Origin: a virus
Lineage: Duplodnaviria; Heunggongvirae; Uroviricota; Caudoviricetes
Reading direction: 5' to 3' (one strand)
DNA length: 15,164 nucleotides
Virus record (IMG/VR): IMGVR_UViG_2703718819_000014
Coordinates: 1-15,164 of that record
In this document: positions 1 through 15,164 of the stretch, piece by piece
Layout of the letters: every line of letters starts with the position of its first letter
Numbering within the stretch: position 1 is the stretch's first letter
Made by a program: the position numbers and the translations under genes
The notes under the pieces: generated by a model
What the model was told of the DNA's origin: nothing
The model's input: the letters and a program-made list of their open reading frames with translations, nothing else
Database searches by the model: none

Positions 1-1287
1 TCAGCGTCTTGCTCTGTGGGGCATGTATGGGACACTTTCAGCTAACTCCTTATTGAGCAGTTCTATCTGCCCGATATTGTTATCTTTCATCCATGCTCCG
101 TAAACATTGAATACCATCTGAGCGTTTGCGTGCCCCATCTGGTTTGCGATAAAGCTTGGATTCGCTCCTGCGGCCAGTGCCCAGCAGGCATAAGTATGCC
201 TTGACTGATAGGCTTTCCTGTGCCGTAGTCCGGCCCGTCTCAGGGCTGATGCCCATGAATCCCTGATGGAGTCCGCTTTGTAGTGGTAACCGGCTTGCTG
301 GCACTTTTTCACCAGTTGCGGATTAAAGACAAACGTGCATTCATGGCTTACGGTGCGTCCGAACTCCCGCAGTTTGACGTCAATCTGGTATTGAGTGCCA
401 AATCTTGTCATTTCAGCCTGACTTTTCAGGGTTTCAATGGCTGGTTGAACAAGATGAATAACACGATCTGTTCCCGCTTCGGTTTTTGGTAGAGTAAACT
501 CCCCGAGTTTTGTATAATTACGACGGATAGTCATTGTTTTAGCTTTTAAATCAATATCCTCCCAGGCGAGAGATATTAGCTCACCGTGACGGATGCCTGT
601 GTATACTGCTAAAGACCACAGGTTTTTCGTTTGTTGATGGTGGCAAGCATCAATAAAACGAATGAATTCGTCATGCGTGAGCGGATCTGGCTCGGTTCTG
701 GACCTTTTTAATGGTGTCAGGCCGTTAAACGGGTTTGATTCCGTGTAGCCGTTGTCAGCTGCAAATTGAAACATACCTGCAATTGTCGTCATGTAGTAAT
801 TAACTGTAACTACAGATCTCCCCTTAACAGGTGTTGTTTTGCCGTTTGAGAGATTGTGATACCCGGTCAATAAATCTTTCCTGATGAAGAGTAAATCTTC
901 TTTTGTTACAGATGAAGCCAGTCGGCTTTCCCCTATACGAGGCAACATGTTTCTCACCACAGATTGATACCGATTGAATGCGTTACCTCCTATTTCGATT
1001 TTTTTCAGATCCAGCCATTTTTCTGAAAGCGCCTTAATGGTTATCTCCTTTTTTCCCAGACCAAAGTGTTTCAGATTTGGGGACTCAGGAAACTGCGCAG
1101 CGTAGTCGAAATTCCCCATTCTGATTGCAAAACAAACTGAAGTCCTGAGTTCGCCTGCAATCTTCCGGTTTTTGGCTGTGTCAGGAACACCGAGGTTTTC
1201 TCTGACACGTTTGCCGTTATAGTGAAACCATATGCGGAGTGATCCGCCATGGTTTTCAACGCCTGTCGGGTATGATGTGTTACTCAT
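1..1287 (-). CDS. int: Tyrosine-type site-specific recombinase (phage integrase)
   Basis: 428-aa ORF; ATG at 1287-1285 with GGAGG 5 nt upstream; C-terminal region carries the conserved Arg/His/Tyr pattern of lambda-family integrases (RHGE, HxxR, RHTYACW); stop codon sits at the window edge, so attL is not visible. Confidence 0.9.
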   Translation of the reverse strand: MSNTSYPTGVENHGGSLRIWFHYNGKRVRENLGVPDTAKNRKIAGELRTSVCFAIRMGNFDYAAQFPESPNLKHFGLGKKEITIKALSEKWLDLKKIEIGGNAFNRYQSVVRNMLPRIGESRLASSVTKEDLLFIRKDLLTGYHNLSNGKTTPVKGRSVVTVNYYMTTIAGMFQFAADNGYTESNPFNGLTPLKRSRTEPDPLTHDEFIRFIDACHHQQTKNLWSLAVYTGIRHGELISLAWEDIDLKAKTMTIRRNYTKLGEFTLPKTEAGTDRVIHLVQPAIETLKSQAEMTRFGTQYQIDVKLREFGRTVSHECTFVFNPQLVKKCQQAGYHYKADSIRDSWASALRRAGLRHRKAYQSRHTYACWALAAGANPSFIANQMGHANAQMVFNVYGAWMKDNNIGQIELLNKELAESVPYMPHRARR

Positions 1288-1320
1288 TGAACCTCCCAGA
1301 CGTCCAGGAGCATTAACAGG

Positions 1321-1575
1321 TTAACCGGAACTTGCATTTTTGACACCTGGTTGTTTCTGGTTTTCGATCCATCGCATAATTTCTTCGATGTTGTACAGGC
1401 ATTCACTGTAATGCCCTGGATCACCTTCTACAGCGTAATGGCGGTATTCTTTTCCCTGCATCCATGACTTTCTTCTGGCCCGCTCGATGGTGCCAGGCTT
1501 TAGCCCTGTTGATGCAATGAGGACTCTCTCCGTACACCATTTGCTGGGGGTTATCTGATAGATGATTGTCTGCAT
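1321..1575 (-). CDS. xis: Excisionase-like small DNA-binding protein
   Basis: 84-aa ORF immediately upstream of and co-oriented with int (33-bp gap); GAGG RBS; basic, small, with a lambda-Xis-like KDGREY-type segment (QGKEYRHY). Assignment rests mainly on position and size. Confidence 0.6.
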   Translation of the reverse strand: MQTIIYQITPSKWCTERVLIASTGLKPGTIERARRKSWMQGKEYRHYAVEGDPGHYSECLYNIEEIMRWIENQKQPGVKNASSG

Positions 1576-1618
1576 GCCAACCTCATAAAACTTTCATCCA
1601 CGGCAGTGGCACCACACT

Positions 1619-1735
1619 TCAAACATTCGCTTCACATCTTCTGTACAACACGGTGTTGTTTATGCAGCGAACAATTTTTACCGGGTAACCGGCACTGTCG
1701 GTATACAGTTGTCCCTGATTAATCAGAGCGAACAT
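1619..1735 (-). CDS. Hypothetical small protein (38 aa)
   Basis: Internal ATG of track ORF 1619..1858; AGGAG 5 nt upstream of the ATG at 1735; lies just after the stop of the upstream ORF at 1767. No recognisable domain. Confidence 0.3.
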   Translation of the reverse strand: MFALINQGQLYTDSAGYPVKIVRCINNTVLYRRCEANV

Positions 1736-1766
1736 TTTTTCTCCTGCTCTCTGAATAGTGAGAACT

Positions 1767-2150
1767 TCAGAGCCGTATGTTTGTAGCGGGTTCAATGCTG
1801 ATAATTTCTGCTGAGATAAGCATCCCGGCAAGCCAGAGTTCCCCGGACAGGTCTTCATCCTGGCATATCAGTTCGCCAATATTAATGGTGGCCATGATAT
1901 CCGTTTTCCCTGTGCGCTCATCCAGGACTTCTTCATAAGGCAGCGTTGCGTACAGGCTTTCAATAGCGCAATTGATAACATCCAGTCCGGTCAGATTGCC
2001 GCCGACAGTAACTTCGAATGTTTCGCGGTATTCCCATAGTCCGAAAGTTAATCGAACGGTTTGTTTTGCCATGCGTCCGCACGACGTCAGATTCGGGTCA
2101 TAGTTCATTATTTGCGGTTGAGTATTCTGGTTGTTCATCTGATTTTCCAT
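1767..2150 (-). CDS. Hypothetical protein (127 aa), last large gene of the SPFH operon
   Basis: Track ORF 1767..2213; I prefer the ATG at 2150 (MENQMNNQ...) because the GTG at 2213 would overlap the SPFH gene by 35 nt. No recognisable motif. Confidence 0.5.
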   Translation of the reverse strand: MENQMNNQNTQPQIMNYDPNLTSCGRMAKQTVRLTFGLWEYRETFEVTVGGNLTGLDVINCAIESLYATLPYEEVLDERTGKTDIMATINIGELICQDEDLSGELWLAGMLISAEIISIEPATNIRL

Positions 2151-2178
2151 TAACCCGGCGGTTTGCCGGGCGTGTAAG

Positions 2179-3006
2179 TTATTTAATCTGGATAAATGGT
2201 GTATTGGCACCACTGGTCATGTATTGCGGCAGTGTACCGTTCCACTTGTTGATGGCTTCCAGCTCCATGACGCCAGGGTTCTGGCGCAGAGCTTCGCCGC
2301 GTAAACGAATGGCATCGGCTTCTGCCAGGGCTTTTGTTCGAATGGCATCAGCCTGTCCGGCAGCTTCTGCACGCAGCATGTTGGCCTCCGCTTCACGTTG
2401 CTTGACTTCCTGTTCGCGCTGCAGGGTTTTCTGGTTTGCCGTGACTTTGGCGTTAATGCTGTCGATAACGGTTGGCGGGTATTCCGGTTTACCTACATAA
2501 GAGAGGCTCATTACCTGAACGCCGATGGGGGTCATCTCTTCCTGAATGTCTTTAAGTGCGGCATCCAGTAGTTCAGACTTGCCGCCGTCGATAAATTTGT
2601 CGGTGGTCATTTTGCTGGCCAGTCGATTGAGTGCGTCGGCGATCTTCTGGCGCAGGTCAGTGGCGGTAATGTCATCCACGCCTTTGCGGTAGGTCTGAAA
2701 CACCGTGGTAACTTTGGATGGATCAACTTTGTAGGCAACACCGATGTGATAGCCGATGGTTGTGCCGTCACTCATCTGGAAGCTGAACGGCTCATCGTAG
2801 GTCTTCATTTGTTTGAAGGTTGGGAAGATGTAAACTTCAGTATTCCAGCCAGTCCAGTAGCGACCAACACCGACCACCTCACCGACGCCTTTATCGTCGC
2901 CCAGTTTATTTACTTTGATGCCAACATTACCGGGTTCAACGCGATCGCAGCCGACAAGGCCAATGGTCGGCAGAACAATGGCTAAAGCAAAAATAATTTT
3001 TTTCAT
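2179..3006 (-). CDS. SPFH/band-7 (HflK/C, flotillin-like) domain lipoprotein
   Basis: 275-aa ORF; N-terminal signal peptide with lipobox (MKKIIFALAIVLPTIGLVGC); central region of SPFH type; C-terminal Ala/Glu/Arg-rich coiled-coil (QREQEVKQREAEANMLRAEAAGQADAIRTKALAEADAIRLRGEA); AAGGA RBS 6 nt upstream; ATG overlaps the stop of the upstream ORF (ATGA). Confidence 0.8.
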   Translation of the reverse strand: MKKIIFALAIVLPTIGLVGCDRVEPGNVGIKVNKLGDDKGVGEVVGVGRYWTGWNTEVYIFPTFKQMKTYDEPFSFQMSDGTTIGYHIGVAYKVDPSKVTTVFQTYRKGVDDITATDLRQKIADALNRLASKMTTDKFIDGGKSELLDAALKDIQEEMTPIGVQVMSLSYVGKPEYPPTVIDSINAKVTANQKTLQREQEVKQREAEANMLRAEAAGQADAIRTKALAEADAIRLRGEALRQNPGVMELEAINKWNGTLPQYMTSGANTPFIQIK

Positions 3007-3191
3007 TTTTTATCCTTAGTGAAAGAAAGACCCTTGTAAATGGCATAAATGCAGGGCGGGGTCAGAAACGCCAGTGCAAAGCCAGAAGTAACTGCTATCG
3101 TATCCTTCATGGATATAAGGAACGGAACGAGTAATCCGTAAATGCATGCGATAATTGCCAGTAAAATTACTATTGTGAAATACAGTCTCAT
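3003..3191 (-). CDS. Small two-helix membrane protein (62 aa), SPFH partner
   Basis: Two hydrophobic segments (FTIVILLAIIACIYGLLVPFLI and AVTSGFALAFLTPPCIYAIY); stop overlaps the SPFH start codon, implying translational coupling. RBS is weak and the start is uncertain. Confidence 0.5.
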   Translation of the reverse strand: MRLYFTIVILLAIIACIYGLLVPFLISMKDTIAVTSGFALAFLTPPCIYAIYKGLSFTKDKK

Positions 3192-3335
3192 TGGTATGTG
3201 GTATCCCGATATTTTTAACTGACAGACAGCGCAATAAAGAGAATAATGATTTCTGTTATTGTCAGTACTGTGGCAAGGATTAAAAGCAGTTTTACTCTGC
3301 TTAATTCACGGTTGTTTTTCATATAAATGGTTAGT

Positions 3336-3360
3336 AAAAAACGGAAGAATTATATTCTTC
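3336..3360 (-). terminator. Intrinsic terminator ending the 3-ORF cargo cassette
   Basis: On the minus strand: GAAGAAT / 3-nt loop / ATTCTTC hairpin followed by CGTTTTTT, 16 nt after the stop of ORF 3376..3948. AT-rich stem, so moderate strength. Confidence 0.5.
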
Positions 3361-3375
3361 TTAATATTTAATGTG

Positions 3376-3948
3376 TCACTGGCCTTCTGGCATACCATGA
3401 GTATTCAGGTCGTTAATCATTTCATCCAGAAGGAGTTCAAGCCCTTCTCGCCCCATGTCTGAAACAATGAAACCTTTATCTGGGTATGTAATGAGCATTT
3501 TCTGATAAAGAAACAGCGCTCTACCCATTCCTTCTGCCTCGCCGTATTTTTGAATTAAATTCCATTCAATATACTGCTGTAAGGCAAACCGAATGGGGCC
3601 GGGATATATCGTCATAACCCCATGCTTCCCGTTATATATTACGGCGCGATCTGTTGTTCCGTGTTCATTCGGGACATCAATTGTGCCGTTCTTGTCTTCT
3701 TCTTCGTTGATGAATGTCGTCACATACAACCATCGCCACTGGGCAACCTTCATCTCAACCGGAAGTTTTCCCAGTAATCCTGCTTCGTCAGCTTGCGCGA
3801 GACACTGAAGGATACGTAAACCTCGCACATTAGGAGTATCGAATTCTCCAGCATCCAGACGGCGTATGGCGTCGTGATAATCAATAGTCATACTGCCTGT
3901 TTGTATACCATTGGCTGTTGCTTCAGCCTGGAATTCAGCGTATTGCAT
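3376..3948 (-). CDS. Hypothetical protein (190 aa)
   Basis: ORF with ATG at 3948, 5 nt after the stop of the upstream 60-aa ORF (RBS inside that ORF); followed by a terminator. No motif I can name. Confidence 0.6.
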   Translation of the reverse strand: MQYAEFQAEATANGIQTGSMTIDYHDAIRRLDAGEFDTPNVRGLRILQCLAQADEAGLLGKLPVEMKVAQWRWLYVTTFINEEEDKNGTIDVPNEHGTTDRAVIYNGKHGVMTIYPGPIRFALQQYIEWNLIQKYGEAEGMGRALFLYQKMLITYPDKGFIVSDMGREGLELLLDEMINDLNTHGMPEGQ

Positions 3949-3953
3949 GAAAT

Positions 3954-4136
3954 TTATTCCTCATCTTCATCTGCTGGTGCAATAACGTCATATCCTGCCT
4001 TTTCTGCAATAAACAGGAATGTTGAAAGATTTCCTACAAATTCATCGTCATGAACATGACGAATTAATATTACTTTCCCGTTTTTGATGGTCAGCAATAC
4101 TCTGGTTTGTTCGTGTTCTGCTGTTTTCTGATGCAT
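3954..4136 (-). CDS. Hypothetical small protein (60 aa) with acidic C-terminus
   Basis: ATG at 4136 with GGGAG 7 nt upstream; C-terminus ...APADEDEE; tightly coupled to the 190-aa ORF downstream. Confidence 0.5.
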   Translation of the reverse strand: MHQKTAEHEQTRVLLTIKNGKVILIRHVHDDEFVGNLSTFLFIAEKAGYDVIAPADEDEE

Positions 4137-4540
4137 TATTATCTCCCGTATGCTTTACGCAGAAACAAGCAGGCAATATGCATGTAATTTTCACCGTGTT
4201 GTGCAATAAGACAGGCTGTTTTGTGTGATGCCTTATGTTTTATAAAAGTCATAATAAAGCCTCCAGTGGATTAAGTGTGTGATAATCCCCGGCTATTAAG
4301 CCGTAATATATTATTCGCAGATGACTTGTTTTATTTAACTGGATAGTTCTGTTTCGGCTGCTGCTTCAGCATAGCAACGTGCAAATTCAAGAACTTCATC
4401 ACCTGTTCTTTTTATTGCATCGTTGTCTTACATTTGTAATACGACAACTGCGCATAATAAATCATGGATATTGTTTGCAAAGGAATCCGGTGCCAGGCAT
4501 AAGCCTTCATACTTATCATGGATATTGCCAGTCATTGTTG

Positions 4541-5233
4541 CTACTCCTTTGCTTCTGATTTTCCCGTTAACAACCACACCAGGTCACAATTAAGCGCACT
4601 GGCCAGTGGTACTATCTGATCAGCAGGAACTTCACAGATGCCGCATTCCCAGTCGTTTATGGGGTCACTATAGGTATGAATCATGCGGGCAAGATCAGAT
4701 TCGGTTAATCCCAGTTTTGTACGGGCGCTTTTGATGCGTGCGCCAATACTTTCCACATGGACTTCAGGCACATTTACGCGAATAACTGACTCGCTGTTTT
4801 TTTCACTCAGCAGAGAAAGCGGATCGCATCCCAGGACGTTTGCCAGGGGGATAAGCATGCTGATGGTTGGCTCGTACTCTCCACTCTCCCATTGCAGAAT
4901 AATCTCTTCGTCAAGATCGAGTAGTCTGGCTAGTTCGGTAGTCGTCAAGCCGCAGGCTTCACGTTTTGTGCGTATGCAGGCTATCTTGTTGCCTGAGCGA
5001 ATAGAATGTTGTTGTTTTGTCGATGCGATCGCTAAAGCATATTCATGAGTAAATTCCAGCACATCAAACCCAACCTCTTTTAATCGCGTATCATCCAGGA
5101 GGTTGAAGGTGCGAACAGCACTGAGCAGGTTTGCGATGGTTAATGCAAAAGAATCGAGGTCTAAATCATCACATAAAACCTTGTTGTAAGTATTGAGGCT
5201 ACATGTTTTTGGTGTTGTTTGTAAGGCTTCCAT
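4541..5233 (-). CDS. Tandem-HTH (two XRE-type helix-turn-helix domains) DNA-binding protein
   Basis: Two consecutive XRE-like HTH segments (...GLTTTELARLLDLDEEIILQWESGEYEPTISMLIPLANVLGCDP... and ...GLTESDLARMIHTYSDPINDWECGICEVPADQIVPLASALNCDLVWLL...) after an ~85-aa N-terminal region of unknown type. First in-frame codon at 5269 is TTG; the ATG at 5233 is preferred. Directly downstream of and co-oriented with the cI-like gene. Confidence 0.7.
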   Translation of the reverse strand: MEALQTTPKTCSLNTYNKVLCDDLDLDSFALTIANLLSAVRTFNLLDDTRLKEVGFDVLEFTHEYALAIASTKQQHSIRSGNKIACIRTKREACGLTTTELARLLDLDEEIILQWESGEYEPTISMLIPLANVLGCDPLSLLSEKNSESVIRVNVPEVHVESIGARIKSARTKLGLTESDLARMIHTYSDPINDWECGICEVPADQIVPLASALNCDLVWLLTGKSEAKE

Positions 5234-5315
5234 ATCATCACCATGCAATTCTAAGTTGAAGTTAATCAATATATAATTGATGGTGAGATATTATGTGTCA
5301 GGTAAACTAGTGTCA

Positions 5316-5340
5316 ATCAAAAATTGATAAACTTGATTTT
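5316..5340. promoter_or_regulatory. Operator-like palindrome plus an 11-mer shared with the cI/cro intergenic region
   Basis: Perfect 13-bp palindrome ATCAAAAATTGAT (5316-5328), immediately followed by AACTTGATTTT (5330-5340), which recurs exactly at 6108-6118. Lies between the cI stop and the tandem-HTH gene start. Confidence 0.35.
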
Positions 5341-5380
5341 TTTGTAGTGGGTGACAAATAATTTAATTTAAAATCAACAA

Positions 5381-6070
5381 CTAACCAAATCTGTTGATAT
5401 TGAATGGTACAGATGAGATGACTTTTGACTGGATATACAGCAGCGCCATTCCCTCTTTTTCGATGCTCCACGGCTGATAGTTGGGATTGTCTGATAAGAC
5501 CATGATCTTGCTTCCAATTTTTTGAAGTCGTTTGACGTAACATTCGCCATCAAAGCAAAATGCATAAATGCCATCACCGTCAAAATAAGTTACTGTTTTA
5601 TCTAAAAACAGTAAGTCACCTGGGGCGATTGTTGGGGCCATGCTGTCCCCTCTGGCGTTACCGATTTCTATGTTCTTGAATGCTCTGTTACCGACCAGGC
5701 GGCGGGCATATTCAGGATCAAGTTCTATTGAGCGTACTACATCAATTAGATCTCCCCGTACATGAGTTCCGTCGCCGCAGCTGAATTCAACATCCAGCAC
5801 ATTGAACACAACGCTGTCTTCTCTTGTATGGTGTTTTTCAGCTGAAGAGTGTGTCGATGAGGTATCTTCACCCAAAAACCAGGATTGTGGATAACCACTA
5901 ATTACTGATAGTTGTGCAAGTTTATCGCTTCTGGGAAACGTCTTTCCTGTAGTCCAGTATTGTACTGATTGTGCGCTTACACCCAGCTTACGGGCTAGTT
6001 CAGCCTGACTCCAGCCTTTTGTTTTCAGCATCATTGCTATCCGATTTTCTGTGCTTTTTACATTCTTCAT
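5381..6070 (-). CDS. CI-like prophage repressor (HTH + S24 LexA-type autopeptidase)
   Basis: N-terminal XRE HTH (GWSQAELARKLGVSAQSVQYWTTGKTFP); C-terminal S24 signature with Ser in GDSMAPTI and Lys in CYVKRLQK; divergent from a cro-like gene across a 130-bp repeat-rich region. Start chosen at M11 of the track ORF (MKNVK...). Confidence 0.85.
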   Translation of the reverse strand: MKNVKSTENRIAMMLKTKGWSQAELARKLGVSAQSVQYWTTGKTFPRSDKLAQLSVISGYPQSWFLGEDTSSTHSSAEKHHTREDSVVFNVLDVEFSCGDGTHVRGDLIDVVRSIELDPEYARRLVGNRAFKNIEIGNARGDSMAPTIAPGDLLFLDKTVTYFDGDGIYAFCFDGECYVKRLQKIGSKIMVLSDNPNYQPWSIEKEGMALLYIQSKVISSVPFNINRFG

Positions 6071-6100
6071 GGTGAGTTCCTGTCGAGGCTTTATACACAT

Positions 6101-6202
6101 AAATATTAACTTGATTTTAGTGTATTCGATCCTTTTGAAACTTGCATGTTAATTTATTCTTGATGTATTCTTGATTTGTAAAGTTAATGTTGGAGCTGTG
6201 CT
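6101..6202. promoter_or_regulatory. Divergent immunity promoter/operator region (PRM/PR-like)
   Basis: AT-rich intergenic region between divergent repressor genes. Contains tandem direct repeats TATTCTTGAT (6155-6164, 6166-6175), a degenerate copy GTATTCGAT (6122-6130), and AACTTGATTTT (6108-6118); all share a TTGAT core. Individual -35/-10 hexamers were not confidently assigned. Confidence 0.5.
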
Positions 6203-6460
6203 GTGATAAAACTGAATGATTACGACATGTTGCGTAAATTGATTCCTCAAAACGCCATAGCAAGATACATCGGTGTTACGCCACAAGCGGTGAACCTGTG
6301 GTTTTCTAAAAACTCCGTTCCTTCTCGTTTTGTTTTACGGGTGTGTGAGTTAGTTGAATGGAAGGTTACTCCGCATGGGTTAAGACCTGATCTATACCCT
6401 TATCCCGAAGATGGAATTCCTGATTCGTTACGAAAATCAAACGGTATTACCAGAGATTAA
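6203..6460 (+). CDS. Cro/YdaS-like small HTH regulator
   Basis: 85-aa ORF divergent from cI-like gene; GTG start with GGAG 6 nt upstream; HTH segment IARYIGVTPQAVNLWFSKNSVP resembles the Rac YdaS/Cro-type fold. Confidence 0.7.
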   Translation: MIKLNDYDMLRKLIPQNAIARYIGVTPQAVNLWFSKNSVPSRFVLRVCELVEWKVTPHGLRPDLYPYPEDGIPDSLRKSNGITRD

Positions 6461-6541
6461 AGACTGACTGTCACGAGTAGTAACTCACGATGCATACGTT
6501 TTGGCGTGAGTTCTGAAATGTCATCCTCAAGGAGCAATCAG

Positions 6542-7249
6542 ATGAATACCGCAATTTTTACCGATAAAGCATCCATGACCAGCGTTGAAATCGCAGAGCT
6601 GGTGGGCAGCCGCCATGACAAAGTGAAACAATCCATTGAGCGCCTTGCTGAACGAGGGATTATTCAGCTTCCCCCAATGGGGATTTCTGAAAATATCAAT
6701 GGGTTAGGTTTAACTCAAAAAAGTAAGCATTATCTTTTCGAAGGTGAACGAGGCAAGCGCGACAGCATCATTGTTGTCGCACAGCTTTGCCCTGAATTCA
6801 CCGCCCGCCTGGTAGATCGCTGGCGCGAACTGGAAGAACAAATCCGTAAACCAATGAGCCAGATCGAAATGGTTGCTGCAATGGCACTTGAAGCCGTTCG
6901 CCAACAAAGACGTCTTGAGCAGGTGGAAGAGAAAGTCAGCCACGTTACCGAAACAGTCGAGCAAATCAAAAGAGGCACCATACGTGATGGTTATGCAGGT
7001 TACCGTCAGCTGGTGGCGAAAACGGGTATGTCAGATGCGAAATGCCGCAATCTGGTGAACGCATATCAGATCCCTACCGATACCCATGAATTTATGACGC
7101 CGGATGGATTGTTGTCTCGTCGCGCGATTGTTGCAGTAGAACCCTTCATGTCTGCTTTTCATCGAATGATGAGTGAAGCAGAACCACGAGGTGCACGCTG
7201 GTATCACCCGAAAATGGGGCTGTTCCAGGCGCTGGGCTGGCAGGTGTAA
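6542..7249 (+). CDS. Rha-family phage regulatory protein (antirepressor-like), paralog 1
   Basis: AAGGAG 6 nt upstream of ATG at 6542; N-terminal region (MTSVEIAELVGSRHDKVKQSIERLAERGII ... YLFEGERGKRDSIIVVAQL) matches the Rha/ORF6N-type pattern. Confidence 0.7.
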   Translation: MNTAIFTDKASMTSVEIAELVGSRHDKVKQSIERLAERGIIQLPPMGISENINGLGLTQKSKHYLFEGERGKRDSIIVVAQLCPEFTARLVDRWRELEEQIRKPMSQIEMVAAMALEAVRQQRRLEQVEEKVSHVTETVEQIKRGTIRDGYAGYRQLVAKTGMSDAKCRNLVNAYQIPTDTHEFMTPDGLLSRRAIVAVEPFMSAFHRMMSEAEPRGARWYHPKMGLFQALGWQV

Positions 7250-7268
7250 TTATGCTCACAGGTAGCAC

Positions 7269-7448
7269 ATGCAAGTACTCAATCGCTGGTTCCGTGATGG
7301 AAGGGGGCGTCGCGTCCACGTTATACGCTGGGAGCCTGAAACACAGCGCGTTATCTATCTTCGCAAAGACTACCCGCATGAGTGCTTTAGTCCTTTGTGG
7401 AAATTCAGGCGTGATTTTGTTGAGTGTGAAGGAACACCAGCATATTGA
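7269..7448 (+). CDS. Small basic hypothetical protein (59 aa), not in the ORF track
   Basis: ATG at 7269 in a different frame from track ORF 7252..8277; translation MQVLNRWFRDGRGRRVHVIRWEPETQRVIYLRKDYPHECFSPLWKFRRDFVECEGTPAY looks protein-like (balanced composition, Trp/Cys spacing); just below the 60-aa threshold. Confidence 0.4.
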   Translation: MQVLNRWFRDGRGRRVHVIRWEPETQRVIYLRKDYPHECFSPLWKFRRDFVECEGTPAY

Positions 7449-7725
7449 TTCTGCAATTCCGGGACGTTACACTGTTCCGGCACCTTATAAAGCGGGTGCC
7501 GGGCGTGGAAACCCGAAATTCAATATAGAGCACAACCGCGCTCATGCGGTTTTTTCGTGTCATGAGCATCGTTACGCCCAAATTATGGTGGGGCGTGCAG
7601 GGCCAACTTCGGTTGGGCCGGGTTCTATGTTGACCGGTATTTCCACCCCTGTACGTCTCACCACCTATATGGTCGTGGAAAGCCTTGGTGGTGAGTTCAT
7701 TGAATTCAACATAGGGGCTGTCACC

Positions 7726-8277
7726 ATGACTACTCTCCCAACCCAATCTCACCCTGAAATCACGATTATCAATGGTCGCGTTGTCACCACATCTCTTGCA
7801 GTAGCTAATTACTTTACTAAACGGCATGAGCGGGTTTTAGATAGAATTAGAAACCTCGAATGTTCCGCTGAATTTACTGAACACAATTTTGTGTTAAGTG
7901 AATACACCGACGCATCAGGCCGCAAACTCCCTTGTTACCAAATCACCCGCGACGGTTTTGCATTTCTTGCTATGGGTTTCACGGGTAAACGTGCTGCCCG
8001 GTTCAAAGAAGCATACATCAATGCCTTTAACCAGATGGAGAGGTGCTTATCAGGAGTTGGTGCGGCTGATATGCCATCTGTCGCACAAAACGCCAGAGGC
8101 GTATACCTGCATTTGCGAGAAATCCACCAAATCTGGACAAGCCAGCTTTATCCCATGCTTAAGGCTGTTGAATCTCCGCTGGCTAGCAAACTGTACGACC
8201 GTGTAGGTGATGCTGTTTTTGGTGCTGCACTTGTTGATTCCAGACTGAACGGTTCTGACAAGGAGGCGCACCCATGA
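7726..8277 (+). CDS. Rha-family phage regulatory protein, paralog 2
   Basis: Internal ATG of track ORF 7252..8277; from MTTLPTQSHPEITIINGRVVTTSLAVANYFTKRHERVLDRIRNL ... YQITRDGFAFLAMGFTGKRAARFKEAYINAFNQME follows the Rha-domain pattern. The upstream 474 nt of the long ORF lacks coding signals. Confidence 0.7.
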   Translation: MTTLPTQSHPEITIINGRVVTTSLAVANYFTKRHERVLDRIRNLECSAEFTEHNFVLSEYTDASGRKLPCYQITRDGFAFLAMGFTGKRAARFKEAYINAFNQMERCLSGVGAADMPSVAQNARGVYLHLREIHQIWTSQLYPMLKAVESPLASKLYDRVGDAVFGAALVDSRLNGSDKEAHP

Positions 8278-8507
8278 TTCGCCGCGTCGTTAGTTCCCTG
8301 TATCACCGATACAACCACTGCCCCCGTGTGGGGCAGTGGTTCACCACCAGCAACGGTCACGTTCTGCGGGTTTGCCTGGTCAATACAGAAAGCCAGAAGG
8401 TTGTCTGCCAGGTTCAGGGATGTACTCATACCCTGAGTTATCCGCTGGTGGCGTTTCAGTCCGGAAAAATGTTTAAACGCCTGGGAGGTGGCTATGCGTC
8501 CGTCTGA
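8274..8507 (+). CDS. Small Cys-containing hypothetical protein (77 aa)
   Basis: AAGGAGG 7 nt upstream; ATG overlaps the stop of Rha paralog 2 (ATGA); four Cys at positions 16, 34, 45, 50; 3' end overlaps the replication-initiator start. Confidence 0.5.
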   Translation: MIRRVVSSLYHRYNHCPRVGQWFTTSNGHVLRVCLVNTESQKVVCQVQGCTHTLSYPLVAFQSGKMFKRLGGGYASV

Positions 8508-9387
8508 TCTTCTGCTCGATTTTGGACATCCGGTTGCTTATTACCCTGGGCTCGTTAAATACATGGGAAGTCCGCACGCTGTTATTTTCTTTGGTCAGAT
8601 TTTTTACTGGCAGGATAAAGCACATGCAGCGGAAGGCGTACATAAAACGCGTGAAGAGATACAACACGAAACAGGACTTACATTTGAACAACAGGCTGTA
8701 GCGCGTAAGCATCTTGTGTCCAGAGGCATTTTGGTTGAAACCAACAAGCGTCTTGAGCACAAAATGTTCTACCGTATAGATTGTGAGCGCCTTAATGAAA
8801 TTATCAATGAAAACAATCAGTTTTCCCGAAATGGGGAAACCCGTTTTCGGGAAACTGTAAAACCCAATTTCGCGGAGGAGGGAAAGCCTTCACCGCGGGC
8901 ACGGGAAACCCCTCGCCGCGGAGAAGGGAAAACCAATTTCGATCTTACAGAGAATACAACAGAGATTACTTCAGAGAATACTACAGAGAGTAAAAACACT
9001 ATTGGCGCATCCGCTGACGCGTCTGCACCAGCACGTTCTGCCCGACAGGAATATTCACCGGAATTTGAACAGGCCTGGCAGGAATATCCCAAACGTGCTG
9101 GTGGTAATTCCAAGTCAGCTGCTTTCAAAGCCTGGAAAGCCCGTATCAGGGAAGGTGTGACACCCGAAATCATGCTCAACGGTGTGAAACGCTATGCCGC
9201 CTGGGTGCGTGTCTCAGGAAATATCGGTACCCAGTTCGTGAAGCAGGCGTCGACGTTCTTTGGCCCCGATCGGCACTTTGACGAATTCTGGCAACAGCCA
9301 GCAGCCCCCGGAGGTGGGCGGGGCAAAAGCCTCCCAATCTCGGGATTCAGTGAACAGGATTACGGCTCAACGAACTTCAACTGGTGA
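8494..9387 (+). CDS. Replication initiator / replisome-organiser protein (lambda O / Rac YdaU-like)
   Basis: GGGAGG 5 nt upstream of ATG 8494; coding sequence contains iteron-like repeats; basic C-terminal segment EFEQAWQEYPKRAGGNSKSAAFKAWKARIREGV; immediately upstream of the DnaC-like and DnaB-like genes. Confidence 0.65.
   Translation: MRPSDLLLDFGHPVAYYPGLVKYMGSPHAVIFFGQIFYWQDKAHAAEGVHKTREEIQHETGLTFEQQAVARKHLVSRGILVETNKRLEHKMFYRIDCERLNEIINENNQFSRNGETRFRETVKPNFAEEGKPSPRARETPRRGEGKTNFDLTENTTEITSENTTESKNTIGASADASAPARSARQEYSPEFEQAWQEYPKRAGGNSKSAAFKAWKARIREGVTPEIMLNGVKRYAAWVRVSGNIGTQFVKQASTFFGPDRHFDEFWQQPAAPGGGRGKSLPISGFSEQDYGSTNFNW
8833..8992. repeat. ori-like iteron array inside the initiator gene
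   Basis: Five copies of GGGAAA(A)CC-type repeats at about 8833, 8848, 8880, 8903 and 8926, followed by four tandem ~12-bp ACAGAGA(A/T)TAC units (8947-8992). Matches the lambdoid layout of iterons plus an adjacent repetitive tract inside the O gene. Confidence 0.5.
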
Positions 9388-9406
9388 TTTTGTGGGGAGG
9401 GTGAAA

Positions 9407-10297
9407 ATGACTAATTTCCTGAACAAACAACACATGCAACACGACAAAGCGCAGTTACTTAACCGCAAGGCAGACTTGGAAGAGGAGCTGGCATTTGTCC
9501 GTGGCGGAAAGCGTCCGTGGCGCTGTGAGCATTGGGTGCAAAGCACTGAGACGGTGTCCTGCGGGAAACACGGAAAATACACGCGCTATGTGCTGACGGG
9601 CCCGGATGTAAGGGGGAAAGCTGTCAAACGGGTGTCCGGTTGCCTGTCCTGCCTCAGTGAGGAGCTGGACCGCGTGTATGACGAATTACGCGCCCTGAAG
9701 GTTCGTGAATTACTCGATCAGGCCGGTATTGCCCGCCGGTTCCAGGACTGTGAGTTTGAGAATTATCAGGCGGTGAATACTGACGCACAGAAAAACCTTG
9801 AAGCCTGTCAGCGCTATGCCGCTTCCTGGAAGAAATGTCTCGCTGCAGGCACCAGCATGGTCATGATTGGCAATTGTGGTACCGGGAAAAATCACCTGGC
9901 TGTATCAATGGCAAAAAATATTATTCGCCACCACCAGGCAACCATAGAAATCACGGATGTGATGCGGCTTACCCGTGCGGTGAAAAATACCTGGCGCCAC
10001 AACTCTGAGCGCACTGACGATGAAGTGATTAATCATTTTGCATCGCTGGATCTGCTTATCATCGATGAGGTTGGTGTGCAGTTCGGTACGCCTGCGGAGA
10101 TAACCATCCTGCAGGAAATCATAAATGCACGTTACGAAAGCGTTTTACCGACAATTTTGATCAGCAACCTGACGTTTGAACAGCTTAAGGAATCCATTGG
10201 TGAACGGATTGTGGATCGCGTTACTGATGGTGGGCGTAACTGCCTGGTGTTTGGTTGGGAAAGCTACCGTGCGCATATCAGAGGTGTGGCAGCATGA
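9407..10297 (+). CDS. DnaC/IstB-like AAA+ helicase loader with N-terminal Cys cluster
   Basis: GGAGG 6 nt upstream of ATG 9407; Walker A GNCGTGKNHLA, Walker B LLIIDEVG; N-terminal CEHW...SCGKHG...GCLSC zinc-finger-like cluster. Confidence 0.85.
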   Translation: MTNFLNKQHMQHDKAQLLNRKADLEEELAFVRGGKRPWRCEHWVQSTETVSCGKHGKYTRYVLTGPDVRGKAVKRVSGCLSCLSEELDRVYDELRALKVRELLDQAGIARRFQDCEFENYQAVNTDAQKNLEACQRYAASWKKCLAAGTSMVMIGNCGTGKNHLAVSMAKNIIRHHQATIEITDVMRLTRAVKNTWRHNSERTDDEVINHFASLDLLIIDEVGVQFGTPAEITILQEIINARYESVLPTILISNLTFEQLKESIGERIVDRVTDGGRNCLVFGWESYRAHIRGVAA

Positions 10298-11694
10298 CAA
10301 ACCCGACAAATCCGGCGTGGCGTAATGATGACCTGGAAGGAGCTGTCATTGGCGCGTTTTTTCTGCGAGGGGCTGATCCGGAAGTGATGGATATTCTGGC
10401 CACACTTCCGGCGGATGTCTTTTTCGTGCGTCAGTACAGGGATATTTACGCGGGAATTTGCAGACAGGCCCGTGTATCCGGCGTCATTGACCCCGTACTG
10501 CTGTGCAATGAGATGCCGGAACTTGCCCCGGTGATTACCGACACCGGACGCAAAACCTGGGTGAAGTCTTCACTGGAGCACTATGTTGCAGCGCTGCGGC
10601 GCAATGCCGCACTGCGCGATGCAGAAAAAACACTGACCGAAGCATTACAGAATTTACGTGATGCGCATACCTGTGAAGCAGCTGAGGATGCCCTGAAGGA
10701 TGCGCAGAACATGATGACCTCACTGTCGACCGGAAAGGGCGTCATTCAGCCGGTTCACATTGATGATGTTCTTCCGGAAGTGGTCGACCGTGTTGAATGC
10801 CGCAATCAGGGACTGGAGAAATCCAGGGCACTGATGACCGGTATTGATGAACTGGACGCAAAAACGGGCGGTATGGAGCCAGGCGACCTGGTATTCATTG
10901 CGGCCCGTCCTTCGATGGGGAAAACCGAACTTGCGCTGGATATCATCGACAAGGTGACTGAGCAGGGGCATGGCGTGCTTCTGTTCACCATGGAGATGGC
11001 GAACATCCAGATTGGTGAACGTATGGTGTCTGCTGCCGGTGGAATGCCGGTATCCCGTCTTAAGTCTGTTGCCCGTTTTGAAGATGAAGACTGGGCGCGT
11101 TTCTCGCAGGGCGTGGGACGAATGACGGGGCGTAATATCTGGATGGTGGACCAGGCAAACCTGACCATTGATGAGATATGTGCAACCACGAGGCACCACC
11201 GGATGAAACACCCGGAAACGGCGCTGGTGGTGGTCGATTACCTCGGCCTGATTAAAACCCGCAGCACGGGGCGTCACGACCTTGCTGTGGGGGAAATCTC
11301 AAAGGGACTTAAAAGCCTGGCAAAATCCGGCGGTTTTCCGCTGATTGCTCTGAGCCAGCTCTCCCGTGGCGTGGAATCCAGACCCAATAAACGCCCCATG
11401 AACTCGGACCTGAAAAACTCAGGGGAAATAGAGGCGGATGCAGACATCATTCTGATGCTTTACAGGGATGAGGTGTACAACCCGGAGACACAGGCGAGAG
11501 GCATAGCTGAAATCAACATCACGAAACAGCGTAATGGCACGCTGGGTACCATTTACCGGCGTTTTCATAACGGGCATTTTCTGCCTGTGGATCAGGAGAG
11601 TGCCCGGGTTCTTTCCACTCCCATGACGCCGGGCAATCCGCGCAGATACAGCAATAACCGCATGTCGGGTAGTAAAACGGAGCGTTTATTTTGA
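10294..11694 (+). CDS. DnaB-like replicative DNA helicase
   Basis: 466 aa; ATG overlaps the DnaC-like stop (ATGA); RecA-fold C-terminal domain with Walker A ARPSMGKTELAL and Walker B-like ALVVVDYLGL. Confidence 0.85.
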   Translation: MTNPTNPAWRNDDLEGAVIGAFFLRGADPEVMDILATLPADVFFVRQYRDIYAGICRQARVSGVIDPVLLCNEMPELAPVITDTGRKTWVKSSLEHYVAALRRNAALRDAEKTLTEALQNLRDAHTCEAAEDALKDAQNMMTSLSTGKGVIQPVHIDDVLPEVVDRVECRNQGLEKSRALMTGIDELDAKTGGMEPGDLVFIAARPSMGKTELALDIIDKVTEQGHGVLLFTMEMANIQIGERMVSAAGGMPVSRLKSVARFEDEDWARFSQGVGRMTGRNIWMVDQANLTIDEICATTRHHRMKHPETALVVVDYLGLIKTRSTGRHDLAVGEISKGLKSLAKSGGFPLIALSQLSRGVESRPNKRPMNSDLKNSGEIEADADIILMLYRDEVYNPETQARGIAEINITKQRNGTLGTIYRRFHNGHFLPVDQESARVLSTPMTPGNPRRYSNNRMSGSKTERLF

Positions 11695-11948
11695 ACAACA
11701 GAACAACCACTGTTTCACCGGAACAACTTCGTCGGCAGGCGCAGGAGATGCTTCGTTGTGCTGAACAGATGGAAAAAACGAGCGTGGCAAAAGATACGCT
11801 CCGCAAGCAGCTTACTCCGGCGCTTCGTGATCTGCTGCAGGCAAAACACCGCACACAAAAGGCGGTGGATGAGCTGGTGGATTGCGTGGCGGAACTGGAA
11901 GGCCAGGTAAGCCAGTTTGAAACGCTGGTGAAAGAGTTTACTGCGTGA
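11691..11948 (+). CDS. Hypothetical small coiled-coil protein (85 aa)
   Basis: ORF overlapping the helicase stop; first codon TTG; helical heptad-like composition. Start and reality uncertain. Confidence 0.4.
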   Translation: MNNRTTTVSPEQLRRQAQEMLRCAEQMEKTSVAKDTLRKQLTPALRDLLQAKHRTQKAVDELVDCVAELEGQVSQFETLVKEFTA

Positions 11949-11999
11949 TGGCTGAATTTTTTCTCCTGCGTTCATGCAATACCGTTCGCTGAGGTGACC

Positions 12000-12989
12000 G
12001 TGAGAGCACTGCTGACCCCTGAAATTGCCCCGCGTATGGGGATCGTCTTGTTCAGACCCGGTTCAGAGCTGATGCCCCTGTTTATGCAGGGGCGTGTCCT
12101 GCTGGAGCCTGAGCCGGAACGTTATTCATCTTTTGCCAGTGGTGCCGTTCCGGCAGCATCACAACCGCTGGCGGATGATCCTGCCGTTCGGGCCGTGTTC
12201 CGCCATGAGGCGGTGATCCGTCGTGCTGGTGGCGTGGAATGCCTTGAGAGCTGGTTACTTCGTGAAAAAGGCTGCCAGTGGCCTCATTCCGGATGGCACA
12301 GCGAGAACATGACCACAATGCGACACGCGCCGGGCGCAATCCGTCTGTGCTGGCACTGCGATAACCTGCTTCGCGATCAGTTCACGGAACGTCTGGAGTC
12401 AATGGCAACGGATAACTGTGCCCGCTGGGTGTTGTCCGTAGTCCGTCGTGATCTCGGTTTTGATGACAGTCACGTTGTGACAATGCCTGAACTGTGCTGG
12501 TGGCTGGTTCGTAATGACCTGGCGGATGCCTTACCGGAAAGTGCAGCCCGTAAGGCCCTGAGATTACCGAAGCCTGTTTTGCCGTCTGTCACCCGGGAGA
12601 GTGACCTTGTGCCTTCGGTTCCTGCCACCAGCATTATCCAGGATAAAGCGAAAAAGGTGCTGGCGCTGAAAGTGGATCCGGAGTCGCCGGAGTCTTTTAT
12701 GTTACGCCCCAAACGTCGTCGCTGGGTTAATGAAAAGTACACGCGCTGGGTTAAGACGCAGCCGTGTGCATGTTGTGGTAAGCCAGCCGACGATCCGCAT
12801 CACCTGATTGGTCATGGTCAGGGTGGAATGGGTACAAAAGCGCATGACCTTTTTGTGTTGCCTTTGTGCAGAAAACACCATGACGAACTGCATGCGGATA
12901 CCGTGGCATTTGAAGAGAAGTATGGTTCCCAACTGGAGCTGATATTTCGTTTTATCGATCGCGCGCTGGCGATTGGTGTGCTGTCCTGA
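12000..12989 (+). CDS. DUF968-like (Qin YdfU-type) protein with C-terminal Cys/His motif
   Basis: C-terminal CACCGKPADDPHHLIGHGQGGMGTKAHDLFVLPLCRKHHDELH resembles the DUF968 / HNH-like metal-binding pattern found beside Q in Qin-type prophages. Start uncertain: GTG at 11994 or 12000 (GAGG 5 nt upstream), or ATG at 12036. Confidence 0.6.
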   Translation: MRALLTPEIAPRMGIVLFRPGSELMPLFMQGRVLLEPEPERYSSFASGAVPAASQPLADDPAVRAVFRHEAVIRRAGGVECLESWLLREKGCQWPHSGWHSENMTTMRHAPGAIRLCWHCDNLLRDQFTERLESMATDNCARWVLSVVRRDLGFDDSHVVTMPELCWWLVRNDLADALPESAARKALRLPKPVLPSVTRESDLVPSVPATSIIQDKAKKVLALKVDPESPESFMLRPKRRRWVNEKYTRWVKTQPCACCGKPADDPHHLIGHGQGGMGTKAHDLFVLPLCRKHHDELHADTVAFEEKYGSQLELIFRFIDRALAIGVLS

Positions 12990-13006
12990 TTTTGTGGAGA
13001 AAGTTG

Positions 13007-13399
13007 ATGCGTGATATTCAGATGGTTCTCGAACGCTGGGGGGCATGGGCGGCAAGTGGTAACGCCGGGGTGGACTATTCTCCGATAGCTGCTGGATTTA
13101 AAGGCCTTTTACCATCCACCGCTAAACCTCGCCCGGCCTGCAGCGATGATGACGGCCTTATCATCGAAAACTGCCTTACGCGCCTGAAGAAGAAAAAACC
13201 GGACGAGTATTCGCTGCTGGTAGCTCATTATCTGCTGCGCATATCAAAAAGGCAGATTGCCAGAACAAGAAAGAAGAGCGAAAAGGCAATACGAATTGAG
13301 ATGCAGATTGCTGAAGGATTTATTGACGGATGTCTGTCGATGCTGGGTGTAAGGCTGGAGATGGACGACTGGCTGCCCAAAAAAGTAAAAAATGATTAG
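13007..13399 (+). CDS. Late-gene antiterminator, Q family (phage-82/P22 gp23 type)
   Basis: 130 aa; N-terminus MRDIQMVLERWGAWAA and ...AAGFKGL...C.DDD...RLKKK.PDEY.LL..YY match the Phage_antitermQ-type pattern; GGAG RBS. Coordinates taken from the ORF track. Confidence 0.75.
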   Translation: MRDIQMVLERWGAWAASGNAGVDYSPIAAGFKGLLPSTAKPRPACSDDDGLIIENCLTRLKKKKPDEYSLLVAHYLLRISKRQIARTRKKSEKAIRIEMQIAEGFIDGCLSMLGVRLEMDDWLPKKVKND

Positions 13400-13459
13400 C
13401 GCGGTCCGCAAAAAGTATGTCAGTATGTTAAGAGTGGTTACTACGCCACACAACTTAAA

Positions 13460-13481
13460 CCCGCCGCCTGGCGGGTTTTTT
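13460..13481 (+). terminator. Intrinsic terminator about 60 nt downstream of Q
   Basis: CCCGCC / GCCT / GGCGGG hairpin followed by TTTTTT; preceded by a CA-rich unstructured tract CGCCACACAACTTAAA. Confidence 0.7.
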
Positions 13482-13600
13482 ATGACTGAAATCGCATCAG
13501 TACAGTAAACGTGCTGGTGGTGAATACCTGTCTTTCAGCTTGCTGGCTTTTTAGACAAGAGTTATTGGTATGTCACGTTAACCGGAAAAGGGAAAAAGAC

Positions 13601-13798
13601 ATGCTAAAACAGCAGGATATGACAGAAACCGCCAGAGTGGTGTTTAATGAATTAAGCGTCACCTACCCGGCGACAGTCGGGGAGATTGCGCAGAATACTT
13701 ACCTTTCACGCGAACGCTGCCAGTTAATACTGACCCAGCTGGTTATGGCGGGTCTGGCAGACTATCAGTTCGGTTGTTACAGACGCCTTCCGCAGTGA
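13601..13798 (+). CDS. Small putative winged-helix DNA-binding protein (65 aa)
   Basis: Internal ATG of track ORF 13511..13798 with AGGGA upstream; size and pattern (VGEIAQNTYLSRERCQLILTQLVMAGL) resemble small PapI/FaeA-type regulators; followed directly by a terminator. Weak assignment. Confidence 0.45.
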   Translation: MLKQQDMTETARVVFNELSVTYPATVGEIAQNTYLSRERCQLILTQLVMAGLADYQFGCYRRLPQ

Positions 13799-13812
13799 AG
13801 GCTTTTTTATTT
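13785..13812 (+). terminator. Intrinsic terminator
   Basis: GCCTTC / CGCAGT / GAAGGC hairpin overlapping the stop of the small ORF, followed by TTTTTTATTT. Confidence 0.65.
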
Positions 13813-13922
13813 GTGGTAAATGGGCGGCTGGTGGGTGTGGTGGTTGTTGCTTTCCCGTTGCTGAAAAAGAAAGCATCAGGCGATTAGCAGGGTATCAGTT
13901 ACCCGTTGAAATTTTTAAATAC

Positions 13923-14152
13923 CTCACAATTCAGGCGGTTGACTGTTGTCTGGTTTGCGGGGAGTTTGTTAAAAGAAACTGGCATGGTGAATCCCCCTGT
14001 GCGGAGGGGCAATCAGCAACTGGTGTTTTGTCACCGACCCTTATCCTTTCTGTGCGGGTTCAGGTGCTGATACTGAACTCACCGGGAGGCACCCGGCACC
14101 ATGCAATGGCACATAGCGCCACTCTCCAGCCCCTCTCCGGAGGGGCTTTTCT
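13923..14152 (+). ncRNA. Candidate structured sRNA module, copy 1 (includes its terminator 14129-14152)
   Basis: Conserved blocks shared with copy 2 at identical spacing: CTCACAATTCAG, TTGACn (+16), TTTGTTAAAA (+42), GCATGGTGAATCCCCCTGnGCGGAGGGGC (+59), CTGAACTCACCGGGAGGCACCCGGCACCATG, then hairpin GCCCCTC/TCCG/GAGGGGC + TTTT. The 5' GCATGGTG can pair with 3' CACCATGC, closing a 123-nt domain. Confidence 0.4.
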
Positions 14153-14341
14153 GTGCCGGATACATCACAGTTTCTGGAACCTTGGGTACTACAGTATCAG
14201 TCAGGGTGCTATATTTTCAGATGTGATGAAAGCCTGTCAGCAGGCAGGGCGTATCGGAAATGACCCAGTAGAGAAAACGTTGACTCAGATACCGGTGCTG
14301 AGTTACCGGGAAACCGGCATCACATGACCGCTATCCTTCCA

Positions 14342-14368
14342 GGCCCATCCGCTCCGGTGGGCCTTTTT
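14342..14368 (+). terminator. Intrinsic terminator
   Basis: GGCCCA / 10-nt loop / TGGGCC hairpin followed by TTTTTA. Confidence 0.55.
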
Positions 14369-14405
14369 ACTGCAGAAAACAGGTTCCCCGTTAAATGCTA
14401 TGTTG

Positions 14406-14640
14406 CTCACAATTCAGTAAGTTGACAGTTGCCTGTCAGACTGGGCATTTGTTAAAAAAATTTCGCATGGTGAATCCCCCTGAGCGGAGGGGCGACTGGT
14501 GACGGTATAATCTCTGATTATCAAAACGAGAATGACGCGGGTTTAGTGGCACCGGGCTGAACTCACCGGGAGGCACCCGGCACCATGTGCATGATGATAC
14601 AGATACACGGCTTTAGCCCCTCTCCGGAGGGGCTTTCTTG
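14406..14640 (+). ncRNA. Candidate structured sRNA module, copy 2 (includes its terminator 14616-14640)
   Basis: Same block order and spacing as copy 1 (blocks at +16, +42, +59); closing helix GCATGGTG ... CACCATGT spans 124 nt (the one change gives a G-U pair); intervening sequence differs from copy 1; terminator hairpin GCCCCTC/TCCG/GAGGGGC followed by a weak U-tract (TTTCTT). Confidence 0.4.
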
Positions 14641-14645
14641 TGGGC

Positions 14646-14672
14646 AAAAAAAAAGCCCGAGTGGGTTCGGGC
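14646..14672 (-). terminator. Intrinsic terminator on the minus strand, back-to-back with the copy-2 terminator
   Basis: On the minus strand: GCCCGA / ACCCAC / TCGGGC hairpin followed by nine T (plus-strand A9 at 14646-14654). Confidence 0.6.
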
Positions 14673-14694
14673 AACAGCATGAGATATACATTTT

Positions 14695-14700
14695 TATAAT
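14695..14700 (+). promoter_or_regulatory. Candidate -10 element (TATAAT) of a late (PR'-like) promoter
   Basis: Perfect TATAAT with AT-rich upstream sequence and no clear -35; about 30 nt upstream of a strong terminator and 155 nt upstream of the esterase start. Confidence 0.35.
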
Positions 14701-14727
14701 CGAATGGATTTTAACCAGAATTCATAA

Positions 14728-14752
14728 GGCTGCGCAACTGCGCGGCCTTTTT
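14728..14752 (+). terminator. Intrinsic terminator (tR'-like)
   Basis: GGCTGCGC / AACT / GCGCGGCC (8 bp with one G-U pair) followed by TTTTT; about 100 nt upstream of the esterase start codon. Confidence 0.65.
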
Positions 14753-14855
14753 CGTATTGCGGGCTGTAGTCTTCCTCCTGCCATTGTCCTGTAACTTCCG
14801 GACTTCAGCCCGTTCCCTCATCTGACTCACAACATTATCCCGACCGGGAGGATTC

Positions 14856-15164
14856 ATGACATTTAAACACTACGATGTGGTCAGGGCGGCGTCGCCGTCA
14901 GACCTTGCGGAGCGACTGACTCAAAAACTGAAGGAGGGGTGGCAGCCATTTGGCAGTCCGGTGGCCATCACGCCCTATACCCTGATGCAGGCCATTGCGG
15001 CGGAAGGTGATGTCACCACACCTGTGGTGGTGAAGCCGTCGGATGGAGAAGGCACAGTTATCAGCACCACCAGCGAACCGGAGTATTACTTTGTTGTTGT
15101 TCTGGCGGGGCAGTCAAACTCAATGTCTTTTGGTGAAGGGCTGCCGCTGCCGGAGACATATGAC
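14856..15164 (+). CDS. NanS-p-like sialate O-acetylesterase (5' partial; gene runs off the window)
   Basis: GGGAGG 5 nt upstream of ATG 14856; open to the window end; N-terminus MTFKHYDVVRAASPSDLAERLTQKLKEGWQPFGSPVAITPYTLMQ matches, from memory, the DUF1737-type N-domain of prophage NanS-p proteins; followed by VVVLAGQSNSMSFGEG, a GQSN esterase-type motif. Not in the ORF track because no stop codon is in the window. Confidence 0.7.
   Translation, partial: MTFKHYDVVRAASPSDLAERLTQKLKEGWQPFGSPVAITPYTLMQAIAAEGDVTTPVVVKPSDGEGTVISTTSEPEYYFVVVLAGQSNSMSFGEGLPLPETYD

What the first reader, a model, noticed from the sequence alone, without database searches (positions are those of the whole stretch)
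1576..5380. Early-left arm lacks N and all recombination genes and is filled with cargo
Between xis and cI (3.8 kb) there is no Arg-rich N-like ORF and no exo/bet/erf/gam-like ORF; all seven ORFs are unassigned cargo. Together with the presence of Q, this suggests early antitermination is absent or handled differently. It also suggests this arm is a hotspot for accessory gene exchange in this prophage lineage.
Basis: inference. Interest (0 to 1): 0.45.

Follow-up and report, generated by a model that had tools for sequence, protein, structure and literature searches.

The report
N-less early-left arm of Eru7-type prophage
The stretch between xis and cI really has no N antiterminator and no recombination genes, but this is the normal, already sequenced layout of a widespread family of E. 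coli prophages (Eru7-type / phiP27-like Shiga-toxin phages), so it is ordinary rather than strange.

Summary
The absence is real. No ORF in 1576-5380, in the rest of the window, or in a complete related prophage matches N, Exo, Bet/RecT, Erf, Gam, cIII, NinB or NinG; lambda controls were detected. boxA-like sites are at chance level and no Arg-rich ORF exists.

The arm is not a set of seven orphans. It holds nine reading frames:
- a tandem-HTH regulator at the N position, behind a strong PL-like promoter;
- its 66-aa paralogue, knocked out here by a nonsense codon;
- a conserved 37-aa gene;
- orf60 and orf190;
- a 62-aa membrane protein and an SPFH lipoprotein;
- DUF5406;
- a truncated DUF4222.

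Positions 1300-4100 are about 100% identical to published long-tailed Stx2 phages. The representative of replication type Eru7 (LC567818.1) is among the top hits, and relatives are MMC-inducible and lysogenise K-12.

The leftward strand has no strong intrinsic terminator (lambda has eight by the same scan) and is 86% coding. The simplest reading is N-independent early transcription, with Q the only processive antiterminator. That step is inferred.

The middle cassettes do differ among same-lineage prophages, so the "exchange hotspot" idea holds. Verdict: a new member of a known kind, low interest.

The parts
1..1287 (-). Tyrosine integrase (428 aa), a diverged allele of the yecE-type IntR
   Evidence: ORF list. 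It is 94% aa identical to the integrases of Stx2/Stx1 long-tailed phages. Nucleotide identity is only 83-92% per 100-nt block. The best match in 5,426 complete E. coli genomes is 93.9%.
1321..1575 (-). Excisionase (84 aa)
   Evidence: Pfam DUF1233 E=2e-29; phrog_539 excisionase E=2.5e-37.
1619..1735 (-). DUF4222 remnant (38 aa, SD AGGAG). It is the N-terminal half of a ~78-aa gene, joined to the 3' end of a 44-aa ORF by a ~230-bp deletion.
   Evidence: phrog_285 positions 1-34 of 83. Alignment with the Stx1a phage L004 shows the gap. RefSeq marks the same remnant as a pseudogene in relatives.
1767..2138 (-). DUF5406 protein (123 aa), function unknown
   Evidence: Pfam PF17400 E=4e-22; phrog_3409. 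The family is spread over Gammaproteobacteria. The AF2 model has pLDDT 84 and an alpha/beta fold, with no PDB match at E<0.001.
2179..3006 (-). SPFH/Band-7 lipoprotein (275 aa, signal plus lipobox ...LVGC)
   Evidence: Pfam Band_7 E=1.2e-30; phrog_200 'lipoprotein' E=1e-112. Weak, sub-threshold HflC/HflK similarity. The same gene at 86-92% nt identity sits in P1-type phage-plasmids (next to the DnaB-type helicase gene) and in P88.
3003..3191 (-). 62-aa membrane protein, overlapping the start of the SPFH gene by 4 nt
   Evidence: phrog_1130 'membrane protein' (moron category) E=7e-23. It travels with the SPFH gene in relatives.
3336..3360 (-). Weak AT-rich hairpin (GAAGAAU-AUA-AUUCUUC) followed by a run of six U. 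It is the only terminator-like element on the leftward transcript, and lies in the 184-nt AT-rich spacer 3192-3375.
   Evidence: Sequence and RNA fold. It falls below the scan threshold, with 2 G-C pairs.
3376..3948 (-). orf190 (190 aa), function unknown
   Evidence: phrog_1515 E=2e-92. Homologues are reported only from Escherichia, all 'hypothetical'. The AF2 model has pLDDT 88.7 and pTM 0.84. No PDB or BFVD match at E<0.001, TM below 0.3.
3954..4136 (-). orf60 (60 aa), function unknown. The cassette breakpoint lies exactly at its start codon.
   Evidence: phrog_340 E=2e-21, plus weak similarity to C-terminal parts of anti-repressor families. The breakpoint at 4136 is seen against L006 and L008.
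4139..4252 (-). orf37: 37-aa basic protein with SD GGAGG, present in all nine relatives compared
   Evidence: tblastn matrix. There are 13 synonymous against 7 mostly conservative replacements versus phiP27, counted from alignment A1. No PHROG or NCBIfam family.
4268..4303 (-). Two small conserved hairpins upstream of orf37. Neither is followed by a T-run.
   Evidence: RNA fold z=-2.4. The alignment fold shows only one-sided changes and 0 compensatory pairs.
4335..4535 (-). orf66, a paralogue of the N-terminal domain of the tandem-HTH protein. Here it is interrupted by an in-frame TAA at 4428-4430 (Ser in relatives).
   Evidence: Translations. phrog_4587 E=6e-36. BLASTP against HTH2 residues 27-70: 48% identity, E=4e-9.
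4541..5233 (-). HTH2: 230-aa regulator. It has an immunity-specific N-terminal domain (~1-86) and two Cro/C1-type HTH domains. It is the first gene of the leftward operon, the position N has in lambda.
   Evidence: Pfam HTH_3 with two stretches, E=3e-16; phrog_4836 'CII-like regulator' E=6e-92. The second HTH resembles the 434 and P22 C2 repressor DNA-binding domains. The C-terminal 144 aa are 90% identical to the Stx1a-phage protein, while the N-terminal part is unrelated.
5265..5346 (-). PL-like promoter (TTGACA 5316-5311, 17-nt spacer, TAATAT 5293-5288). Flanking TTGAT dyads: ATCAAT-N5-ATTGAT at 5265-5281 over the predicted start, and ATCAA-N3-TTGAT at 5316-5328 next to the -35. The 11-mer AACTTGATTTT (5330-5340) is shared with the cI-cro spacer.
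   Evidence: Promoter scan, 10 of 12 matches. Repeats. The 11-mer occurs only at 5330 and 6108 in the window. The dyad is unique, 0.06 expected.
5381..6100 (-). cI-type repressor (HTH plus peptidase S24)
   Evidence: Pfam Peptidase_S24 E=4e-17 and HTH_3; phrog_4.
6203..6460 (+). Cro-like regulator, first gene of the rightward operon
   Evidence: Pfam YdaS_toxin/HTH; phrog_35.
12992..13399 (+). Q antiterminator, the only recognisable antitermination factor in the window
   Evidence: Pfam Phage_antitermQ E=3e-52.

Best explanation
Positions 1576-5380 are the leftward early (PL) operon of an Eru7-type / phiP27-like lambdoid prophage of E. coli, here in an stx-negative copy.

It has three layers.
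1. An immunity-proximal regulatory block. It holds a strong sigma-70 promoter just downstream of cI, flanked by TTGAT dyads that also occur in the cI-cro spacer. Behind it lie a tandem-HTH DNA-binding regulator whose N-terminal domain is swapped together with cI, a small paralogue of that domain (inactivated here), and a conserved 37-aa gene.
2. A run of exchangeable accessory cassettes: orf60 with orf190, a 62-aa membrane protein with an SPFH lipoprotein, and DUF5406.
3. A small deletion scar (the DUF4222 remnant), followed by xis and int.

The lineage carries no N/nut system and no Red, RecET, Erf or Gam genes.

Early transcription most likely needs no processive antiterminator.
- The leftward transcript is 86% coding.
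- It has no strong hairpin-plus-T terminator and no C-rich/G-poor stretch.
- On the right, only two genes lie between the helicase gene and Q, like a natural 'nin deletion'.

Q at PR' is then the only antitermination step. Recombination and concatemer formation are left to host functions.

Shown: the gene content, the absences, the promoter and repeat sequences, and the cassette variation. Inferred: that cI controls the promoter, that transcription runs from it through to int, and that no antitermination is required.
For: Absence with positive controls: searches give no N or recombination family. (tblastn with lambda proteins) gives nothing below E=0.1 in the window or in the complete relative L003. 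In one search the same library detects lambda N, Exo, Bet, Gam and cIII. PGAP annotation of the whole 45-kb relative lists no recombinase and no N; the alternative cassette of Stx1a phages also has none.

No nut: boxA at chance level; no Arg-rich ORF.

Terminators: the minus strand 1288-5288 has no site with 4 or more G-C pairs. In one search the same scan finds eight such sites on lambda's leftward strand between PL and int, and the strong site between ren and ninB on the right; 86% coding and no rut-like bubble.

Promoter and operators.

Lineage: searches show about 100% identity over 1300-4100 to long-tailed Stx2 phages. LC567818.1, one of the three top-scoring phage hits, is the Eru7 representative (PMC8951638).

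Relatives are functional: they lysogenise K-12 and are MMC-inducible (bioRxiv 10.1101/2024.03.06.583675).

Cassette variation.
Against: - Rho-dependent terminators cannot be predicted reliably, and lambda tR1 and tL1 are of that kind.
- A weak AT-rich hairpin with a U-run follows orf190 (3336-3360).
- The IsrK terminator (7534-7551) lies in the rightward path to the replication genes and Q. Some read-through mechanism is needed there. In Gifsy-1 part of the transcripts read through it without a dedicated factor (PMC4825925).
- No transcript data exist for this window.
- N proteins are short, disordered and extremely divergent, so sequence and fold searches cannot fully exclude an unrecognisable analogue.
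- The window's own prophage beyond 15164 was not seen. Absence of recombinases elsewhere rests on one relative (L003).
Confidence: 0.7

Rival explanations
1. One of the uncharacterised early-left proteins (the tandem-HTH protein at the N position, orf37, orf60 or orf190) is a new kind of early antiterminator or anti-Rho factor that functionally replaces N.
For: HTH2 occupies the first position of the leftward operon. orf37 is small, basic and conserved in all relatives. orf190 has a confident model with no known fold. The IsrK terminator at 7534-7551 must be passed on the way to Q.
Against: - HTH2 has two canonical DNA-binding Cro/C1 domains similar to those of 434 and P22 repressors, not an RNA-binding arginine-rich motif.
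- There is no boxA or nut.
- There are no strong terminators to override on the left.
- orf60 and orf190 are missing from several relatives that share the same framework, so they cannot be essential early regulators.
- Read-through of the IsrK terminator is documented without such a factor (PMC4825925).
Confidence: 0.1
2. Antitermination is RNA-based, like the put elements of HK022: a structured nascent RNA downstream of PL and PR modifies RNA polymerase without a phage protein.
For: Two small conserved hairpins lie upstream of orf37 (4268-4303, z=-2.4). Structured RNAs (IsrK, C4) lie in the rightward operon.
Against: - The Rfam scan with permissive thresholds found nothing in 1576-6500.
- The PL leader is only about 48 nt and the cro-Rha spacer about 45 nt, too short for a two-stem put-like element.
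- The orf66-orf37 spacer shows 0 compensatory pairs and a covariation term of -0.36.
- The hairpins are 4-6 bp.
- HK022 put sequences themselves were not compared.
Confidence: 0.05
3. The arm is a decayed remnant: this prophage is defective and has lost N and the recombination module by deletion.
For: There are signs of decay. The DUF4222 gene is truncated by a ~230-bp deletion. orf66 carries a nonsense codon. The region after Q lacks the methylase, tRNA and stx genes of its relatives.
Against: - The same gene order without N or recombinases is present in phiP27, in 60 complete E. coli genomes and in Stx2a phages that are inducible and lysogenise K-12.
- Relatives with intact DUF4222 and the 44-48-aa ORF still have no N or recombinase.
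- The deletion scar accounts for only about 0.23 kb.
Confidence: 0.07

Closest known systems
Eru7-type / long-tailed (G-IV) Stx2 phages, e.g. Stx2a-converting phage Stx2_14040 (LC567818.1) and Stx2_95 (LC567838.1)
   Same: Same gene order from xis to Q. Window 1300-4100 is about 100% identical and 4100-7200 is 93-100% identical. Shared genes: S24 cI, Cro, Rha, O-like, DnaC-like, DnaB, DUF968 and Q. LC567818.1 is the named representative of Eru7 (PMC8951638).
   Different: - The integrase allele is diverged (83-92% nt per block).
- There is no DNA methylase, tRNA or stx after Q; STnc100-like repeats follow directly.
- orf66 is inactivated.
- The Ash/Rha gene is of another type (39-49% aa identity to most relatives, 95% to L010).
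Stx2e phage phiP27 (NC_003356)
   Same: Same left-arm plan: int, xis, DUF4222, DUF5406, SPFH lipoprotein, 62-aa protein, orf190 homologue, orf60 homologue, orf37, orf66-like ORF, HTH gene, cI. 72% of the arm aligns at 87% nt identity. No N or recombination gene is annotated.
   Different: The int/xis type differs (76% and 51% aa). cI and Cro are different. The HTH protein is shorter (138 aa). Q is only 58% identical.
Phage lambda early-left operon (N-nutL, cIII, kil, gam, bet, exo, xis, int)
   Same: Same position and orientation between cI and xis-int. A strong promoter reads away from cI, with operator-like repeats shared with the cI-cro spacer. Accessory genes are mixed with regulators. Q is used for late genes.
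   Different: No N, nut, cIII, kil, gam, bet or exo. There is no rex-like gene between cI and PL. There are no strong leftward terminators, where lambda has eight by the same scan. The first gene is a DNA-binding tandem-HTH protein.
Eru1-type Stx phages (TL-2011c)
   Same: A published precedent for Stx phages that keep cI, Cro and Q but lack homologues of N, CII and CIII (PMC8044961).
   Different: Different replication genes (SF2 helicase, Toprim primase), a different repressor, and short-tailed virions.
Lambda nin5-type N-independent variants (own knowledge, not tested here)
   Same: Removing the terminators between P and Q makes Q expression independent of N. Here only two genes (85 aa and DUF968) separate the helicase gene from Q, and no strong terminator is predicted there.
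   Different: This is a natural architecture, not a laboratory deletion. The IsrK/C4 module with its terminator lies upstream.

Membership tests
Lambda-type N/nut early antitermination | Small protein with an N-terminal arginine-rich motif, encoded as the first gene of the PL operon | tested here: not met
   The first gene is a 230-aa tandem-HTH protein. A six-frame scan found no plausible ORF with 5 or more Arg in 16 aa in 1576-5380.
Lambda-type N/nut early antitermination | Sequence membership in an N family | tested here: not met
   No hit in PHROGs, Pfam or NCBIfam for any ORF. tblastn with lambda N: E=1.9. Control: lambda N hits phrog_271 at 9e-24. N families are very divergent, so this is not absolute.
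Lambda-type N/nut early antitermination | nut sites (boxA plus boxB hairpin) shortly downstream of PL and PR | tested here: not met
   YGCTCTTWA with 1 mismatch: 9 hits against 9.8 expected, none exact and none in the PL or PR leaders. boxB-type hairpins with a GNRA-like pentaloop were not seen in the leaders.
Lambda-type N/nut early antitermination | Terminators inside the early operons that must be overridden | tested here: not met
   There are 0 leftward sites with 4 or more G-C pairs in 1288-5288, against 8 in lambda. Rightward there is one, the IsrK terminator at 7534-7551. Rho-dependent sites are not testable beyond a crude C/G scan.
Phage homologous-recombination modules (Red Exo/Bet/Gam, RecET, Erf, Sak) | A single-strand annealing protein, with or without a partner exonuclease or Gam | tested here: not met
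   - No family hit for any ORF in the window.
- tblastn with Exo, Bet, Gam, NinB and NinG was negative in the window and in the complete relative L003.
- PGAP annotation of L003 lists none.
- The orf190 and DUF5406 models match no solved recombinase or Gam fold.
- The only nuclease-like gene is the DUF968/HNH gene at 11994-12989.
Eru7-type Stx-phage early region (Fagerlund et al. 2022) | Rha-family gene next to cI/cro, followed by O-like, DnaC-like and DnaB-type replication genes and Q, with close identity to LC567818.1 | tested here: met
   Pfam Phage_pRha, IstB-like ATPase, DnaB_C and antitermQ. 95.7% identity over 91% of the window to LC567818.1. The Eru7 representative is named in PMC8951638.
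Eru7-type Stx-phage early region (Fagerlund et al. 2022) | Carries stx downstream of Q | tested here: not met
   There are no tRNA genes. The window jumps from the ORF after Q to sequence that in relatives lies downstream of stxB. The window therefore holds an stx-negative relative, at least up to 15164.
HK022-type put RNA antitermination | Two-stem-loop RNA elements just downstream of PL and PR | tested here: inconclusive
   No Rfam hit. The leaders are too short. There is no covariation in the one conserved spacer. No direct comparison with HK022 put sequences was made.
Q-type late antitermination | Q protein family member followed by a promoter-proximal region with terminators | tested here: met
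   PF06530 E=3e-52. Four strong terminator-like sites at 13785-14749 and STnc100/AsxR RNAs lie downstream.

The most novel reading that the evidence does not exclude
The block next to cI (the tandem-HTH protein at the N position, its small paralogue orf66 and the universally conserved 37-aa protein) is an uncharacterised early regulatory module. In Eru7-type phages it would take over the decisions that N, CII and CIII make in lambda. That would explain why induction efficiency and Stx2 output differ between otherwise similar long-tailed Stx2a phages when the 2.9-kb cI-containing segment is swapped.
Probability: 0.2. Interest if true: 0.5.

Novelty: new member of a known kind. Interest (0 to 1): 0.22.

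Why it matters
As a finding it mostly closes a question: the missing N and recombination genes are a lineage trait of a sequenced and widespread group of prophages, not an anomaly.

It still has some value. Eru7-type phages are reported as the most widespread Eru type among European Stx phages (PMC8951638). Their induction efficiency sets Stx2 production (bioRxiv 10.1101/2024.03.06.583675). Nobody has described how their early operons are transcribed, or what the tandem-HTH gene at the N position does.

The map given here supplies concrete targets for that work: the PL promoter, the dyads, the domain-swap boundary inside the HTH gene, the conserved 37-aa gene and the cassette breakpoints.

Tried and rejected
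1. Divergent N among small ORFs. All leftward ORFs of 20 aa or more, and ten alternative-frame ORFs, were scanned with nothing found.

3. Anti-phage defence role for the cassettes. PADLOC gave no hit except generic HTH similarity for HTH2.

4. Structured RNA in the orf66-orf37 spacer. There was no covariation.

5. A large deletion next to xis. The scar is only about 230 bp.

6. Identifying the source organism through the diverged int. There was no match at 95% or better in complete E. coli genomes. An exact 50-mer was absent from species-representative genomes.

7. The phiP27 genome paper (PMC127862) is not held, so what its authors said about N could not be checked.

8. The operator consensus could not be fixed. 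TTGAT-containing repeats are shared by the two regulatory regions, but the regions are AT-rich and the statistics are modest: the 11-mer occurs twice or more in 20 of 200 shuffles.

Full report
**What is at the coordinates.**

The window is the int-to-Q half of a lambdoid prophage of E. coli type. On the minus strand it reads int (1-1287), xis (1321-1575), then the interval in question, then an S24/HTH cI repressor (5381-6100). On the plus strand come cro (6203-6460), a Rha gene, an Ash/Rha gene, O-like, DnaC-like and DnaB-type replication genes, an 85-aa ORF, a DUF968/HNH gene and Q (12992-13399).

The interval 1576-5380 holds nine leftward reading frames, not seven:
- a 38-aa DUF4222 remnant (1619-1735);
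- DUF5406 (1767-2138);
- an SPFH lipoprotein (2179-3006);
- a 62-aa membrane protein (3003-3191);
- orf190 (3376-3948);
- orf60 (3954-4136);
- a 37-aa ORF (4139-4252);
- a 66-aa ORF cut by an in-frame TAA (4335-4535);
- a 230-aa tandem-HTH protein (4541-5233; the mechanical TTG start at 5269 is replaced by the ATG at 5233, where the PHROG match begins).

**Is the absence real?**

Yes.
- No ORF of the interval, and none in the rest of the window, hits an N, exonuclease, Bet/RecT, Erf, Gam, cIII, NinB or NinG family in Pfam, PHROGs or NCBIfam. PADLOC likewise gave no hit for the seven largest left-arm ORFs except generic HTH similarity.
- tblastn with the lambda proteins themselves gave nothing below E=0.1, either in the window or in a complete 45-kb relative, the yecE prophage of O55:H7 USDA5905 (L003).
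- The PGAP annotation of that relative names no recombinase and no N anywhere.
- As a positive control, the same PHROG library recognises lambda N (phrog_271, 9e-24), Exo, Bet, Gam and cIII.
- A six-frame scan for arginine-rich stretches found none in a plausible ORF of the arm.
- boxA-like words are at chance level, 9 found against 9.8 expected, and none sits in a leader.
- An Rfam scan at permissive threshold found no RNA family in 1576-6500.
- orf190 and DUF5406, the two sizeable unknowns, gave confident AlphaFold models (pLDDT 88.7 and 84.1). Neither matches any solved structure, and orf190 matches no viral predicted structure. Nothing suggests a hidden annealing protein or Gam.

**Which phage is this?**

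The arm is not peculiar to this prophage.
- Window 1300-4100 is about 100% identical, and 4100-7200 is 93-100% identical, to long-tailed Stx2a/Stx2d phages integrated at yecE or in the ompW prophage.
- The whole arm is present in 60 of 5,426 complete E. coli genomes, and parts of it in about 1,000.
- Stx2e phage phiP27 has the same plan at 87% identity.
- The same phages are the 'G-IV long-tailed Stx2a phages' of Nakamura et al. These lysogenise K-12 and are induced by mitomycin C with CI-type-dependent efficiency (bioRxiv 10.1101/2024.03.06.583675; PMC11333237).
- A precedent for Stx phages without N, CII and CIII is published for Eru1 (PMC8044961).

The window's copy differs in three ways. 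Its integrase allele is diverged. It lacks the methylase, tRNA and stx genes after Q. Its orf66 has a nonsense codon.

**How the arm is built.**

Immediately downstream of cI there is a strong leftward promoter, TTGACA-17-TAATAT (5316-5288, 10 of 12 matches). Three repeat features surround it:
- A perfect dyad ATCAAT-N5-ATTGAT (5265-5281) covers the predicted start. It is unique in the window, with 0.06 expected.
- A second dyad (5316-5328) abuts the -35.
- The 11-mer AACTTGATTTT occurs only here (5330) and in the cI-cro spacer (6108).

This is what a repressor-controlled PL would look like. Which protein binds is not shown.

The first gene, at the place N has in lambda, encodes two Cro/C1-type HTH domains. 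The second resembles the 434 and P22 C2 DNA-binding domains. An approximately 86-residue N-terminal domain precedes them.

Against a Stx1a phage with a different cI, the C-terminal 144 residues are 90% identical and the N-terminal domain is unrelated. So the immunity cassette boundary runs through this gene, near 4965. orf66 is a paralogue of that N-terminal domain (48% identity, E=4e-9).

The 37-aa gene has a good Shine-Dalgarno sequence and is present in all nine relatives examined. Against phiP27 it shows 13 synonymous and 7 mostly conservative changes, so it is a real gene.

To the left of its stop codon, exactly at 4136, the sequence stops being shared with some relatives.

**Cassette exchange.**

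Nine relatives share the framework int-xis-DUF4222 ... orf37-(orf66)-HTH-cI. Between those anchors they carry at least six different gene sets:
- the window's set;
- a set of eight small ORFs plus a MarR-like gene (Stx1a phages);
- sets with a ParE-like gene;
- sets with an ORF6N protein;
- sets with Ea22-like, DUF551 and DUF4752 genes;
- others.

None contains N or a recombinase.

Single cassettes also occur elsewhere. The SPFH gene is in P1-type phage-plasmids and P88, and the orf190/orf60 pair is in ST131 prophages.

Within the Stx2 sub-lineage, however, the arm is nearly invariant. The remnant of DUF4222 next to xis is a 230-bp deletion scar shared with those phages, not the trace of a lost module.

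**How early transcription most likely works.**

With the same scan, lambda's leftward strand between PL and int shows eight hairpin-plus-T sites with 4 or more G-C pairs. It also shows the strong site between ren and ninB on the right.

The window's leftward strand between 5288 and 1288 shows none.
- The only terminator-like element is a weak AT-rich hairpin with a U-run after orf190 (3336-3360).
- The transcript would be 86% coding and has no C-rich/G-poor 78-nt stretch.

On the right, only two genes separate the helicase gene from Q. The only site with 4 or more G-C pairs before Q is the IsrK terminator at 7534-7551. For this terminator, partial read-through without a dedicated factor is documented in Gifsy-1 (PMC4825925).

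The most economical explanation is that these phages do not need N-type antitermination and rely on Q alone. This is an inference from sequence. Rho-dependent termination cannot be excluded, and no transcript data were available.

**Rivals.**

- A cryptic protein antiterminator among the unknowns (0.1) is disfavoured. orf60 and orf190 are dispensable in relatives, the first gene is a DNA-binding protein, and there is nothing obvious to antiterminate.
- A put-like RNA (0.05) finds no room in the short leaders and no covariation.
- Decay of a defective prophage (0.07) is contradicted by the same layout in functional phages.

**Verdict.**

It is the standard early-left operon of a known and common phage type, here in an stx-negative copy with a new integrase allele.

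What remains open, and modestly interesting, is the function of the tandem-HTH/orf66/orf37 block that sits where lambda has N.

Noticed in passing
window 7467-7668 (+), inside ORF 7252-8277: IsrK (61.6 bits) and C4 antisense RNA (82.4 bits), with a weak a1/b1 target match, lie in the rightward operon: a P1 immI-like antirepressor control module. The Pfam 'Phage_ASH' domain of the overlapping 341-aa Ash/Rha ORF (residues 73-169, i.e. 7468-7758) coincides with these RNA genes. The Ash 'domain' may therefore be dual-coding, or partly a translation of conserved RNA genes.
   Followed up: partly
window 13511-15164: After Q and a 95-aa ORF there are no methylase, tRNA or stx genes. Instead there are two full STnc100 copies and a weak, sub-threshold third, plus AsxR (63 bits, at its gathering score; an overlapping AgvB match is below threshold) and four strong terminators. 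This sequence lies downstream of stxB in relatives, so the window holds an stx-negative version of a Stx-phage backbone.
   Followed up: partly
window 4428-4430: An in-frame TAA replaces a Ser codon of the 66-aa ORF that is intact in all close relatives. The ORF is a paralogue of the N-terminal domain of the neighbouring tandem-HTH regulator.
   Followed up: yes
window 4139-4252 (-): This 37-aa basic ORF is the most widely conserved element of the arm (50-100% aa identity in nine relatives) and shows purifying selection. It has no PHROG or NCBIfam family and is not annotated in the RefSeq relatives.
   Followed up: partly
window 1-1287: The integrase allele has no match above 93.9% nt identity in 5,426 complete E. 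coli genomes, while the DNA right next to it is about 100% identical to known phages. An exact 50-mer from it is absent from the species-representative genome set. The attachment site and host remain unknown.
   Followed up: partly
window 3376-3948 (-): orf190 gives a confident AlphaFold model (pLDDT 88.7, pTM 0.84) with no match in PDB or BFVD (best E 0.09, TM below 0.3). Its family is reported only from Escherichia. It may be an undescribed fold.
   Followed up: partly
window 1619-1735 (-), 7269-7448 (+), 8274-8507 (+): DUF4222-related small ORFs (phrog_285, phrog_1343, phrog_1153) occur three times, on both arms and at module borders. They might serve as homology patches for cassette exchange.
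   Followed up: no
window 2179-3191 (-): The SPFH lipoprotein shows weak, sub-threshold similarity to HflC/HflK, the modulators of FtsH that set lambda CII stability in the host. A phage-borne copy next to lysogeny genes is suggestive but untested. The same gene sits next to the DnaB-type helicase gene in P1-type phage-plasmids.
   Followed up: no
window 9260-10297 (+): The DnaC-like loader is 97% identical to that of one O145:H28 Stx2a phage but only 52% identical to those of the other relatives. The flanking O-like and DnaB genes stay at 91-99%, so this is a single-gene swap inside the replication module.
   Followed up: no

Follow-up and report, generated by a model that had tools for sequence, protein, structure and literature searches.

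A mobile two-gene phage cassette encoding an SPFH lipoprotein and a small membrane partner, a candidate periplasmic cage-and-anchor complex

The minus strand of the window, by which we mean the whole 15,164-nucleotide stretch of phage DNA that was analysed, carries at 2153-3191 a mobile cassette whose two genes encode a 62-aa membrane protein and a 275-aa SPFH/band-7 lipoprotein. On balance, we consider it probable, with moderate confidence, that the two products form a periplasmic HflK/C-like cage with a membrane anchor, that they are made early in the lytic cycle, and that they act on a conserved component of the host inner membrane. The same two gene families have already been catalogued as phrog_200 and phrog_1130, phiP27 L05, P88 gp11/gp12, and KpCHEMY26 gp28/gp29, and in the PHROG catalogues the function of phrog_200 and phrog_1130 is left blank and the families are not linked to each other. 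A search of the literature in a searchable library did not find an experimental study of any phage SPFH protein. Three results are new here: the 62-aa protein represents a conserved family that is naturally fused to SPFH proteins, Asp at +2 of the lipoprotein predicts an inner-membrane location with a periplasmic SPFH domain, and the mature SPFH body evolves under extreme purifying selection.

Layout and boundaries of the cassette

The cassette is situated between xis (1321-1575) and a cI-like repressor gene (5381-6100), so the preliminary description had correctly placed it between xis and the immunity region, and all four ORFs listed there were confirmed on the minus strand at the same coordinates. 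The 62-aa partner gene (3003-3191, minus), recognised by its ORF, its hydropathy and phrog_1130, and the 275-aa lipoprotein gene (2179-3006, minus), recognised by Pfam Band_7, phrog_200 and the AF2 model, share an ATGA stop/start overlap at 3003-3006 (minus) that can be read directly from the sequence. The earlier prediction of a small, translationally coupled membrane partner agrees with this overlap and with the two hydrophobic helices of the 62-aa protein. Moreover, an AAGGA Shine-Dalgarno sequence lies upstream of the 275-aa gene start. The 3' boundary is marked by a GC-rich stem-loop (2153-2171, minus; RNAfold) of 7 bp with a 5-nt loop, which starts 8 nt past the SPFH stop codon and is the main element of the 60 nt downstream of that stop (-15.1 kcal/mol, RNAfold). 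A hairpin occurs at the equivalent place 3' of the SPFH gene in phiP27, Fraca, and P88. The stem-loop of the window is not a canonical intrinsic terminator because it has no U-tract, nor was it called in a terminator scan; the KpCHEMY26 cassette is the only case in which a true terminator, a hairpin with a T-run, follows the SPFH gene. On the upstream side, a candidate 35-aa ORF with a single helix (3215-3322, minus; ORF and hydropathy), whose status as a gene is uncertain, is retained in phiP27 with mostly conservative changes and found no family match in Pfam or PHROG.

The extent of the cassette was defined by comparison with ASU11, an inducible sister prophage with a syntenic backbone that lacks it. 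By BLASTN, homology with ASU11 ends at window position 2108 and restarts at 3348, which makes 2109-3347 (minus) the accessory segment, composed of the cassette and its flanks. The 35-aa ORF falls inside this segment and is therefore present or absent together with the cassette. Thus, the unit is made up of the two genes and the GC hairpin at 2153-2171, possibly with the 35-aa ORF. The preliminary description had assumed an operon of four genes; its first two genes do form a unit, but the ORFs of 127 and 38 aa are part of the prophage backbone and do not travel with them. The 127-aa ORF (1767-2150, minus) encodes a DUF5406 protein (Pfam, 2e-22; phrog_3409, 1e-52), and the PHROG alignment points to the second ATG (2138) as its real start codon, which would give 123 aa. 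The 38-aa ORF (1619-1735, minus) matches Pfam DUF4222 at 7e-10 over profile positions 2-31 of 53. Only the first 33 residues of a DUF4222 protein are retained in it, and it is a deletion remnant of the 80-aa gene that is intact in ASU11, where 235 bp missing from the window are present. The gene order in ASU11 is int, xis, DUF4222, L04 (DUF5406), L06, L07, so both backbone genes persist there without the cassette, and the DUF5406 gene is not found beside the cassette in P88, Fraca, RCS47, KpS8, or KpCHEMY26. A functional unit of four genes is ruled out by this pattern of persistence without the cassette and absence beside it. PDB sequence searches with the DUF5406 protein and with the 190-aa upstream protein gave no match, and a tRNA scan of the window found none.

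The SPFH lipoprotein and its membrane partner

The 275-aa protein had been described from its sequence as an SPFH lipoprotein, and this assignment is borne out by the profile search and the structure prediction. It matches Band_7 (PF01145) over residues 22-208 at 1.2e-30 with 107.3 bits, compared with a cutoff of 23.6, and phrog_200 ('lipoprotein') at 1e-112. A signal peptide (1-19) ending in the lipobox LVGC20 is followed by Asp21, an SPFH domain (20-175), a helix of 65 residues (178-242), and a C-terminal segment in which W255 is invariant and G257 and P260 are near-invariant. The AF2 model (pLDDT 91.9) consists of strands and helices in 20-175 and one helix in 178-242. All Foldseek matches are cage-forming SPFH proteins: HflC/HflK (7vhq) ranks first (6e-14) and is followed by prohibitin, erlin, stomatin, flotillin, and QmcA, where the top matches to HflC/HflK, prohibitin, erlin, and stomatin have E values of 1e-14 to 1e-11 and the Foldseek probability is 1.00 for HflK/C, prohibitin, erlin, stomatin, flotillin, and the vault protein. 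According to the model, the mature protein is a complete SPFH protomer with an SPFH domain, a wall helix, and a cap segment. The earlier term "HflC-like" holds for the fold, in which HflC and HflK are the top matches, and for the predicted location on the same inner-membrane/periplasmic side, but not for family membership. Orthology with HflC or HflK was rejected, since the protein scores 22.8 bits against an NCBIfam equivalog cutoff of 134.4 for HflC (TIGR01932) and 19.6 against 159.4 for HflK (TIGR01933). The 'serine protease' label of older records was also rejected, as no protease domain was found in the protein; the label probably goes back to the protease operons of the SPFH-NfeD type.

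The lipobox pattern [LVI][ASTVI][GAS]C followed by Asp at +2, the Lol-avoidance signal in Enterobacterales, occurs in the protein as MKKIIFALAIVLPTIGLVGC-D. An acidic +2 residue (Asp or Glu) is present in 106 of 120 close homologues across 64 different signal peptides. This predicts that the lipoprotein is kept in the inner membrane with its SPFH domain in the periplasm. In a P1-like clade the lipobox Cys is replaced by Tyr, which is predicted to leave an uncleaved N-in anchor.

The 62-aa protein contains two hydrophobic helices joined by a neutral loop, with positively charged N and C termini (hydropathy and charge), and the positive-inside distribution of charges predicts an N-in/C-in topology. 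It matches phrog_1130 ('membrane protein') at 7e-23. The motif P23-x-L-I-S27 is conserved at the periplasmic end of helix 1, with P23 and S27 invariant in the family alignment. When Pfam (E up to 10), the PDB, and a relation to NfeD were searched, nothing above noise was obtained. Among 86 fetched loci, the partner gene was counted by tblastn next to the SPFH gene in 84, in 82 of which it directly abuts it and in two of which it lies 18 and 223 nt upstream; the last two loci, P88 and RCS47, have a divergent partner of the same family. The two genes also overlap in P88, Fraca, KpCHEMY26, and Vibrio CKB-S1, and partner homologues stand beside SPFH genes in the virulent phages KpCHEMY26 and KpS8 as well as in phages of Vibrio (CKB-S1, 9e-13) and Stenotrophomonas (Piffle, 1e-7).

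Furthermore, of 150 representative clusters, at least 15 (about 10%) contain natural fusions of the partner to the SPFH protein. The partner motif P-x-[LMF]-[ILVFM]-S is found in 15 of the 20 N-terminally extended SPFH representatives and in none of the other 130. The order within the fusions is helix 1, helix 2, basic linker, signal peptide, SPFH, which agrees with a periplasmic SPFH domain. The partnership of the 62-aa and SPFH proteins appears, from these sequences, to be obligate. The partner is not universal to phage SPFH proteins as a whole, because more distant phages have another gene upstream or one that encodes no membrane helix, as in Erwinia Tian and the crAss-like cr106_1, and Kayvirus MbpV has one helix. 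The partner and the last 13 SPFH residues are strongly divergent while the SPFH body is near-identical, and the partner could, judging by this divergence, be loosely constrained ballast instead of a precise structural subunit. Viral contigs searched with the fused protein P0159 yielded no relatives, and a homology search with a partner profile, the sensitivity of which is limited by its word index, recovered solely stand-alone enterobacterial partners and no fusions.

Distribution, mobility and selection

Phage records that contain the cassette number 717, and among 5426 complete E. coli genomes it is present in 536, about a tenth. Its carriers include P2-like, P1-like, and HK97-like phages as well as virulent N4-like and rV5-like phages, in which it lies in early or middle regions; P88, RCS47, Fraca, KpCHEMY26, and KpS8 are carrier genomes with names. 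By its presence and absence in otherwise syntenic genomes and its occurrence in unrelated backbones, the cassette is a mobile phage moron, or accessory module. Across lambdoid, P2-like, and P1-like carriers, the SPFH protein is 97-100% identical, and its homologues in the virulent N4-like phages are 70-80% identical. The dN/dS of the mature SPFH body is 0.012-0.037, with dS ranging from 0.4 to saturation. The body is under extreme purifying selection, which may reflect either a conserved target or conserved self-assembly. Such dN/dS values (0.01-0.04) are compatible with extensive interfaces, and they are not proof of ring assembly.

Proposed function and alternative explanations

We hypothesize that the product of the first gene crosses the membrane twice as a helical hairpin whose two ends lie in the cytoplasm, and that the product of the second would be a lipoprotein held in the inner membrane by Asp at +2, with the mature SPFH protomer in the periplasm. 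Translational coupling is proposed to yield the 62-aa and 275-aa proteins in roughly equal amounts, and the two may combine 1:1 and assemble, on the periplasmic side of the inner membrane, into a domed ring resembling that of HflK/C. The 62-aa protein would act as a transmembrane 'fence' or anchor, which in HflK/C and in the fused or signal-anchored family members is built into the same polypeptide, and its role would be functionally comparable to that of the membrane helices of NfeD partners. The cassette would be transcribed with the early leftward (lytic) genes and would serve lytic development generally. In the consensus scan, a weak method that found 8 sites against 11 expected, no promoter-like site was found on the minus strand at 3192-3375, and the nearest upstream candidate in the same weak scan is at 4481-4454; expression in the lysogen would be compatible with this result. 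Most likely, the complex would capture or insulate a conserved component of the host inner membrane, and a general lytic role of this kind would explain why virulent phages carry the cassette too. To our knowledge, the combination of a lipid anchor with a 62-aa hairpin is a design unlike any solved SPFH cage, and this counts against the explanation. High-resolution views of SPFH cages (HflK/C, prohibitin, stomatin, flotillin, erlin) are recent, and their effects on enclosed clients are debated.

The proposed complex can be compared with several known systems. It is similar to HflK/HflC (PDB 7vhq, 7wi3, 9cz2) in having an N-terminal inner-membrane anchor and, as predicted, an SPFH domain, wall helix, and cap in the periplasm. 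On the other hand, its identity to them is about 17%, the anchor is a lipid and not a transmembrane helix, the genes are phage-borne and mobile, and there is a single SPFH gene adjoined by the gene for the 62-aa hairpin instead of two side-by-side paralogues whose products alternate in the ring. With the SPFH-NfeD operons (E. coli QmcA-YbbJ 8z5g, B. subtilis YuaF-FloT, Pyrococcus PH1510-PH1511) it shares the arrangement of an SPFH gene and an adjacent, co-transcribed gene for a membrane-embedded partner. Tan et al. (Structure, 2024) reportedly found SPFH protein and partner in a 1:1 ratio within one cage, the membrane helices of the partner lying between the SPFH protomers. However, the 62-aa partner has no NfeD/OB-fold domain, for which it is too short, and no PDB match, including to YbbJ of 8z5g. 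Moreover, QmcA faces the cytoplasm whereas the 275-aa protein is predicted to face the periplasm, and QmcA is one of the weaker fold matches (5e-8, rank 36 in Foldseek). In the virulent Staphylococcus Kayvirus, the SPFH gene mbpS is likewise directly preceded by an overlapping gene for a small membrane protein, mbpV, and a putative Sec-assistance role has been proposed for the pair (PMC7150955). Here, too, there are differences: MbpS is just 22-25% identical, MbpV is not detectably related to the 62-aa partner, and the Kayvirus pair sits in the lysis region.

FtsH is the leading named candidate for the host component of the cage-and-anchor complex, and we put it forward tentatively and with low confidence. 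A wider proposal, unlikely but worth stating, is that phages of many families use a periplasmic SPFH cage with a two-helix subunit to capture a conserved host inner-membrane machine, with FtsH or HflK/C-FtsH as the prime candidate, and in this way reprogram membrane protein quality control. It would mean that a widespread host-takeover device has so far gone unrecognised, and that a natural minimal SPFH cage exists, composed of a lipoprotein and a separate anchor. The cassette represents a compact, highly conserved phage SPFH system in hundreds of phage genomes and is a candidate for a general phage strategy against the host inner membrane. With an anchor that is separate and sometimes fused, and a constrained periplasmic body, it also offers a tractable model for SPFH cage assembly and client choice.

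Superinfection exclusion, or another form of membrane defence, is the first alternative to be considered and is in our view unlikely; the preliminary description had raised an exclusion or abortive-infection module as its second possibility. Positioned at the outer surface of the inner membrane, the complex would then block the entry of phage DNA, comparable to T4 Imm/Sp, P22 SieA, HK97 gp15, or the lipoprotein Ltp. Exclusion genes of temperate and virulent phages typically encode early membrane or periplasmic proteins, and the accessory presence/absence behaviour of the cassette relative to ASU11 would fit such a role. In the Vi01-like PhiSH19, moreover, the SPFH gene adjoins an annotated superinfection exclusion gene (PMC3220722), and on one metagenomic phage contig an Acb2/Tad1-like anti-defence gene is found two genes away from the fused version, which places the cassette in a region of accessory warfare genes. 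However, no PADLOC-DB 2.0 model matches the 62-, 275-, 127-, or 38-aa protein at E up to 0.01, and a dN/dS of 0.01-0.04 together with 97-100% identity is unlike proteins that face variable phage targets. The carriers enter their hosts by unrelated routes (podo-, myo-, and siphoviruses; Gram-negative and Gram-positive hosts), which makes a single common entry target unlikely. A promoter for expression in the lysogen was not detected, which is weak evidence against exclusion.

The preliminary description had also suggested a more specific role, in which the SPFH lipoprotein would join or mimic the HflK/C cage, alter FtsH, shift CII-like regulators, and so tune the lysis-lysogeny decision as a substitute for lambda CIII; this appears quite unlikely. 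HflK/C reaches into the periplasm and surrounds the periplasmic domains of FtsH (PMC12048511), that is, on the side of the membrane where the 275-aa protein is predicted. By fold HflC/HflK rank at the top, and HflK is the sole significant PDB sequence match (1.4e-3); however, prohibitin, erlin, and stomatin have practically equal fold scores, all at about 17% identity, the HflC/HflK equivalog cutoffs are far from being reached, and the HflK/HflC-style pair of genes is missing. The prophage encodes a protein that is labelled 'CII-like regulator' in PHROGs, FtsH is universal and conserved and would suit strong purifying selection, and an FtsH function has already been suggested, as an untested idea, for orf75 of Burkholderia phage CSP3 (PMC10269572). 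The published contact of HflK Arg191 with FtsH (PMC12048511) is ambiguous in its numbering and has no unambiguous position on the 275-aa protein.

The link with CIII itself is not supported. The cassette does resemble lambda CIII in its map position, between the immunity region and xis/int in what would be an early leftward transcription unit, and the preliminary description had argued from this position. That argument is not supported, because the pair is mobile, is missing from the syntenic and inducible ASU11, which dispenses with it, and is sited elsewhere in P2-like, P1-like, HK97-like, and virulent phages, so it is not bound to the CIII map position. The virulent N4-like and rV5-like carriers have no lysis-lysogeny decision, which argues against a role specific to that decision; the N4-like phages, which have close homologues, never lysogenise. 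The 275-aa protein has no sequence or structural relation to CIII, which is a small cytoplasmic amphipathic peptide competing at the FtsH active site, whereas the 275-aa protein is a predicted periplasmic scaffold. None of the nine proteins encoded between xis and the repressor contains a Lambda_CIII (Pfam) domain or motif. For Shiga-toxin phage biology, the cassette is an accessory module outside the core lysis-lysogeny switch.

A role in envelope integrity or lysis timing, in which the cage would corral holins or other phage membrane proteins or stabilise the energised membrane until lysis, is doubtful, and we rate it as improbable. It is suggested by the Kayvirus locus, where mbpS and the small holin-like mbpV lie between the endolysin gene lysK and the transglycosylase gene tgl (PMC7150955), and by the crAss-like cr106_1, in which the next gene encodes a peptidoglycan hydrolase. 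In the window and in the proteobacterial phages examined, however, the lysis genes are a long way from the cassette, whose neighbours are early, replication, or nucleotide-metabolism genes. The 62-aa partner superficially resembles a class II holin in its two helices, its N-in/C-in topology, and its basic C-terminus; this identity was rejected, as the top holin match in Pfam is not significant (Holin_SPP1, E 0.17) and the gene is remote from the lysis genes. Furthermore, it would be unusual for a holin to be fused to its own regulator in 10% of clusters.

That the protein is a surface or virulence lipoprotein of lysogenic conversion, which the prophage would express in the lysogen and which would reach the outer membrane or vesicles and act on the animal host, is very improbable: the window comes from a Shiga-toxin phage carried by pathogenic E. 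coli, and TLR1/2 signalling was reported for PM0222, an SPFH lipoprotein of a Pasteurella prophage island (PMC9872710), but TLR2 activation is generic to triacylated lipoproteins, the protein is predicted from Asp at +2 to stay in the inner membrane, the fusions to alpha-helical transmembrane segments and the Cys-to-Tyr signal-anchor variants make sense solely in the inner membrane, and the cassette is widespread in virulent environmental phages.

Gene content and accessory status of the cassette

The sequence of the window belongs to a Shiga-toxin prophage of the phiP27 type, of which it forms the left arm. Several Stx2a/Stx2d phages match positions 1600-3350 at 100% identity, and phiP27 matches them at 94%. 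On the minus strand lie, in order, the integrase (1-1287), the excisionase (1321-1575), a 38-aa ORF (1619-1735), a 127-aa ORF (1767-2150), the 275-aa SPFH lipoprotein gene (2179-3006), the 62-aa gene of a small membrane partner (3003-3191), two genes of unknown function (3376-3948 and 3954-4136), a 242-aa double helix-turn-helix protein (4541-5269) and a cI-like repressor (5381-6100). The identification of an SPFH lipoprotein with a coupled membrane partner was correct, far beyond chance: the two ORFs overlap in ATGA, the larger has a good AAGGA ribosome-binding site and a signal peptide and matches Pfam Band_7 (1.2e-30) and phrog_200 (1e-112), and the smaller matches phrog_1130 (7e-23).

The preliminary description had counted four ORFs in this operon. 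The 62-aa and 275-aa pair stands as a unit, but the 127-aa and 38-aa ORFs do not belong to it, because the sister prophage ASU11 keeps DUF5406 and DUF4222 without the pair and other carriers have the pair without them. The 127-aa product is a DUF5406 protein, and the 38-aa ORF is a deletion remnant of a DUF4222 gene, retaining no more than its N-terminal 33 residues, with 235 bp missing at this point. Neither family stands beside the gene pair in the P2-like phage P88 (gp11/gp12, in the early operon), the HK97-like Fraca (pair adjoining xis), the P1-like RCS47 (an unannotated 78-aa ORF and gp078), the virulent N4-like KpCHEMY26 (overlapping gp28/gp29 amid RNA polymerase subunit and dUTPase genes) or the virulent rV5-like KpS8 (gp225 and gp223). 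The mitomycin-inducible ASU11 shares the integrase, excisionase, intact DUF4222 (80 aa), DUF5406 and both upstream genes; the SPFH and small membrane genes are absent from it, and homology with the window ends at 2108 and starts again at 3348. The cassette, a 3' hairpin and a 5' 35-aa one-helix ORF thus make up an accessory insertion into a backbone common to both prophages. Downstream of the SPFH stop codon there is a GC-rich stem-loop in phiP27, Fraca and P88 as well as in the window, and a full terminator in KpCHEMY26.

The 35-aa ORF (3215-3322, minus strand), just upstream of the 62-aa gene and within the segment absent from ASU11, encodes one hydrophobic helix (MKNNRELSRVKLLLILATVLTITEIIILFIALSVS); no family matches it, nor is a clear ribosome-binding site seen before it. 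In phiP27 it is kept, differing by 2 synonymous changes and 6 that are mostly conservative, and in KpCHEMY26 an unrelated one-helix gene (gp27) lies directly upstream of the gp28/gp29 pair.

Fold, membrane partner and topology

The AF2 model of the 275-aa protein (100-sequence alignment, pLDDT 91.9) begins with a signal helix, followed by the SPFH domain (20-175), a single helix of 65 residues (178-242), a short helix and finally an extended tail. The three best-conserved residues of the tail are W255, which is invariant, and G257 and P260, each found in at least 90% of sequences. A Foldseek search of the PDB returned only cage-forming SPFH proteins, all at about 17% identity: HflC and HflK (7vhq; 6e-14 and 8e-14, respectively), prohibitin, erlin, stomatin, flotillin, major vault protein and QmcA of the QmcA-YbbJ complex. 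By sequence, HflK was the best PDB match at only 1.4e-3. Orthology to HflK or HflC was rejected because the scores fall far under the NCBIfam cutoffs (22.8 bits vs 134 for HflC and 19.6 bits vs 159 for HflK), and the protein is an SPFH protomer of its own subfamily.

Of 86 fetched loci, 82 have the partner directly abutting the SPFH gene and two have it at a distance, 18 and 223 nt upstream; the other two (P88 and RCS47) have a divergent protein that can be aligned with it. In the family alignment P23 and S27 are invariant and G37 is found in at least 90% of sequences. Vibrio phage CKB-S1 (9e-13) and Stenotrophomonas phage Piffle (1e-7) likewise have a homologue immediately before the SPFH gene, and a Burkholderia phage probably has one; for the partner no match was found in Pfam, in the PDB or to NfeD. 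An N-terminal extension of 55-100 residues is present in about 20 of the 150 top-ranking representative clusters; it is the small partner, joined in frame to the SPFH lipoprotein. The stand-alone partner profile matches the N-terminus of 13 of these (E <= 0.01), and the motif P-x-[LMF]-[ILVFM]-S at positions 22-34 occurs in 15 of the 20 and in 0 of the 130 others. In the alignment the order is helix 1, loop, helix 2, basic linker and signal peptide with lipobox; AF2 of one fusion gave three membrane helices (pLDDT 80-89) and then the SPFH fold (above 95). Two fusion-encoding contigs resemble phage early regions. The fusion and the translational coupling argue for a stoichiometric physical complex.

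In one 344-aa homologue (P0170) the order is reversed: the small-partner domain (residues 289-328, E 3.6e-5) follows the SPFH domain and has an MKK-like start before it. Loss of a stop codon, with readthrough into the opening gene of a tandem second cassette, is the probable cause; if P0170 were truly a single chain, its topology would be inverted. On a metagenomic phage-like contig, two genes upstream of another fused protein (P0178), L097:218-520 matches Pfam Acb2_Tad1_hairpin, an anti-CBASS/anti-Thoeris sponge family.

The N-terminus of the 275-aa protein, MKKIIFALAIVLPTIGLVGC-D, is a lipoprotein signal peptide with Asp at +2, which in Enterobacterales is the classical inner-membrane retention signal. 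A lipobox with acidic +2 is kept in 106 of 120 close homologues (Asp 101, Glu 5) despite 64 signal-peptide versions, and a simple pattern search found a lipobox in 109 of 150 representatives, many of the remainder having an N-terminal hydrophobic segment instead. In a P1-like plasmid clade the lipobox Cys is replaced by Tyr, which should leave an uncleaved N-in anchor. The partner's termini are positive and its loop is neutral or acidic, so both ends would be cytoplasmic, and the segment order in the fusions would put the SPFH domain outside the cytoplasm. Because partner charges, fusion order, Asp or Glu at +2 and anchor variants agree, the sequences point to an inner-membrane anchor and a periplasmic SPFH domain, the orientation that HflK/C also has (PMC12048511). 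The Tyr clade comprises P0108-P0113, P0117 and P0120 from P1-like plasmids of ~110 kb (…GIIGYDRVEPG…); in Klebsiella, single variants carry Trp, Tyr or Phe at the Cys position. The lipid anchor has apparently been exchanged repeatedly for an uncleaved signal anchor.

Distribution, constraint and possible roles

Relatives of the SPFH protein were found by tblastn in 717 of 50,697 phage records, including phages of Staphylococcus, Pseudomonas, Erwinia, Klebsiella, Burkholderia and Caulobacter, and by HMMER in 206 clusters (E <= 1e-30) among all 1.84 billion cluster representatives. Of 5426 complete E. coli genomes, 536 have the cassette, which sits at 419 places on chromosomes and 199 on plasmids. 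In P1-like phages it occupies the slot between ban and upl/plp, which in P1 itself holds tciABC; the 78-aa partner gene of RCS47 (L004:3776-4012, minus strand), upstream of gp078, is without annotation in the RefSeq record.

Compared with the window, the mature SPFH body is 98% identical in P88 (dS 0.40, dN/dS 0.018), 97% in RCS47 (dS 1.07, dN/dS 0.012) and 86% in Fraca (dS 2.4, dN/dS 0.037), a constraint unusual for an accessory phage gene. The diverging parts are the signal peptide (42-58% identity), the partner (20-31% in P88 and RCS47) and the last 13 residues (46%). Against P88 (L002) and RCS47 (L004) the cassette is mosaic, with a mature SPFH body 96-100% identical in protein and a very different signal peptide, partner and C-terminal end (2179-2217 and 2968-3191). 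The C-terminal tail type (SGANTPFIQIK or SNTAVPFVPVK) matches the partner type in the four close cases, which could be co-variation or shared recombination breakpoints only.

We consider it very probable that this is a mobile cassette of an inner-membrane, periplasm-facing SPFH scaffold with a dedicated two-helix partner. The two proteins would likely form a 1:1 HflK/C-like ring with its transmembrane part supplied by the partner. The scaffold differs from known SPFH systems in its non-NfeD partner, predicted lipid anchor and phage-borne nature. The annotation-level part is already known, as PHROG families exist, and the RefSeq names are 'SPFH domain-containing protein' and 'hypothetical protein'; new are the two-gene unit, the partner family with its natural fusions, the inner-membrane/periplasmic topology, and the accessory, mobile nature with very strong purifying selection. 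Published phage genome papers call the protein's role unclear (PMC13239085), and no functional study of a phage SPFH protein was found in the literature searched.

FtsH is a possible but rather unlikely target, favoured by shared topology, fold ranking and conservation; the idea was also voiced, untested, for Burkholderia phage CSP3 (PMC10269572). The constraint fits dense interfaces for self-assembly or a conserved target in the host, or the two together. One rival holds that the cassette controls lysis or the integrity of the envelope: in Kayvirus the mbpV-mbpS pair sits between lysK and tgl (PMC7150955), and a crAss-like SPFH gene adjoins a peptidoglycan hydrolase. Superinfection exclusion, also raised in the preliminary description, is another; the constraint is at odds with a protein chasing variable phage targets. 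A virulence lipoprotein comparable to PM0222 (PMC9872710) is a further rival. The CIII-like device specific to the lysogeny decision, proposed from the map position, is disfavoured because virulent phages carry the cassette, ASU11 dispenses with it and its map positions vary. There is a minority chance that the scaffold cassette is a widespread host-takeover device.

Expression and neighbouring regulatory genes

A weak scan with no enrichment over shuffles found nothing promoter-like in the gap that separates the upstream gene from the cassette; on the minus strand the closest candidates of that scan are at 4481-4454, in the AT-rich gap before a 60-aa gene, and at 5316-5288. Given this and the early/middle gene blocks occupied in virulent phages, the most economical reading is that the cassette is expressed with the early leftward lytic transcript.

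The site at 5316-5288 (TTGACA-17-TAATAT) is a strong promoter-like one just upstream of the 242-aa gene, itself the next gene after the cI-like repressor and co-directional with it. Its product has two HTH_3 domains, is a 'CII-like regulator' in PHROGs (6e-92) and weakly matches DicA and PADLOC RmrA-type HTH models. On the plus strand, the phiP27 equivalent of 6506-8277 is annotated as two consecutive Ant-type anti-repressor genes, and the 341-aa ORF there (7252-8277) has a long N-terminal stretch, apparently non-coding or misassigned, before a conserved C-terminal part.

What the first reader, a model, noticed from the sequence alone, without database searches (positions are those of the whole stretch)
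3376..4252. Self-contained, terminated cassette of orphan ORFs (37, 60 and 190 aa) at the head of the leftward early operon
A tightly coupled set sits where lambda has N: an unlisted 37-aa ORF (4139-4252, GGAGG RBS, stop overlapping the next RBS), a 60-aa acidic-tailed protein (GGGAG RBS), and a 190-aa protein whose ATG lies 5 nt after the previous stop. The unit ends in its own terminator (3336-3360) and follows a 400-bp AT-rich leader. None of the proteins resembles N, kil, gam or any family I can name. A compact, insulated unit at this position is typical of moron-type cargo (anti-defence, host takeover, or toxin/antitoxin-like pairs).
Basis: partly seen in the sequence, partly recalled or inferred. 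Interest (0 to 1): 0.6.

Follow-up and report, generated by a model that had tools for sequence, protein, structure and literature searches.

The report
Conserved small early-operon genes, function unknown
The three small genes are real and conserved parts of the leftward early operon of a Shiga-toxin-type lambdoid prophage, not an insulated orphan cassette, and no function could be assigned to them; the 37-codon gene is the one notable piece, because it recurs in related phages of five bacterial genera and is rarely annotated.

Summary
All three ORFs are under purifying selection (dN/dS 0.09-0.22).

Most of the framing does not hold:
- **Not orphans.** The 190-aa protein belongs to PHROG 1515 and the 60-aa protein to PHROG 340. 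The 37-aa ORF is present in all 21 related phage and prophage loci examined (Escherichia, Salmonella, Klebsiella, Cronobacter and Aeromonas).
- **Not at the head of the operon.** A DicA-like double-HTH gene and a 66-codon gene come first.
- **The "AT-rich leader" is that 66-codon gene.** In this window it is broken by a TCA->TAA nonsense codon.
- **No own promoter.** The "terminator" is a weak 7-bp A/U-rich hairpin found only in lineages where the 190-aa gene abuts the SPFH module.
- **Not an obligate pair.** The 60-aa and 190-aa genes occur apart in other phages.

Function is unassigned. There are no Pfam, NCBIfam, PADLOC or PDB matches, and a confident model of the 190-aa protein has no structural neighbour. 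The one lead is that the 60-aa protein resembles the C-terminal part of an "anti-repressor" PHROG.

The best reading is a set of translationally coupled genes in the repressor-controlled early-left operon, whose products probably act by binding other proteins. Interest is modest.

The parts
4139..4252 (-). 37-codon micro-gene (p37). Basic protein, pI 9.8, with C-terminal motif L[FY]L[RK]KAYG[RK].
   Evidence: ORF. dN/dS 0.09-0.17. Variable sites biased to third codon positions and constant length. Present in all 21 related phage/prophage loci from five genera, always followed within 1-10 nt by the next ATG. No Pfam, PHROG or NCBIfam hit.
4260..4264 (-). GGAGG ribosome-binding site of p37
   Evidence: Read from the sequence. 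GGAG/GAGG is kept in the E. coli relatives.
4253..4308 (-). 56-nt segment upstream of p37, conserved among E. coli lineages. It contains a CCGGGGATT motif.
   Evidence: The BLAST boundary falls at query position 179. Alignments. No conserved RNA structure and no Rfam match.
3954..4136 (-). 60-aa acidic protein (p60), a member of PHROG 340
3376..3948 (-). 190-aa acidic protein (p190), a member of PHROG 1515
3336..3360 (-). Weak hairpin plus U6: a candidate, unproven intrinsic terminator
   Evidence: 7-bp stem with 2 G-C pairs, -6.4 kcal/mol, z -0.86. Not called by the scan. Present only in lineages where p190 abuts the 62-aa/SPFH module.
4335..4535 (-). Upstream 66-codon gene (PHROG 4587), broken here by a nonsense codon TAA at 4428-4430.
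   Evidence: Intact and annotated in relatives as WP_000147364. Alignment shows TCA->TAA. PHROG 4587 at E 3.7e-36.
4541..5269 (-). 242-aa double-HTH (DicA-like) regulator, the first gene after the pL-like promoter
   Evidence: HTH_3 twice. PHROG 4836 "CII-like regulator" at E 5.7e-92. NCBIfam DicA subfamily at E 8e-17.
5288..5316 (-). Promoter-like site TTGACA-17-TAATAT, the candidate early-left promoter
   Evidence: 10 of 12 matches. Flanked by TCAAT-N6-ATTGAT palindromes at 5266-5281 and 5313-5328. A 20-mer at 5327-5346 matches the cI-cro intergenic region at 6105-6124 in 17 of 20 positions; 0 of 300 shuffles reach this.
5381..6100 (-). CI/LexA-type repressor (HTH plus S24 peptidase)
   Evidence: NCBIfam LexA/UmuD hits. 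Annotated as phage repressor CI or XRE family regulator in relatives.

Best explanation
The three ORFs are genuine, conserved genes of the long leftward early operon of a lambdoid, Stx-phage-type prophage. They are not an autonomous cassette.

Transcription most likely starts at a repressor-controlled promoter between cI and the DicA-like HTH gene. It then runs through the HTH gene, the 66-codon gene (broken in this copy), p37, p60 and p190, and probably on through the 62-aa/SPFH genes towards xis and int. The three ORFs are translated by coupling, with 2-nt and 5-nt gaps and each ribosome-binding site lying in the end of the preceding ORF. They would therefore be made after repressor inactivation (induction or infection), not in the lysogen.

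The products are one basic 37-aa micro-protein and two acidic soluble proteins with no enzyme signature. They most likely act by binding other proteins: host factors or the phage's own regulators. For p60 there is a specific lead, since it is a free-standing copy of the C-terminal module of an anti-repressor family.

Shown: gene reality, synteny, coupling geometry and family membership. Inferred: the transcription unit, the timing of expression and the binding mode of action.
For: Gene reality: dN/dS 0.09-0.22 for all three ORFs and the codon-position bias of p37.

Operon context:
- About twelve co-directional genes run from cI to int, with gaps of 2-5 nt inside the trio.
- The only good leftward promoter-like site sits between cI and the HTH gene. 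It carries palindromic operator-like repeats and a 20-mer shared with the cI-cro region.
- No promoter-like site lies upstream of p37, and there is no excess of promoter- or terminator-like sites over shuffles.

Synteny: the order p37 -> (119 aa) -> p60 -> (ParE-like, ~130-140 aa) -> p190 -> (ORF6N anti-repressor) recurs in phages of E. coli, Salmonella (Fels-1), Klebsiella and Aeromonas (AsXd-1). Cronobacter ENT39118 carries p37 at the same place but no p60 or p190 homolog was detected there.

Coupling: p37 is followed by an ATG within 1-10 nt in every locus. p190 is followed directly by the next gene in 7 lineages.

The p60 domain link to anti-repressor PHROG 4792 holds for 16 of 24 family members.

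Protein charges: pI 9.8, 5.0 and 4.7 for p37, p60 and p190.
Against: - There are no transcript or protein data. Promoter and terminator calls rest on simple consensus scans in AT-rich DNA, where weak promoters are easily missed.
- The hairpin plus U6 at 3336-3360 may terminate some transcripts in this lineage.
- The nonsense codon in the upstream 66-codon gene leaves about 175 nt untranslated ahead of p37. This could reduce expression of the trio in this copy through Rho-dependent polarity.
- The binding mode of action is inferred only from size, charge, the absence of catalytic family matches and the partial domain match.
- p190 has an invariant polar motif (WRW...EE...NGT.D..N..G) that could equally mark an active site.
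Confidence: 0.6

Rival explanations
1. Autonomous moron cassette. The trio has its own promoter in the AT-rich stretch and its own terminator. It is expressed in the lysogen and provides anti-defence, exclusion or host-takeover functions.
For: - The slot after p37 is variable between otherwise similar prophages.
- A hairpin plus U6 follows p190 in this lineage.
- The proteins are acidic and uncharacterised.
- A neighbouring alternative cargo includes a ParE-like toxin.
Against: - No promoter-like site lies upstream of p37.
- The supposed leader is a broken gene.
- GC content is not distinct from the neighbours.
- The hairpin is weak and lineage-specific.
- p37, p60 and p190 keep the same order across genera, which is how backbone genes behave.
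- No PADLOC hit.
Confidence: 0.12
2. p60 and p190 form a toxin-antitoxin-like pair, with a small acidic antitoxin first and a larger toxin second.
For: - The two genes are adjacent with a 5-nt gap, in two E. coli lineages that have diverged to dS > 1.
- In other phages a p60 homolog sits directly upstream of a ParE-like toxin gene and overlaps it.
Against: - p60 occurs without p190 (Fels-1, FDAARGOS_944, Salmonella loci).
- p190 occurs without a detectable p60 (AsXd-1) or 1-3 genes away from it (Klebsiella P18-100, CharmingMan).
- The most constant neighbour of p60 is the upstream 119-aa gene, not a downstream toxin.
- Neither protein hits a TA family.
Confidence: 0.07
3. The trio is a regulatory module of the lysis-lysogeny switch. 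p60 would be a minimal anti-repressor-type binding domain acting on CI, on the DicA-like HTH protein or on an Ant protein. p37 and p190 would be co-factors.
For: - p60 matches the C-terminal module of anti-repressor PHROGs 4792 and 2379.
- The genes lie immediately downstream of two HTH regulators.
- In phi467 and CharmingMan p190 is directly followed by an annotated ORF6N-type anti-repressor gene. In Klebsiella P18-100 the following 235-aa gene was not checked.
- The neighbouring 66-codon gene is a paralog of the N-terminal domain of the HTH protein.
Against: - The match covers only about 42 residues of a 268-position profile.
- No anti-repressor in the fetched loci carries the p60 domain.
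- "Anti-repressor" is an annotation label of the PHROG, not a tested function.
- Nothing links p37 or p190 to regulation.
Confidence: 0.18
4. p37 is not a functional protein. It would be a leader or coupling ORF whose translation merely delivers ribosomes to the downstream genes.
For: It is always followed within 1-10 nt by the next start codon, and the ribosome-binding site of the next gene lies inside its last codons.
Against: The amino-acid sequence is conserved across genera while the codons vary. In the invariant KAYG[RK] end, Gly is encoded by GGG, GGT or GGA and Arg/Lys by AGA, AAA, CGG or AGG. dN/dS is about 0.1. A pure coupling ORF should not conserve its peptide.
Confidence: 0.08

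Closest known systems
Accessory small ORFs of the lambda pL operon / exo-xis region (orf60a, orf61, orf63, ea8.5, ea22, cIII, kil). From my own knowledge and PMC7093339 (abstract seen).
   Same: - Position between the immunity region and xis-int.
- Leftward, co-directional, small and mostly non-essential genes.
- Expressed from the early-left promoter after derepression.
- Mosaic distribution among lambdoid phages.
   Different: - No sequence similarity to any of them.
- This phage group has no recognisable N gene, exo/bet/gam or cIII in the left arm.
- Here the first genes are HTH regulators.
dicB operon of the E. coli K-12 Qin prophage (dicA - ydfA - ydfB - ydfC - dicF - dicB)
   Same: A DicA-type HTH regulator is followed in the same direction by a string of very small ORFs that ends at an integrase. 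The window's 242-aa protein hits the DicA NCBIfam model.
   Different: p37 shows no similarity to YdfA (DUF1391) and only 22% identity to YdfB in an unreliable alignment. No DicF-like RNA is present. No DicB homolog was found.
PHROG 1515 and PHROG 340, phage protein families of unknown function
   Same: Full-length, highly significant profile matches for p190 and p60.
   Different: Neither family has an assigned function, so membership names the proteins without explaining them.
Morons as defined for HK97/HK022-type phages: an extra gene with its own promoter and terminator inserted between backbone genes (my own knowledge)
   Same: The slot is variable between relatives, and a hairpin plus U-run follows the last gene in this lineage.
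   Different: - No own promoter was detected.
- The genes are translationally coupled to their upstream neighbours.
- Base composition is not distinct.
- The genes keep their order across genera.
Anti-repressor family PHROG 4792
   Same: p60 residues 12-53 align with profile positions 199-240. 16 of 24 family members match at E < 1e-3.
   Different: p60 lacks the remaining ~200 positions of the profile. It is a single small beta-beta-alpha domain.

Membership tests
PHROG 1515 (unknown function) | Significant full-length match to the family profile | tested here: met
   p190 residues 1-189 match profile positions 12-199 of 203, E 1.9e-92.
PHROG 340 (unknown function) | Significant match to the family profile | tested here: met
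   p60 residues 2-59 match profile positions 17-74 of 85, E 1.8e-21. All 24 aligned relatives match.
Anti-repressor PHROG 4792 | Match over most of the ~268-position profile | tested here: not met
   Only profile positions 199-240 are matched. This is a shared C-terminal module, not membership.
Moron (autonomous inserted gene unit) | Own promoter immediately upstream | tested here: not met
   No sigma-70-like site on the minus strand between 4253 and 4340. The site at 4481-4454 scores 9 of 12 and lies inside the broken 66-codon gene. The total count is below the shuffle expectation. This is a consensus scan only.
Moron (autonomous inserted gene unit) | Own intrinsic terminator | tested here: inconclusive
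   A hairpin plus U6 is present at 3336-3360 but is weak: 2 G-C pairs, z -0.86, not called by the scan. It is absent after p190 in 7 other lineages.
Moron (autonomous inserted gene unit) | Present or absent between the same flanking genes in close relatives | tested here: inconclusive
   p60 plus p190 are replaced by other genes in L003 and L004. However, p37 is always present, and p60 and p190 keep their relative order across genera.
Moron (autonomous inserted gene unit) | Base composition distinct from the neighbours | tested here: not met
   GC content is 0.455 (p190), 0.372 (p60) and 0.377 (p37), against 0.385 for the upstream interval, 0.454 for the HTH gene and 0.436 for cI.
Type II toxin-antitoxin pair | The two genes are obligately linked wherever either occurs | tested here: not met
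   p60 occurs alone in L003, L004, L010 and L017-L022. p190 occurs alone in L008. They are separated by 1-3 genes in L007 and L014.
Type II toxin-antitoxin pair | Homology of either partner to a known toxin or antitoxin family | tested here: not met
   No Pfam, NCBIfam or PADLOC hit. PDB sequence and fold searches were negative.
Lambda N-type antiterminator | N-terminal arginine-rich motif, with boxA/boxB nut sites nearby | tested here: not met
   p37 has 2 Arg and no arginine-rich stretch (sequence). No conserved hairpin lies upstream. No family hit.
Anti-defence protein | Homology to a described anti-defence family, or an inhibitory phenotype | not testable with these tools
   No anti-defence profile library was available. 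There were no literature hits for the accessions, PHROG ids or motifs.

The most novel reading that the evidence does not exclude
p37 is a previously unrecognised, near-universal micro-protein of this group of temperate phages (Hendrixvirinae-like and Stx/phiP27-like). It would bind a conserved host or phage target through its invariant L[FY]L[RK]KAYG[RK] end, and so control expression or activity of the early-left operon. In effect it would be an N/cIII-position regulator of a new type. p190, with a confident model and no structural neighbour, would be a new fold acting in host takeover or counter-defence.
Probability: 0.12. Interest if true: 0.6.

Novelty: new member of a known kind. Interest (0 to 1): 0.3.

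Why it matters
These genes sit in hundreds of E. coli genomes: 340 of 5,426 complete genomes carry the region, many of them Stx1- or Stx2-converting prophages. If any of the three proteins modulates induction, host physiology or defence systems, it would bear on Shiga-toxin phage biology.

The practical results of this check are threefold:
- The cassette idea should be replaced by an operon-backbone picture.
- A 32-37-codon gene conserved across five genera is missed by standard annotation.
- p190 is a good target for structure and function work, because its predicted fold has no known relative.

No function has been established.

Tried and rejected
**Family and structure searches**
- Pfam, NCBIfam and PADLOC scans of all three proteins gave nothing.
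- PDB sequence searches with single sequences and with profiles gave nothing below E about 0.1.
- Foldseek against BFVD for p190 found nothing at E <= 0.001. The AFDB50 library was unavailable.
- Domain fusions among longer p190 relatives carried no Pfam domains.

**Specific comparisons**
- p37 against K-12 YdfA and YdfB showed no similarity.
- I looked for the p60 domain in the anti-repressors of the fetched loci and found none.

**RNA elements**
- Rfam found nothing in 3100-5500.
- There is no conserved RNA structure upstream of p37.

**Literature**
- Searches by RefSeq accessions, PHROG ids and peptide motifs returned 0 papers.
- The mEp021 Gp17 small N-like antiterminator was considered as an analog of p37. 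I rejected it because Gp17 depends on a conserved arginine-rich motif and nut sites, both of which p37 lacks.

**Side issue**
- The 35-codon hydrophobic ORF at 3215-3322 was considered as a type I toxin. Its substitutions against relatives are 6 non-synonymous to 2 synonymous, which does not support coding.

Full report
**What the window is.** The window is the left arm and immunity/replication region of a lambdoid prophage. On the minus strand, running leftward, it carries:
- a CI/LexA-type repressor (5381-6100);
- a 242-aa double-HTH DicA-like regulator (4541-5269);
- the remains of a 66-codon gene (4335-4535);
- the three ORFs of the finding;
- a 62-aa membrane protein, an SPFH lipoprotein, a DUF5406 protein, xis and int.

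On the plus strand it carries cro, rha, ash, and O-, DnaC- and DnaB-like genes. The finding region is about 98% identical to Stx1-, Stx2a- and Stx2d-converting phages (LC5678xx series) and to prophages at yecE in O157, O55, O111, O26 and O145 strains. 340 of 5,426 complete E. coli genomes carry it.

The three ORFs are real genes:
- Against the ~74%-identical SE11/UMNF18 lineage, dN/dS is 0.09-0.10 for the 37-aa ORF, 0.12-0.22 for the 60-aa ORF and 0.10-0.15 for the 190-aa ORF.
- In the 37-codon ORF, 21 of 38 variable sites are third positions. 16 codons vary only synonymously. The length is 37 codons in all nine E. coli loci compared.

Four parts of the description fail:
1. **The leader.** The "400-bp AT-rich leader" is a 288-nt interval. 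It is mostly the ortholog of an annotated 66-codon gene (WP_000147364, PHROG 4587). In this window a TCA->TAA change at 4428-4430 interrupts it. Its GC content is no lower than that of the 37- and 60-aa genes.
2. **The position.** The trio is not at the head of the operon.
   - The only strong leftward promoter-like site is TTGACA-17-TAATAT at 5316-5288, between cI and the HTH gene.
   - It is flanked by TCAAT-N6-ATTGAT palindromes.
   - A nearby 20-mer is shared in 17 of 20 positions with the cI-cro intergenic region. None of 300 shuffles reaches that.
3. **The terminator.** The stem is 7 bp with two G-C pairs, the fold energy is -6.4 kcal/mol, and z is -0.86. The scan does not call it. It occurs only where the 190-aa gene abuts the 62-aa/SPFH module. 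In seven other lineages the next gene starts a few to ~15 nt after the 190-aa stop.
4. **Orphan status.** The proteins are not orphans, as the next paragraphs show.

**Families and distribution.**
- **p190** is a full-length member of PHROG 1515 (E 1.9e-92). A profile search of 1.84 billion representative proteins finds 117 clusters, nearly all single-domain proteins of 190-220 aa. Homologs at 41-46% identity occur in Klebsiella, Aeromonas and other Escherichia phages.
- **p60** is a member of PHROG 340. It has more than 514 clusters at 90% identity in Escherichia, Klebsiella, Salmonella, Raoultella and Citrobacter.
- **p37** has no PHROG, Pfam or NCBIfam hit. Even so, tblastn finds it in every one of the 21 related phage and prophage loci fetched, including Fels-1, phi467, Cronobacter ENT39118, Aeromonas AsXd-1 and Klebsiella phages. 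It is 32-37 codons long and usually unannotated.
  - Its conserved motif is ..YKTA.L...G...IA.L[FY]L[RK]KAYG[RK]-stop.
  - The codons for the invariant residues vary, so the conservation is at the protein level.
- The exact window sequences of all three proteins are already in public databases, on hundreds to more than 1,000 contigs. They are always labelled hypothetical or otherwise carry no functional name.

**Cassette or backbone.** Across genera the gene order recurs: p37 -> (119 aa, PHROG 1737) -> p60 -> (ParE-like 72 aa, then a ~130-140-aa gene) -> p190 -> (ORF6N anti-repressor). The window's lineage is the most compact version, with the three genes abutting.
- p60 occurs without p190, and p190 without a detectable p60.
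- The steadiest neighbour of p60 is the upstream 119-aa gene, with an ATGA overlap. It is not a downstream partner.
- p37 of the window type occurs with entirely different downstream genes in O103 12009 and FDAARGOS_944. The junction falls exactly at the p37 stop.

This is ordinary lambdoid mosaicism, with junctions at gene boundaries. The three genes behave as operon backbone, and the optional inserts behave more like cargo.

**Function.** No known family matches:
- Pfam, NCBIfam and PADLOC scans were negative.
- PDB sequence searches were negative.
- Rfam found nothing in 3100-5500.

The single lead concerns p60. Its residues 12-53 match the C-terminal module (positions 199-240 of 268) of PHROG 4792, which is annotated as anti-repressor. 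16 of 24 family members reproduce this match. p37 is basic (pI 9.8), while p60 and p190 are acidic (pI 5.0 and 4.7). Literature searches by accession, PHROG id and peptide motif found nothing.

**Most likely mechanism.** The trio is transcribed as part of the repressor-controlled early-left operon and translated by coupling. It would therefore be made on induction or infection. The products most likely work by binding host or phage proteins. That they are operon members rather than an autonomous unit I hold at about 0.6.

The rivals are:
- an autonomous moron expressed in the lysogen (0.12);
- a p60/p190 toxin-antitoxin pair (0.07);
- a switch-regulatory module built around the anti-repressor-like p60 (0.18; compatible with operon membership);
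- p37 as a mere coupling ORF (0.08).

**Comparison with what is known.** In position and style the genes resemble the small accessory ORFs of the lambda pL/exo-xis region and the ydfABC-dicB string downstream of DicA in Qin. There is no sequence relationship to either. The moron and TA definitions each fail on at least one tested feature, as set out in the membership table.

**Verdict.** The sequence observation is accurate in detail, but the framing as an insulated orphan cassette is not supported. These are new members of known but uncharacterised phage gene families in an ordinary early-left operon. Two things are worth keeping: the conserved and largely unannotated 37-aa micro-gene, and the p190 fold with no known relative. 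Interest is 0.3.

Noticed in passing
window 4335-4535 (-), stop codon at 4428-4430: The 66-codon gene between the HTH regulator and p37 is intact in relatives (WP_000147364). Here it carries a TCA->TAA nonsense mutation, which leaves a 35-aa fragment and about 175 nt of untranslated RNA ahead of p37. Polarity on the downstream genes is possible.
   Followed up: partly
window 4335-4535 and 4541-5269 (-): The 66-aa protein family (PHROG 4587/5451) is homologous to the N-terminal part (about residues 24-71) of the adjacent 242-aa double-HTH protein (PHROG 4836). It may be a free-standing copy of the regulator's N-terminal domain that modulates it.
   Followed up: partly
window 5266-5346 and 6105-6124: Operator-like elements: TCAAT-N6-ATTGAT palindromes at 5266-5281 and 5313-5328 bracket the pL-like promoter. 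A 20-mer at 5327-5346 matches the cI-cro intergenic region in 17 of 20 positions, and 0 of 300 shuffles reach this.
   Followed up: partly
window 7480-7556 (+) and 7581-7668 (+): Rfam IsrK (61.6 bits) and C4 antisense RNA (82.4 bits) lie inside the mechanically listed 341-aa ORF at 7252-8277, upstream of the ash-family gene. That long ORF is therefore probably over-extended, and the region is a P1/P7-type C4-controlled anti-repressor module.
   Followed up: no
window 13953-14158 (+), 14436-14645 (+), 14650-14702 (-): Two copies of sRNA STnc100 and one AsxR (anti-stx2 sRNA) lie at the right end of the window, as is typical of the late-promoter region of Stx phages.
   Followed up: no
window 3215-3322 (-), with a plus-strand promoter-like site at 3219-3247: A 35-codon very hydrophobic ORF sits in the 184-nt gap after p190, with an antisense promoter-like site (10 of 12 matches). 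This resembles a type I toxin layout. However, it has no ribosome-binding site, and 6 of 8 substitutions against relatives are non-synonymous, so coding is doubtful.
   Followed up: partly
window 2179-3191 (-): A 62-aa two-helix membrane protein (PHROG 1130, labelled moron/membrane protein) overlaps by 4 nt a 275-aa SPFH/Band-7 lipoprotein (PHROG 200). This is an NfeD/SPFH-like pair of unknown role in the phage, conserved in many relatives.
   Followed up: no
window 4284-4292 (-); also L007, L009, L010, L017 upstream of p37: A short motif, C(C/G)G(G/T)GGATT, recurs about 40 nt upstream of the p37 start in several genera, although the surrounding DNA is not conserved. No conserved RNA structure and no known site could be assigned.
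   Followed up: partly
L004 2736-2954 (-), L017 4188-4406 (+): In relatives that lack p190 at this spot, the p60 homolog is overlapped by a 72-aa ParE_like (PF24732) toxin-domain gene. p60-family proteins may be its partner there.
   Followed up: partly

Follow-up and report, generated by a model that had tools for sequence, protein, structure and literature searches.

A tandem helix-turn-helix gene downstream of the cI-like repressor of a lambdoid prophage lies behind a predicted operator-flanked leftward promoter

Introduction

Does a gene that lies directly downstream of the cI-like repressor gene of a lambdoid prophage, and points the same way, belong with the genes expressed in the lysogen or with those that the repressor keeps silent? 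Lambda has rexAB between cI and OL/pL, and these two genes are transcribed from pRM. The locus considered here is part of a stretch of 15,164 nt (the window), the early region of a lambdoid prophage from int to Q, in which the gene next to the repressor gene encodes a protein with two helix-turn-helix (HTH) domains in tandem. An initial interpretation made from the letters alone (the sequence-only reading) placed this gene in the rexAB position, regarded it as expressed in the lysogen and coupled to the immunity switch, and proposed that its product is either a regulator forming a second layer of immunity or a sensor or exclusion protein. Here we present a computational analysis of the locus, its relatives and its predicted proteins, which upholds the tie to the immunity switch and reverses the view taken of the direction of control and of the position of the gene.

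Results

Gene order around the tandem-HTH gene

Judged by its sequence, the window appears to be the early region of an Stx-type prophage. Several STEC Stx2a-converting phages are 97% identical to it over positions 4300–6500, E. coli EH031 is 99% identical over 4200–6210, and matches were found in 158 of 5426 complete E. coli genomes (~3%). Reading leftward along the minus strand, the cI-like repressor gene (whose product carries the annotation CI in Stx phage records) is followed by a spacer, the tandem-HTH gene and a 66-codon ORF, and then by ORFs of 37, 60 and 190 aa, genes encoding an SPFH-domain protein, DUF5406 and DUF4222, and finally xis and int. In the rightward direction a YdaS-type cro precedes a Roi/Rha-like gene, a DUF4222 gene, the isrK and C4 RNA genes, a Rha/Ant-like gene, replication genes and Q (12992–13399). 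No ORF between int and Q matched the Pfam families of N, cII or cIII. The features on which the argument turns are collected in Table 1.

The minus-strand ORF list and its translations confirm that the tandem-HTH gene is co-oriented with the repressor gene (HTH plus S24 peptidase) and lies directly downstream of it. Its longest ORF (4541–5269) opens with TTG; the true start is almost certainly the ATG at 5233, since all homologues begin M-E/K-A/T-L, and counting from this ATG the spacer has the length of 147 bp that had been given for it.

Table 1. Coordinates of the genes, protein domains and predicted regulatory sites discussed in the text
Feature	Positions	Strand	Basis or remark
66-codon N-domain paralogue, PHROG 4587	4335–4535	−	starts 6 nt after the tandem-HTH stop codon
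Tandem-HTH gene, 230 aa plus stop	4541–5233	−	ORF translation; Pfam HTH_3 twice; PHROG 4836 over full length
HTH2, aa 162–227, 434/P22-repressor-like, optional in the family	4553–4750	−	PDB sequence matches; Foldseek TM 0.92–0.95 normalised to target length; coordinates checked
HTH1, aa 87–142	4808–4975	−	alignment and translation check
N-domain, aa 1–86, long helices 26–45 and 49–78, immunity-type-linked, nearly orphan	4976–5233	−	AlphaFold2
Exchangeable immunity cassette: N-domain codons, OL/pL, cI, OR, cro	4973–6530		homology breakpoints
Predicted OL operator, perfect dyad ATCAAT-ATATA-ATTGAT	5265–5281		12/12; top match in the whole window
Predicted pL: −35 TTGACA (5316–5311), 17-nt spacer, −10 TAATAT (5293–5288)	5288–5316	−	promoter scan
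Predicted OL operator GTCAAT-CAAAA-ATTGAT	5312–5328		11/12; 17-bp register kept in relatives
11-mer AACTTGATTTT, CTTGAT half-site, weak third OL site	5330–5340	+	exact copy at 6108–6118
cI-like repressor, HTH plus S24 peptidase, 229 aa from ATG 6070	5381–6070	−	Pfam Peptidase_S24 and HTH_3
Predicted OR operator nearest cI, ATAAAT-ATTAA-CTTGAT	6099–6115		11/12; holds most of the 11-mer copy at 6108–6118
Predicted OR operators nearer cro, overlapping: GTTAAT-N5-CTTGAT (6148–6164, 10/12) and CTTGAT-N5-CTTGAT (6159–6175, 9/12)	6148–6175		dyad scan
cro-like gene, YdaS family	6203–6460	+	Pfam YdaS_toxin, 37 bits; PHROG 35

The spacer after cI resembles an OL/pL region

The spacer is quite probably an OL/pL region, with a predicted promoter sandwiched by two 17-bp cI operators. 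The promoter, which is near the sigma-70 consensus (10 of 12 positions), is the top promoter-like site within 4200–6500 and directs transcription away from cI. One of the two dyads shares 5 bp with its −35 hexamer; the other, the perfect one, spans about +1 to +17. Neither the perfect dyad nor the promoter between the dyads figured in the sequence-only reading, which had described a 'perfect 13-bp palindrome', ATCAAAAATTGAT (5316–5328). This sequence is in fact composed of 5-bp arms (ATCAA/TTGAT) around a non-symmetric AAA and is one register of the dyad at 5312–5328; relatives retain the 17-bp register and not the 13-bp one.

Operators were scored over the whole window with the pattern ATCAAK-N5-MTTGAT (12 scored positions), a consensus taken from the spacer itself, so that independent support comes only from the cI-cro sites and from relatives. 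The three top sites in the 15 kb are the two spacer dyads and the site at 6099–6115 between cI and cro, followed by that at 6148–6164 (10/12), and by chance about 0.165 sites scoring at least 11/12 are expected per 15-kb window. While its flanks diverge, the site at 6099–6115 is kept in three loci (L004, L007 and L009). The predicted operators near cro match less well (9–10/12), and a local shuffle test for dyads in the cI-cro region gave P = 0.0055. The spacer operators are thus of the same type as those of the cI-cro region, and it is in this sense that the proposed coupling of the gene to the immunity switch holds.

The 11-mer that had first suggested such a coupling, AACTTGATTTT, does occur exactly twice in the window, at 5330–5340 and again at 6108–6118, and its spacer copy belongs to a 20-nt repeat with 85% identity to 6105–6124. 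Dinucleotide-preserving shuffles of the spacer and the cI-cro region (26% and 32% GC) produce an exact shared 11-mer in 3.2% of cases; taken alone, the match is suggestive and of modest significance. It appears to be a copy of a predicted operator half-site with flanks like those of the OR site nearest cI. Phage phi467 has a comparable extra half-site, with a 13-mer in common with its own OR.

In three relatives with the same repressor type (PhiR49_2, UTAK-4 and phi467) the −35 and −10 hexamers and the dyads are all kept. In two of these three a clear intrinsic terminator also separates cI from the promoter, and one of the three has a different form of the downstream gene. Phages with other repressor types have other dyads: in type B (Stx1 phages, Stx2_12E129_yecE and phiP27) the spacer and the cI-cro region each have three GATAC-N4-GTATC dyads, and in type C (ASU11) AATAG-N6-CTATT dyads are present in the spacer and the cI-cro region alike. 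When each locus was scanned with the dyads of the other types, no matches were found in its spacer or its cI-cro region. These dyad scans replaced a comparison of longest common substrings between spacer and OR across types, which was too noisy in AT-rich DNA. Taken together, the spacer has a promoter pointing away from cI and at least two operators sharing the cI-cro consensus, and because the operators co-vary with the repressor type in both regions, in three immunity types, we assign the spacer to OL and the cI-cro region to OR.

As in the OL/pL region of lambda, then, a leftward promoter that follows immediately on the repressor gene overlaps with operators of the OR consensus, and operators specific to the immunity type lie inside an exchangeable cassette with conserved flanks. 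The tandem-HTH gene is the positional counterpart of the first early-left gene, which is N in lambda and gene 24 in P22. The two arrangements differ in that the window has no rexAB between cI and OL, has two strong OL dyads plus only a half-site in this immunity type, and has its left cassette boundary inside the first early-left gene. In addition, lambda N is an arginine-rich RNA-binding antiterminator, whereas the first gene in the window encodes a predicted DNA-binding protein of the tandem XRE-HTH kind.

These findings bear directly on the view that the gene is a cargo gene in the rexAB slot (sensor, exclusion or defence) that is co-transcribed with cI in the lysogen. Lysogen-expressed genes beside cI are frequent in lambdoid phages, and the orientation of the gene and its place directly downstream of cI agree with such a role. 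Moreover, no intrinsic terminator was detectable after cI in the lineage of the window (folding z = −0.09), and hence some read-through from pRM into the tandem-HTH gene is possible in the lysogen. However, whereas lambda has neither promoter nor operators between cI and rexAB, the gene in the window is separated from cI by a near-consensus promoter of its own that is flanked by cI-type operators, and in relatives of the same immunity a strong terminator stands between cI and that promoter. The gene also heads an operon that extends to xis and int. Nor do the homology searches point to exclusion or defence, since PADLOC returned only generic HTH-domain matches for the protein (RmrA, CapH and C-protein) and none for the neighbouring genes; no Pfam match to RexA or RexB was found for the protein. 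We therefore regard a cargo role as improbable, and the assignment to the rexAB position does not stand.

The tandem-HTH protein is a modular member of the XRE family

That the protein carries two XRE-type HTH domains is borne out by Pfam HTH_3 (PF01381), which matches two stretches of it at 60.1 bits, above the gathering score of 23, and places it in the XRE (Cro/C1) family. The N-terminal domain of about 86 aa is, as had been supposed, without a known family in Pfam. A word-index protein search with the N-domain alone gave no matches, and an exhaustive phmmer search of 1.84 billion representatives recovered relatives in only two clusters. HTH2 (aa ~162–227) matches DicA, the 434 repressor (E = 3.6e-6 in a PDB sequence search) and P22 c2.

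The AlphaFold2 model of the protein has a mean pLDDT of 68 and a pTM of 0.32, low values which suggest that its modules are flexibly linked. These are a two-helix hairpin (aa 26–78), HTH1 (84–141), a disordered linker and HTH2 (163–223). The hairpin probably serves dimerisation. The HTH folds in the model are five-helix, 434/P22-like folds, with Foldseek TM scores to P22 c2 of 0.92–0.95 (normalised to target length). Searches of the PDB by structure (Foldseek) and by sequence returned single-HTH matches only (P22 c2, 434 cI/Cro and SinR), with no analogue of the whole architecture among them. A protein of Wolbachia prophage WO, Wmk, likewise has two Cro/C1-type HTH domains in one phage polypeptide, and HTH2 aligns with the second Wmk HTH at 40 bits against a cut-off of 300, but the two proteins differ in host, in context and in their N-terminal domain.

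The full length of the protein matches PHROG 4836 (E = 4.6e-92), a family that bears the unverified label 'CII-like regulator'; CII itself (PF05269) is absent from the Pfam matches of the protein at E ≤ 0.1, and the match to YdaS_toxin, at 13 bits, is below its cut-off of 30. Homologues are nearly confined to E. coli and are named only 'helix-turn-helix domain-containing protein', 'transcriptional regulator' or similar. A literature search returned no experimental work on any member of the family, and comparative papers on Stx phages list HTH gene families without characterising the tandem-HTH gene. RgdR, a prophage regulator of type III secretion, was considered and set aside; it is a protein of 99 aa that reportedly resembles no known protein, and it is unrelated to the tandem-HTH protein.

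HTH1 is conserved across immunity types and the N-domain is not

The alignment of the family has 37 invariant columns, 35 of which lie within HTH1, and HTH1 hardly varies among phages of at least five immunity types, while the N-domain falls into at least five types. Compared with one other locus (L050), the 56 codons of HTH1 differ by 19 synonymous and 4 non-synonymous changes, and these counts indicate that HTH1 is under strong purifying selection. Against divergent members, HTH2 shows weaker constraint than HTH1 (24 synonymous and 16 non-synonymous differences) and the linker has 2 synonymous and 10 non-synonymous differences. Some members of the family have a single HTH domain and lack HTH2 but end with the HTH2 tail, a pattern which suggests that these forms arose by deletion or duplication between the two repeats.

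Nucleotide homology between the window and phages of four other immunity types ends at 4965–4980 and resumes at 6523–6542. The left edge of the exchangeable cassette thus falls at about codon 87 of the tandem-HTH gene, at the junction between N-domain and HTH1, and the right edge at the start of roi. From the position of the left edge it follows that the N-domain travels together with cI, cro and the operators, and the N-domain type corresponds 1:1 to the cI type in 80 IMG/VR loci and in phiP27. In contrast, aa 87–230 are 90–93% identical in type-B phages despite their unrelated operators.

This contrast argues against a second immunity repressor, in which case the palindromes and the 11-mer would be autoregulatory operators of the tandem-HTH protein, which would bind beside the immunity promoters as well. 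XRE regulators often autoregulate through dyads at their own promoters, and the same motif is indeed found in both the spacer and the cI-cro region; yet between phages in which HTH1 is nearly invariant the dyads differ completely, and the dyads co-vary with cI. Since the HTH domains are conserved across types with unrelated operators, the dyads appear to belong to cI/Cro rather than to the tandem-HTH protein, and we consider it very unlikely that the protein is a second repressor acting on the shared motif.

The immunity operators are accordingly unlikely as the DNA target of the tandem-HTH protein, and its target should be a site common to all of these phages or a site in the host. Outside the gene, the only 12-mers common to all five immunity types lie in the coding sequence of roi and in the isrK and C4 RNA genes. 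No candidate binding site emerged from the non-coding 12-mers shared across immunity types (isrK/C4 only), no conserved non-coding motif was found at the cro-roi junction, and neither comparison identified a pRE-like target.

A small paralogue of the N-domain follows the gene

BLASTP shows the 66-codon ORF next in the operon to be a homologue of the N-domain (E = 2e-9, with 43% identity over 47 aa). Profile comparison with hhalign gave a probability of 97.6% for its relation to N-domain type A, 89% for type C and 80% for type D, and detected no homology to types B and E. In the window the ORF has an in-frame TAA at codon 36 (4428–4430); it is intact in EH031 and in every carrier among the 80 IMG/VR loci, so that the nonsense codon is peculiar to the window. 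A gene with this domain is found at most 750 bp downstream in 77 of 81 loci, where it takes either the 66-aa form or that of the C-terminus of a 121–127-aa protein (phiP27 L08 type). The small protein is 95–100% identical beside the non-homologous N-domains B and E and beside five unrelated cI types. A partnership specific to one N-domain or one cI is therefore unlikely.

Two described systems come to mind in which a regulator is paired with a small antagonist. SinR/SinI of Bacillus subtilis likewise combines an XRE-HTH regulator that has a helical oligomerisation domain with an adjacent small gene homologous to it, and the 66-aa ORF is such an adjacent small homologue. Here, though, the hairpin is N-terminal, which reverses the order of the domains, the regulator contains two HTH domains, its small neighbour also occurs beside N-domains to which it is not homologous, and any interaction is putative. 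In TF-smORF modules, too, the gene of an XRE-type factor adjoins a small ORF in the regulatory region of a temperate phage. Such modules are SOS-independent and divergently transcribed, with a smORF product that is a cognate-specific antirepressor (Silpe et al., 2023, PMC10432266), whereas here both genes point the same way under the predicted pL with 6 nt between them, and one and the same small protein accompanies unrelated cI types.

By analogy with these systems, the 66-aa paralogue might heterodimerise with the regulator or inactivate cI, and in this way adjust the switch. The homology of the small ORF to N-domain types A, C and D, the presence of a gene with its domain close downstream in nearly all loci, and the helical hairpin of the N-domain, which is of the kind seen in the SinR/SinI interaction domains (PDB 1b0n is among the Foldseek matches), are all consistent with such a pair. 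Set against them are the near-identity of the small protein beside N-domains B and E and unrelated repressors, the nonsense codon that it carries in the window beside an intact regulator, and the divergent layout of TF-smORF modules, which are driven from an independent promoter (PMC10432266). On balance an antagonist pair appears rather doubtful.

It is less probable still, and indeed extremely unlikely, that the two genes form a pair like those of type II toxin-antitoxin systems, in which the XRE protein would be the antitoxin and the small protein encoded after it the toxin. The layout is that of a two-gene operon and the HTH domains do give NCBIfam matches to antitoxin families, but all of these are far below the curated cut-offs (Y4mF/HipB, 45.2 vs 71.65 bits; MqsA, 38.3 vs 61.8; PezA, 13.8 vs 290), the prospective toxin is paralogous to the N-domain of the regulator itself and has no known toxin fold, and the pair lies under a predicted cI-controlled pL. 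The small ORF is inactivated in the window while the would-be antitoxin is kept, an observation that is uninformative either way.

Discussion

Our results are best accounted for by a strong predicted pL in the spacer, with one cI operator over the −35 hexamer, the other over the transcription start and the 11-mer as a third half-site. The tandem-HTH gene would then be the first gene of the early-left operon, in the position of lambda N; cI would keep it off in the lysogen, and its product would be among the earliest to appear upon infection or induction. We infer that this product binds DNA and has a regulatory role, and picture it as a modular protein of the XRE family in which a hairpin N-domain precedes a strongly constrained HTH1, and a flexible linker leads on to an HTH2 that some family members lack. 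Its likeliest role is that of an early transcription factor in the lysis/lysogeny decision or in the delayed-early programme.

What such a factor might do can be narrowed by elimination, since the phage is otherwise without N, cII and cIII and this leaves the tandem-HTH protein as the best candidate for a CII-type regulator. Early HTH regulators common to different immunity types are known from other lambdoid phages, namely lambda CII and YdaT of CP-933P, the latter a functional equivalent of CII described as POU-like (PMC9986795). In contrast to these, the tandem-HTH gene lies in the leftward operon and not to the right of cro. With elimination and the unverified database label as its basis, a CII-like role is a reasonable but tentative proposal, to which we give a low probability.

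A more speculative possibility is that the N-domain is immunity-specific by function as well as by linkage, and that it either binds its cognate cI/Cro or pairs with the 66-aa paralogue in the manner of SinI and SinR. The first product of pL would in that case be a chimeric coupler whose head reads the phage's own switch and whose HTH1 acts on a site that all co-resident phages of the group have in common, for example in the conserved isrK/C4-ant module. We consider this a long shot; if it were true, it would imply cross-talk between Stx prophages in polylysogens.

The arrangement described here is largely ordinary for lambdoid phages, and the protein itself is uncharacterised. Placing OL/pL in the spacer sets right the plausible but mistaken view that the gene is cargo expressed in the lysogen, and it defines predicted operators for three immunity types together with the exact limits of the exchangeable cassette. 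The window represents the complete early region of a lambdoid type that lacks N, cII and cIII and that includes many Stx1- and Stx2-converting phages, in which the choice of lysogeny governs toxin release. Within this early region, the analysis singles out a conserved, early, predicted DNA-binding protein as a candidate for the missing CII- or N-like function.

Exchange of the immunity cassette and the tandem-HTH gene

Comparison of the five immunity types places the mosaic joints of the exchangeable cassette in identical positions in all five, at 4965-4980 and 6523-6542. The right joint is the roi start codon and the left joint falls within the tandem-HTH gene itself, at the junction of its N-domain and HTH1. 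Within the same combination of N-domain and cI type, both one-HTH and two-HTH forms of the protein occur in our family alignment A1 (e.g., members P0097, P0098 and P0105, and L10 of phiP27). Since the one-HTH forms finish with HTH1 joined to the HTH2 tail (C-terminal end ...LGCDPMWLLTG), the alignment suggests that sequence was deleted or duplicated in frame between one HTH repeat and the other.

In relatives sharing the immunity type of the window, cI is separated from the predicted leftward promoter pL by GGGCTTTGCCCGTTTTTTT, a strong intrinsic terminator (locus L004, 3520-3555; locus L009). In the lineage of the window the counterpart of this stretch, 5345-5380, is an AT-rich replacement in which no terminator was predicted.

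Small ORFs and RNAs

Directly 3' of the tandem-HTH gene lies a 66-codon ORF paralogous to its N-domain (see table), in which a Ser36-to-stop change is found in the window only: the ORF is uninterrupted in the 99%-identical prophage of E. coli EH031, and no nonsense codon interrupts it in any carrier locus among 80 IMG/VR loci. The seeming gap between this ORF and the 60-aa gene is occupied by a 37-codon ORF, which gave no family match and is annotated in related Stx1 phages. Downstream of Q, two STnc100 copies and a match to AsxR, an anti-stx2 sRNA, are consistent with a Stx-phage late-promoter region.

Small ORFs, RNAs and the Rha/Ant-like gene of the window
Feature	Position	Strand	Remark
37-codon ORF	4139-4252	-	GGAGG Shine-Dalgarno sequence
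66-codon ORF	4335-4535	-	TAA in frame at 4428-4430
isrK RNA	7480-7556	+	Rfam, 61.6 bits
C4 antisense RNA	7581-7668	+	Rfam, 82.4 bits
Rha/Ant-like gene	7726-8277
STnc100 sRNA, copy 1	13953-14158	+
STnc100 sRNA, copy 2	14436-14645	+
AsxR match	14650-14702	-

A shared non-coding site and the isrK/C4 module

Non-coding 12-mers common to all five immunity types are confined to 7443-7504, a candidate pan-immunity regulatory site; among them is a promoter-like TTGATT-17-TACACT that ends shortly before the isrK start. The Rha/Ant-like gene follows immediately downstream of isrK and the C4 antisense RNA. A longer listed ORF, 7252-8277, passes across both RNA genes, and its portion upstream of ATG 7726 is probably an artefact. 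Taken together, the two RNAs and the Rha/Ant-like gene look like an RNA-controlled antirepressor module of the P1 immI type. The sequence-only reading had named a second immunity layer as one possible role of the tandem-HTH protein; this isrK/C4/Rha-Ant-like module is the more likely candidate for that role.

Follow-up and report, generated by a model that had tools for sequence, protein, structure and literature searches.

The 15-kb window analysed here (the whole stretch of DNA, 15,164 nucleotides) belongs to a Chi-rich lambdoid prophage in which recognisable Rec and anti-RecBCD genes are absent, and we consider it likely that this phage uses the RecBCD enzyme of its host by way of oriented Chi sites. 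An excess of Chi, its specificity for the exact octamer, and a strand bias, for which gene orientation and co-orientation with host replication are confounders, were all found in the present analysis. The pattern is real but ordinary and already known: the class with no Rec module and high Chi was described in 2013 (Bobay, Touchon & Rocha, PLoS Genet, PMC3784561) and tested experimentally in 2025 (Zheng et al., PMC12315714), and both papers explain Chi as a stand-in for a RecBCD inhibitor (PMC3784561; PMC12315714). The published criterion for this class is at least eight Chi active from the right cos end and no more than six in the other orientation (PMC12315714); the counts are 10 and 3 in the 15-kb window alone and 15 and 3 in Stx2_95, a complete relative. 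A literature search on Chi in Stx prophages found nothing beyond the study of Zheng et al. (PMC12315714).

Chi sites and gene layout of the window

By automated recount, the octamer Chi (GCTGGTGG) occurs 13 times in the window, 10 times on the plus strand and 3 times on the minus strand (Table 1). The sequence-only reading had listed 12 sites; its three minus-strand sites were right, while its nine plus-strand sites were one too few because the site at 6598 was overlooked. All 10 plus-strand sites fall within 6598-13834, and the window holds no Chi in 1-6202 and 12 in 6203-13834. The eight coding plus-strand sites use three frames, namely xxG-CTG-GTG-Gxx (Leu-Val, five sites), GCT-GGT-GGx (Ala-Gly-Gly, two sites), and TGC-TGG-TGG (Cys-Trp-Trp, one site), and the remaining two are non-coding as judged from gene starts annotated in relatives. 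At least one site, that at 12496, is forced by its conserved protein motif, and that at 9097 lies about 105 bp to the right of iteron-like repeats, which are candidate origin iterons. The minus-strand site at 15067 is not non-coding because it lies antisense within a gene that starts at 14856 and extends past the window end.

Table 1. Chi sites and other features of the window
Feature	Position	Strand	Context
Early-left arm	1..6100	-	No Chi on either strand; without Rec module
Early-right operon	6203..13399	+	Carries the Chi cluster
Three overlapping 21-nt repeats, 12-bp spacing	8948..8992	+	Inside O-like gene
Chi	6598..6605	+	Rha-family gene, Leu-Val frame; exact in 85% of 66 aligned relatives
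Chi	7009..7016	+	Rha-family gene, Leu-Val frame; exact in only 19% of relatives
Chi	8444..8451	+	77-aa gene upstream of O-like gene, Leu-Val frame
Chi	9097..9104	+	O-like replication initiator gene, Ala-Gly-Gly frame; exact in 99% of 82 relatives
Chi	11223..11230	+	DnaB-type helicase gene, Leu-Val frame
Chi	11873..11880	+	85-aa gene after dnaB, Leu-Val frame; exact in 100% of 82 relatives
Chi	12225..12232	+	DUF968/HNH gene, Ala-Gly-Gly frame
Chi	12496..12503	+	DUF968/HNH gene, conserved Cys-Trp-Trp motif; homologous LLS gp47 position also Chi
Chi	13513..13520	+	Downstream of Q, non-coding; exact in 18% of relatives
Chi	13827..13834	+	Non-coding, 3' of 13601-13798 gene
Chi	8344..8351	-	Inactive orientation; antisense in 77-aa gene; invariant in 76 relatives
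Chi	12625..12632	-	Opposite orientation; antisense in DUF968 gene; invariant in 75 relatives
Chi	15067..15074	-	Opposite orientation; antisense in nanS-p/yjhS-like gene

Gene content and order bore out the earlier view of the element as a lambdoid prophage. The early-left arm encodes int, xis, a DUF4222 remnant, DUF5406, an SPFH/Band-7 protein, a small membrane protein, orphans of 190 and 60 aa, an HTH regulator, and cI (S24 peptidase), and the early-right operon runs through cro, Rha, an antirepressor region, the 77-aa gene, an O-like initiator, a DnaC/IstB-like loader, DnaB helicase, the 85-aa gene, DUF968/HNH, and Q. The window ends before cos and the late genes; the late half is seen in complete relatives at 94-96% identity, which share this layout. 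Scans of the early-left ORFs of at least 49 aa against Pfam, PHROGs, and NCBIfam found no exonuclease, strand-annealing, SSB, or anti-RecBCD (Gam/Abc2) family. Likewise, tblastn with Exo, Bet, Gam, SSB, NinB, and NinG of lambda and 933W gave no match in the window, in three relative loci (the complete prophages L003 and L004 and the 23-kb region L001), or in 80 IMG/VR loci, and the positive controls were recovered. Thus, the statement that exo, bet, and gam are not recognisable in the early-left arm was upheld. The 190-aa orphan had no structural match, and a RecBCD modulator of a new kind might be present among the small early-left orphans (DUF5406 and the proteins of 60 and 62 aa).

Distribution of Chi in relatives

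The concentration of Chi between the replication region and cos/terminase was seen alike in the window, in Stx2_95, and in a profile over 78 relatives. In Stx2_95, the interval from cro to the terminase genes holds 12 of the 15 plus-strand sites (P = 6e-4), and there is no Chi across about 16 kb of tail genes. The segment of 7.7 kb equivalent to cro through Q holds 4-10 plus-strand Chi (median 6, n = 52 relatives), a range at whose upper end the window stands with its 10 plus-strand sites, and the early-left 5 kb holds a mean of 0.36 Chi (n = 58 relatives). We also examined purifying selection site by site among 82 distinct, phylogenetically non-independent relatives, with neighbouring octamers as controls; the retention of Chi was 0.73 compared with 0.65 for the controls (Wilcoxon p = 0.22). 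Because retention was not significantly better than in the controls, we claim a density maintained with turnover and not conserved positions. The site at 7009 is one that turns over, as its low exact retention indicates.

Codon usage and host replichore as candidate sources of the excess

Chi is the commonest plus-strand octamer in the window (10 copies; the runner-up has 5), and dinucleotide shuffles gave an expected 0.50 Chi summed over the two strands and never more than 3, so that none of 200 reached 13. An artefact of composition and codon usage could be suspected, because CTG, the codon that E. coli uses most, is part of Chi, and the plus strand is the G-rich coding strand. Indeed, five of the eight coding plus-strand sites are in the CTG-GTG frame, GC skew is positive over 9-14 kb, and a maximal-order estimate from embedded 7-mers is high (12 x 10 / 17 = 7), although in so short a sequence such an estimate becomes circular. 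The region from cro through Q (6203-13400), which holds eight plus-strand and two minus-strand Chi, was compared with 10,000 codon-preserving shuffles of each of two kinds, the control that the sequence-only reading had asked for. The expected number of plus-strand Chi was 0.48 when codons were permuted within genes and 1.29 when synonymous codons were shuffled with the protein unchanged; no shuffle gave more than 5, so that none of the 10,000 of either kind reached 8. The local excess over this codon-aware expectation is thus about 6- to 17-fold in a 7-kb segment, and the earlier argument that codon usage is an unlikely cause held against a control whose density was in no way comparable. A general enrichment of Chi-like sequence was also rejected, since the 24 single-mismatch neighbours and 168 octamers of the same composition were at background, with mean counts of 0.67 and 0.44, respectively. 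Lambda, with nearly the same codon usage, is without Chi. Taken together, these results rule out codon usage as the cause, with a negligible chance left to it.

As had been stated, the plus-strand orientation is the one that RecBCD recognises on its way from high to low coordinates, which here means from the cos/late-gene side; this polarity is established and was restated by Zheng et al. (PMC12315714). The sequence-only reading had offered host replichore orientation as an alternative, in which the prophage shares or has acquired the leading-strand polarity and Chi content of its host and the sites have no phage-specific role. The co-orientation it invokes is real. Relatives are integrated at yecE (left replichore, inverted) or ompW (right replichore, direct), as we assign these sites from K-12 gene order, and at either site the phage plus strand points the same way as the Chi-rich strand of the host flank, where plus and minus Chi number 7/1, 7/1, and 6/1 in 20 kb at yecE and 3/1 in 16 kb at ompW. 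In addition, the KOPS-like GGGNAGGG is polarised 8 to 1 in favour of the plus strand in one complete relative, and over a whole prophage Chi is as dense as in the flanks (18 in 46 kb). The second integration site did not serve to tell cos orientation from replichore orientation: both attachment sites are co-oriented with replication, and therefore orientation alone cannot discriminate. What the replichore leaves unexplained is the local density, the empty left arm, and the near-empty tail region of complete relatives. The 7.6-kb cluster has 1.57 Chi per kb against 0.25-0.40 per kb in E. coli DNA flanking the same prophage type and 0.22 per kb in K-12, that is, 4-7 times the host (P = 8e-5 at the flank rate and 2e-7 at the K-12 rate), so the comparison with flanking DNA also went in favour of a local excess. 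Drift to host composition can neither overshoot host density nor leave a 6.2-kb early-left arm and the tail genes of a complete relative free of Chi, and free-living phages of the same class show the same pattern (PMC12315714). Compared with Chi of the chromosomal type, the sites fit in replichore orientation but depart from the near-average density (about 0.2 per kb) and are very unevenly spread within the prophage. A replichore effect is thus a highly unlikely source of the cluster.

Probable use of host RecBCD and comparison with known systems

With no recognisable exonuclease, strand-annealing protein, or inhibitor of RecBCD of its own, this phage would leave the linear intermediates of its replication and packaging exposed to host RecBCD. 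In the explanation that we favour, selection would have filled with Chi the stretch that runs from the immunity/replication region to the packaging site. RecBCD may enter at the right-hand cos end, when free, or at the tail of a rolling circle, and run leftward through the lysis genes, then Q, and then the replication genes, with Chi on the strand so read. At the first recognised Chi, degradation would halt and RecA would be loaded, and the end could then invade another phage copy, which would both rescue the DNA and make the concatemers required for cos packaging. We infer the entry point and the growth benefit from the literature, in which a growth gain from host RecBC together with Chi hotspot activity has been demonstrated for phage LLS only (PMC12315714).

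A simpler version is that Chi just switches off the RecBCD nuclease, so that rolling-circle tails, cut cos ends, and restriction fragments survive without recombination; Chi might also limit the RecBCD fragments that feed CRISPR spacer acquisition. Levy and colleagues reportedly linked RecBCD and Chi to CRISPR adaptation in 2015. Protection alone would give the same Chi excess and orientation as productive use, and Bobay et al. named protection from the RecBCD exonuclease, and thereby from restriction, as one advantage (PMC3784561). It predicts, however, that a host without RecBCD should be equal or better, whereas LLS grows worse on recB and recC hosts and normally on recD hosts (PMC12315714). 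For LLS, this points to a positive need for RecBC-promoted recombination, and therefore to productive use of RecBCD, with Chi-stimulated recombination aiding concatemer formation, and not merely to its attenuation. Accordingly, the proposal in the sequence-only reading that Chi attenuates RecBCD to protect DNA stands as a published substitute for an inhibitor but is incomplete in its protection-only form, which we regard as unlikely.

A further suggestion, which we rate as quite improbable, is that productive growth after induction of the lineage at yecE and ompW, which includes clinically important Stx1- and Stx2-converting phages, might need host RecBCD and RecA at the Chi cluster, and that the DUF968/HNH protein might be an accessory nuclease of that pathway, for example for junction or end processing in a role like that of Rap/NinG in lambda. 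If such growth dependence is true, host recombination status would govern phage yield and the spread of toxin genes. The DUF968/HNH gene lies just before Q and carries two plus-strand Chi. Homology to NinG/Rap was rejected, as BLASTP showed no similarity, and DUF968 is missing from one Chi-rich relative (Stx1_14040).

The window adds a further clean example of a known trade-off among lambda-like phages and no new principle: either own recombination and a RecBCD inhibitor with Chi avoidance, or neither, with a Chi-loaded segment from origin to cos that uses the host enzyme. With it, a lineage to which Stx-converting phages of O145, O111, O55, and other serotypes belong can be assigned to the class that uses RecBCD, an assignment that predicts lower yields of these phages in recB, recC, and recA hosts. 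Of modest practical value, the eight coding and two non-coding natural Chi sites could be recoded for testing the model.

Among known systems, LLS is lambdoid like the window lineage, and in neither does the early-left operon contain exo, SSAP, SSB, or anti-RecBCD genes. Chi is plentiful in both (20 plus and 3 minus in LLS), very largely on the strand active for RecBCD from the right cos end and gathered in the right part of the virion map. The packaging module of relatives is homologous to that of LLS: the TerL, portal, and protease-coat proteins of one relative are 71-75% identical to their LLS counterparts (TerL, 71%), and a cos-like GGGCGGCGCGGA sits 195 bp upstream of its terminase small-subunit gene. 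LLS TerL was placed in the lambda 5'-cos group (Zheng et al., PMC12315714). The two also have in common a DUF968/HNH gene before Q (55% identity between the window protein and LLS gp47) with one homologous Chi. They differ in integrase and attachment site (yecE/ompW versus ssrA in LLS), in early-left genes, and in the replication module, which comprises an O-like initiator, a DnaC-like loader, and DnaB helicase in the window but only O in LLS. The window element is a prophage of an Stx-phage lineage, and its RecBCD dependence is extrapolated from that measured in LLS.

More broadly, Chi is over-represented in lambdoids without recombinases and RecBCD inhibitors, and is concentrated between the replication genes/origin and terminase/cos rather than in the cargo region (PMC3784561). 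These Rec- Inh- lambdoids of E. coli and Salmonella thus have the same Chi distribution as the window and its relatives, although their observed/expected ratio, taken across entire genomes, has a median of about 3 compared with the higher, local ratio given above for 7 kb of the window. P1, with 50 Chi in its 94.8 kb, depends on RecA and RecBCD and resembles the window as a temperate phage with no general recombination system of its own and with Chi as its commonest octamer, but it is not lambdoid, packages by a pac/headful mechanism with terminal redundancy, and is a plasmid prophage. The mechanistic paradigm is lambda without Red and Gam, which grows again in recBCD+ cells once it has a Chi in the correct orientation, as this stimulates recombination by RecA/RecBCD from the right cos end; there, Chi sites are single laboratory mutations, whereas the window has many natural sites, with Red/Gam lost or never present. 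Finally, 933W and lambda-type Stx phages with exo-bet-gam share with the window the lambdoid layout, Q, nanS-p, and the sRNA region downstream of the stx locus, but they have full Red/Gam and almost no Chi (one plus-strand and no minus-strand site in the 50 kb of 933W, and none on either strand of lambda), and so represent the opposite strategy.

Chi sites in the window and their excess over codon usage

An exact search for the Chi octamer GCTGGTGG on both strands identified 13 sites in the window, ten on the plus strand and three on the minus strand. The plus-strand sites together spanned 6598-13834, and the early-left arm (1-6202) contained no Chi on either strand. A previous sequence-only reading had listed nine plus-strand sites, overlooking that at 6598, and was right in all remaining coordinates. 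Dinucleotide-preserving shuffles gave a both-strand expectation of 0.5 Chi, and none of 200 shuffles reached 13. With ten copies, Chi was the commonest octamer on the plus strand of the window, the runner-up having five. Because the 24 single-mismatch neighbours of Chi and the 168 octamers sharing its base composition averaged 0.67 and 0.44 copies in the window, respectively, the excess is specific to the exact octamer.

The codon frames of the sites, which the sequence-only reading had described as several, were indeed so but less varied than it implied, since five coding plus-strand sites read xxG-CTG-GTG-Gxx and encode Leu-Val; two others encode Ala-Gly-Gly and one Cys-Trp-Trp, and those at 13513 and 13827 are non-coding when gene starts are taken from the annotation of relatives. 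The excess also stood against the codon-preserving shuffles that this reading had suggested. Two controls were run for each gene, in which codons were permuted or synonymous codons were shuffled with the protein kept (10,000 each). In the early-right operon from cro to Q (6203-13400), eight plus-strand Chi were observed, whereas 0.48 (permuted codons) or 1.29 (synonymous shuffle) were expected, and the highest count in any shuffle was five, none reaching eight. The Chi finding is thus real and statistically robust.

The minus-strand Chi at 8344-8351 and 12625-12632, both between cro and Q, showed no variation in 75-76 aligned relatives and exceeded the codon-aware expectation (2 seen vs 0.13-0.16, with ~0.6-0.7% of shuffles reaching 2). 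The third, at 15067, lies antisense within a nanS-p/yjhS-like gene that starts at 14856 and runs past the window end.

Coordinates of Chi sites and other features in the window
Feature	Coordinates	Strand	Basis or counterpart
Chi, plus strand	6598, 7009, 8444, 9097, 11223, 11873, 12225, 12496, 13513, 13827	+	exact search
Chi, minus strand	8344, 12625, 15067	-	exact search
Region of the integrase gene (int)	1-1287	-	
SPFH/Band-7 (HflK/C-like) gene	2179-3006	-	
Small membrane protein gene	3003-3191	-	
341-aa 'Ash + Rha' ORF	7252-8277		
isrK	7480-7556	+	Rfam
C4 antisense RNA	7581-7668	+	Rfam
Mosaic segment	7520-8262		
Iteron-like repeats	8948-8992		
DUF968/HNH gene	11994-12989	+	phage LLS (L090) 36867-37805
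STnc100, two copies	13953-14158, 14436-14645	+	Rfam, 141 and 165 bits
AsxR ('anti-stx2') sRNA match	14650-14702	-	

Gene content and the absence of a Rec module

The window was 94-96% identical over 87-91% of its length to a lambdoid prophage family, among whose members are Stx2a-, Stx2d-, and Stx1a-converting phages of E. coli O145:H28, O111:H8, O55:H7, and others. The minus strand carries, in order, int, xis, a DUF4222 remnant, DUF5406, an SPFH/Band-7 protein, a small membrane protein, 190-aa and 60-aa orphans, an HTH regulator, and a cI-type repressor (S24 peptidase domain); the plus strand carries cro, a Rha-family protein, an antirepressor region, a 77-aa gene, an O-like initiator, a DnaC/IstB-like ATPase, a DnaB-type helicase, an 85-aa gene, a DUF968/HNH protein, and antiterminator Q. 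Early-left ORFs had no match to an exonuclease, SSB, RecBCD inhibitor, or strand-annealing protein (Red-beta/RecT, Erf, Sak, Sak4) in Pfam, PHROGs, and NCBIfam. Furthermore, a tblastn search that took Exo, Bet, Gam, SSB/Ea10, NinB, and NinG of lambda and 933W as queries, and that recovered the positive controls, found nothing in the window, two complete relatives (L003 and L004), the 23-kb region of a further relative (L001), or 80 IMG/VR loci with a shared DnaB module (97-100% amino-acid identity). Profile scans and tblastn therefore bore out the earlier claim that exo/bet/gam-like ORFs are absent from the early-left region.

Since the methylase-tRNA-stx module of the closest relatives is missing, the window represents a non-Stx member of the lineage. 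In these relatives, the interval from Q to the nanS-p-like gene is occupied by a methylase, three tRNAs, and stx2AB; none of these was found in window 13838-14856, where ARAGORN detected no tRNA. The sRNA STnc100 unit occurs there as a tandem duplicate, its copies ~483 bp apart and each terminated by a GC-rich hairpin. The window is thus a relative without stx in which the sRNA region usual downstream of stxB has been retained and duplicated.

Several other features were observed. The left edge of the window falls exactly on the int stop codon, and in yecE-integrated relatives the 3' ends of int and of the DUF72 (yecE) gene share 17 bp, which places the attachment site right at the window's edge. 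The SPFH/Band-7 protein of the early-left operon, labelled 'serine protease' in some records, may modulate FtsH, which bears on lysogeny decisions. The 'Ash + Rha' ORF contains isrK and C4 antisense RNA matches; as 7480-7668 looks like a P1/P7-type immI (c4-icd-ant) antirepressor module, this ORF is probably not one gene, and the mosaic segment sets the window apart from its closest relatives. Inside the O-like initiator gene, three overlapping 21-nt repeats of CAGAGAATAC / ACAGAGATTA type with 12-bp spacing are plausible candidate origin iterons, and the Chi at 9097 sits ~105 bp to their right.

Chi in relatives and the host replichore

The complete relative Stx2_95 (L003; 46.3 kb in prophage order) had 15 plus- and three minus-strand Chi. 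Twelve of the 15 lay in the interval from cro (6.7 kb) to the terminase genes (23.3 kb) (binomial P of at least 12 of 15, 6e-4) and two in terminase/head genes, and the tail genes (~16 kb) held no plus-strand Chi. The plus/minus counts were 8/2 in the complete relative Stx1_14040, 0/0 in lambda, and 1/0 in the first 50 kb of 933W, where exo-bet-gam is present. The 7.7 kb equivalent to cro-Q in 52 IMG/VR relatives contained 4-10 plus-strand (median 6) and 1-4 minus-strand Chi, the window standing at the upper end of this range; the early-left 5 kb in 58 relatives had means of 0.36 and 0, respectively. The closest relatives hold all ten plus-strand Chi of the window. Conservation of individual positions found no support: among 82 distinct relatives, exact retention was 0.73 for Chi and 0.65 for neighbouring control octamers (p = 0.22, not significant), and the Chi at 7009, 8444, and 13513 are often missing, with others turning up nearby. 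These results therefore indicate maintained density with turnover. At 12496, Chi follows from a conserved Cys-Trp-Trp motif (ELCWW), which gives a Chi in phage LLS as well (L090, 37243).

The sequence-only reading had allowed that the pattern merely mirrors host replichore orientation, and proposed comparisons with oriC and with flanking DNA. In three genomes, the relatives occupied yecE; the other integration site was ompW, there within another prophage. From K-12 gene order, we place yecE in the left replichore, where the prophage is inverted, and ompW in the right one, where it is direct; on this assumption, the phage plus strand is co-oriented with replication at both sites. In window orientation, the yecE host flanks had 7+/1-, 7+/1-, and 6+/1- Chi in 20 kb and the ompW flank 3+/1- in 16 kb. 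The phage plus strand thus matches the Chi-rich host strand at both sites, and the replichore alternative is correct on orientation, which by itself is unable to separate the hypotheses. Density, however, can: the cluster contained 12 Chi in 7.6 kb (1.57/kb), compared with 0.25-0.40/kb in the host flanks and ~0.22/kb in K-12 (P = 8e-5 and 2e-7). Moreover, the left arm and tail genes of the same co-oriented prophage are essentially empty of Chi. Replichore orientation therefore fails to explain density and distribution.

Along the whole length of Stx2_95, KOPS-like GGGNAGGG motifs are strongly polarised (eight on the plus strand, one on the minus strand) and the overall GC skew is +0.11; thus, the whole prophage shows host-like replication polarity, fitting co-orientation at both attachment sites.

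Probable RecBCD use and comparison with phage LLS

Both the observation and its interpretation are already published, and the window is an instance of an experimentally supported phenomenon. Among 275 lambdoid (pro)phages, Chi is strongly over-represented in those without recombinases or RecBCD inhibitors, gathered between the replication genes/origin and terminase/cos, and phages encoding Gam or Abc2 avoid Chi (Bobay, Touchon, & Rocha, 2013; PMC3784561). The isolated phage LLS, which has no Rec module, has 23 Chi, 20 of which are in active orientation, forming a cluster at the right end, and grows more poorly on recB/recC hosts and normally on recD hosts; 62 of 68 Rec-module-less lambdoids have at least eight active-orientation Chi (Zheng, Casjens, Davidson, Amundsen, & Smith, 2025; PMC12315714). 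Our recount in LLS gave 20+/3-. As judged from its sequence, the window would belong to this 'no Rec module, high Chi' class by its lambdoid gene order, its lack of Rec genes, and the number, orientation, and placement of its Chi. The earlier reading was correct in outline.

RecBCD recognizes 5'-GCTGGTGG-3' on approach from the 3' side, an established polarity (restated in PMC12315714) that agrees with the earlier claim that plus-strand Chi acts on RecBCD moving from high to low coordinates. In a complete relative, TerS is 50% identical to that of LLS, and TerL, portal, and the fused protease-coat protein are 71-75% identical; a cos-like GGGCGGCGCGGA lies 195 bp upstream of the terminase small-subunit gene, the LLS cos being GGGCGGCGCGCT. 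Chi counts and orientation, the lack of Rec genes, and packaging-module homology are established here; the RecBCD entry point and fitness effect are drawn by analogy from LLS and lambda red gam chi+ genetics. RecBCD would enter the right cos end and run leftward via the lysis genes, Q, and the replication genes, meeting plus-strand Chi in active orientation. At Chi, it would cease degradation and begin to load RecA, and the RecA-loaded end may invade another phage copy, which would both save the DNA and supply cos packaging with the concatemers that it needs. The wording of the earlier proposal, Chi-mediated attenuation and protection, was incomplete because LLS, the tested member, does more than survive RecBCD and gains from the enzyme.

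The one slightly new angle is that a lineage with Stx-converting phages appears to fall in the RecBCD-using class; in a full-text literature search, only Zheng et al. mentions Chi, RecBCD, Stx, and prophage together. The gene for the DUF968/HNH protein is missing from Stx1_14040, and the protein showed no BLASTP similarity to lambda NinG/Rap. It shares 55% identity with LLS gp47 and has the same position just before Q, and the complete relatives of the window have an LLS-type head and packaging module. In contrast, the integrase and early-left genes of the window are distinct from those of LLS, and its replication module is more complete.

Follow-up and report, generated by a model that had tools for sequence, protein, structure and literature searches.

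Convergent pairs of sRNAs, lying between moron genes and a conserved ORF downstream of PR', were described in eight Sakai prophages (Tree et al. 2014, PMC4104026). In the O157 Sakai prophage Sp5 and in phage 933W the order is stx2AB, STnc100 (EcOnc27), AsxR (EcOnc02) on the opposite strand, and the esterase gene (PMC4104026). STnc100, with the aliases EcOnc27 and sRNA103, is an established sRNA which was expressed, verified by Northern blot and bound by Hfq, and 11 copies exist in EDL933, one of them 75 nt downstream of stx2B. The anti-sRNA family of Tree et al. (2014) has members of about 51-60 nt, in which the 3' part is conserved and the 5' 14-18 nt are variable (PMC4104026). Homologues of STnc100 and AsxR were detected as discrete sRNAs in O157 strains (AsxR, PMC4104026).

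Two late-promoter cassettes are close to the one discussed here. The cassette of phage 21 (Yin et al. 2019; compared here through the annotated record OL657228) is composed of Q21, a direct-repeat Q-binding element, a sigma-dependent pause element and tR', and this single terminator after Q is followed by two tRNAs and then by the lysis genes. For the PR'-tR' StxS cassette of Sp5 and Sp15, the PR' start and the end of the 258-nt StxS_L were mapped in Sp5 by dRNA-seq and Term-seq (Sy et al. 2020, PMC7547250). The Olavesen-type paper comparing pR' regions is silent on individual terminators.

The window is the whole analysed stretch of phage DNA, 15,164 nt long, and the interval under study (13400-14855, about 1.45 kb) makes up 9.6% of its length. 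The interval is bounded on the left by the Q gene (13007-13399) and on the right by a DUF1737/SASA esterase gene beginning at 14856. The following features were recognised, with the terminators numbered T1 to T7:

13007-13399, plus strand: late antiterminator Q gene (130 aa) of the Q21/Q933W family (PF06530, E 2.8e-52, full profile)
13414-13429, plus strand: allele-specific promoter segment with an adjacent 8-bp direct repeat (AGTATGTC / AGTATGTT), candidate Q-binding element
13433-13481, plus strand: putative PR' leader placed by homology, with its start at about 13433, a 5' hairpin (GUGGU..GCCAC) and then T1
13458-13477, plus strand: stem of T1 (dG -14.2 kcal/mol), with a U tract to about 13481
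13601-13798, plus strand: 65-aa ORF of a conserved phage family, candidate inserted moron cargo (phrog_331, E 2.8e-37)
13785-13808, plus strand: T2, overlapping the end of the 65-aa ORF; 6-bp stem at 13785-13802 (dG -7.5 kcal/mol, range -7.5 to -8.9), then six T
13884-13917, plus strand: extra weaker hairpin with a T-rich tail (dG -9.1 to -9.9 kcal/mol, z -2.8)
13953-14158, plus strand: STnc100 copy 1 (RF02076, 141.4 bits, full model 1-206), with T3 at its end
14128-14147, plus strand: stem of T3 (dG -16.7 kcal/mol)
14197-14370, plus strand: third unit, diverged and STnc100/PasD-like (RF02076, 30.1 bits, E 2.8e-4), with T4 at its end
14341-14364, plus strand: stem of T4 (dG -15.7 kcal/mol)
14436-14645, plus strand: STnc100 copy 2 (RF02076, 165.3 bits, full model 1-206), with T5 at its end
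14615-14634, plus strand: stem of T5 (dG -16.7 kcal/mol)
14646-14702, minus strand: AsxR-family anti-sRNA gene (RF02703, 63.0 bits, exactly the gathering score of 63)
14672-14655, minus strand: stem of T6 (dG -9.9 kcal/mol), with a U-run at 14654-14646, ending the anti-sRNA gene
14726-14754, plus strand: T7, the strongest hairpin (stem 14726-14749, dG -17.8 kcal/mol, z -4.2)
14856-15164, plus strand: start of the first late gene, a DUF1737/SASA carbohydrate esterase of NanS-p type (PF08410, E 6.8e-17)

Taken as a whole, the interval is probably a mosaic island, in which moron modules and sRNA genes follow a late-promoter cassette of Q21/Q933W type. Its seven terminators are real, and each of them is the end of a small unit of its own, of kinds already known; four of the seven are the predicted 3' ends of sRNA-family units, namely the two STnc100 copies, the diverged paralogue and the AsxR-type anti-sRNA. 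The organisation itself is already known from Shiga-toxin-type phages of E. coli (Tree et al. 2014; Sy et al. 2020).

The original prediction had placed six plus-strand terminators and one minus-strand terminator between Q and the first late gene, and had proposed terminator-prediction software as a check. A hairpin-plus-T-tract scan with ViennaRNA energies recovered all seven, and a consensus terminator scan recovered six, with terminator-like sites at 13785, 14128, 14341, 14615 and 14726 on the plus strand and at 14672-14655 on the minus strand, where the T-run reached 14646. The site at 13460 was missed by the consensus scan only because an A/T extension of the stem consumed the T tract. 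Two further weaker sites were found by the hairpin scan, one at 13884-13909 on the plus strand and the other being the minus-strand face of the 13460 hairpin. All seven sites have a GC-rich hairpin followed at once by a U tract, which is interrupted in T3 and T5 (UUUUCUGUG and UUUCUUGUG). When the hairpins were folded singly, the z-score ranged from -3.2 to -4.2 in five of those on the plus strand and was -2.2 at 13785 and -1.7 in the minus-strand hairpin. The strong sites of the window were concentrated in the interval, which held nine of 21 sites at dG <= -7, five of six at dG <= -13 and all four at dG <= -15.

The protein encoded by the Q gene also matched phrog_79, and distantly matched the Q21 structures 6p18/6jnx (E 1.4e-7). 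It was 93% identical to the Q of the Stx2 phage ASU11 and 48% identical to that of 933W. An adjacent 8-bp direct repeat begins 15 nt past the Q stop, exactly the offset of QBEu/QBEd in the annotated phage 21 record, and this repeat at 13414-13429 is a candidate Q-binding element. When 22 cassette variants were compared, the promoter segment differed by type and its flanks were conserved; the window-type Q was always paired with AAGTATGTCAGTATGT and the Q933W-type Q with AATCTGCATATCATGA. The repeat overlaps a predicted extended -10, with TG at 13418-19 and CAGTAT at 13421-26. The putative -35 is poor, and the -10 lacks its first T. In phage 21 the repeat is followed by the -10, the start site and the terminator, all within about 90 nt of the Q stop. 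The window resembles phage 21 in its Q family, in the adjacent 8-bp direct repeat at the same offset and in having a terminator within about 90 nt of the Q stop. It differs in that the two Qs are only distantly related, the repeat has another sequence and overlaps the predicted -10, and there is no clear pause element: no convincing -10-like match for a sigma-dependent pause was found in the early transcribed region.

The PR' start probably lies at about 13433, roughly 34 nt past the Q stop, as judged by homology to the mapped Sp5 start. The stretch 13429-13481 was homologous to the TAAGAGTGGTTAC...CCCGC..GCGGG-U7 segment of 933W/Sp5, and the A of TAAGAG was taken as the start from our own arithmetic, which counted back 258 nt and used the reported cleavage between GU and AUU at +173. 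With PR' starting so close to the Q stop, T1 would lie inside the PR' leader, about 26-49 nt into the transcript. The leader with T1 was folded at dG -22 kcal/mol (z -3.9). The cassette shares with that of Sp5/Sp15 (PMC7547250) the initial transcribed region, the first hairpin and U tract, the Pfam family of Q and a PR' start, putative in the window, no more than about 35 nt past the Q stop. In contrast to that cassette, no homologue of the StxS body or of the Sp5 +258 terminator could be detected in the window, and T1 is followed by T2, which lies past an ORF. A degenerate form of the Sp5 +258 terminator was considered at 13530-13555 and rejected, since the local alignment gave only an 11-nt match with a score of 22, while shuffles reached 26.

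Without Q, polymerase starting from PR' would be expected to halt at T1 and release an RNA of about 49 nt, and polymerase leaking past T1 would cross the 65-aa phrog_331 ORF and halt at T2. T1 might be less of a stop than this supposes. The homologous hairpin with U7 in Sp5 lies at +26 to +50, yet the reported PR' product there is 258 nt long and ends at a later terminator (PMC7547250), and at least seven allele-specific promoter types have kept the initial transcribed region with its T1-type hairpin. Since the Sp5 homologue of T1 was evidently bypassed in the uninduced state to yield the 258-nt StxS_L, transcription in the lysogen could effectively stop at T2, with T1 acting as a leaky or regulatory hairpin of the Q-loading region and the phrog_331 ORF being constitutively transcribed from PR'. 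We regard this as an unlikely alternative, though one to be taken seriously, because T1 resembles a canonical strong terminator (8-9 bp GC-rich stem, dG -14, then six U), and on our reading a product of about 50 nt would have escaped detection in the Sp5 study, where the probe was directed at the 3' part of the RNA. A related suggestion also comes from the conservation of T1 combined with the bypass of its Sp5 homologue in the absence of induction, which hint that T1 might be no plain terminator. Both the small 5' hairpin and the T1 hairpin with its U tract are kept across at least seven Q-allele-specific PR' variants. Somewhat speculatively, and with lower probability than the preceding alternative, T1 may be a conserved RNA/DNA element of Q loading, or a tunable attenuator which sets the PR' flow to the first moron gene in the lysogen.

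Upon induction, with T1 read as an ordinary terminator, Q would bind the allele-specific element that immediately precedes the start and engage the paused early elongation complex. The modified polymerase would then be terminator-resistant, pass T1 to T5 and T7, and transcribe the esterase and lysis genes. Such read-through of all plus-strand terminators is expected by homology, and a dependence of the late genes on it would be reasonable given the homology to Sp5/933W.

The first unit past T1 is the 65-aa ORF, annotated in RefSeq as WP_016232130.1 and without a Pfam match. In PhiR5_1 and ASU11 it likewise stood after the same Q, and 933W lacked it. A moron, in the sense of Juhala et al. (2000), is an additional gene that comes with a promoter and a terminator of its own and that only some of the related phages carry. 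The 65-aa ORF has the terminator T2 and no promoter of its own was detected in the consensus scan, so it may be transcribed by leak-through from PR'. T2, the weakest of the seven terminators, was conserved in PhiR5_1 and also, with stem changes, in ASU11. The weaker hairpin at 13884-13917, which had escaped the original prediction, was conserved in PhiR5_1.

Three tandem genes of the STnc100 family follow, ending at T3, T4 and T5, each apparently with its own promoter. Both copies 1 and 2 passed the RF02076 gathering score of 47 bits. They form a direct repeat, with 80% identity over 88 nt and a 31-nt identical core. Their conserved upstream regions begin at 13923 and 14406, respectively, and a TTGAC(T/A)GTTG motif is conserved upstream of both. 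Candidate extended -10 elements were found in copy 1 (TGTTAAAAG at 13967-13975), in copy 2 (TGTTAAAAA at 14450-14458) and in the third unit (TGCTATATT at 14207-14215). The consensus scan found no canonical promoter at any of these units, and the promoters are suggested by the extended -10 motifs only. Since the embedded units have apparent promoters and terminators of their own, they could be expressed in a lysogen independently of Q.

The third unit fell below the RF02076 threshold (30.1 vs 47 bits). When it was aligned with the STnc100 copies and PasD, its closing and inner helices were found to be kept through two-sided changes. It occurred in five phage records and in 38 of 119 viral contigs. 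PasD (bioRxiv 10.64898/2026.05.13.724894) is similar in being sub-threshold for STnc100 (38.3 bits, against 30 for the third unit), in keeping the fold and in lying upstream of an esterase gene. Unlike the window, PasD adjoins a lambda-type Q (PF03589) instead of one of PF06530. The third unit is not PasD itself, since BLAST found no similarity between it and the PasD-bearing phage 2B8 and the two share only their sub-threshold STnc100 scores. Like PasD, the third unit is best called a diverged STnc100 paralogue, and by Rfam's rule it is no member of the family.

On the opposite strand, an anti-sRNA gene of AsxR type ends at T6, apparently with its own promoter as well, and converges on STnc100 copy 2. 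Its assignment to the AsxR family follows from the RF02703 score at the threshold, the variable 5' part and the position convergent with an sRNA at the moron site. Against RF02702 (AgvB) it scored 43.4 bits, below the threshold of 56. Compared with AsxR of 933W, four differences were located in the 5' 18 nt and two in the 3' part. The position of copy 2 relative to AsxR and the esterase gene is that of the 933W STnc100 after stx2B, and in 933W the block of STnc100, AsxR, terminator and esterase gene comes directly after stx2B. The likeness to Sakai Sp5/933W consists of the STnc100/AsxR convergence, an identical terminator before the esterase gene and a site between Q/PR' and this gene. The window differs in having neither stx nor tRNAs (no tRNA gene was found in the window), in carrying the phrog_331 ORF with extra and diverged STnc100 copies instead, in its Q, only 48% identical to Q933W, and in the variant 5' end of the anti-sRNA.

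The claim that the interval corresponds to the moron site of Stx phages was borne out, since ASU11, with the same Q allele, has the same first terminator and small ORF and then a methylase gene, three tRNAs and stx2A. PhiR5_1 has a nearly identical interval without the third unit and STnc100 copy 2, and so two terminators fewer. The modules are separable: two of them are missing from PhiR5_1, and in ASU11 the small ORF is followed by methylase, tRNAs and stx2. Among the 119 viral contigs, the upstream neighbours of STnc100 varied widely (Stx B, methylase, TerB, Q and phrog_331 were included), and the downstream gene was an esterase in 65 of the 81 loci with a downstream ORF.

These comparisons bear on why so many terminators are present. 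The number of terminators appears to reflect the modules accumulated, given the two missing from PhiR5_1 and the varying neighbours of STnc100, and the series is best explained as a side effect of module stacking, in which every module brought a terminator with it. The original prediction had seen in the series the architecture expected if downstream expression depends on Q-mediated read-through. Six plus-strand terminators within 1.45 kb between PR' and the first late gene, a comparable series in the Q-to-esterase stretch of 933W (at least five on the plus strand and one on the minus strand), and the reduction in leaky lysis-gene expression that redundant terminators would bring are all in keeping with an adaptive, purpose-built barrier that keeps late genes tightly Q-dependent. 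But every one of the terminators forms the 3' end of a unit that is mobile by itself, their number differs between nearly identical phages, and in phage 21 one terminator suffices between Q and the lysis genes, which makes such a barrier improbable. Far less probable still is the reading of the STnc100 units as late-promoter cassettes for another Q, giving several Q-loading sites in the interval (compare lambda 6S RNA). Their RNAs of about 175 nt, the terminator and apparent promoter that each possesses, and the conserved upstream motif would fit it, but in 933W STnc100 comes after stx2B, some 2 kb away from the mapped PR', and it travels with the esterase gene rather than with Q. Where the neighbour is Q, the STnc100 core begins about 460 nt past the Q stop, leaving room for an entire PR' cassette. 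For the same reasons of distance from PR', variable upstream neighbours and esterase linkage, STnc100 was rejected as a PR' leader RNA. That the hairpins arose by chance or repetition and have no role in termination has practically no probability left: T3 and T5 are identical copies and therefore not independent observations, but 200 dinucleotide-preserving shuffles of the interval gave a mean of 0.83 sites (sd 0.93, max 4) against nine observed, and 0.06 against five at dG <= -13. Furthermore, conservation of the hairpins in other phages goes along with variable loops, and four of the hairpins are annotated as the 3' ends of curated RNA families. The original interpretation was partly supported. 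Its view that the terminators insulate embedded transcription units was correct, and the reading of the series as a purpose-built cascade gave way to accumulation of modules.

The value of the result lies mainly in annotation. A seemingly "empty" 1.45 kb of an STEC-type prophage is densely packed, with a putative late promoter and leader, one small protein gene, three predicted STnc100-family sRNA genes and one anti-sRNA gene, and added together these units make up the terminator series. None of the RNAs in the interval is annotated in RefSeq, where a doubtful pseudogene is drawn over one of them. The ORFs at 14028-14327 and 14585-14794 were rejected as genes, having no Pfam match, overlapping the sRNA genes and being absent from the RefSeq annotation. 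The current understanding of Q antitermination and of prophage sRNAs is left unchanged. In ASU11, stx2 is driven by the same Q allele, so the putative PR', the candidate Q-binding element and T1 bear on toxin control there. As a separate observation, the original prediction had overlooked that four of the seven terminators are likely sRNA-family 3' ends, and also the position of PR'.

T7 bounds the conserved esterase module on the left and probably catches read-through arriving from upstream. Its hairpin was identical in 933W (L008 6317-6340), where the terminator precedes the esterase gene, and it was kept in PhiR5_1 despite a different upstream sequence. In the RefSeq copy, a 1980-nt gene for 'SASA family carbohydrate esterase' is followed by the holin, lysozyme and lysis protein genes. 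T7 also resembles the PasD terminator of phage 2B8.

The prediction that a series of intrinsic terminators lies between Q and the esterase gene (window 13400-14855) was confirmed by two scans, by enrichment over shuffled sequence and by fold z-scores. The terminators are T1 (13458-13481), T2 (13785), T3 (14128), T4 (14341), T5 (14615) and T7 (14726) on the plus strand and T6 (14672-14646) on the minus strand. A consensus scan recovered five of the six plus-strand sites together with the minus-strand site; the site at 13460 was absent because its T tract is absorbed by an A/T extension of the stem. With stricter criteria and ViennaRNA energies, a second scan returned 7/7 sites and two weaker ones in the interval. 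Covering 9.6% of the window, the interval contained five of the window's six sites with dG <= -13 and all four with dG <= -15. Nine sites were observed against 0.83 in dinucleotide shuffles of the interval, and five strong sites against 0.06. Fold z-scores were -3.2 to -4.2 for five plus-strand hairpins, -2.2 for the one at 13785 and -1.7 for the minus-strand hairpin. One further hairpin, the eighth, is weaker and runs into a T-rich tail (13884-13917, plus strand; dG about -9 to -10, z -2.8). It was located just 5' of the promoter region of the first STnc100 sRNA copy, is kept in PhiR5_1 and could be tied to no unit.

The window was searched with Rfam at gathering thresholds, and then again with a more permissive search.

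Genes in and around the interval (window positions)
13007-13399, Q antiterminator gene (PF06530, E 2.8e-52), left bound of the interval
stop overlapping T2 (13785), plus strand, 65-aa ORF of phrog_331 (E 2.8e-37), annotated in RefSeq
13953-14158, plus strand, STnc100 copy 1 (RF02076), 141 bits, full-length
14197-14370, plus strand, third, diverged STnc100-like unit (permissive search, 30 bits, E 2.8e-4), ending in T4
14436-14645, plus strand, STnc100 copy 2 (RF02076), 165 bits, full-length
14702-14650, minus strand, AsxR anti-sRNA (RF02703), 63.0 bits, exactly at the gathering threshold
14856 (start), DUF1737/SASA esterase gene, right bound of the interval

From these placements T3 and T5 are STnc100 terminators, and T6 is an AsxR-type terminator. 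T7 was identical to the hairpin ahead of the esterase gene in phage 933W, similar to the PasD terminator, and retained in PhiR5_1 despite a different upstream sequence. Genes for holin, lysozyme and lysis protein come after the esterase gene in the closest RefSeq genome.

STnc100 (also EcOnc27 or sRNA103) is a known expressed Hfq-bound sRNA with 11 copies in EDL933, one of them 75 nt 3' of stx2. The third unit, carried by 38 of the 119 viral contigs with an STnc100 core, retained the long closing helix and an inner helix despite changes on both sides, in an alignment with both window copies, the 933W STnc100 and PasD of phage 2B8. PasD itself scored only 38 bits against the STnc100 model. Low scores with kept helices in both agree with the common ancestor recently proposed for PasD and STnc100 (bioRxiv 10.64898/2026.05.13.724894).

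In the annotation of the closest RefSeq genome, a partial minus-strand pseudogene with an internal stop (~13972-14112) lies inside STnc100 copy 1; the pseudogene was probably called in error from protein homology, on top of an RNA gene. A palindrome, TGACAG-TTGC-CTGTCA (14423-14438, plus strand), was found just 5' of the candidate extended -10 of copy 2, and also 5' of STnc100 in 933W (L008 6016-6042), with a less symmetric version at copy 1; the palindrome may serve a dimeric regulator as its operator.

For the late promoter PR', two known layouts were compared. In the annotated record of phage 21, two adjacent 8-bp Q-binding repeats begin 15 nt after the Q stop; the -10, start site, pause element and terminator come next, and the whole layout fits in about 90 nt. 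An adjacent 8-bp repeat (AGTATGTC/AGTATGTT) begins exactly as far from the Q stop in the window, and T1 comes after it. Window 13429-13481 is homologous to the region immediately 3' of Q in 933W/Sp5, and this homology is stronger evidence for placing PR' than the likeness to phage 21. The PR' start site and a 258-nt terminated RNA have been mapped in Sp5 (Sy et al. 2020, PMC7547250). The Sp5 start was located in the Sakai sequence by stepping 258 nt upstream from the second terminator, and cross-checked with the RNase E site (GU|AUU) reported for position +173; both put it at the A of TAAGAG. The window start is thus predicted at about 13433, and T1 would span roughly +26 to +49.

Among 22 distinct PR' cassette variants, the transcribed part and hairpin stem were conserved, and the 14-16 nt just upstream fell into about seven types. 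Window-type Q was always paired with AAGTATGTCAGTATGT, and Q933W-type Q with AATCTGCATATCATGA, which is how an allele-specific Q-binding element would look; Q presumably binds there. At least five more cassette types, with the leader and hairpin shared and the 14-16 nt segment different, were present in viral contigs L036, L084, L092, L099 and L110, each with a TAnnnT hexamer ending 2 nt 5' of TAAGAG, and several with short internal repeats. Known from their promoter segments without their Q genes, they look like further specificity classes of the Q family. In L090 and L107 the ORF ahead of a 933W-type PR' segment is not Q but an unrelated one, about 200 aa long; these look like recombinants in which the promoter was parted from its Q gene.

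In Sp5/933W, too, the mapped PR' transcript has a hairpin with a U7 tract near its start, from about +26 to +50, that looks canonical (L129 644-696; L008 3955-4006). The published Sp5 product of 258 nt ends at a later terminator, and the first hairpin is undiscussed in that paper (Sy et al. 2020, PMC7547250). Evidently the Sp5 homologue of T1 is read through, yielding the 258-nt RNA.

Of 5426 complete E. coli genomes, 15 had the full arrangement at >=80% coverage, with STEC2018-607 the closest (99.9%), and 5187 had parts of it. In PhiR5_1 the interval is the same except that the third unit and STnc100 copy 2 are missing, which agrees with a gain or loss of some 485 bp between the identical STnc100 terminators. 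The correspondence of the interval to the moron (inserted cargo gene) site was directly supported by Stx2 phage ASU11: its Q is 93% identical, T1 and the small ORF come next, and after them a methylase gene, three tRNAs and stx2A. Phage 933W carries, in this order, stx2B, STnc100, AsxR (on the other strand), T7 and esterase, and its Q-to-esterase span holds at least five terminators on the plus strand and one on the minus strand. Across the 119 viral contigs, the nearest ORF 5' of the STnc100 core includes Stx B, methylase, TerB, Q933W-type Q or phrog_331, and the 3' ORF was esterase in 65 of the 81 contigs having one. Morons 3' of a Q-antiterminated PR', then convergent sRNA genes ahead of a conserved phage ORF, were described in Sp3, Sp4, Sp5, Sp9, Sp10, Sp11, Sp15 and Sp17 by Tree et al. 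(2014, PMC4104026), and this is precisely how the interval is organised. In Hamiltonella phage APSE, a Q homologue (about 60% identical) directly adjoins the annotated variable toxin-cassette region, here with CdtB (APSE-7, L005 1495-3360), so the cargo site 3' of Q is shared well beyond E. coli phages.

The terminator cascade could be read as a designed barrier or as the sum of its modules. The former is weakened, since near-identical phages differ in how many terminators they have and phage 21 has just one. The original interpretation of the cascade was partly right, but it overlooked the identity of the elements. All of them are members or close relatives of described families in an arrangement already described. 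The family assignments and homologies are results of the analysis, whereas the start sites, the binding of Q, the efficiency of each terminator and read-through are inferred. On the best reading, PR' would fire constitutively, with transcripts ending at T1, or at T2 where T1 leaks; the sRNA units would be transcribed independently and end at T3-T6, and T7 would catch read-through. Upon induction, Q would load at PR' and take RNA polymerase past every terminator on the plus strand, so that it reaches the esterase and lysis genes.

In the early region, an isrK match (RF01394, 61.6 bits; 7480-7556, plus strand) was directly followed on its 3' side by a C4 antisense RNA match (RF01695, 82.4 bits; 7581-7668, plus strand). 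Together (7480-7668) they are a P1/P7-type c4-like regulatory RNA pair; in the matching genome, RefSeq has a 'hypothetical protein' CDS that overlaps each of the two.

Follow-up and report, generated by a model that had tools for sequence, protein, structure and literature searches.

The DNA analyzed here is a window of 15,164 nt (positions 1 to 15,164 of the IMG/VR record IMGVR_UViG_2703718819_000014) and is part of an E. coli lambdoid prophage. Positions 13000-13900 of the window were 100% identical to DNA of STEC2018-607, CP55_Sichuan, and JNEC-KY203. The PGAP genes placed around the interval under study in an identical genome encode a DUF968 protein, an "antiterminator Q family protein" (13004-13399), and a 65-aa hypothetical protein (13601-13798), and a gene for a SASA-family carbohydrate esterase lies just past the window end. 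The antiterminator Q gene (13004..13399, plus strand) encodes a protein of 130-131 aa that matched PF06530 (Phage_antitermQ; Pfam E=2.8e-52), and its ORF ends in a TAG stop codon at 13397-13399. About 80 residues of the protein could be aligned with the PDB Q21 chains 6p18/6jnx (E=1.4e-7); judged by this alignment, the Q of the window is a distant relative of phage 21 Q (QuuD/Q21-type).

The interval that follows the Q stop, 13400-13481, was 82 nt in length. The features attributed to this region in the preliminary description, namely the Q stop, a C/A-rich tract, and a terminator hairpin, were all present. The tract, CGCCACACAACTTAAA, occupies positions 13444..13459 of the plus strand. The strong intrinsic terminator (13457..13481, plus strand) consists of a perfect 9-bp inverted repeat at 13457-13478 (stem AAACCCGCC/GGCGGGTTT, loop GCCT) and a T6 run at 13476-13481; folding gave -15.1 kcal/mol for the hairpin alone, which was also found by an inverted-repeat search. 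A simple consensus promoter/terminator scan missed this hairpin and was therefore uninformative; for promoters, consensus scanning returned nothing on the plus strand in the interval. The first ORF past the terminator (13601..13798, plus strand, 65 aa, PHROG 331) has its own terminator at 13785-13802. SfV (orf47), Stx2a_1447, and the Stx2a phage Stx2_EH2201 carry the same 65-aa ORF past the terminator.

The window-type 88-nt sequence was found in 211 of 5,426 complete E. coli genomes, and no RefSeq annotation extended across the intergenic element among the matches listed. Rfam yielded no family for the interval, either at gathering thresholds over the whole window or at E values up to 10 over positions 13350-13950. 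Sub-threshold matches to STnc370 (29.8 of 54 bits, minus strand) and isrK (16.5 of 50 bits) were driven by the terminator and were discarded as noise. In the literature, no published start site or 3' end was found for the element, and no usable mapped start site, pause, or sRNA was found for the DLP12 nmpC-essD intergenic region.

Comparison with related loci revealed a conserved cassette composed, in order, of an A-tract, the box GCGGTCCGCA, an 18-nt variable spacer ending in TAnnnTGT, the box TAAGAGTGGTYAC, a stretch of about 12 nt with the pattern G.CAC..A..T.A, and, a further 0-25 nt on, an intrinsic terminator. Column statistics were obtained from 102 distinct cassettes, with positions counted from the T of TAAGAG. 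The A-tract of the window (AAAAA, 13388..13392, plus strand) lies in the last Q codons at -41..-37, and A was conserved at 0.80-0.93 over its five columns. The near-invariant box GCGGTCCGCA (13401..13410, plus strand) is an imperfect palindrome, every base of which was conserved at 0.93 or higher. The predicted -10 hexamer, CAGTAT (13421..13426, plus strand), corresponds to the family consensus TAnnnT, in which T-8 (0.81), A-7 (0.95), and T-3 (0.96) were conserved and the three middle positions varied; in this subgroup, an alternative -10, TATGTT (13424-13429, plus strand), overlaps it. The hexamer runs into the conserved block TGT-TAAGAGTGGTTAC (13426..13441, plus strand), which spans the predicted start at A 13433 and includes the most conserved block of the cassette, TAAGAGTGGTTAC itself (13429-13441). 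The invariance of TAAGAGTGG (positions 0 to +8) is partly by construction because the loci were gathered with that string; the flanking positions -3, -2, +9, and +12 were conserved at 0.94 or above.

The spacer of the window also contains a tandem 8-bp direct repeat (AGTATGTC/AGTATGTT, 13414..13429, plus strand) that is specific to this Q subgroup. Between loci with at least 95% identical Q proteins, the spacer differed at 10-12 of its 18 positions. The repeat was considered as a Q21-style QBE and rejected because near-identical Qs occur with very different spacers, and it is probably not the Q-binding element.

The association of the cassette with Q was seen in two samples. Among 80 IMG/VR loci picked by Q homology, an exact TAAGAGTGG was found downstream and on the same strand in 53, within the sequence available, and in nearly all distinct versions it was preceded by GCGGTCCGCA and an 18-nt spacer. 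A motif-first scan of IMG/VR for GCGGTCCGCA-N18-TAAGAGTGG also gave 80 loci; 12 of them had less than 1.8 kb of upstream sequence and were left out of the Q count, and each of the 68 assessable loci (68/68) carried a PF06530 Q upstream on the same strand. The gap from the Q stop to the GCGGTCCGCA box ranged from -28 to +1764 nt in these 68 loci and was 1 nt in the window type. Negative gaps belonged to Q genes of 138-142 aa, in which the cassette overlaps the Q 3' end.

A hairpin with a T-run was located no more than 110 nt from TAAGAG in 74 of the 102 distinct cassettes, compared to 8 of 300 random stretches (2.7%) of the same loci, and the cassette terminators used several unrelated stem sequences. 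Holins from four different PHROG families and endolysins were encoded directly 3' of the cassette, which in the window and its relatives has Q upstream and the late (lysis) genes downstream, all on one strand. The Stx2a phage Stx2_EH2201 carries this Q and cassette ahead of a small ORF, a methylase, three tRNAs, and stx2AB. The existence of the cassette, its tie to this Q family, its place before lysis genes or stx2, and its promoter-proximal terminator are direct observations from these loci.

Individual phages and prophages provided further comparisons. In Stx2a_1447, the region was conserved from about 13426 on, even though its next genes on the upstream side are encoded on the opposite strand. 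The Q of SfV is a different one, of 250 aa; DNA homology of SfV to the window starts exactly at the terminator hairpin, which is annotated there as a terminator. Just upstream of it, SfV carries a lambda-like PR' (TTGCAT-17 nt-TAAGAT) followed by AACGATGGG, which we take to be the lambda pause element. Since the homologous hairpin in SfV directly follows a lambda-like PR', the hairpin appears to be a shared tR'. The K-12 prophage DLP12 has the cassette on the plus strand in the nmpC-essD gap, where TAAGAG is at 577,225, the predicted start at about 577,229, and the predicted 3' end at about 577,276. The DLP12 essD region contains TAnnnTGT-TAAGAGTGGTTAC-...-CACACAGCTTAAA and a CCCGCC-type terminator, and starting with the -10 this copy is almost the same as the window sequence; it differs in the presence of nmpC and IS5 between quuD and the cassette and in the lack of the GCGGTCCGCA box. 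According to work cited in PMC7918800, the DLP12 lysis operon is under a Q-type antiterminator.

In the annotation of phage 21, the -35 starts 7 bp past the Q stop and is followed by the QBE (two 8-bp repeats) and the -10; the start site is 42 bp past the Q stop, the SDPE starts at +2, and the annotated terminator has ended by +50. Structures of its Q are available as 6P18/6P1A. The window resembles phage 21 in the Pfam family of its Q, in a predicted promoter within a few bases of the Q stop, in a terminator that is finished about 50 nt after the predicted start, and in late genes on the same strand. It differs in that its DNA resembles neither ATTGAGCA/AATGAGCA nor the phage 21 -35 (TTGACA), the boxes here being GCGGTCCGCA and TAAGAGTGGTYAC; in that its 8-bp tandem repeat lies in a non-conserved spacer; and in the size of its Q (130 aa vs 162 aa). 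The geometry of the elements does not map one-to-one onto either phage 21 or lambda.

The layout and location of the interval and its association with Q match those of a late promoter with a promoter-proximal terminator, and the interval is thus read as a late switch. We consider 13400-13481 a likely late-gene regulatory cassette, equivalent to PR'-qut-tR', for an antiterminator of the QuuD/Q21 family. A PR'-derived RNA had been one of the options named in the preliminary description, and the comparative evidence of anatomy, genomic position, and Q association supports it. By analogy, the element would function as late regulatory DNA does in phages lambda, 82, and 21.

In the proposed mechanism, a sigma-70 promoter abutting the Q stop, with its -10 at 13421-13426, an A-tract about 30 nt upstream, and no recognizable -35, would start transcription at A13433 (range 13433-13437). 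Without Q, the polymerase would halt about 45 nt on, at the hairpin and U-run, so that transcripts would end at 13479-13481 and a terminated RNA of 43-49 nt would be released, as expected in lysogens. When Q is made, it would load onto the polymerase at GCGGTCCGCA and/or TAAGAGTGGTTAC, with a -10-like pause near CAACTT, and the Q-modified polymerase would then pass this and later terminators and continue into the late genes. We infer the exact start site and the action of Q at this locus, and individual blocks are assigned to Q binding or pausing by analogy.

Candidate roles could be proposed for several blocks within this late switch. The A-tract sits where the proximal UP element would be for a start at 13433 and could be an UP-element-like component of the promoter. 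The GCGGTCCGCA box is at the position held by the QBE in lambda and phage 21, which makes it a candidate Q-binding element or, alternatively, a candidate substitute for the -35. The block TGT-TAAGAGTGGTTAC may participate in Q loading or act as an extended -10-like element. Variable middle positions are typical of the sigma-70 -10 element, and the conservation pattern of TAnnnT suggests that of a real -10 element; the window copy has C in place of T at the first position, and no -35 match accompanies it. A possible alternative is TGnTAAGAG as an extended -10 promoter, which would start transcription near 13440, but this string is without the essential last T. Farther downstream, CAACTT (13451-13456) is a candidate -10-like sigma-dependent pause element, by analogy with known late promoters; its family pattern, nA(A/G)CTT at +22..+27, had A+23 at 0.84 and T+26 at 0.96, and its geometry relative to the start site is unlike that of lambda and phage 21.

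If the late-switch reading is true, the late-gene switch of a widespread Q type has been located, and GCGGTCCGCA and TAAGAGTGGTYAC are concrete candidate Q-loading boxes for a Q21 relative with a DNA site clearly unlike that of phage 21. The cassette would then set the threshold at which stx2 phages of this type express their toxin and lysis genes. An element of this kind is textbook; what may be new are the particular conserved boxes that go with this Q subfamily and the very small size predicted for the product.

Given the late-switch reading, the C/A-rich tract would be the initial transcribed region of the late promoter and not a decoy for GcvB. Equal C/A richness was found in 2.1% of all window 16-mers, and CACAAC occurred 12 times on both strands of the window compared to 7.4 expected; neither the richness of the tract nor the CACAAC count exceeded chance. 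The tract had been described as single-stranded-looking, which held in part: ACAACUU (13450-13456) was free in the predicted fold, whereas GCCAC and AAA were paired. In RNAs that include 13434-13438, GCCAC (13445-13449) was predicted to pair with GUGGU, and the AAA of the tract (13457-13459) lengthened the predicted terminator stem; with an RNA start at 13437, the entire tract was predicted to be free. One pair of the putative 5' hairpin, GUGGU-N6-GCCAC, was broken in about 23% of cassettes by an A at +17, for which compensation is impossible. The only tract columns conserved over the 102 distinct cassettes were G+16, CAC+18..+20, A+23, T+26, and A+28. The commonest version among the relatives was CACACAGC, other variants were GCCACACAGC, GACACGAAC, GTGACGTAGC, and GACTCCTTC, and one locus (L027) was without the tract altogether.

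Lambda 6S RNA follows a StxS-like logic, in which a short RNA results from constitutive PR' transcription stopped at tR'. The short PR'-tR' RNA of the window could likewise act in trans via Hfq, as StxS does, on targets other than GcvB; this is compatible with the late-switch reading, and we regard it as unlikely. The precedent is StxS, an Hfq-binding RNA of 74 nt that RNase E releases from a 258-nt PR'-tR' transcript in phages with a 144-aa Q (PMC7547250). The predicted RNA would have the same origin and place as StxS, between Q and the late genes or stx, and the Stx2_EH2201 cassette is at the corresponding position upstream of stx2AB; an unstructured 5' part, a strong terminator hairpin, a U6 tail, and some conserved transcribed positions are in favor of a trans-acting RNA. 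However, the conserved transcribed positions are equally explained by the needs of pausing and Q loading at the DNA level, and the variable ones differ widely between near-identical Q types. In contrast to StxS, a primary product of only 43-49 nt is predicted here, and it goes with another type of Q (130 aa). No matching entry was found among the Sakai Hfq-bound orphan sites that were checked, in a screen limited to sites more than 100 nt from genes and in a strain that may lack the cassette. The highly abundant Hfq peaks EcOnc10/11/12 of Sakai, about 48 nt in length, and the site EcOnc33 were considered as this RNA and rejected because neither EcOnc11 nor EcOnc33 is at a late promoter: EcOnc11 lies on the opposite strand just 3' of the endopeptidase gene with which the Sp10 lysis cluster ends, and EcOnc33 lies at the 3' end of the Sp6 sialate-deacetylase gene, also on the opposite strand.

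The hairpin could also be nothing but the 3' terminator of the Q (PR-operon) transcript, preceded by 60 nt of functionless 3' UTR with no promoter, which we judge improbable. A plain Q gene terminator was the alternative offered in the preliminary description. In its favor, the hairpin is the first terminator past the Q stop and would halt unmodified polymerase arriving from upstream; the outcome of the promoter scan on the plus strand and the imperfect -10 candidate of the window are in keeping with it. The description is nevertheless incomplete, as the upstream block and the terminator lie 0.7-1.8 kb past Q in most relatives (45/68 motif-first loci). The separated loci inspected (e.g., L040, L044, L049, and L052) have their own hairpin and T-run directly 3' of the Q stop, and the block is therefore independent of being a Q 3' UTR. 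In DLP12, the cassette follows nmpC and is directly upstream of essD. In addition, strong non-coding conservation 5' of the hairpin is unexpected for a passive 3' UTR. The compact late region of phage 21, the late promoter just before the SfV hairpin, and the conservation in Stx2a_1447 also spoke against such a UTR.

Two further proposals assign the transcript a role in binding GU-rich seeds. The first, that the 43-49-nt RNA is an abundant, Hfq-associated, trans-acting RNA of lysogens whose conserved 5' sequence, ..G.CAC..A(A/G)CUUAAA, binds or sponges GU-rich seeds such as GcvB R1, appears quite improbable. If true, it would add to StxS a second class of PR'-derived regulatory RNA, encoded by a prophage module that is very common in E. 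coli and of which versions precede essD in K-12 DLP12 and stx2 in at least one Stx2a phage. The second, which follows the sponge idea of the preliminary description, is that the interval encodes or yields an anti-sRNA sponge with a C/A-rich tract that, like AgvB, would titrate GcvB at its GU-rich R1 seed; it found no support, with pairing at chance level, no covariance match, the wrong strand and place, and an unconserved CACAAC, and it can be given hardly any credence.

The pairing proposed for this sponge was calculated with GcvB from K-12 and, as a positive control, AgvB1 from Sakai, which was located by RF02702 at 96.5 bits. Duplexes of the full-length candidate RNA with the whole of GcvB gave large, meaningless energies in which intramolecular structure was ignored, and these were replaced by duplexes of the 5' region with R1, set against background distributions. 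The 27 nt before the terminator (13433-13459) gave a best duplex of -13.6 kcal/mol with R1, so that the predicted duplex with the GcvB seed was at chance level; this energy was equaled or bettered by 26% of window 27-mers and by 37% of shuffles. In contrast, the 5' region of AgvB reached -20.9 kcal/mol with R1, a value reached by 1.5% of 27-mers. A 7-nt match is present, ACACAAC (13448-13454) being complementary to GUUGUGU, which occurs twice in GcvB R1, and a tract just 5' of a terminator with a U6 tail is typical of an sRNA 3' end. Provided that the PR' reading holds, lysogens would moreover contain a short, probably constitutive RNA bearing the tract, analogous to StxS (PMC7547250). However, the tract was variable in relatives, in which it was mostly CACACAGC and also GACACGAAC, GTGACGTAGC, or GACTCCTTC, and was lost in L027, and in an RNA with its start at 13433 half of the tract is predicted to pair. 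The sponge reading is unsupported because its basis, a match of 7 nt, is both unremarkable and unconserved, and a C/A-rich tract before a terminator is insufficient to call a GcvB sponge.

The anti-sRNA family has a conserved 3' domain of about 42 nt (Tree et al. 2014, PMC4104026) and is organized as convergent sRNA pairs, located past PR' and the moron site and antisense to the late operon. Its members are discrete, abundant, Hfq-bound primary transcripts of 51-60 nt in which a 5' region imitates the target of a core sRNA seed; in AgvB, this is CACAACA, set against GcvB R1 (PMC4104026). Like AgvB and AsxR, the window element would give a short RNA of prophage origin with an unstructured 5' end before a terminator, here as a prediction, and its tract has CACAAC where AgvB has CACAACA. 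Unlike AgvB and AsxR, the element is on the strand of the late operon, immediately past Q and ahead of the first late ORF, and this location and strand argue against the sponge. The covariance models for AgvB (RF02702) and AsxR (RF02703) gave no match at 13350-13950 at E values up to 10, while the same library finds AgvB1 in Sakai. Three defining features of the family were tested and none was found; the element is not a member of the AgvB/AsxR family.

An AsxR/AgvB-family anti-sRNA gene was located elsewhere in the window, at 14650-14702 on the minus strand, where RF02703 scored 63.0 bits, equal to the gathering score, and where the gene converges on a copy of STnc100. This position fits the arrangement of a convergent sRNA pair 3' of PR' (PMC4104026), and, to judge from the model score and the gene arrangement, 14650-14702 is the true AgvB/AsxR-family anti-sRNA of the window.

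Natural variation in the late cassette (13400-13481, plus strand), which follows the Q gene and comprises a predicted late promoter and its promoter-proximal terminator, was observed at two comparison loci. The copy in the DLP12 region of E. coli K-12 (L085:5166-5277; NC_000913.3, ~577,165-577,276), upstream of essD, retained the -10 element, TAAGAGTGGTTAC, CACACAGCTTAAA and the terminator, while the near-invariant GCGGTCCGCA box was replaced by GGTTTACGTACGTA. The latter could be a decayed form of the putative Q-loading site in this cryptic prophage. An IMG/VR relative (L027:1922-1960, UViG_2617270975_000010; TAAGAGTGGTTACTTCGCCCGCGAGCGGGTTTTTTT) has lost the C/A tract along with a portion of the hairpin, leaving ~20 nt or less between TAAGAG and the terminator.

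The first gene past the late terminator is a 65-aa ORF on the plus strand (13601-13798) with a terminator of its own (13785-13802). It belongs to PHROG 331 (function unknown), and some phage records label it "TrmB family regulator". The late terminator and this ORF move together across phages with unrelated Q genes, including SfV (orf47), phiP27 and Stx2 phages. Directly 3' of the ORF's terminator, a G/T-rich run (GGCGGCTGGTGGGTGTGGTGGTTGTTGC) was found at 13815-13850 (plus strand); its complementarity to the C/A tract, suspected in the preliminary description of sequestering GcvB, covers only ~6 nt (13446-13451) and is probably a coincidence.

Farther downstream, tandem copies of the STnc100 element (206 nt) were detected on the plus strand at 13953-14158 and 14436-14645 (141 and 165 bits, respectively), each with a terminator at its end. 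A pseudogene fragment annotated by PGAP on the minus strand ("hypothetical protein, internal stop"; L001:3973-4113, corresponding to ~13972-14112 in the window) lies wholly within the first of these RNA elements and is probably an annotation artefact. Convergent with the second copy is a minus-strand gene of the AsxR/AgvB anti-sRNA family (14650-14702), matched in Rfam at 63.0 bits, exactly the gathering score. The arrangement agrees with the "convergent sRNA pair" layout of EHEC prophages, and no stx genes were present at the window's moron site, between the late promoter and the STnc100 copies. Compared with the AsxR consensus, the gene carries several mismatches in the 5' "variable" region (CGAUUAUAAAAAUGUAUAUC...); therefore, FnrS is perhaps not the sRNA that it targets.

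Three Hfq-bound peaks of ~48 nt each, EcOnc10 (Sp12), EcOnc11 (Sp10) and EcOnc12 (Sp9), were reported in strain Sakai (NC_002695), with very high signals near-identical across all three (Table S2, PMC4104026). They appear to represent an abundant, uncharacterised repeated prophage sRNA. The idea that these peaks are the short RNA predicted from the late cassette was rejected, as EcOnc11 is not at a late promoter but on the opposite strand past the lysis cluster, directly 3' of its last gene, the Sp10 endopeptidase gene.

In the early region of the prophage, Rfam matches to IsrK (7480-7556, 61.6 bits) and the C4 antisense RNA (7581-7668, 82.4 bits) adjoin each other on the plus strand. In combination, the two hits suggest a P1/P7-type or Gifsy-type module for RNA-based immunity or antirepressor control.

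Follow-up and report, generated by a model that had tools for sequence, protein, structure and literature searches.

Downstream of the antiterminator gene Q, the prophage analysed here (the window: all 15,164 nt of virus record IMGVR_UViG_2703718819_000014) harbors a tandem array of three STnc100-family units, not two. The original prediction described two ~230-bp structured modules as a candidate sRNA pair; these modules are copies of STnc100, a prophage sRNA family that is already catalogued. The observation is thus real and the sRNA reading is supported, but because the family is catalogued the finding is not new and amounts to a rediscovery. What is added here is a third unit between the two copies, a covarying closing helix (P1) and P4 hairpin together with a predicted pseudoknot, and an RNA start placed most likely at P1. 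The residual interest is modest and lies in the pseudoknot, which is unannotated, in the third unit and in an invariant core.

Units 1 and 3 are full-length matches to RF02076 (STnc100), covering positions 1-206 of 206 in an Rfam covariance-model scan: copy 1 (unit 1) at 13953-14158 with 141.4 bits and copy 2 (unit 3) at 14436-14645 with 165.3 bits (E-values over the full model of 8e-32 and 6e-38, respectively). With a gathering score of 47 bits, both belong to the family, while unit 2, at 30.1 bits, lies below the threshold. An Rfam scan and a covariation analysis of homologues had been proposed as checks, and both favor the prediction: the copies are recognized as STnc100 (141 and 165 bits), and compensatory changes in P1 and P4 among 84 relatives keep the consensus helices of RF02076. 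This family is a Gammaproteobacterial sRNA, and STnc100 was first listed in Hfq studies of Salmonella. The proposal of a pair of structured sRNA genes also holds, since both copies are RF02076 and homologues have been published with Northern blots and Hfq-CRAC (EcOnc27, identical to sRNA103; PMC4104026, PMC7873438). Expression and Hfq binding of the units in the window would be expected by analogy, being carried over from the literature on these homologues. The two copies are different subtypes, each of them widespread, and because of this the pattern reflects selection on structure rather than a recent duplication, as had been argued.

The sequence blocks shared by the two copies recur at the identical offsets reported: CTCACAATTCAG at 13923 and 14406, followed in both by TTGAC at +16, TTTGTTAAAA at +42 and GCATGGTG at +59. 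The modules had been presented as structured units of ~230 bp. Since the RNA most likely starts at P1, their first 59 nt (blocks 1-3) would be promoter and upstream DNA rather than RNA. Block 1, identified by sequence and alignment at 13923-13934 (+ strand) in unit 1, has equivalents at 14406-14417 in unit 3 and, as CATCACAGTTTC, at 14163-14174 in unit 2. Each of the three units has it, in the form (C/A)TCACA(A/G)TT, 58-59 nt upstream of P1, and it is conserved among E. coli-type relatives.

In unit 1, a predicted sigma-70 promoter occupies 13946-13975 on the + strand (-35 TTGTCT at 13946-13951, -10 TAAAAG at 13970-13975), with a spacer of 18 nt that includes an extended -10 TG (13967-13968). 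The RNA, STnc100 copy 1, is predicted to run from 13982 to 14152 (+ strand, ~171 nt). Its 8-nt closing helix P1, in which GCAUGGUG (13982-13989) pairs with CACCAUGC (14097-14104), delimits the 123-nt domain that had been proposed. Inside lie the P2 hairpin (13993-14009), P4 (14056-14063 with 14073-14080), P5 (14082-14086 with 14092-14096) and a putative pseudoknot between AUCAGCA (14012-14018) and UGCUGAU (14065-14071); a linker (14105-14127) then leads to the terminator (14128-14147 followed by UUUUC). This structure is based on the Rfam score, the single-sequence fold, covariation and a terminator scan. Unit 3, whose structure is based on Rfam score, fold and covariation, is organized alike. 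Its predicted promoter lies at 14429-14458 (+ strand; -35 TTGCCT at 14429-14434, -10 TAAAAA at 14453-14458, extended -10 TG at 14450-14451), and its RNA, STnc100 copy 2, is EcOnc27-like and predicted to span 14465-14640 (+ strand, ~176 nt). P1 pairs 14465-14472 with CACCAUGU at 14581-14588, again as proposed, and closes a 124-nt domain comprising P2 (14476-14492), P4 (14539-14547 with 14556-14564), P5 (14566-14570 with 14576-14580) and a putative pseudoknot of CUGGUG (14496-14501) with CACCGG (14550-14555). The linker extends over 14589-14614, and the terminator (14615-14634) is followed by UUUCUU. Both internal hairpins of the earlier description, CCCCC/GGGG and CCGGG/CCCGG, are found in the two copies, and the terminator scan identifies its GC-rich 3' hairpins as one identical terminator hairpin, AGCCCCUCUCCGGAGGGGCU, at 14128-14147 and 14615-14634.

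The interval between the copies, previously treated as plain spacer, holds a divergent third unit. A permissive Rfam scan gives an STnc100-like match at 14197-14370 (30.1 bits, E 4e-5; sub-threshold), and the match starts of the three units are 244 and 239 nt apart. Unit 2 has the architecture of units 1 and 3, built from a different sequence. Its divergent STnc100-like RNA (14221-14369, + strand) contains P1 (AUGUGAUG/CAUCACAU, 14221-14228 with 14318-14325), P2 (CCUGUC-AGCA-GGCAGG, 14233-14248), a putative pseudoknot of UAUCGG (14252-14257) with CCGGUG (14292-14297), P4 (GACUCAG/CUGAGUU, 14282-14288 with 14298-14304), P5 (CCGG-GAAA-CCGG, 14306-14317) and a strong terminator (14341-14364 plus U5). 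A candidate extended -10, TGcTATATT (14207-14215, + strand), is placed at the same distance from P1 as in the other units. Folding unit 2 as a single sequence recovers P1, P2, P4, P5 and the terminator (z = -2.67). The unit occurs in 673 complete E. coli genomes as two variants, of at least 99% and ~91% identity; in the 91% variant the P2 pair 14233-14248 changes from C-G to U-A, accompanied by two consistent single changes. This three-unit array is also present in strain ECONIH6, behind a different antiterminator gene. Reading 14159-14405 as a gene remnant with a 33-codon ORF was considered and set aside, as a third STnc100-like unit explains the interval better.

The position of the RNA 5' end can be judged from promoter geometry. 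Among 136 distinct upstream regions, most have their best -10 hexamer beginning 18-21 nt ahead of AAUCC, typically at -20 or -18, which is 10-13 nt upstream of the start of the 8-bp P1. This hexamer is frequently extended, as TGTTAAAAA in E. coli types; in others it reads TAAATT and is combined with a consensus TTGACA -35. Because the -10 sits at a fixed distance upstream, +1 most likely falls at about the first base of P1 (predicted at 13982, 14221 and 14465), and most likely neither at 13923 nor at position 1 of the RF02076 model, which begins 29 nt upstream of P1. The 5' end of PasD2, based on RNA-seq and Northern blot, lies at position 741157 of NC_011601 and corresponds to the G of GCAUGGUG; together with the promoter geometry it places +1 at P1. 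In some arrays of other phages, the second and third units have no recognizable promoter.

Relatives were collected from viral contigs in two exact-pattern scans (for the 3' block and for the 5' block), which yielded 190 loci and 162 distinct cores; covariation was evaluated in a MAFFT alignment of 84 non-redundant, diverse cores. The 5' block, AAUCCCCCU-nn-GCGG-n-GGGGC, and the 3' block, UCACCGGGAGGCACCCGG(CACC), are near-invariant even when the other block served as the query, and the 3' block is identical in 138 of the 162 cores. P1 and P4 are paired in 93-95% of cells among the 84 cores, versus 83-85% in shuffles and 43-50% in slid controls, and their covariation score is 0.33 versus 0.135, a value as high occurring in 0 of 500 shuffles. 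Double changes affect 7 of the 8 pairs of P1, which establishes the closing helix as real, and all 6 of 6 pairs of P4. P2 and P5 are uninformative because they are nearly invariant, the exceptions being two CCACC/GGAUGGG variants and the divergent unit 2. For P2, the register given by RF02076 fits the relatives less well than a shifted one (16-31, 17-30, 18-29, 20-27, 21-26), which accommodates both CCACC...GGAUGGG variants and leaves 99.8% of P2 cells paired, versus 89.5% in the Rfam register.

The core fold is pseudoknotted, as judged from sequence comparison, with the strand after P2 predicted to pair with the P4 loop. In nearly every member the segment 1-3 nt after P2 is complementary to this loop, and the pairings use many sequences in both orientations; further examples are CCAGUC/GACUGG, CUAGAC/GUCUAG, ACUGGAUA/UAUCCAGU and AAAACCAG/CUGGUUUU. 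When duplex energies are computed in fixed windows, with no register fitting, cognate pairs average -10.3 kcal/mol and non-cognate pairs -6.4 kcal/mol (0 of 10000 permutations as low). The use of a structure-blind MAFFT alignment and permutation tests avoids fitting bias; in that alignment the four core pairs are paired in 72% of cells versus 49% in shuffles (0/500), and the covariation score is 0.60 versus 0.24 (0/500), with lower values in slid controls. The pairing is kept in unit 2 (UAUCGG/CCGGUG) and in PasD2 (AAUGAUC/GAUCAUU). Often all or nearly all of the P4 loop is paired, as in kissing-loop helices, and P4 and the pseudoknot helix may coexist or alternate. The structure line of the RF02076 model contains no pseudoknot, and the structure analysis in a recent preprint (Zhu et al., 2026) was performed with RNAalifold, which predicts none. 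A hammerhead-like CUGAUGA...GAA motif in the variable loop was also considered; it is confined to some relatives, is not conserved, and has no Rfam ribozyme match at E<=10.

A prophage of E. coli STEC2018-607 matches the window with 100% identity; the gene order there is a DUF968 protein, Q, a 65-codon ORF, the array, a SASA/nanS-p-type esterase and then holin, lysozyme, Rz and terminase. Q (PF06530) occupies 13004-13399 and is followed at ~13400-13482 by a PR'-like segment and first terminator, which align with the annotated PR', qut and terminator of phage 933W, including the conserved AAGAGUGGUUAC initial transcribed sequence and a CCCGCC...GGCGGG-U6 hairpin. A nanS-p-like (SASA-type) esterase gene begins at 14856, downstream of the array. 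The location "between Q and the late genes" can therefore be made more precise: the array lies downstream of the late promoter and terminator that abut Q, and upstream of the nanS-p-like esterase and the lysis genes. This site corresponds to the "moron" insertion zone that follows the Q-dependent late promoter of this lambdoid prophage. Where Stx2 phages have the same Q, a methylase-tRNA-stx2 cassette takes the place of units 1-2. From Q to the esterase gene, the terminator scan finds six intrinsic-terminator-like hairpins on the + strand. An AsxR-type anti-sRNA gene (RF02703) is encoded on the - strand at 14650-14702, convergent with unit 3 and 10 nt beyond it; its 63.0 bits equal the gathering score of the family (63). 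The same Rfam scan places an isrK/C4 pair at 7480-7668.

Of 5426 complete E. coli genomes, 2952 carry relatives of unit 3; the median is 2 copies per genome and the highest number 12. None of these relatives is annotated in RefSeq; at STnc100 loci it has either nothing or spurious pseudogenes running across them, which gives the present assignment value for annotation. Tandem arrays of 2-4 units occur in 30 of the 190 viral loci, always on one strand, and the spacing is typically 250-260 or 468-490 nt. Linker and core subtypes occur in differing combinations. A pattern scan of genome contigs with GGTGAATCCCCCNNNNNNGGGGG returned only chance matches in unrelated bacteria.

How such an array might act can be proposed by analogy with its homologues. 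Each unit would be transcribed independently from a sigma-70 promoter with an extended -10, and would produce a structured core of 105-124 nt starting at +1 (P1, P2, pseudoknot, P4, and P5 abutting P1), a variable single-stranded linker of 15-26 nt and an intrinsic terminator. In the lysogen, each unit would give rise to a stable, Hfq-associated RNA of ~150-175 nt, which would pair in trans with mRNAs of host or phage through the linker 5' of the terminator; the variable internal loop could be a second pairing region, and the invariant pseudoknotted core a stabilizing or partner-binding scaffold. In lytic growth, RNA polymerase modified by Q would transcribe past every terminator. The three units would have different targets, because linker, internal loop and pseudoknot sequence differ among them. 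A trans-acting, Hfq-associated sRNA array with its specificity in the variable linker is probably the correct reading, held with moderate confidence. The seed of PasD, UGUGAG, is likewise located in the linker beside the terminator, and for PasD1 the listed RIL-seq chimeras fall in the 3' part of the RNA. Two features of the units themselves count against it: the short U-tracts of units 1 and 3 (UUUUC and UUUCUU) are weak for a canonical Hfq-binding 3' end, and a simple base-pairing sRNA would not usually have a pseudoknotted, invariant core of ~45 nt. The PasD1 and PasD2 levels in a delta-hfq strain (below), the sRNA103 phenotypes reported without proven direct pairing, and the promoterless second and third units of some arrays in other phages speak against it as well.

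These features lead to a tentative alternative, in which the pseudoknotted core is itself functional, binding a protein or small molecule or acting catalytically (as a decoy, sponge or aptamer-like element), and Hfq-dependent pairing is secondary or incidental. Some 45 positions hardly change, if at all, between very different phages (AAUCCCCCU..GCGG.GGGGC, GCG and UCACCGGGAGGCACCCGGCACC) while the surrounding helices covary freely, GGGAGGC is kept in PasD despite deletion of the P5 3' strand, and the U-tails are weak. The abundance of PasD also appears independent of Hfq: in published RNA-seq of a delta-hfq strain, PasD1 and PasD2 do not fall (log2FC -0.18 and +0.55), whereas PasA, PasB, PasC and MgrR decrease 4- to 100-fold. 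However, no conserved protein gene lies beside the units, the types of Q and holin vary, no Rfam riboswitch or ribozyme family matches even at E<=10, and the homologues have published Hfq crosslinking and RIL-seq partners. It is thus conceivable, though unlikely, that STnc100 and PasD are no ordinary base-pairing sRNAs but RNAs with a pseudoknotted 5' domain of ~45 invariant nucleotides; their variable parts are the pseudoknot "address", the internal loop and the 3' linker. If true, the conserved core fold would imply an undescribed dedicated partner (a protein, a ligand, or RNA polymerase or the ribosome) or catalysis. Phages keep up to four tandem paralogues at the entrance of the late operon. 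The covarying pseudoknot, the P1 start and the three-unit array suggest constructs that could separate core activity from linker activity.

A role in cis within the late transcript appears improbable, more so than a function of the core. In that case the units would serve processing or stability, or form a series of terminators that shields the lysis genes and delimits the exchangeable moron cassettes; the short RNAs would be by-products. Their constant co-orientation with Q and the late genes, always between Q and holin, agrees with this, as do the six terminator-like hairpins, the substitution of units 1-2 by the Stx2 cassette and the mixing of linker and core subtypes. Yet a promoter-like element precedes P1 at a constant distance in each unit, the RNAs of homologues build up in lysogens without induction (PMC5331693, PMC8550237), and neither a terminator nor a DNA recombination site needs a covarying RNA fold. 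Still more remote is the idea that the blocks are late-promoter or qut DNA sites, the latter raised as a possible refutation of the original prediction, and that the RNA is a PR'-tR' leader, as in lambda 6S or StxS. The location downstream of Q and the StxS precedent (PMC7547250) speak for it; comparison with 933W shows that the blocks are not qut elements. The homologous PR', qut and terminator lie at ~13400-13482, at least 440 nt upstream of block 1; because late promoter and first terminator adjoin Q, the blocks are not Q-utilisation sites. The blocks moreover accompany unrelated Q families (PF06530, PF03589, DUF1133-type and unclassified), and in relatives lie upstream of unrelated holin families, while the unit of 933W follows stx2B, 2 kb from PR'. 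The leader reading was rejected on the position of the PR' segment directly after Q, the unrelated Q families and the position in 933W. Genes for a small peptide, initiated at the AUG inside GCAUGGUG, or for tRNA-like RNAs are just as implausible. An ATG or GTG occupies the same place in 148 of the 162 cores, and ribosome footprints have been seen on some EDL933 STnc100 copies, but the ORF from that codon ranges from 0 to >37 codons and block-to-block distances fall about equally into all three frames (43/59/60). The peptide was therefore discarded for lack of a conserved frame among the 162 cores, whose varying ORF lengths and block spacing bear out the earlier statement that no reading frame spans the blocks. 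P5 directly adjoins the 3' strand of P1, much like a T-arm next to an acceptor stem; this is a geometric remark only, since the P5 loop has 5 nt and no T-loop sequence and ARAGORN, run on the window, reports 0 tRNA or tmRNA genes, in line with the initial dismissal of a tRNA.

Returning to the trans-acting sRNA array, the units can be set against the systems already described. Units 1 and 3 share with RF02076 its closing helix, the P4 hairpin, the terminator and two conserved hairpins. In EDL933, eleven copies of STnc100 are annotated, and a Northern blot has confirmed one of these (PMC5331693). The family adjoins major virulence genes, and in Shiga-toxin phages it flanks stx2. Variants downstream of stx2 that are predictive of HUS overlap STnc100 (PMC12711010), which has also been detected in outer membrane vesicles (PMC12370729). 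The only reported phenotypes of sRNA103 are raised fimZ and espA, without proven direct pairing. Like the array, StxS and lambda 6S are short prophage RNAs from the interval between Q and lysis genes, terminated in the lysogen and read through once Q acts; they differ in promoter and sequence, as the STnc100 units have predicted promoters of their own and start at 13982, 14221 and 14465 rather than at PR'.

A closer similarity exists to PasD1 and PasD2 of EPEC E2348/69 (Pearl Mizrahi, 2021), which a preprint ties to STnc100 by structural similarity (Zhu, Shabalina and Storz, 2026). They have in common P1 (GCAUGGUG), a P2-like hairpin, the pseudoknot and P4, lie upstream of an esterase gene as the window units do, and have their 5' end at the first base of P1. 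In contrast, PasD2, the copy analysed, is missing the 3' strand of P5, its P2 loop is shorter and its linker differs; it scores only 41 bits on RF02076. The window units, with P5 complete and another linker, are relatives of PasD, not alleles.

The counterpart of unit 3 and AsxR is the published pair of "convergent sRNAs", EcOnc27 (sense) and AsxR/EcOnc02 (antisense), which in Stx and other lambdoid prophages occupies the moron insertion site beyond PR' (Tree et al., 2014; PMC4104026). Such dyads occur in at least eight Sakai prophages (PMC4104026). In 933W, the counterpart of unit 3 lies 75 nt after stx2B and is followed by antisense AsxR and then by the esterase gene. Unit 3 and the AsxR match of the window agree with the EcOnc27/sRNA103-AsxR dyad of 933W/Sp5 in order, orientation and position: they lie downstream of Q and PR' and upstream of the esterase and lysis genes, and sense unit 3 faces antisense AsxR. 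Compared with 933W, the AsxR of the window, exactly at threshold, has a different 5' part, and the prophage has no stx at this site and carries two extra sense units upstream. Unit 3 and AsxR are the published convergent sRNA dyad.

The DNA directly 3′ of the antiterminator gene Q (window 13400-13482, plus strand) resembles a PR′/qut/first terminator segment: it aligns with the region annotated as such in the Stx phage 933W, and the two have in common a conserved AAGAGTGGTTAC and a hairpin, CCCGCC..GGCGGG, followed by T6. The prophage's true late promoter and tR′ are probably located here. Between tR′ and the sRNA array lies a 65-codon ORF (13601-13798, plus strand), annotated as hypothetical in RefSeq and lacking any Pfam match, which has its own terminator (13785-13802, plus strand) and is 93% conserved at the equivalent location in Stx2a phages. 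The Stx2a phage Stx2_EH2201 (L244 4108-9441) carries Q and this ORF as in the window, and a DNA methylase, three tRNAs, stx2AB and iraM fill the interval of window units 1-2. This replacement suggests cassette exchange at that interval.

Within the array, a conserved block, (C/A)TCACA(A/G)TT, occurs 58-59 nt 5′ of the predicted start in all three units (13923-13934, 14163-14174 and 14406-14417) and may be the site of a regulator. In unit 3 and in 933W the block is followed by a perfect inverted repeat, TGACAG-N4-CTGTCA, which overlaps a consensus TTGACA whose distance from the -10 is too great for a -35 element. The viral contigs L073, L166, L177, L184, L242 and L243 likewise carry three or four STnc100-type units in an array, at intervals of ~250-260 nt. 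Each of these units has a AAGGCTGCC..GGCGGCCTTTTT terminator, and no recognisable sigma-70 promoter precedes the inner ones.

Convergent with unit 3 is an AsxR-type anti-sRNA gene (14650-14702, minus strand), whose Rfam score lies exactly at the threshold; the same DNA also gives a sub-threshold Rfam match to AgvB (43 bits). A further terminator, AAGGCTGCGCAACTGCGCGGCCTT then T5 (14726-14749, plus strand), precedes the esterase gene, and terminators of this type stand directly 3′ of STnc100 cores in many other phages. Elsewhere, in the early region of the window, isrK (61.6 bits) and a C4 antisense RNA (82.4 bits) lie together (7480-7668, plus strand) as a pair that resembles the antisense control modules of P1/P7 immI type or Gifsy-1 IsrK type.

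In three genomes, RefSeq/PGAP places "hypothetical protein" pseudogenes, partial and with internal stops, on the minus strand, antisense to STnc100/PasD DNA (window 13972-14112; L245 1098-1339, in EPEC E2348/69; and, in the third genome, L246 1150-1275), and leaves the sRNAs themselves without annotation. These calls are probably annotation artefacts. Published RNA-seq of a delta-hfq strain shows no fall in the levels of PasD1 and PasD2, unlike those of PasA, PasB and PasC. In PasD2 of E2348/69 (L245 1058-1229) the 3′ strand of P5 is gone but GGGAGGC persists, as do P1, P2 in a short form, the pseudoknot and P4.
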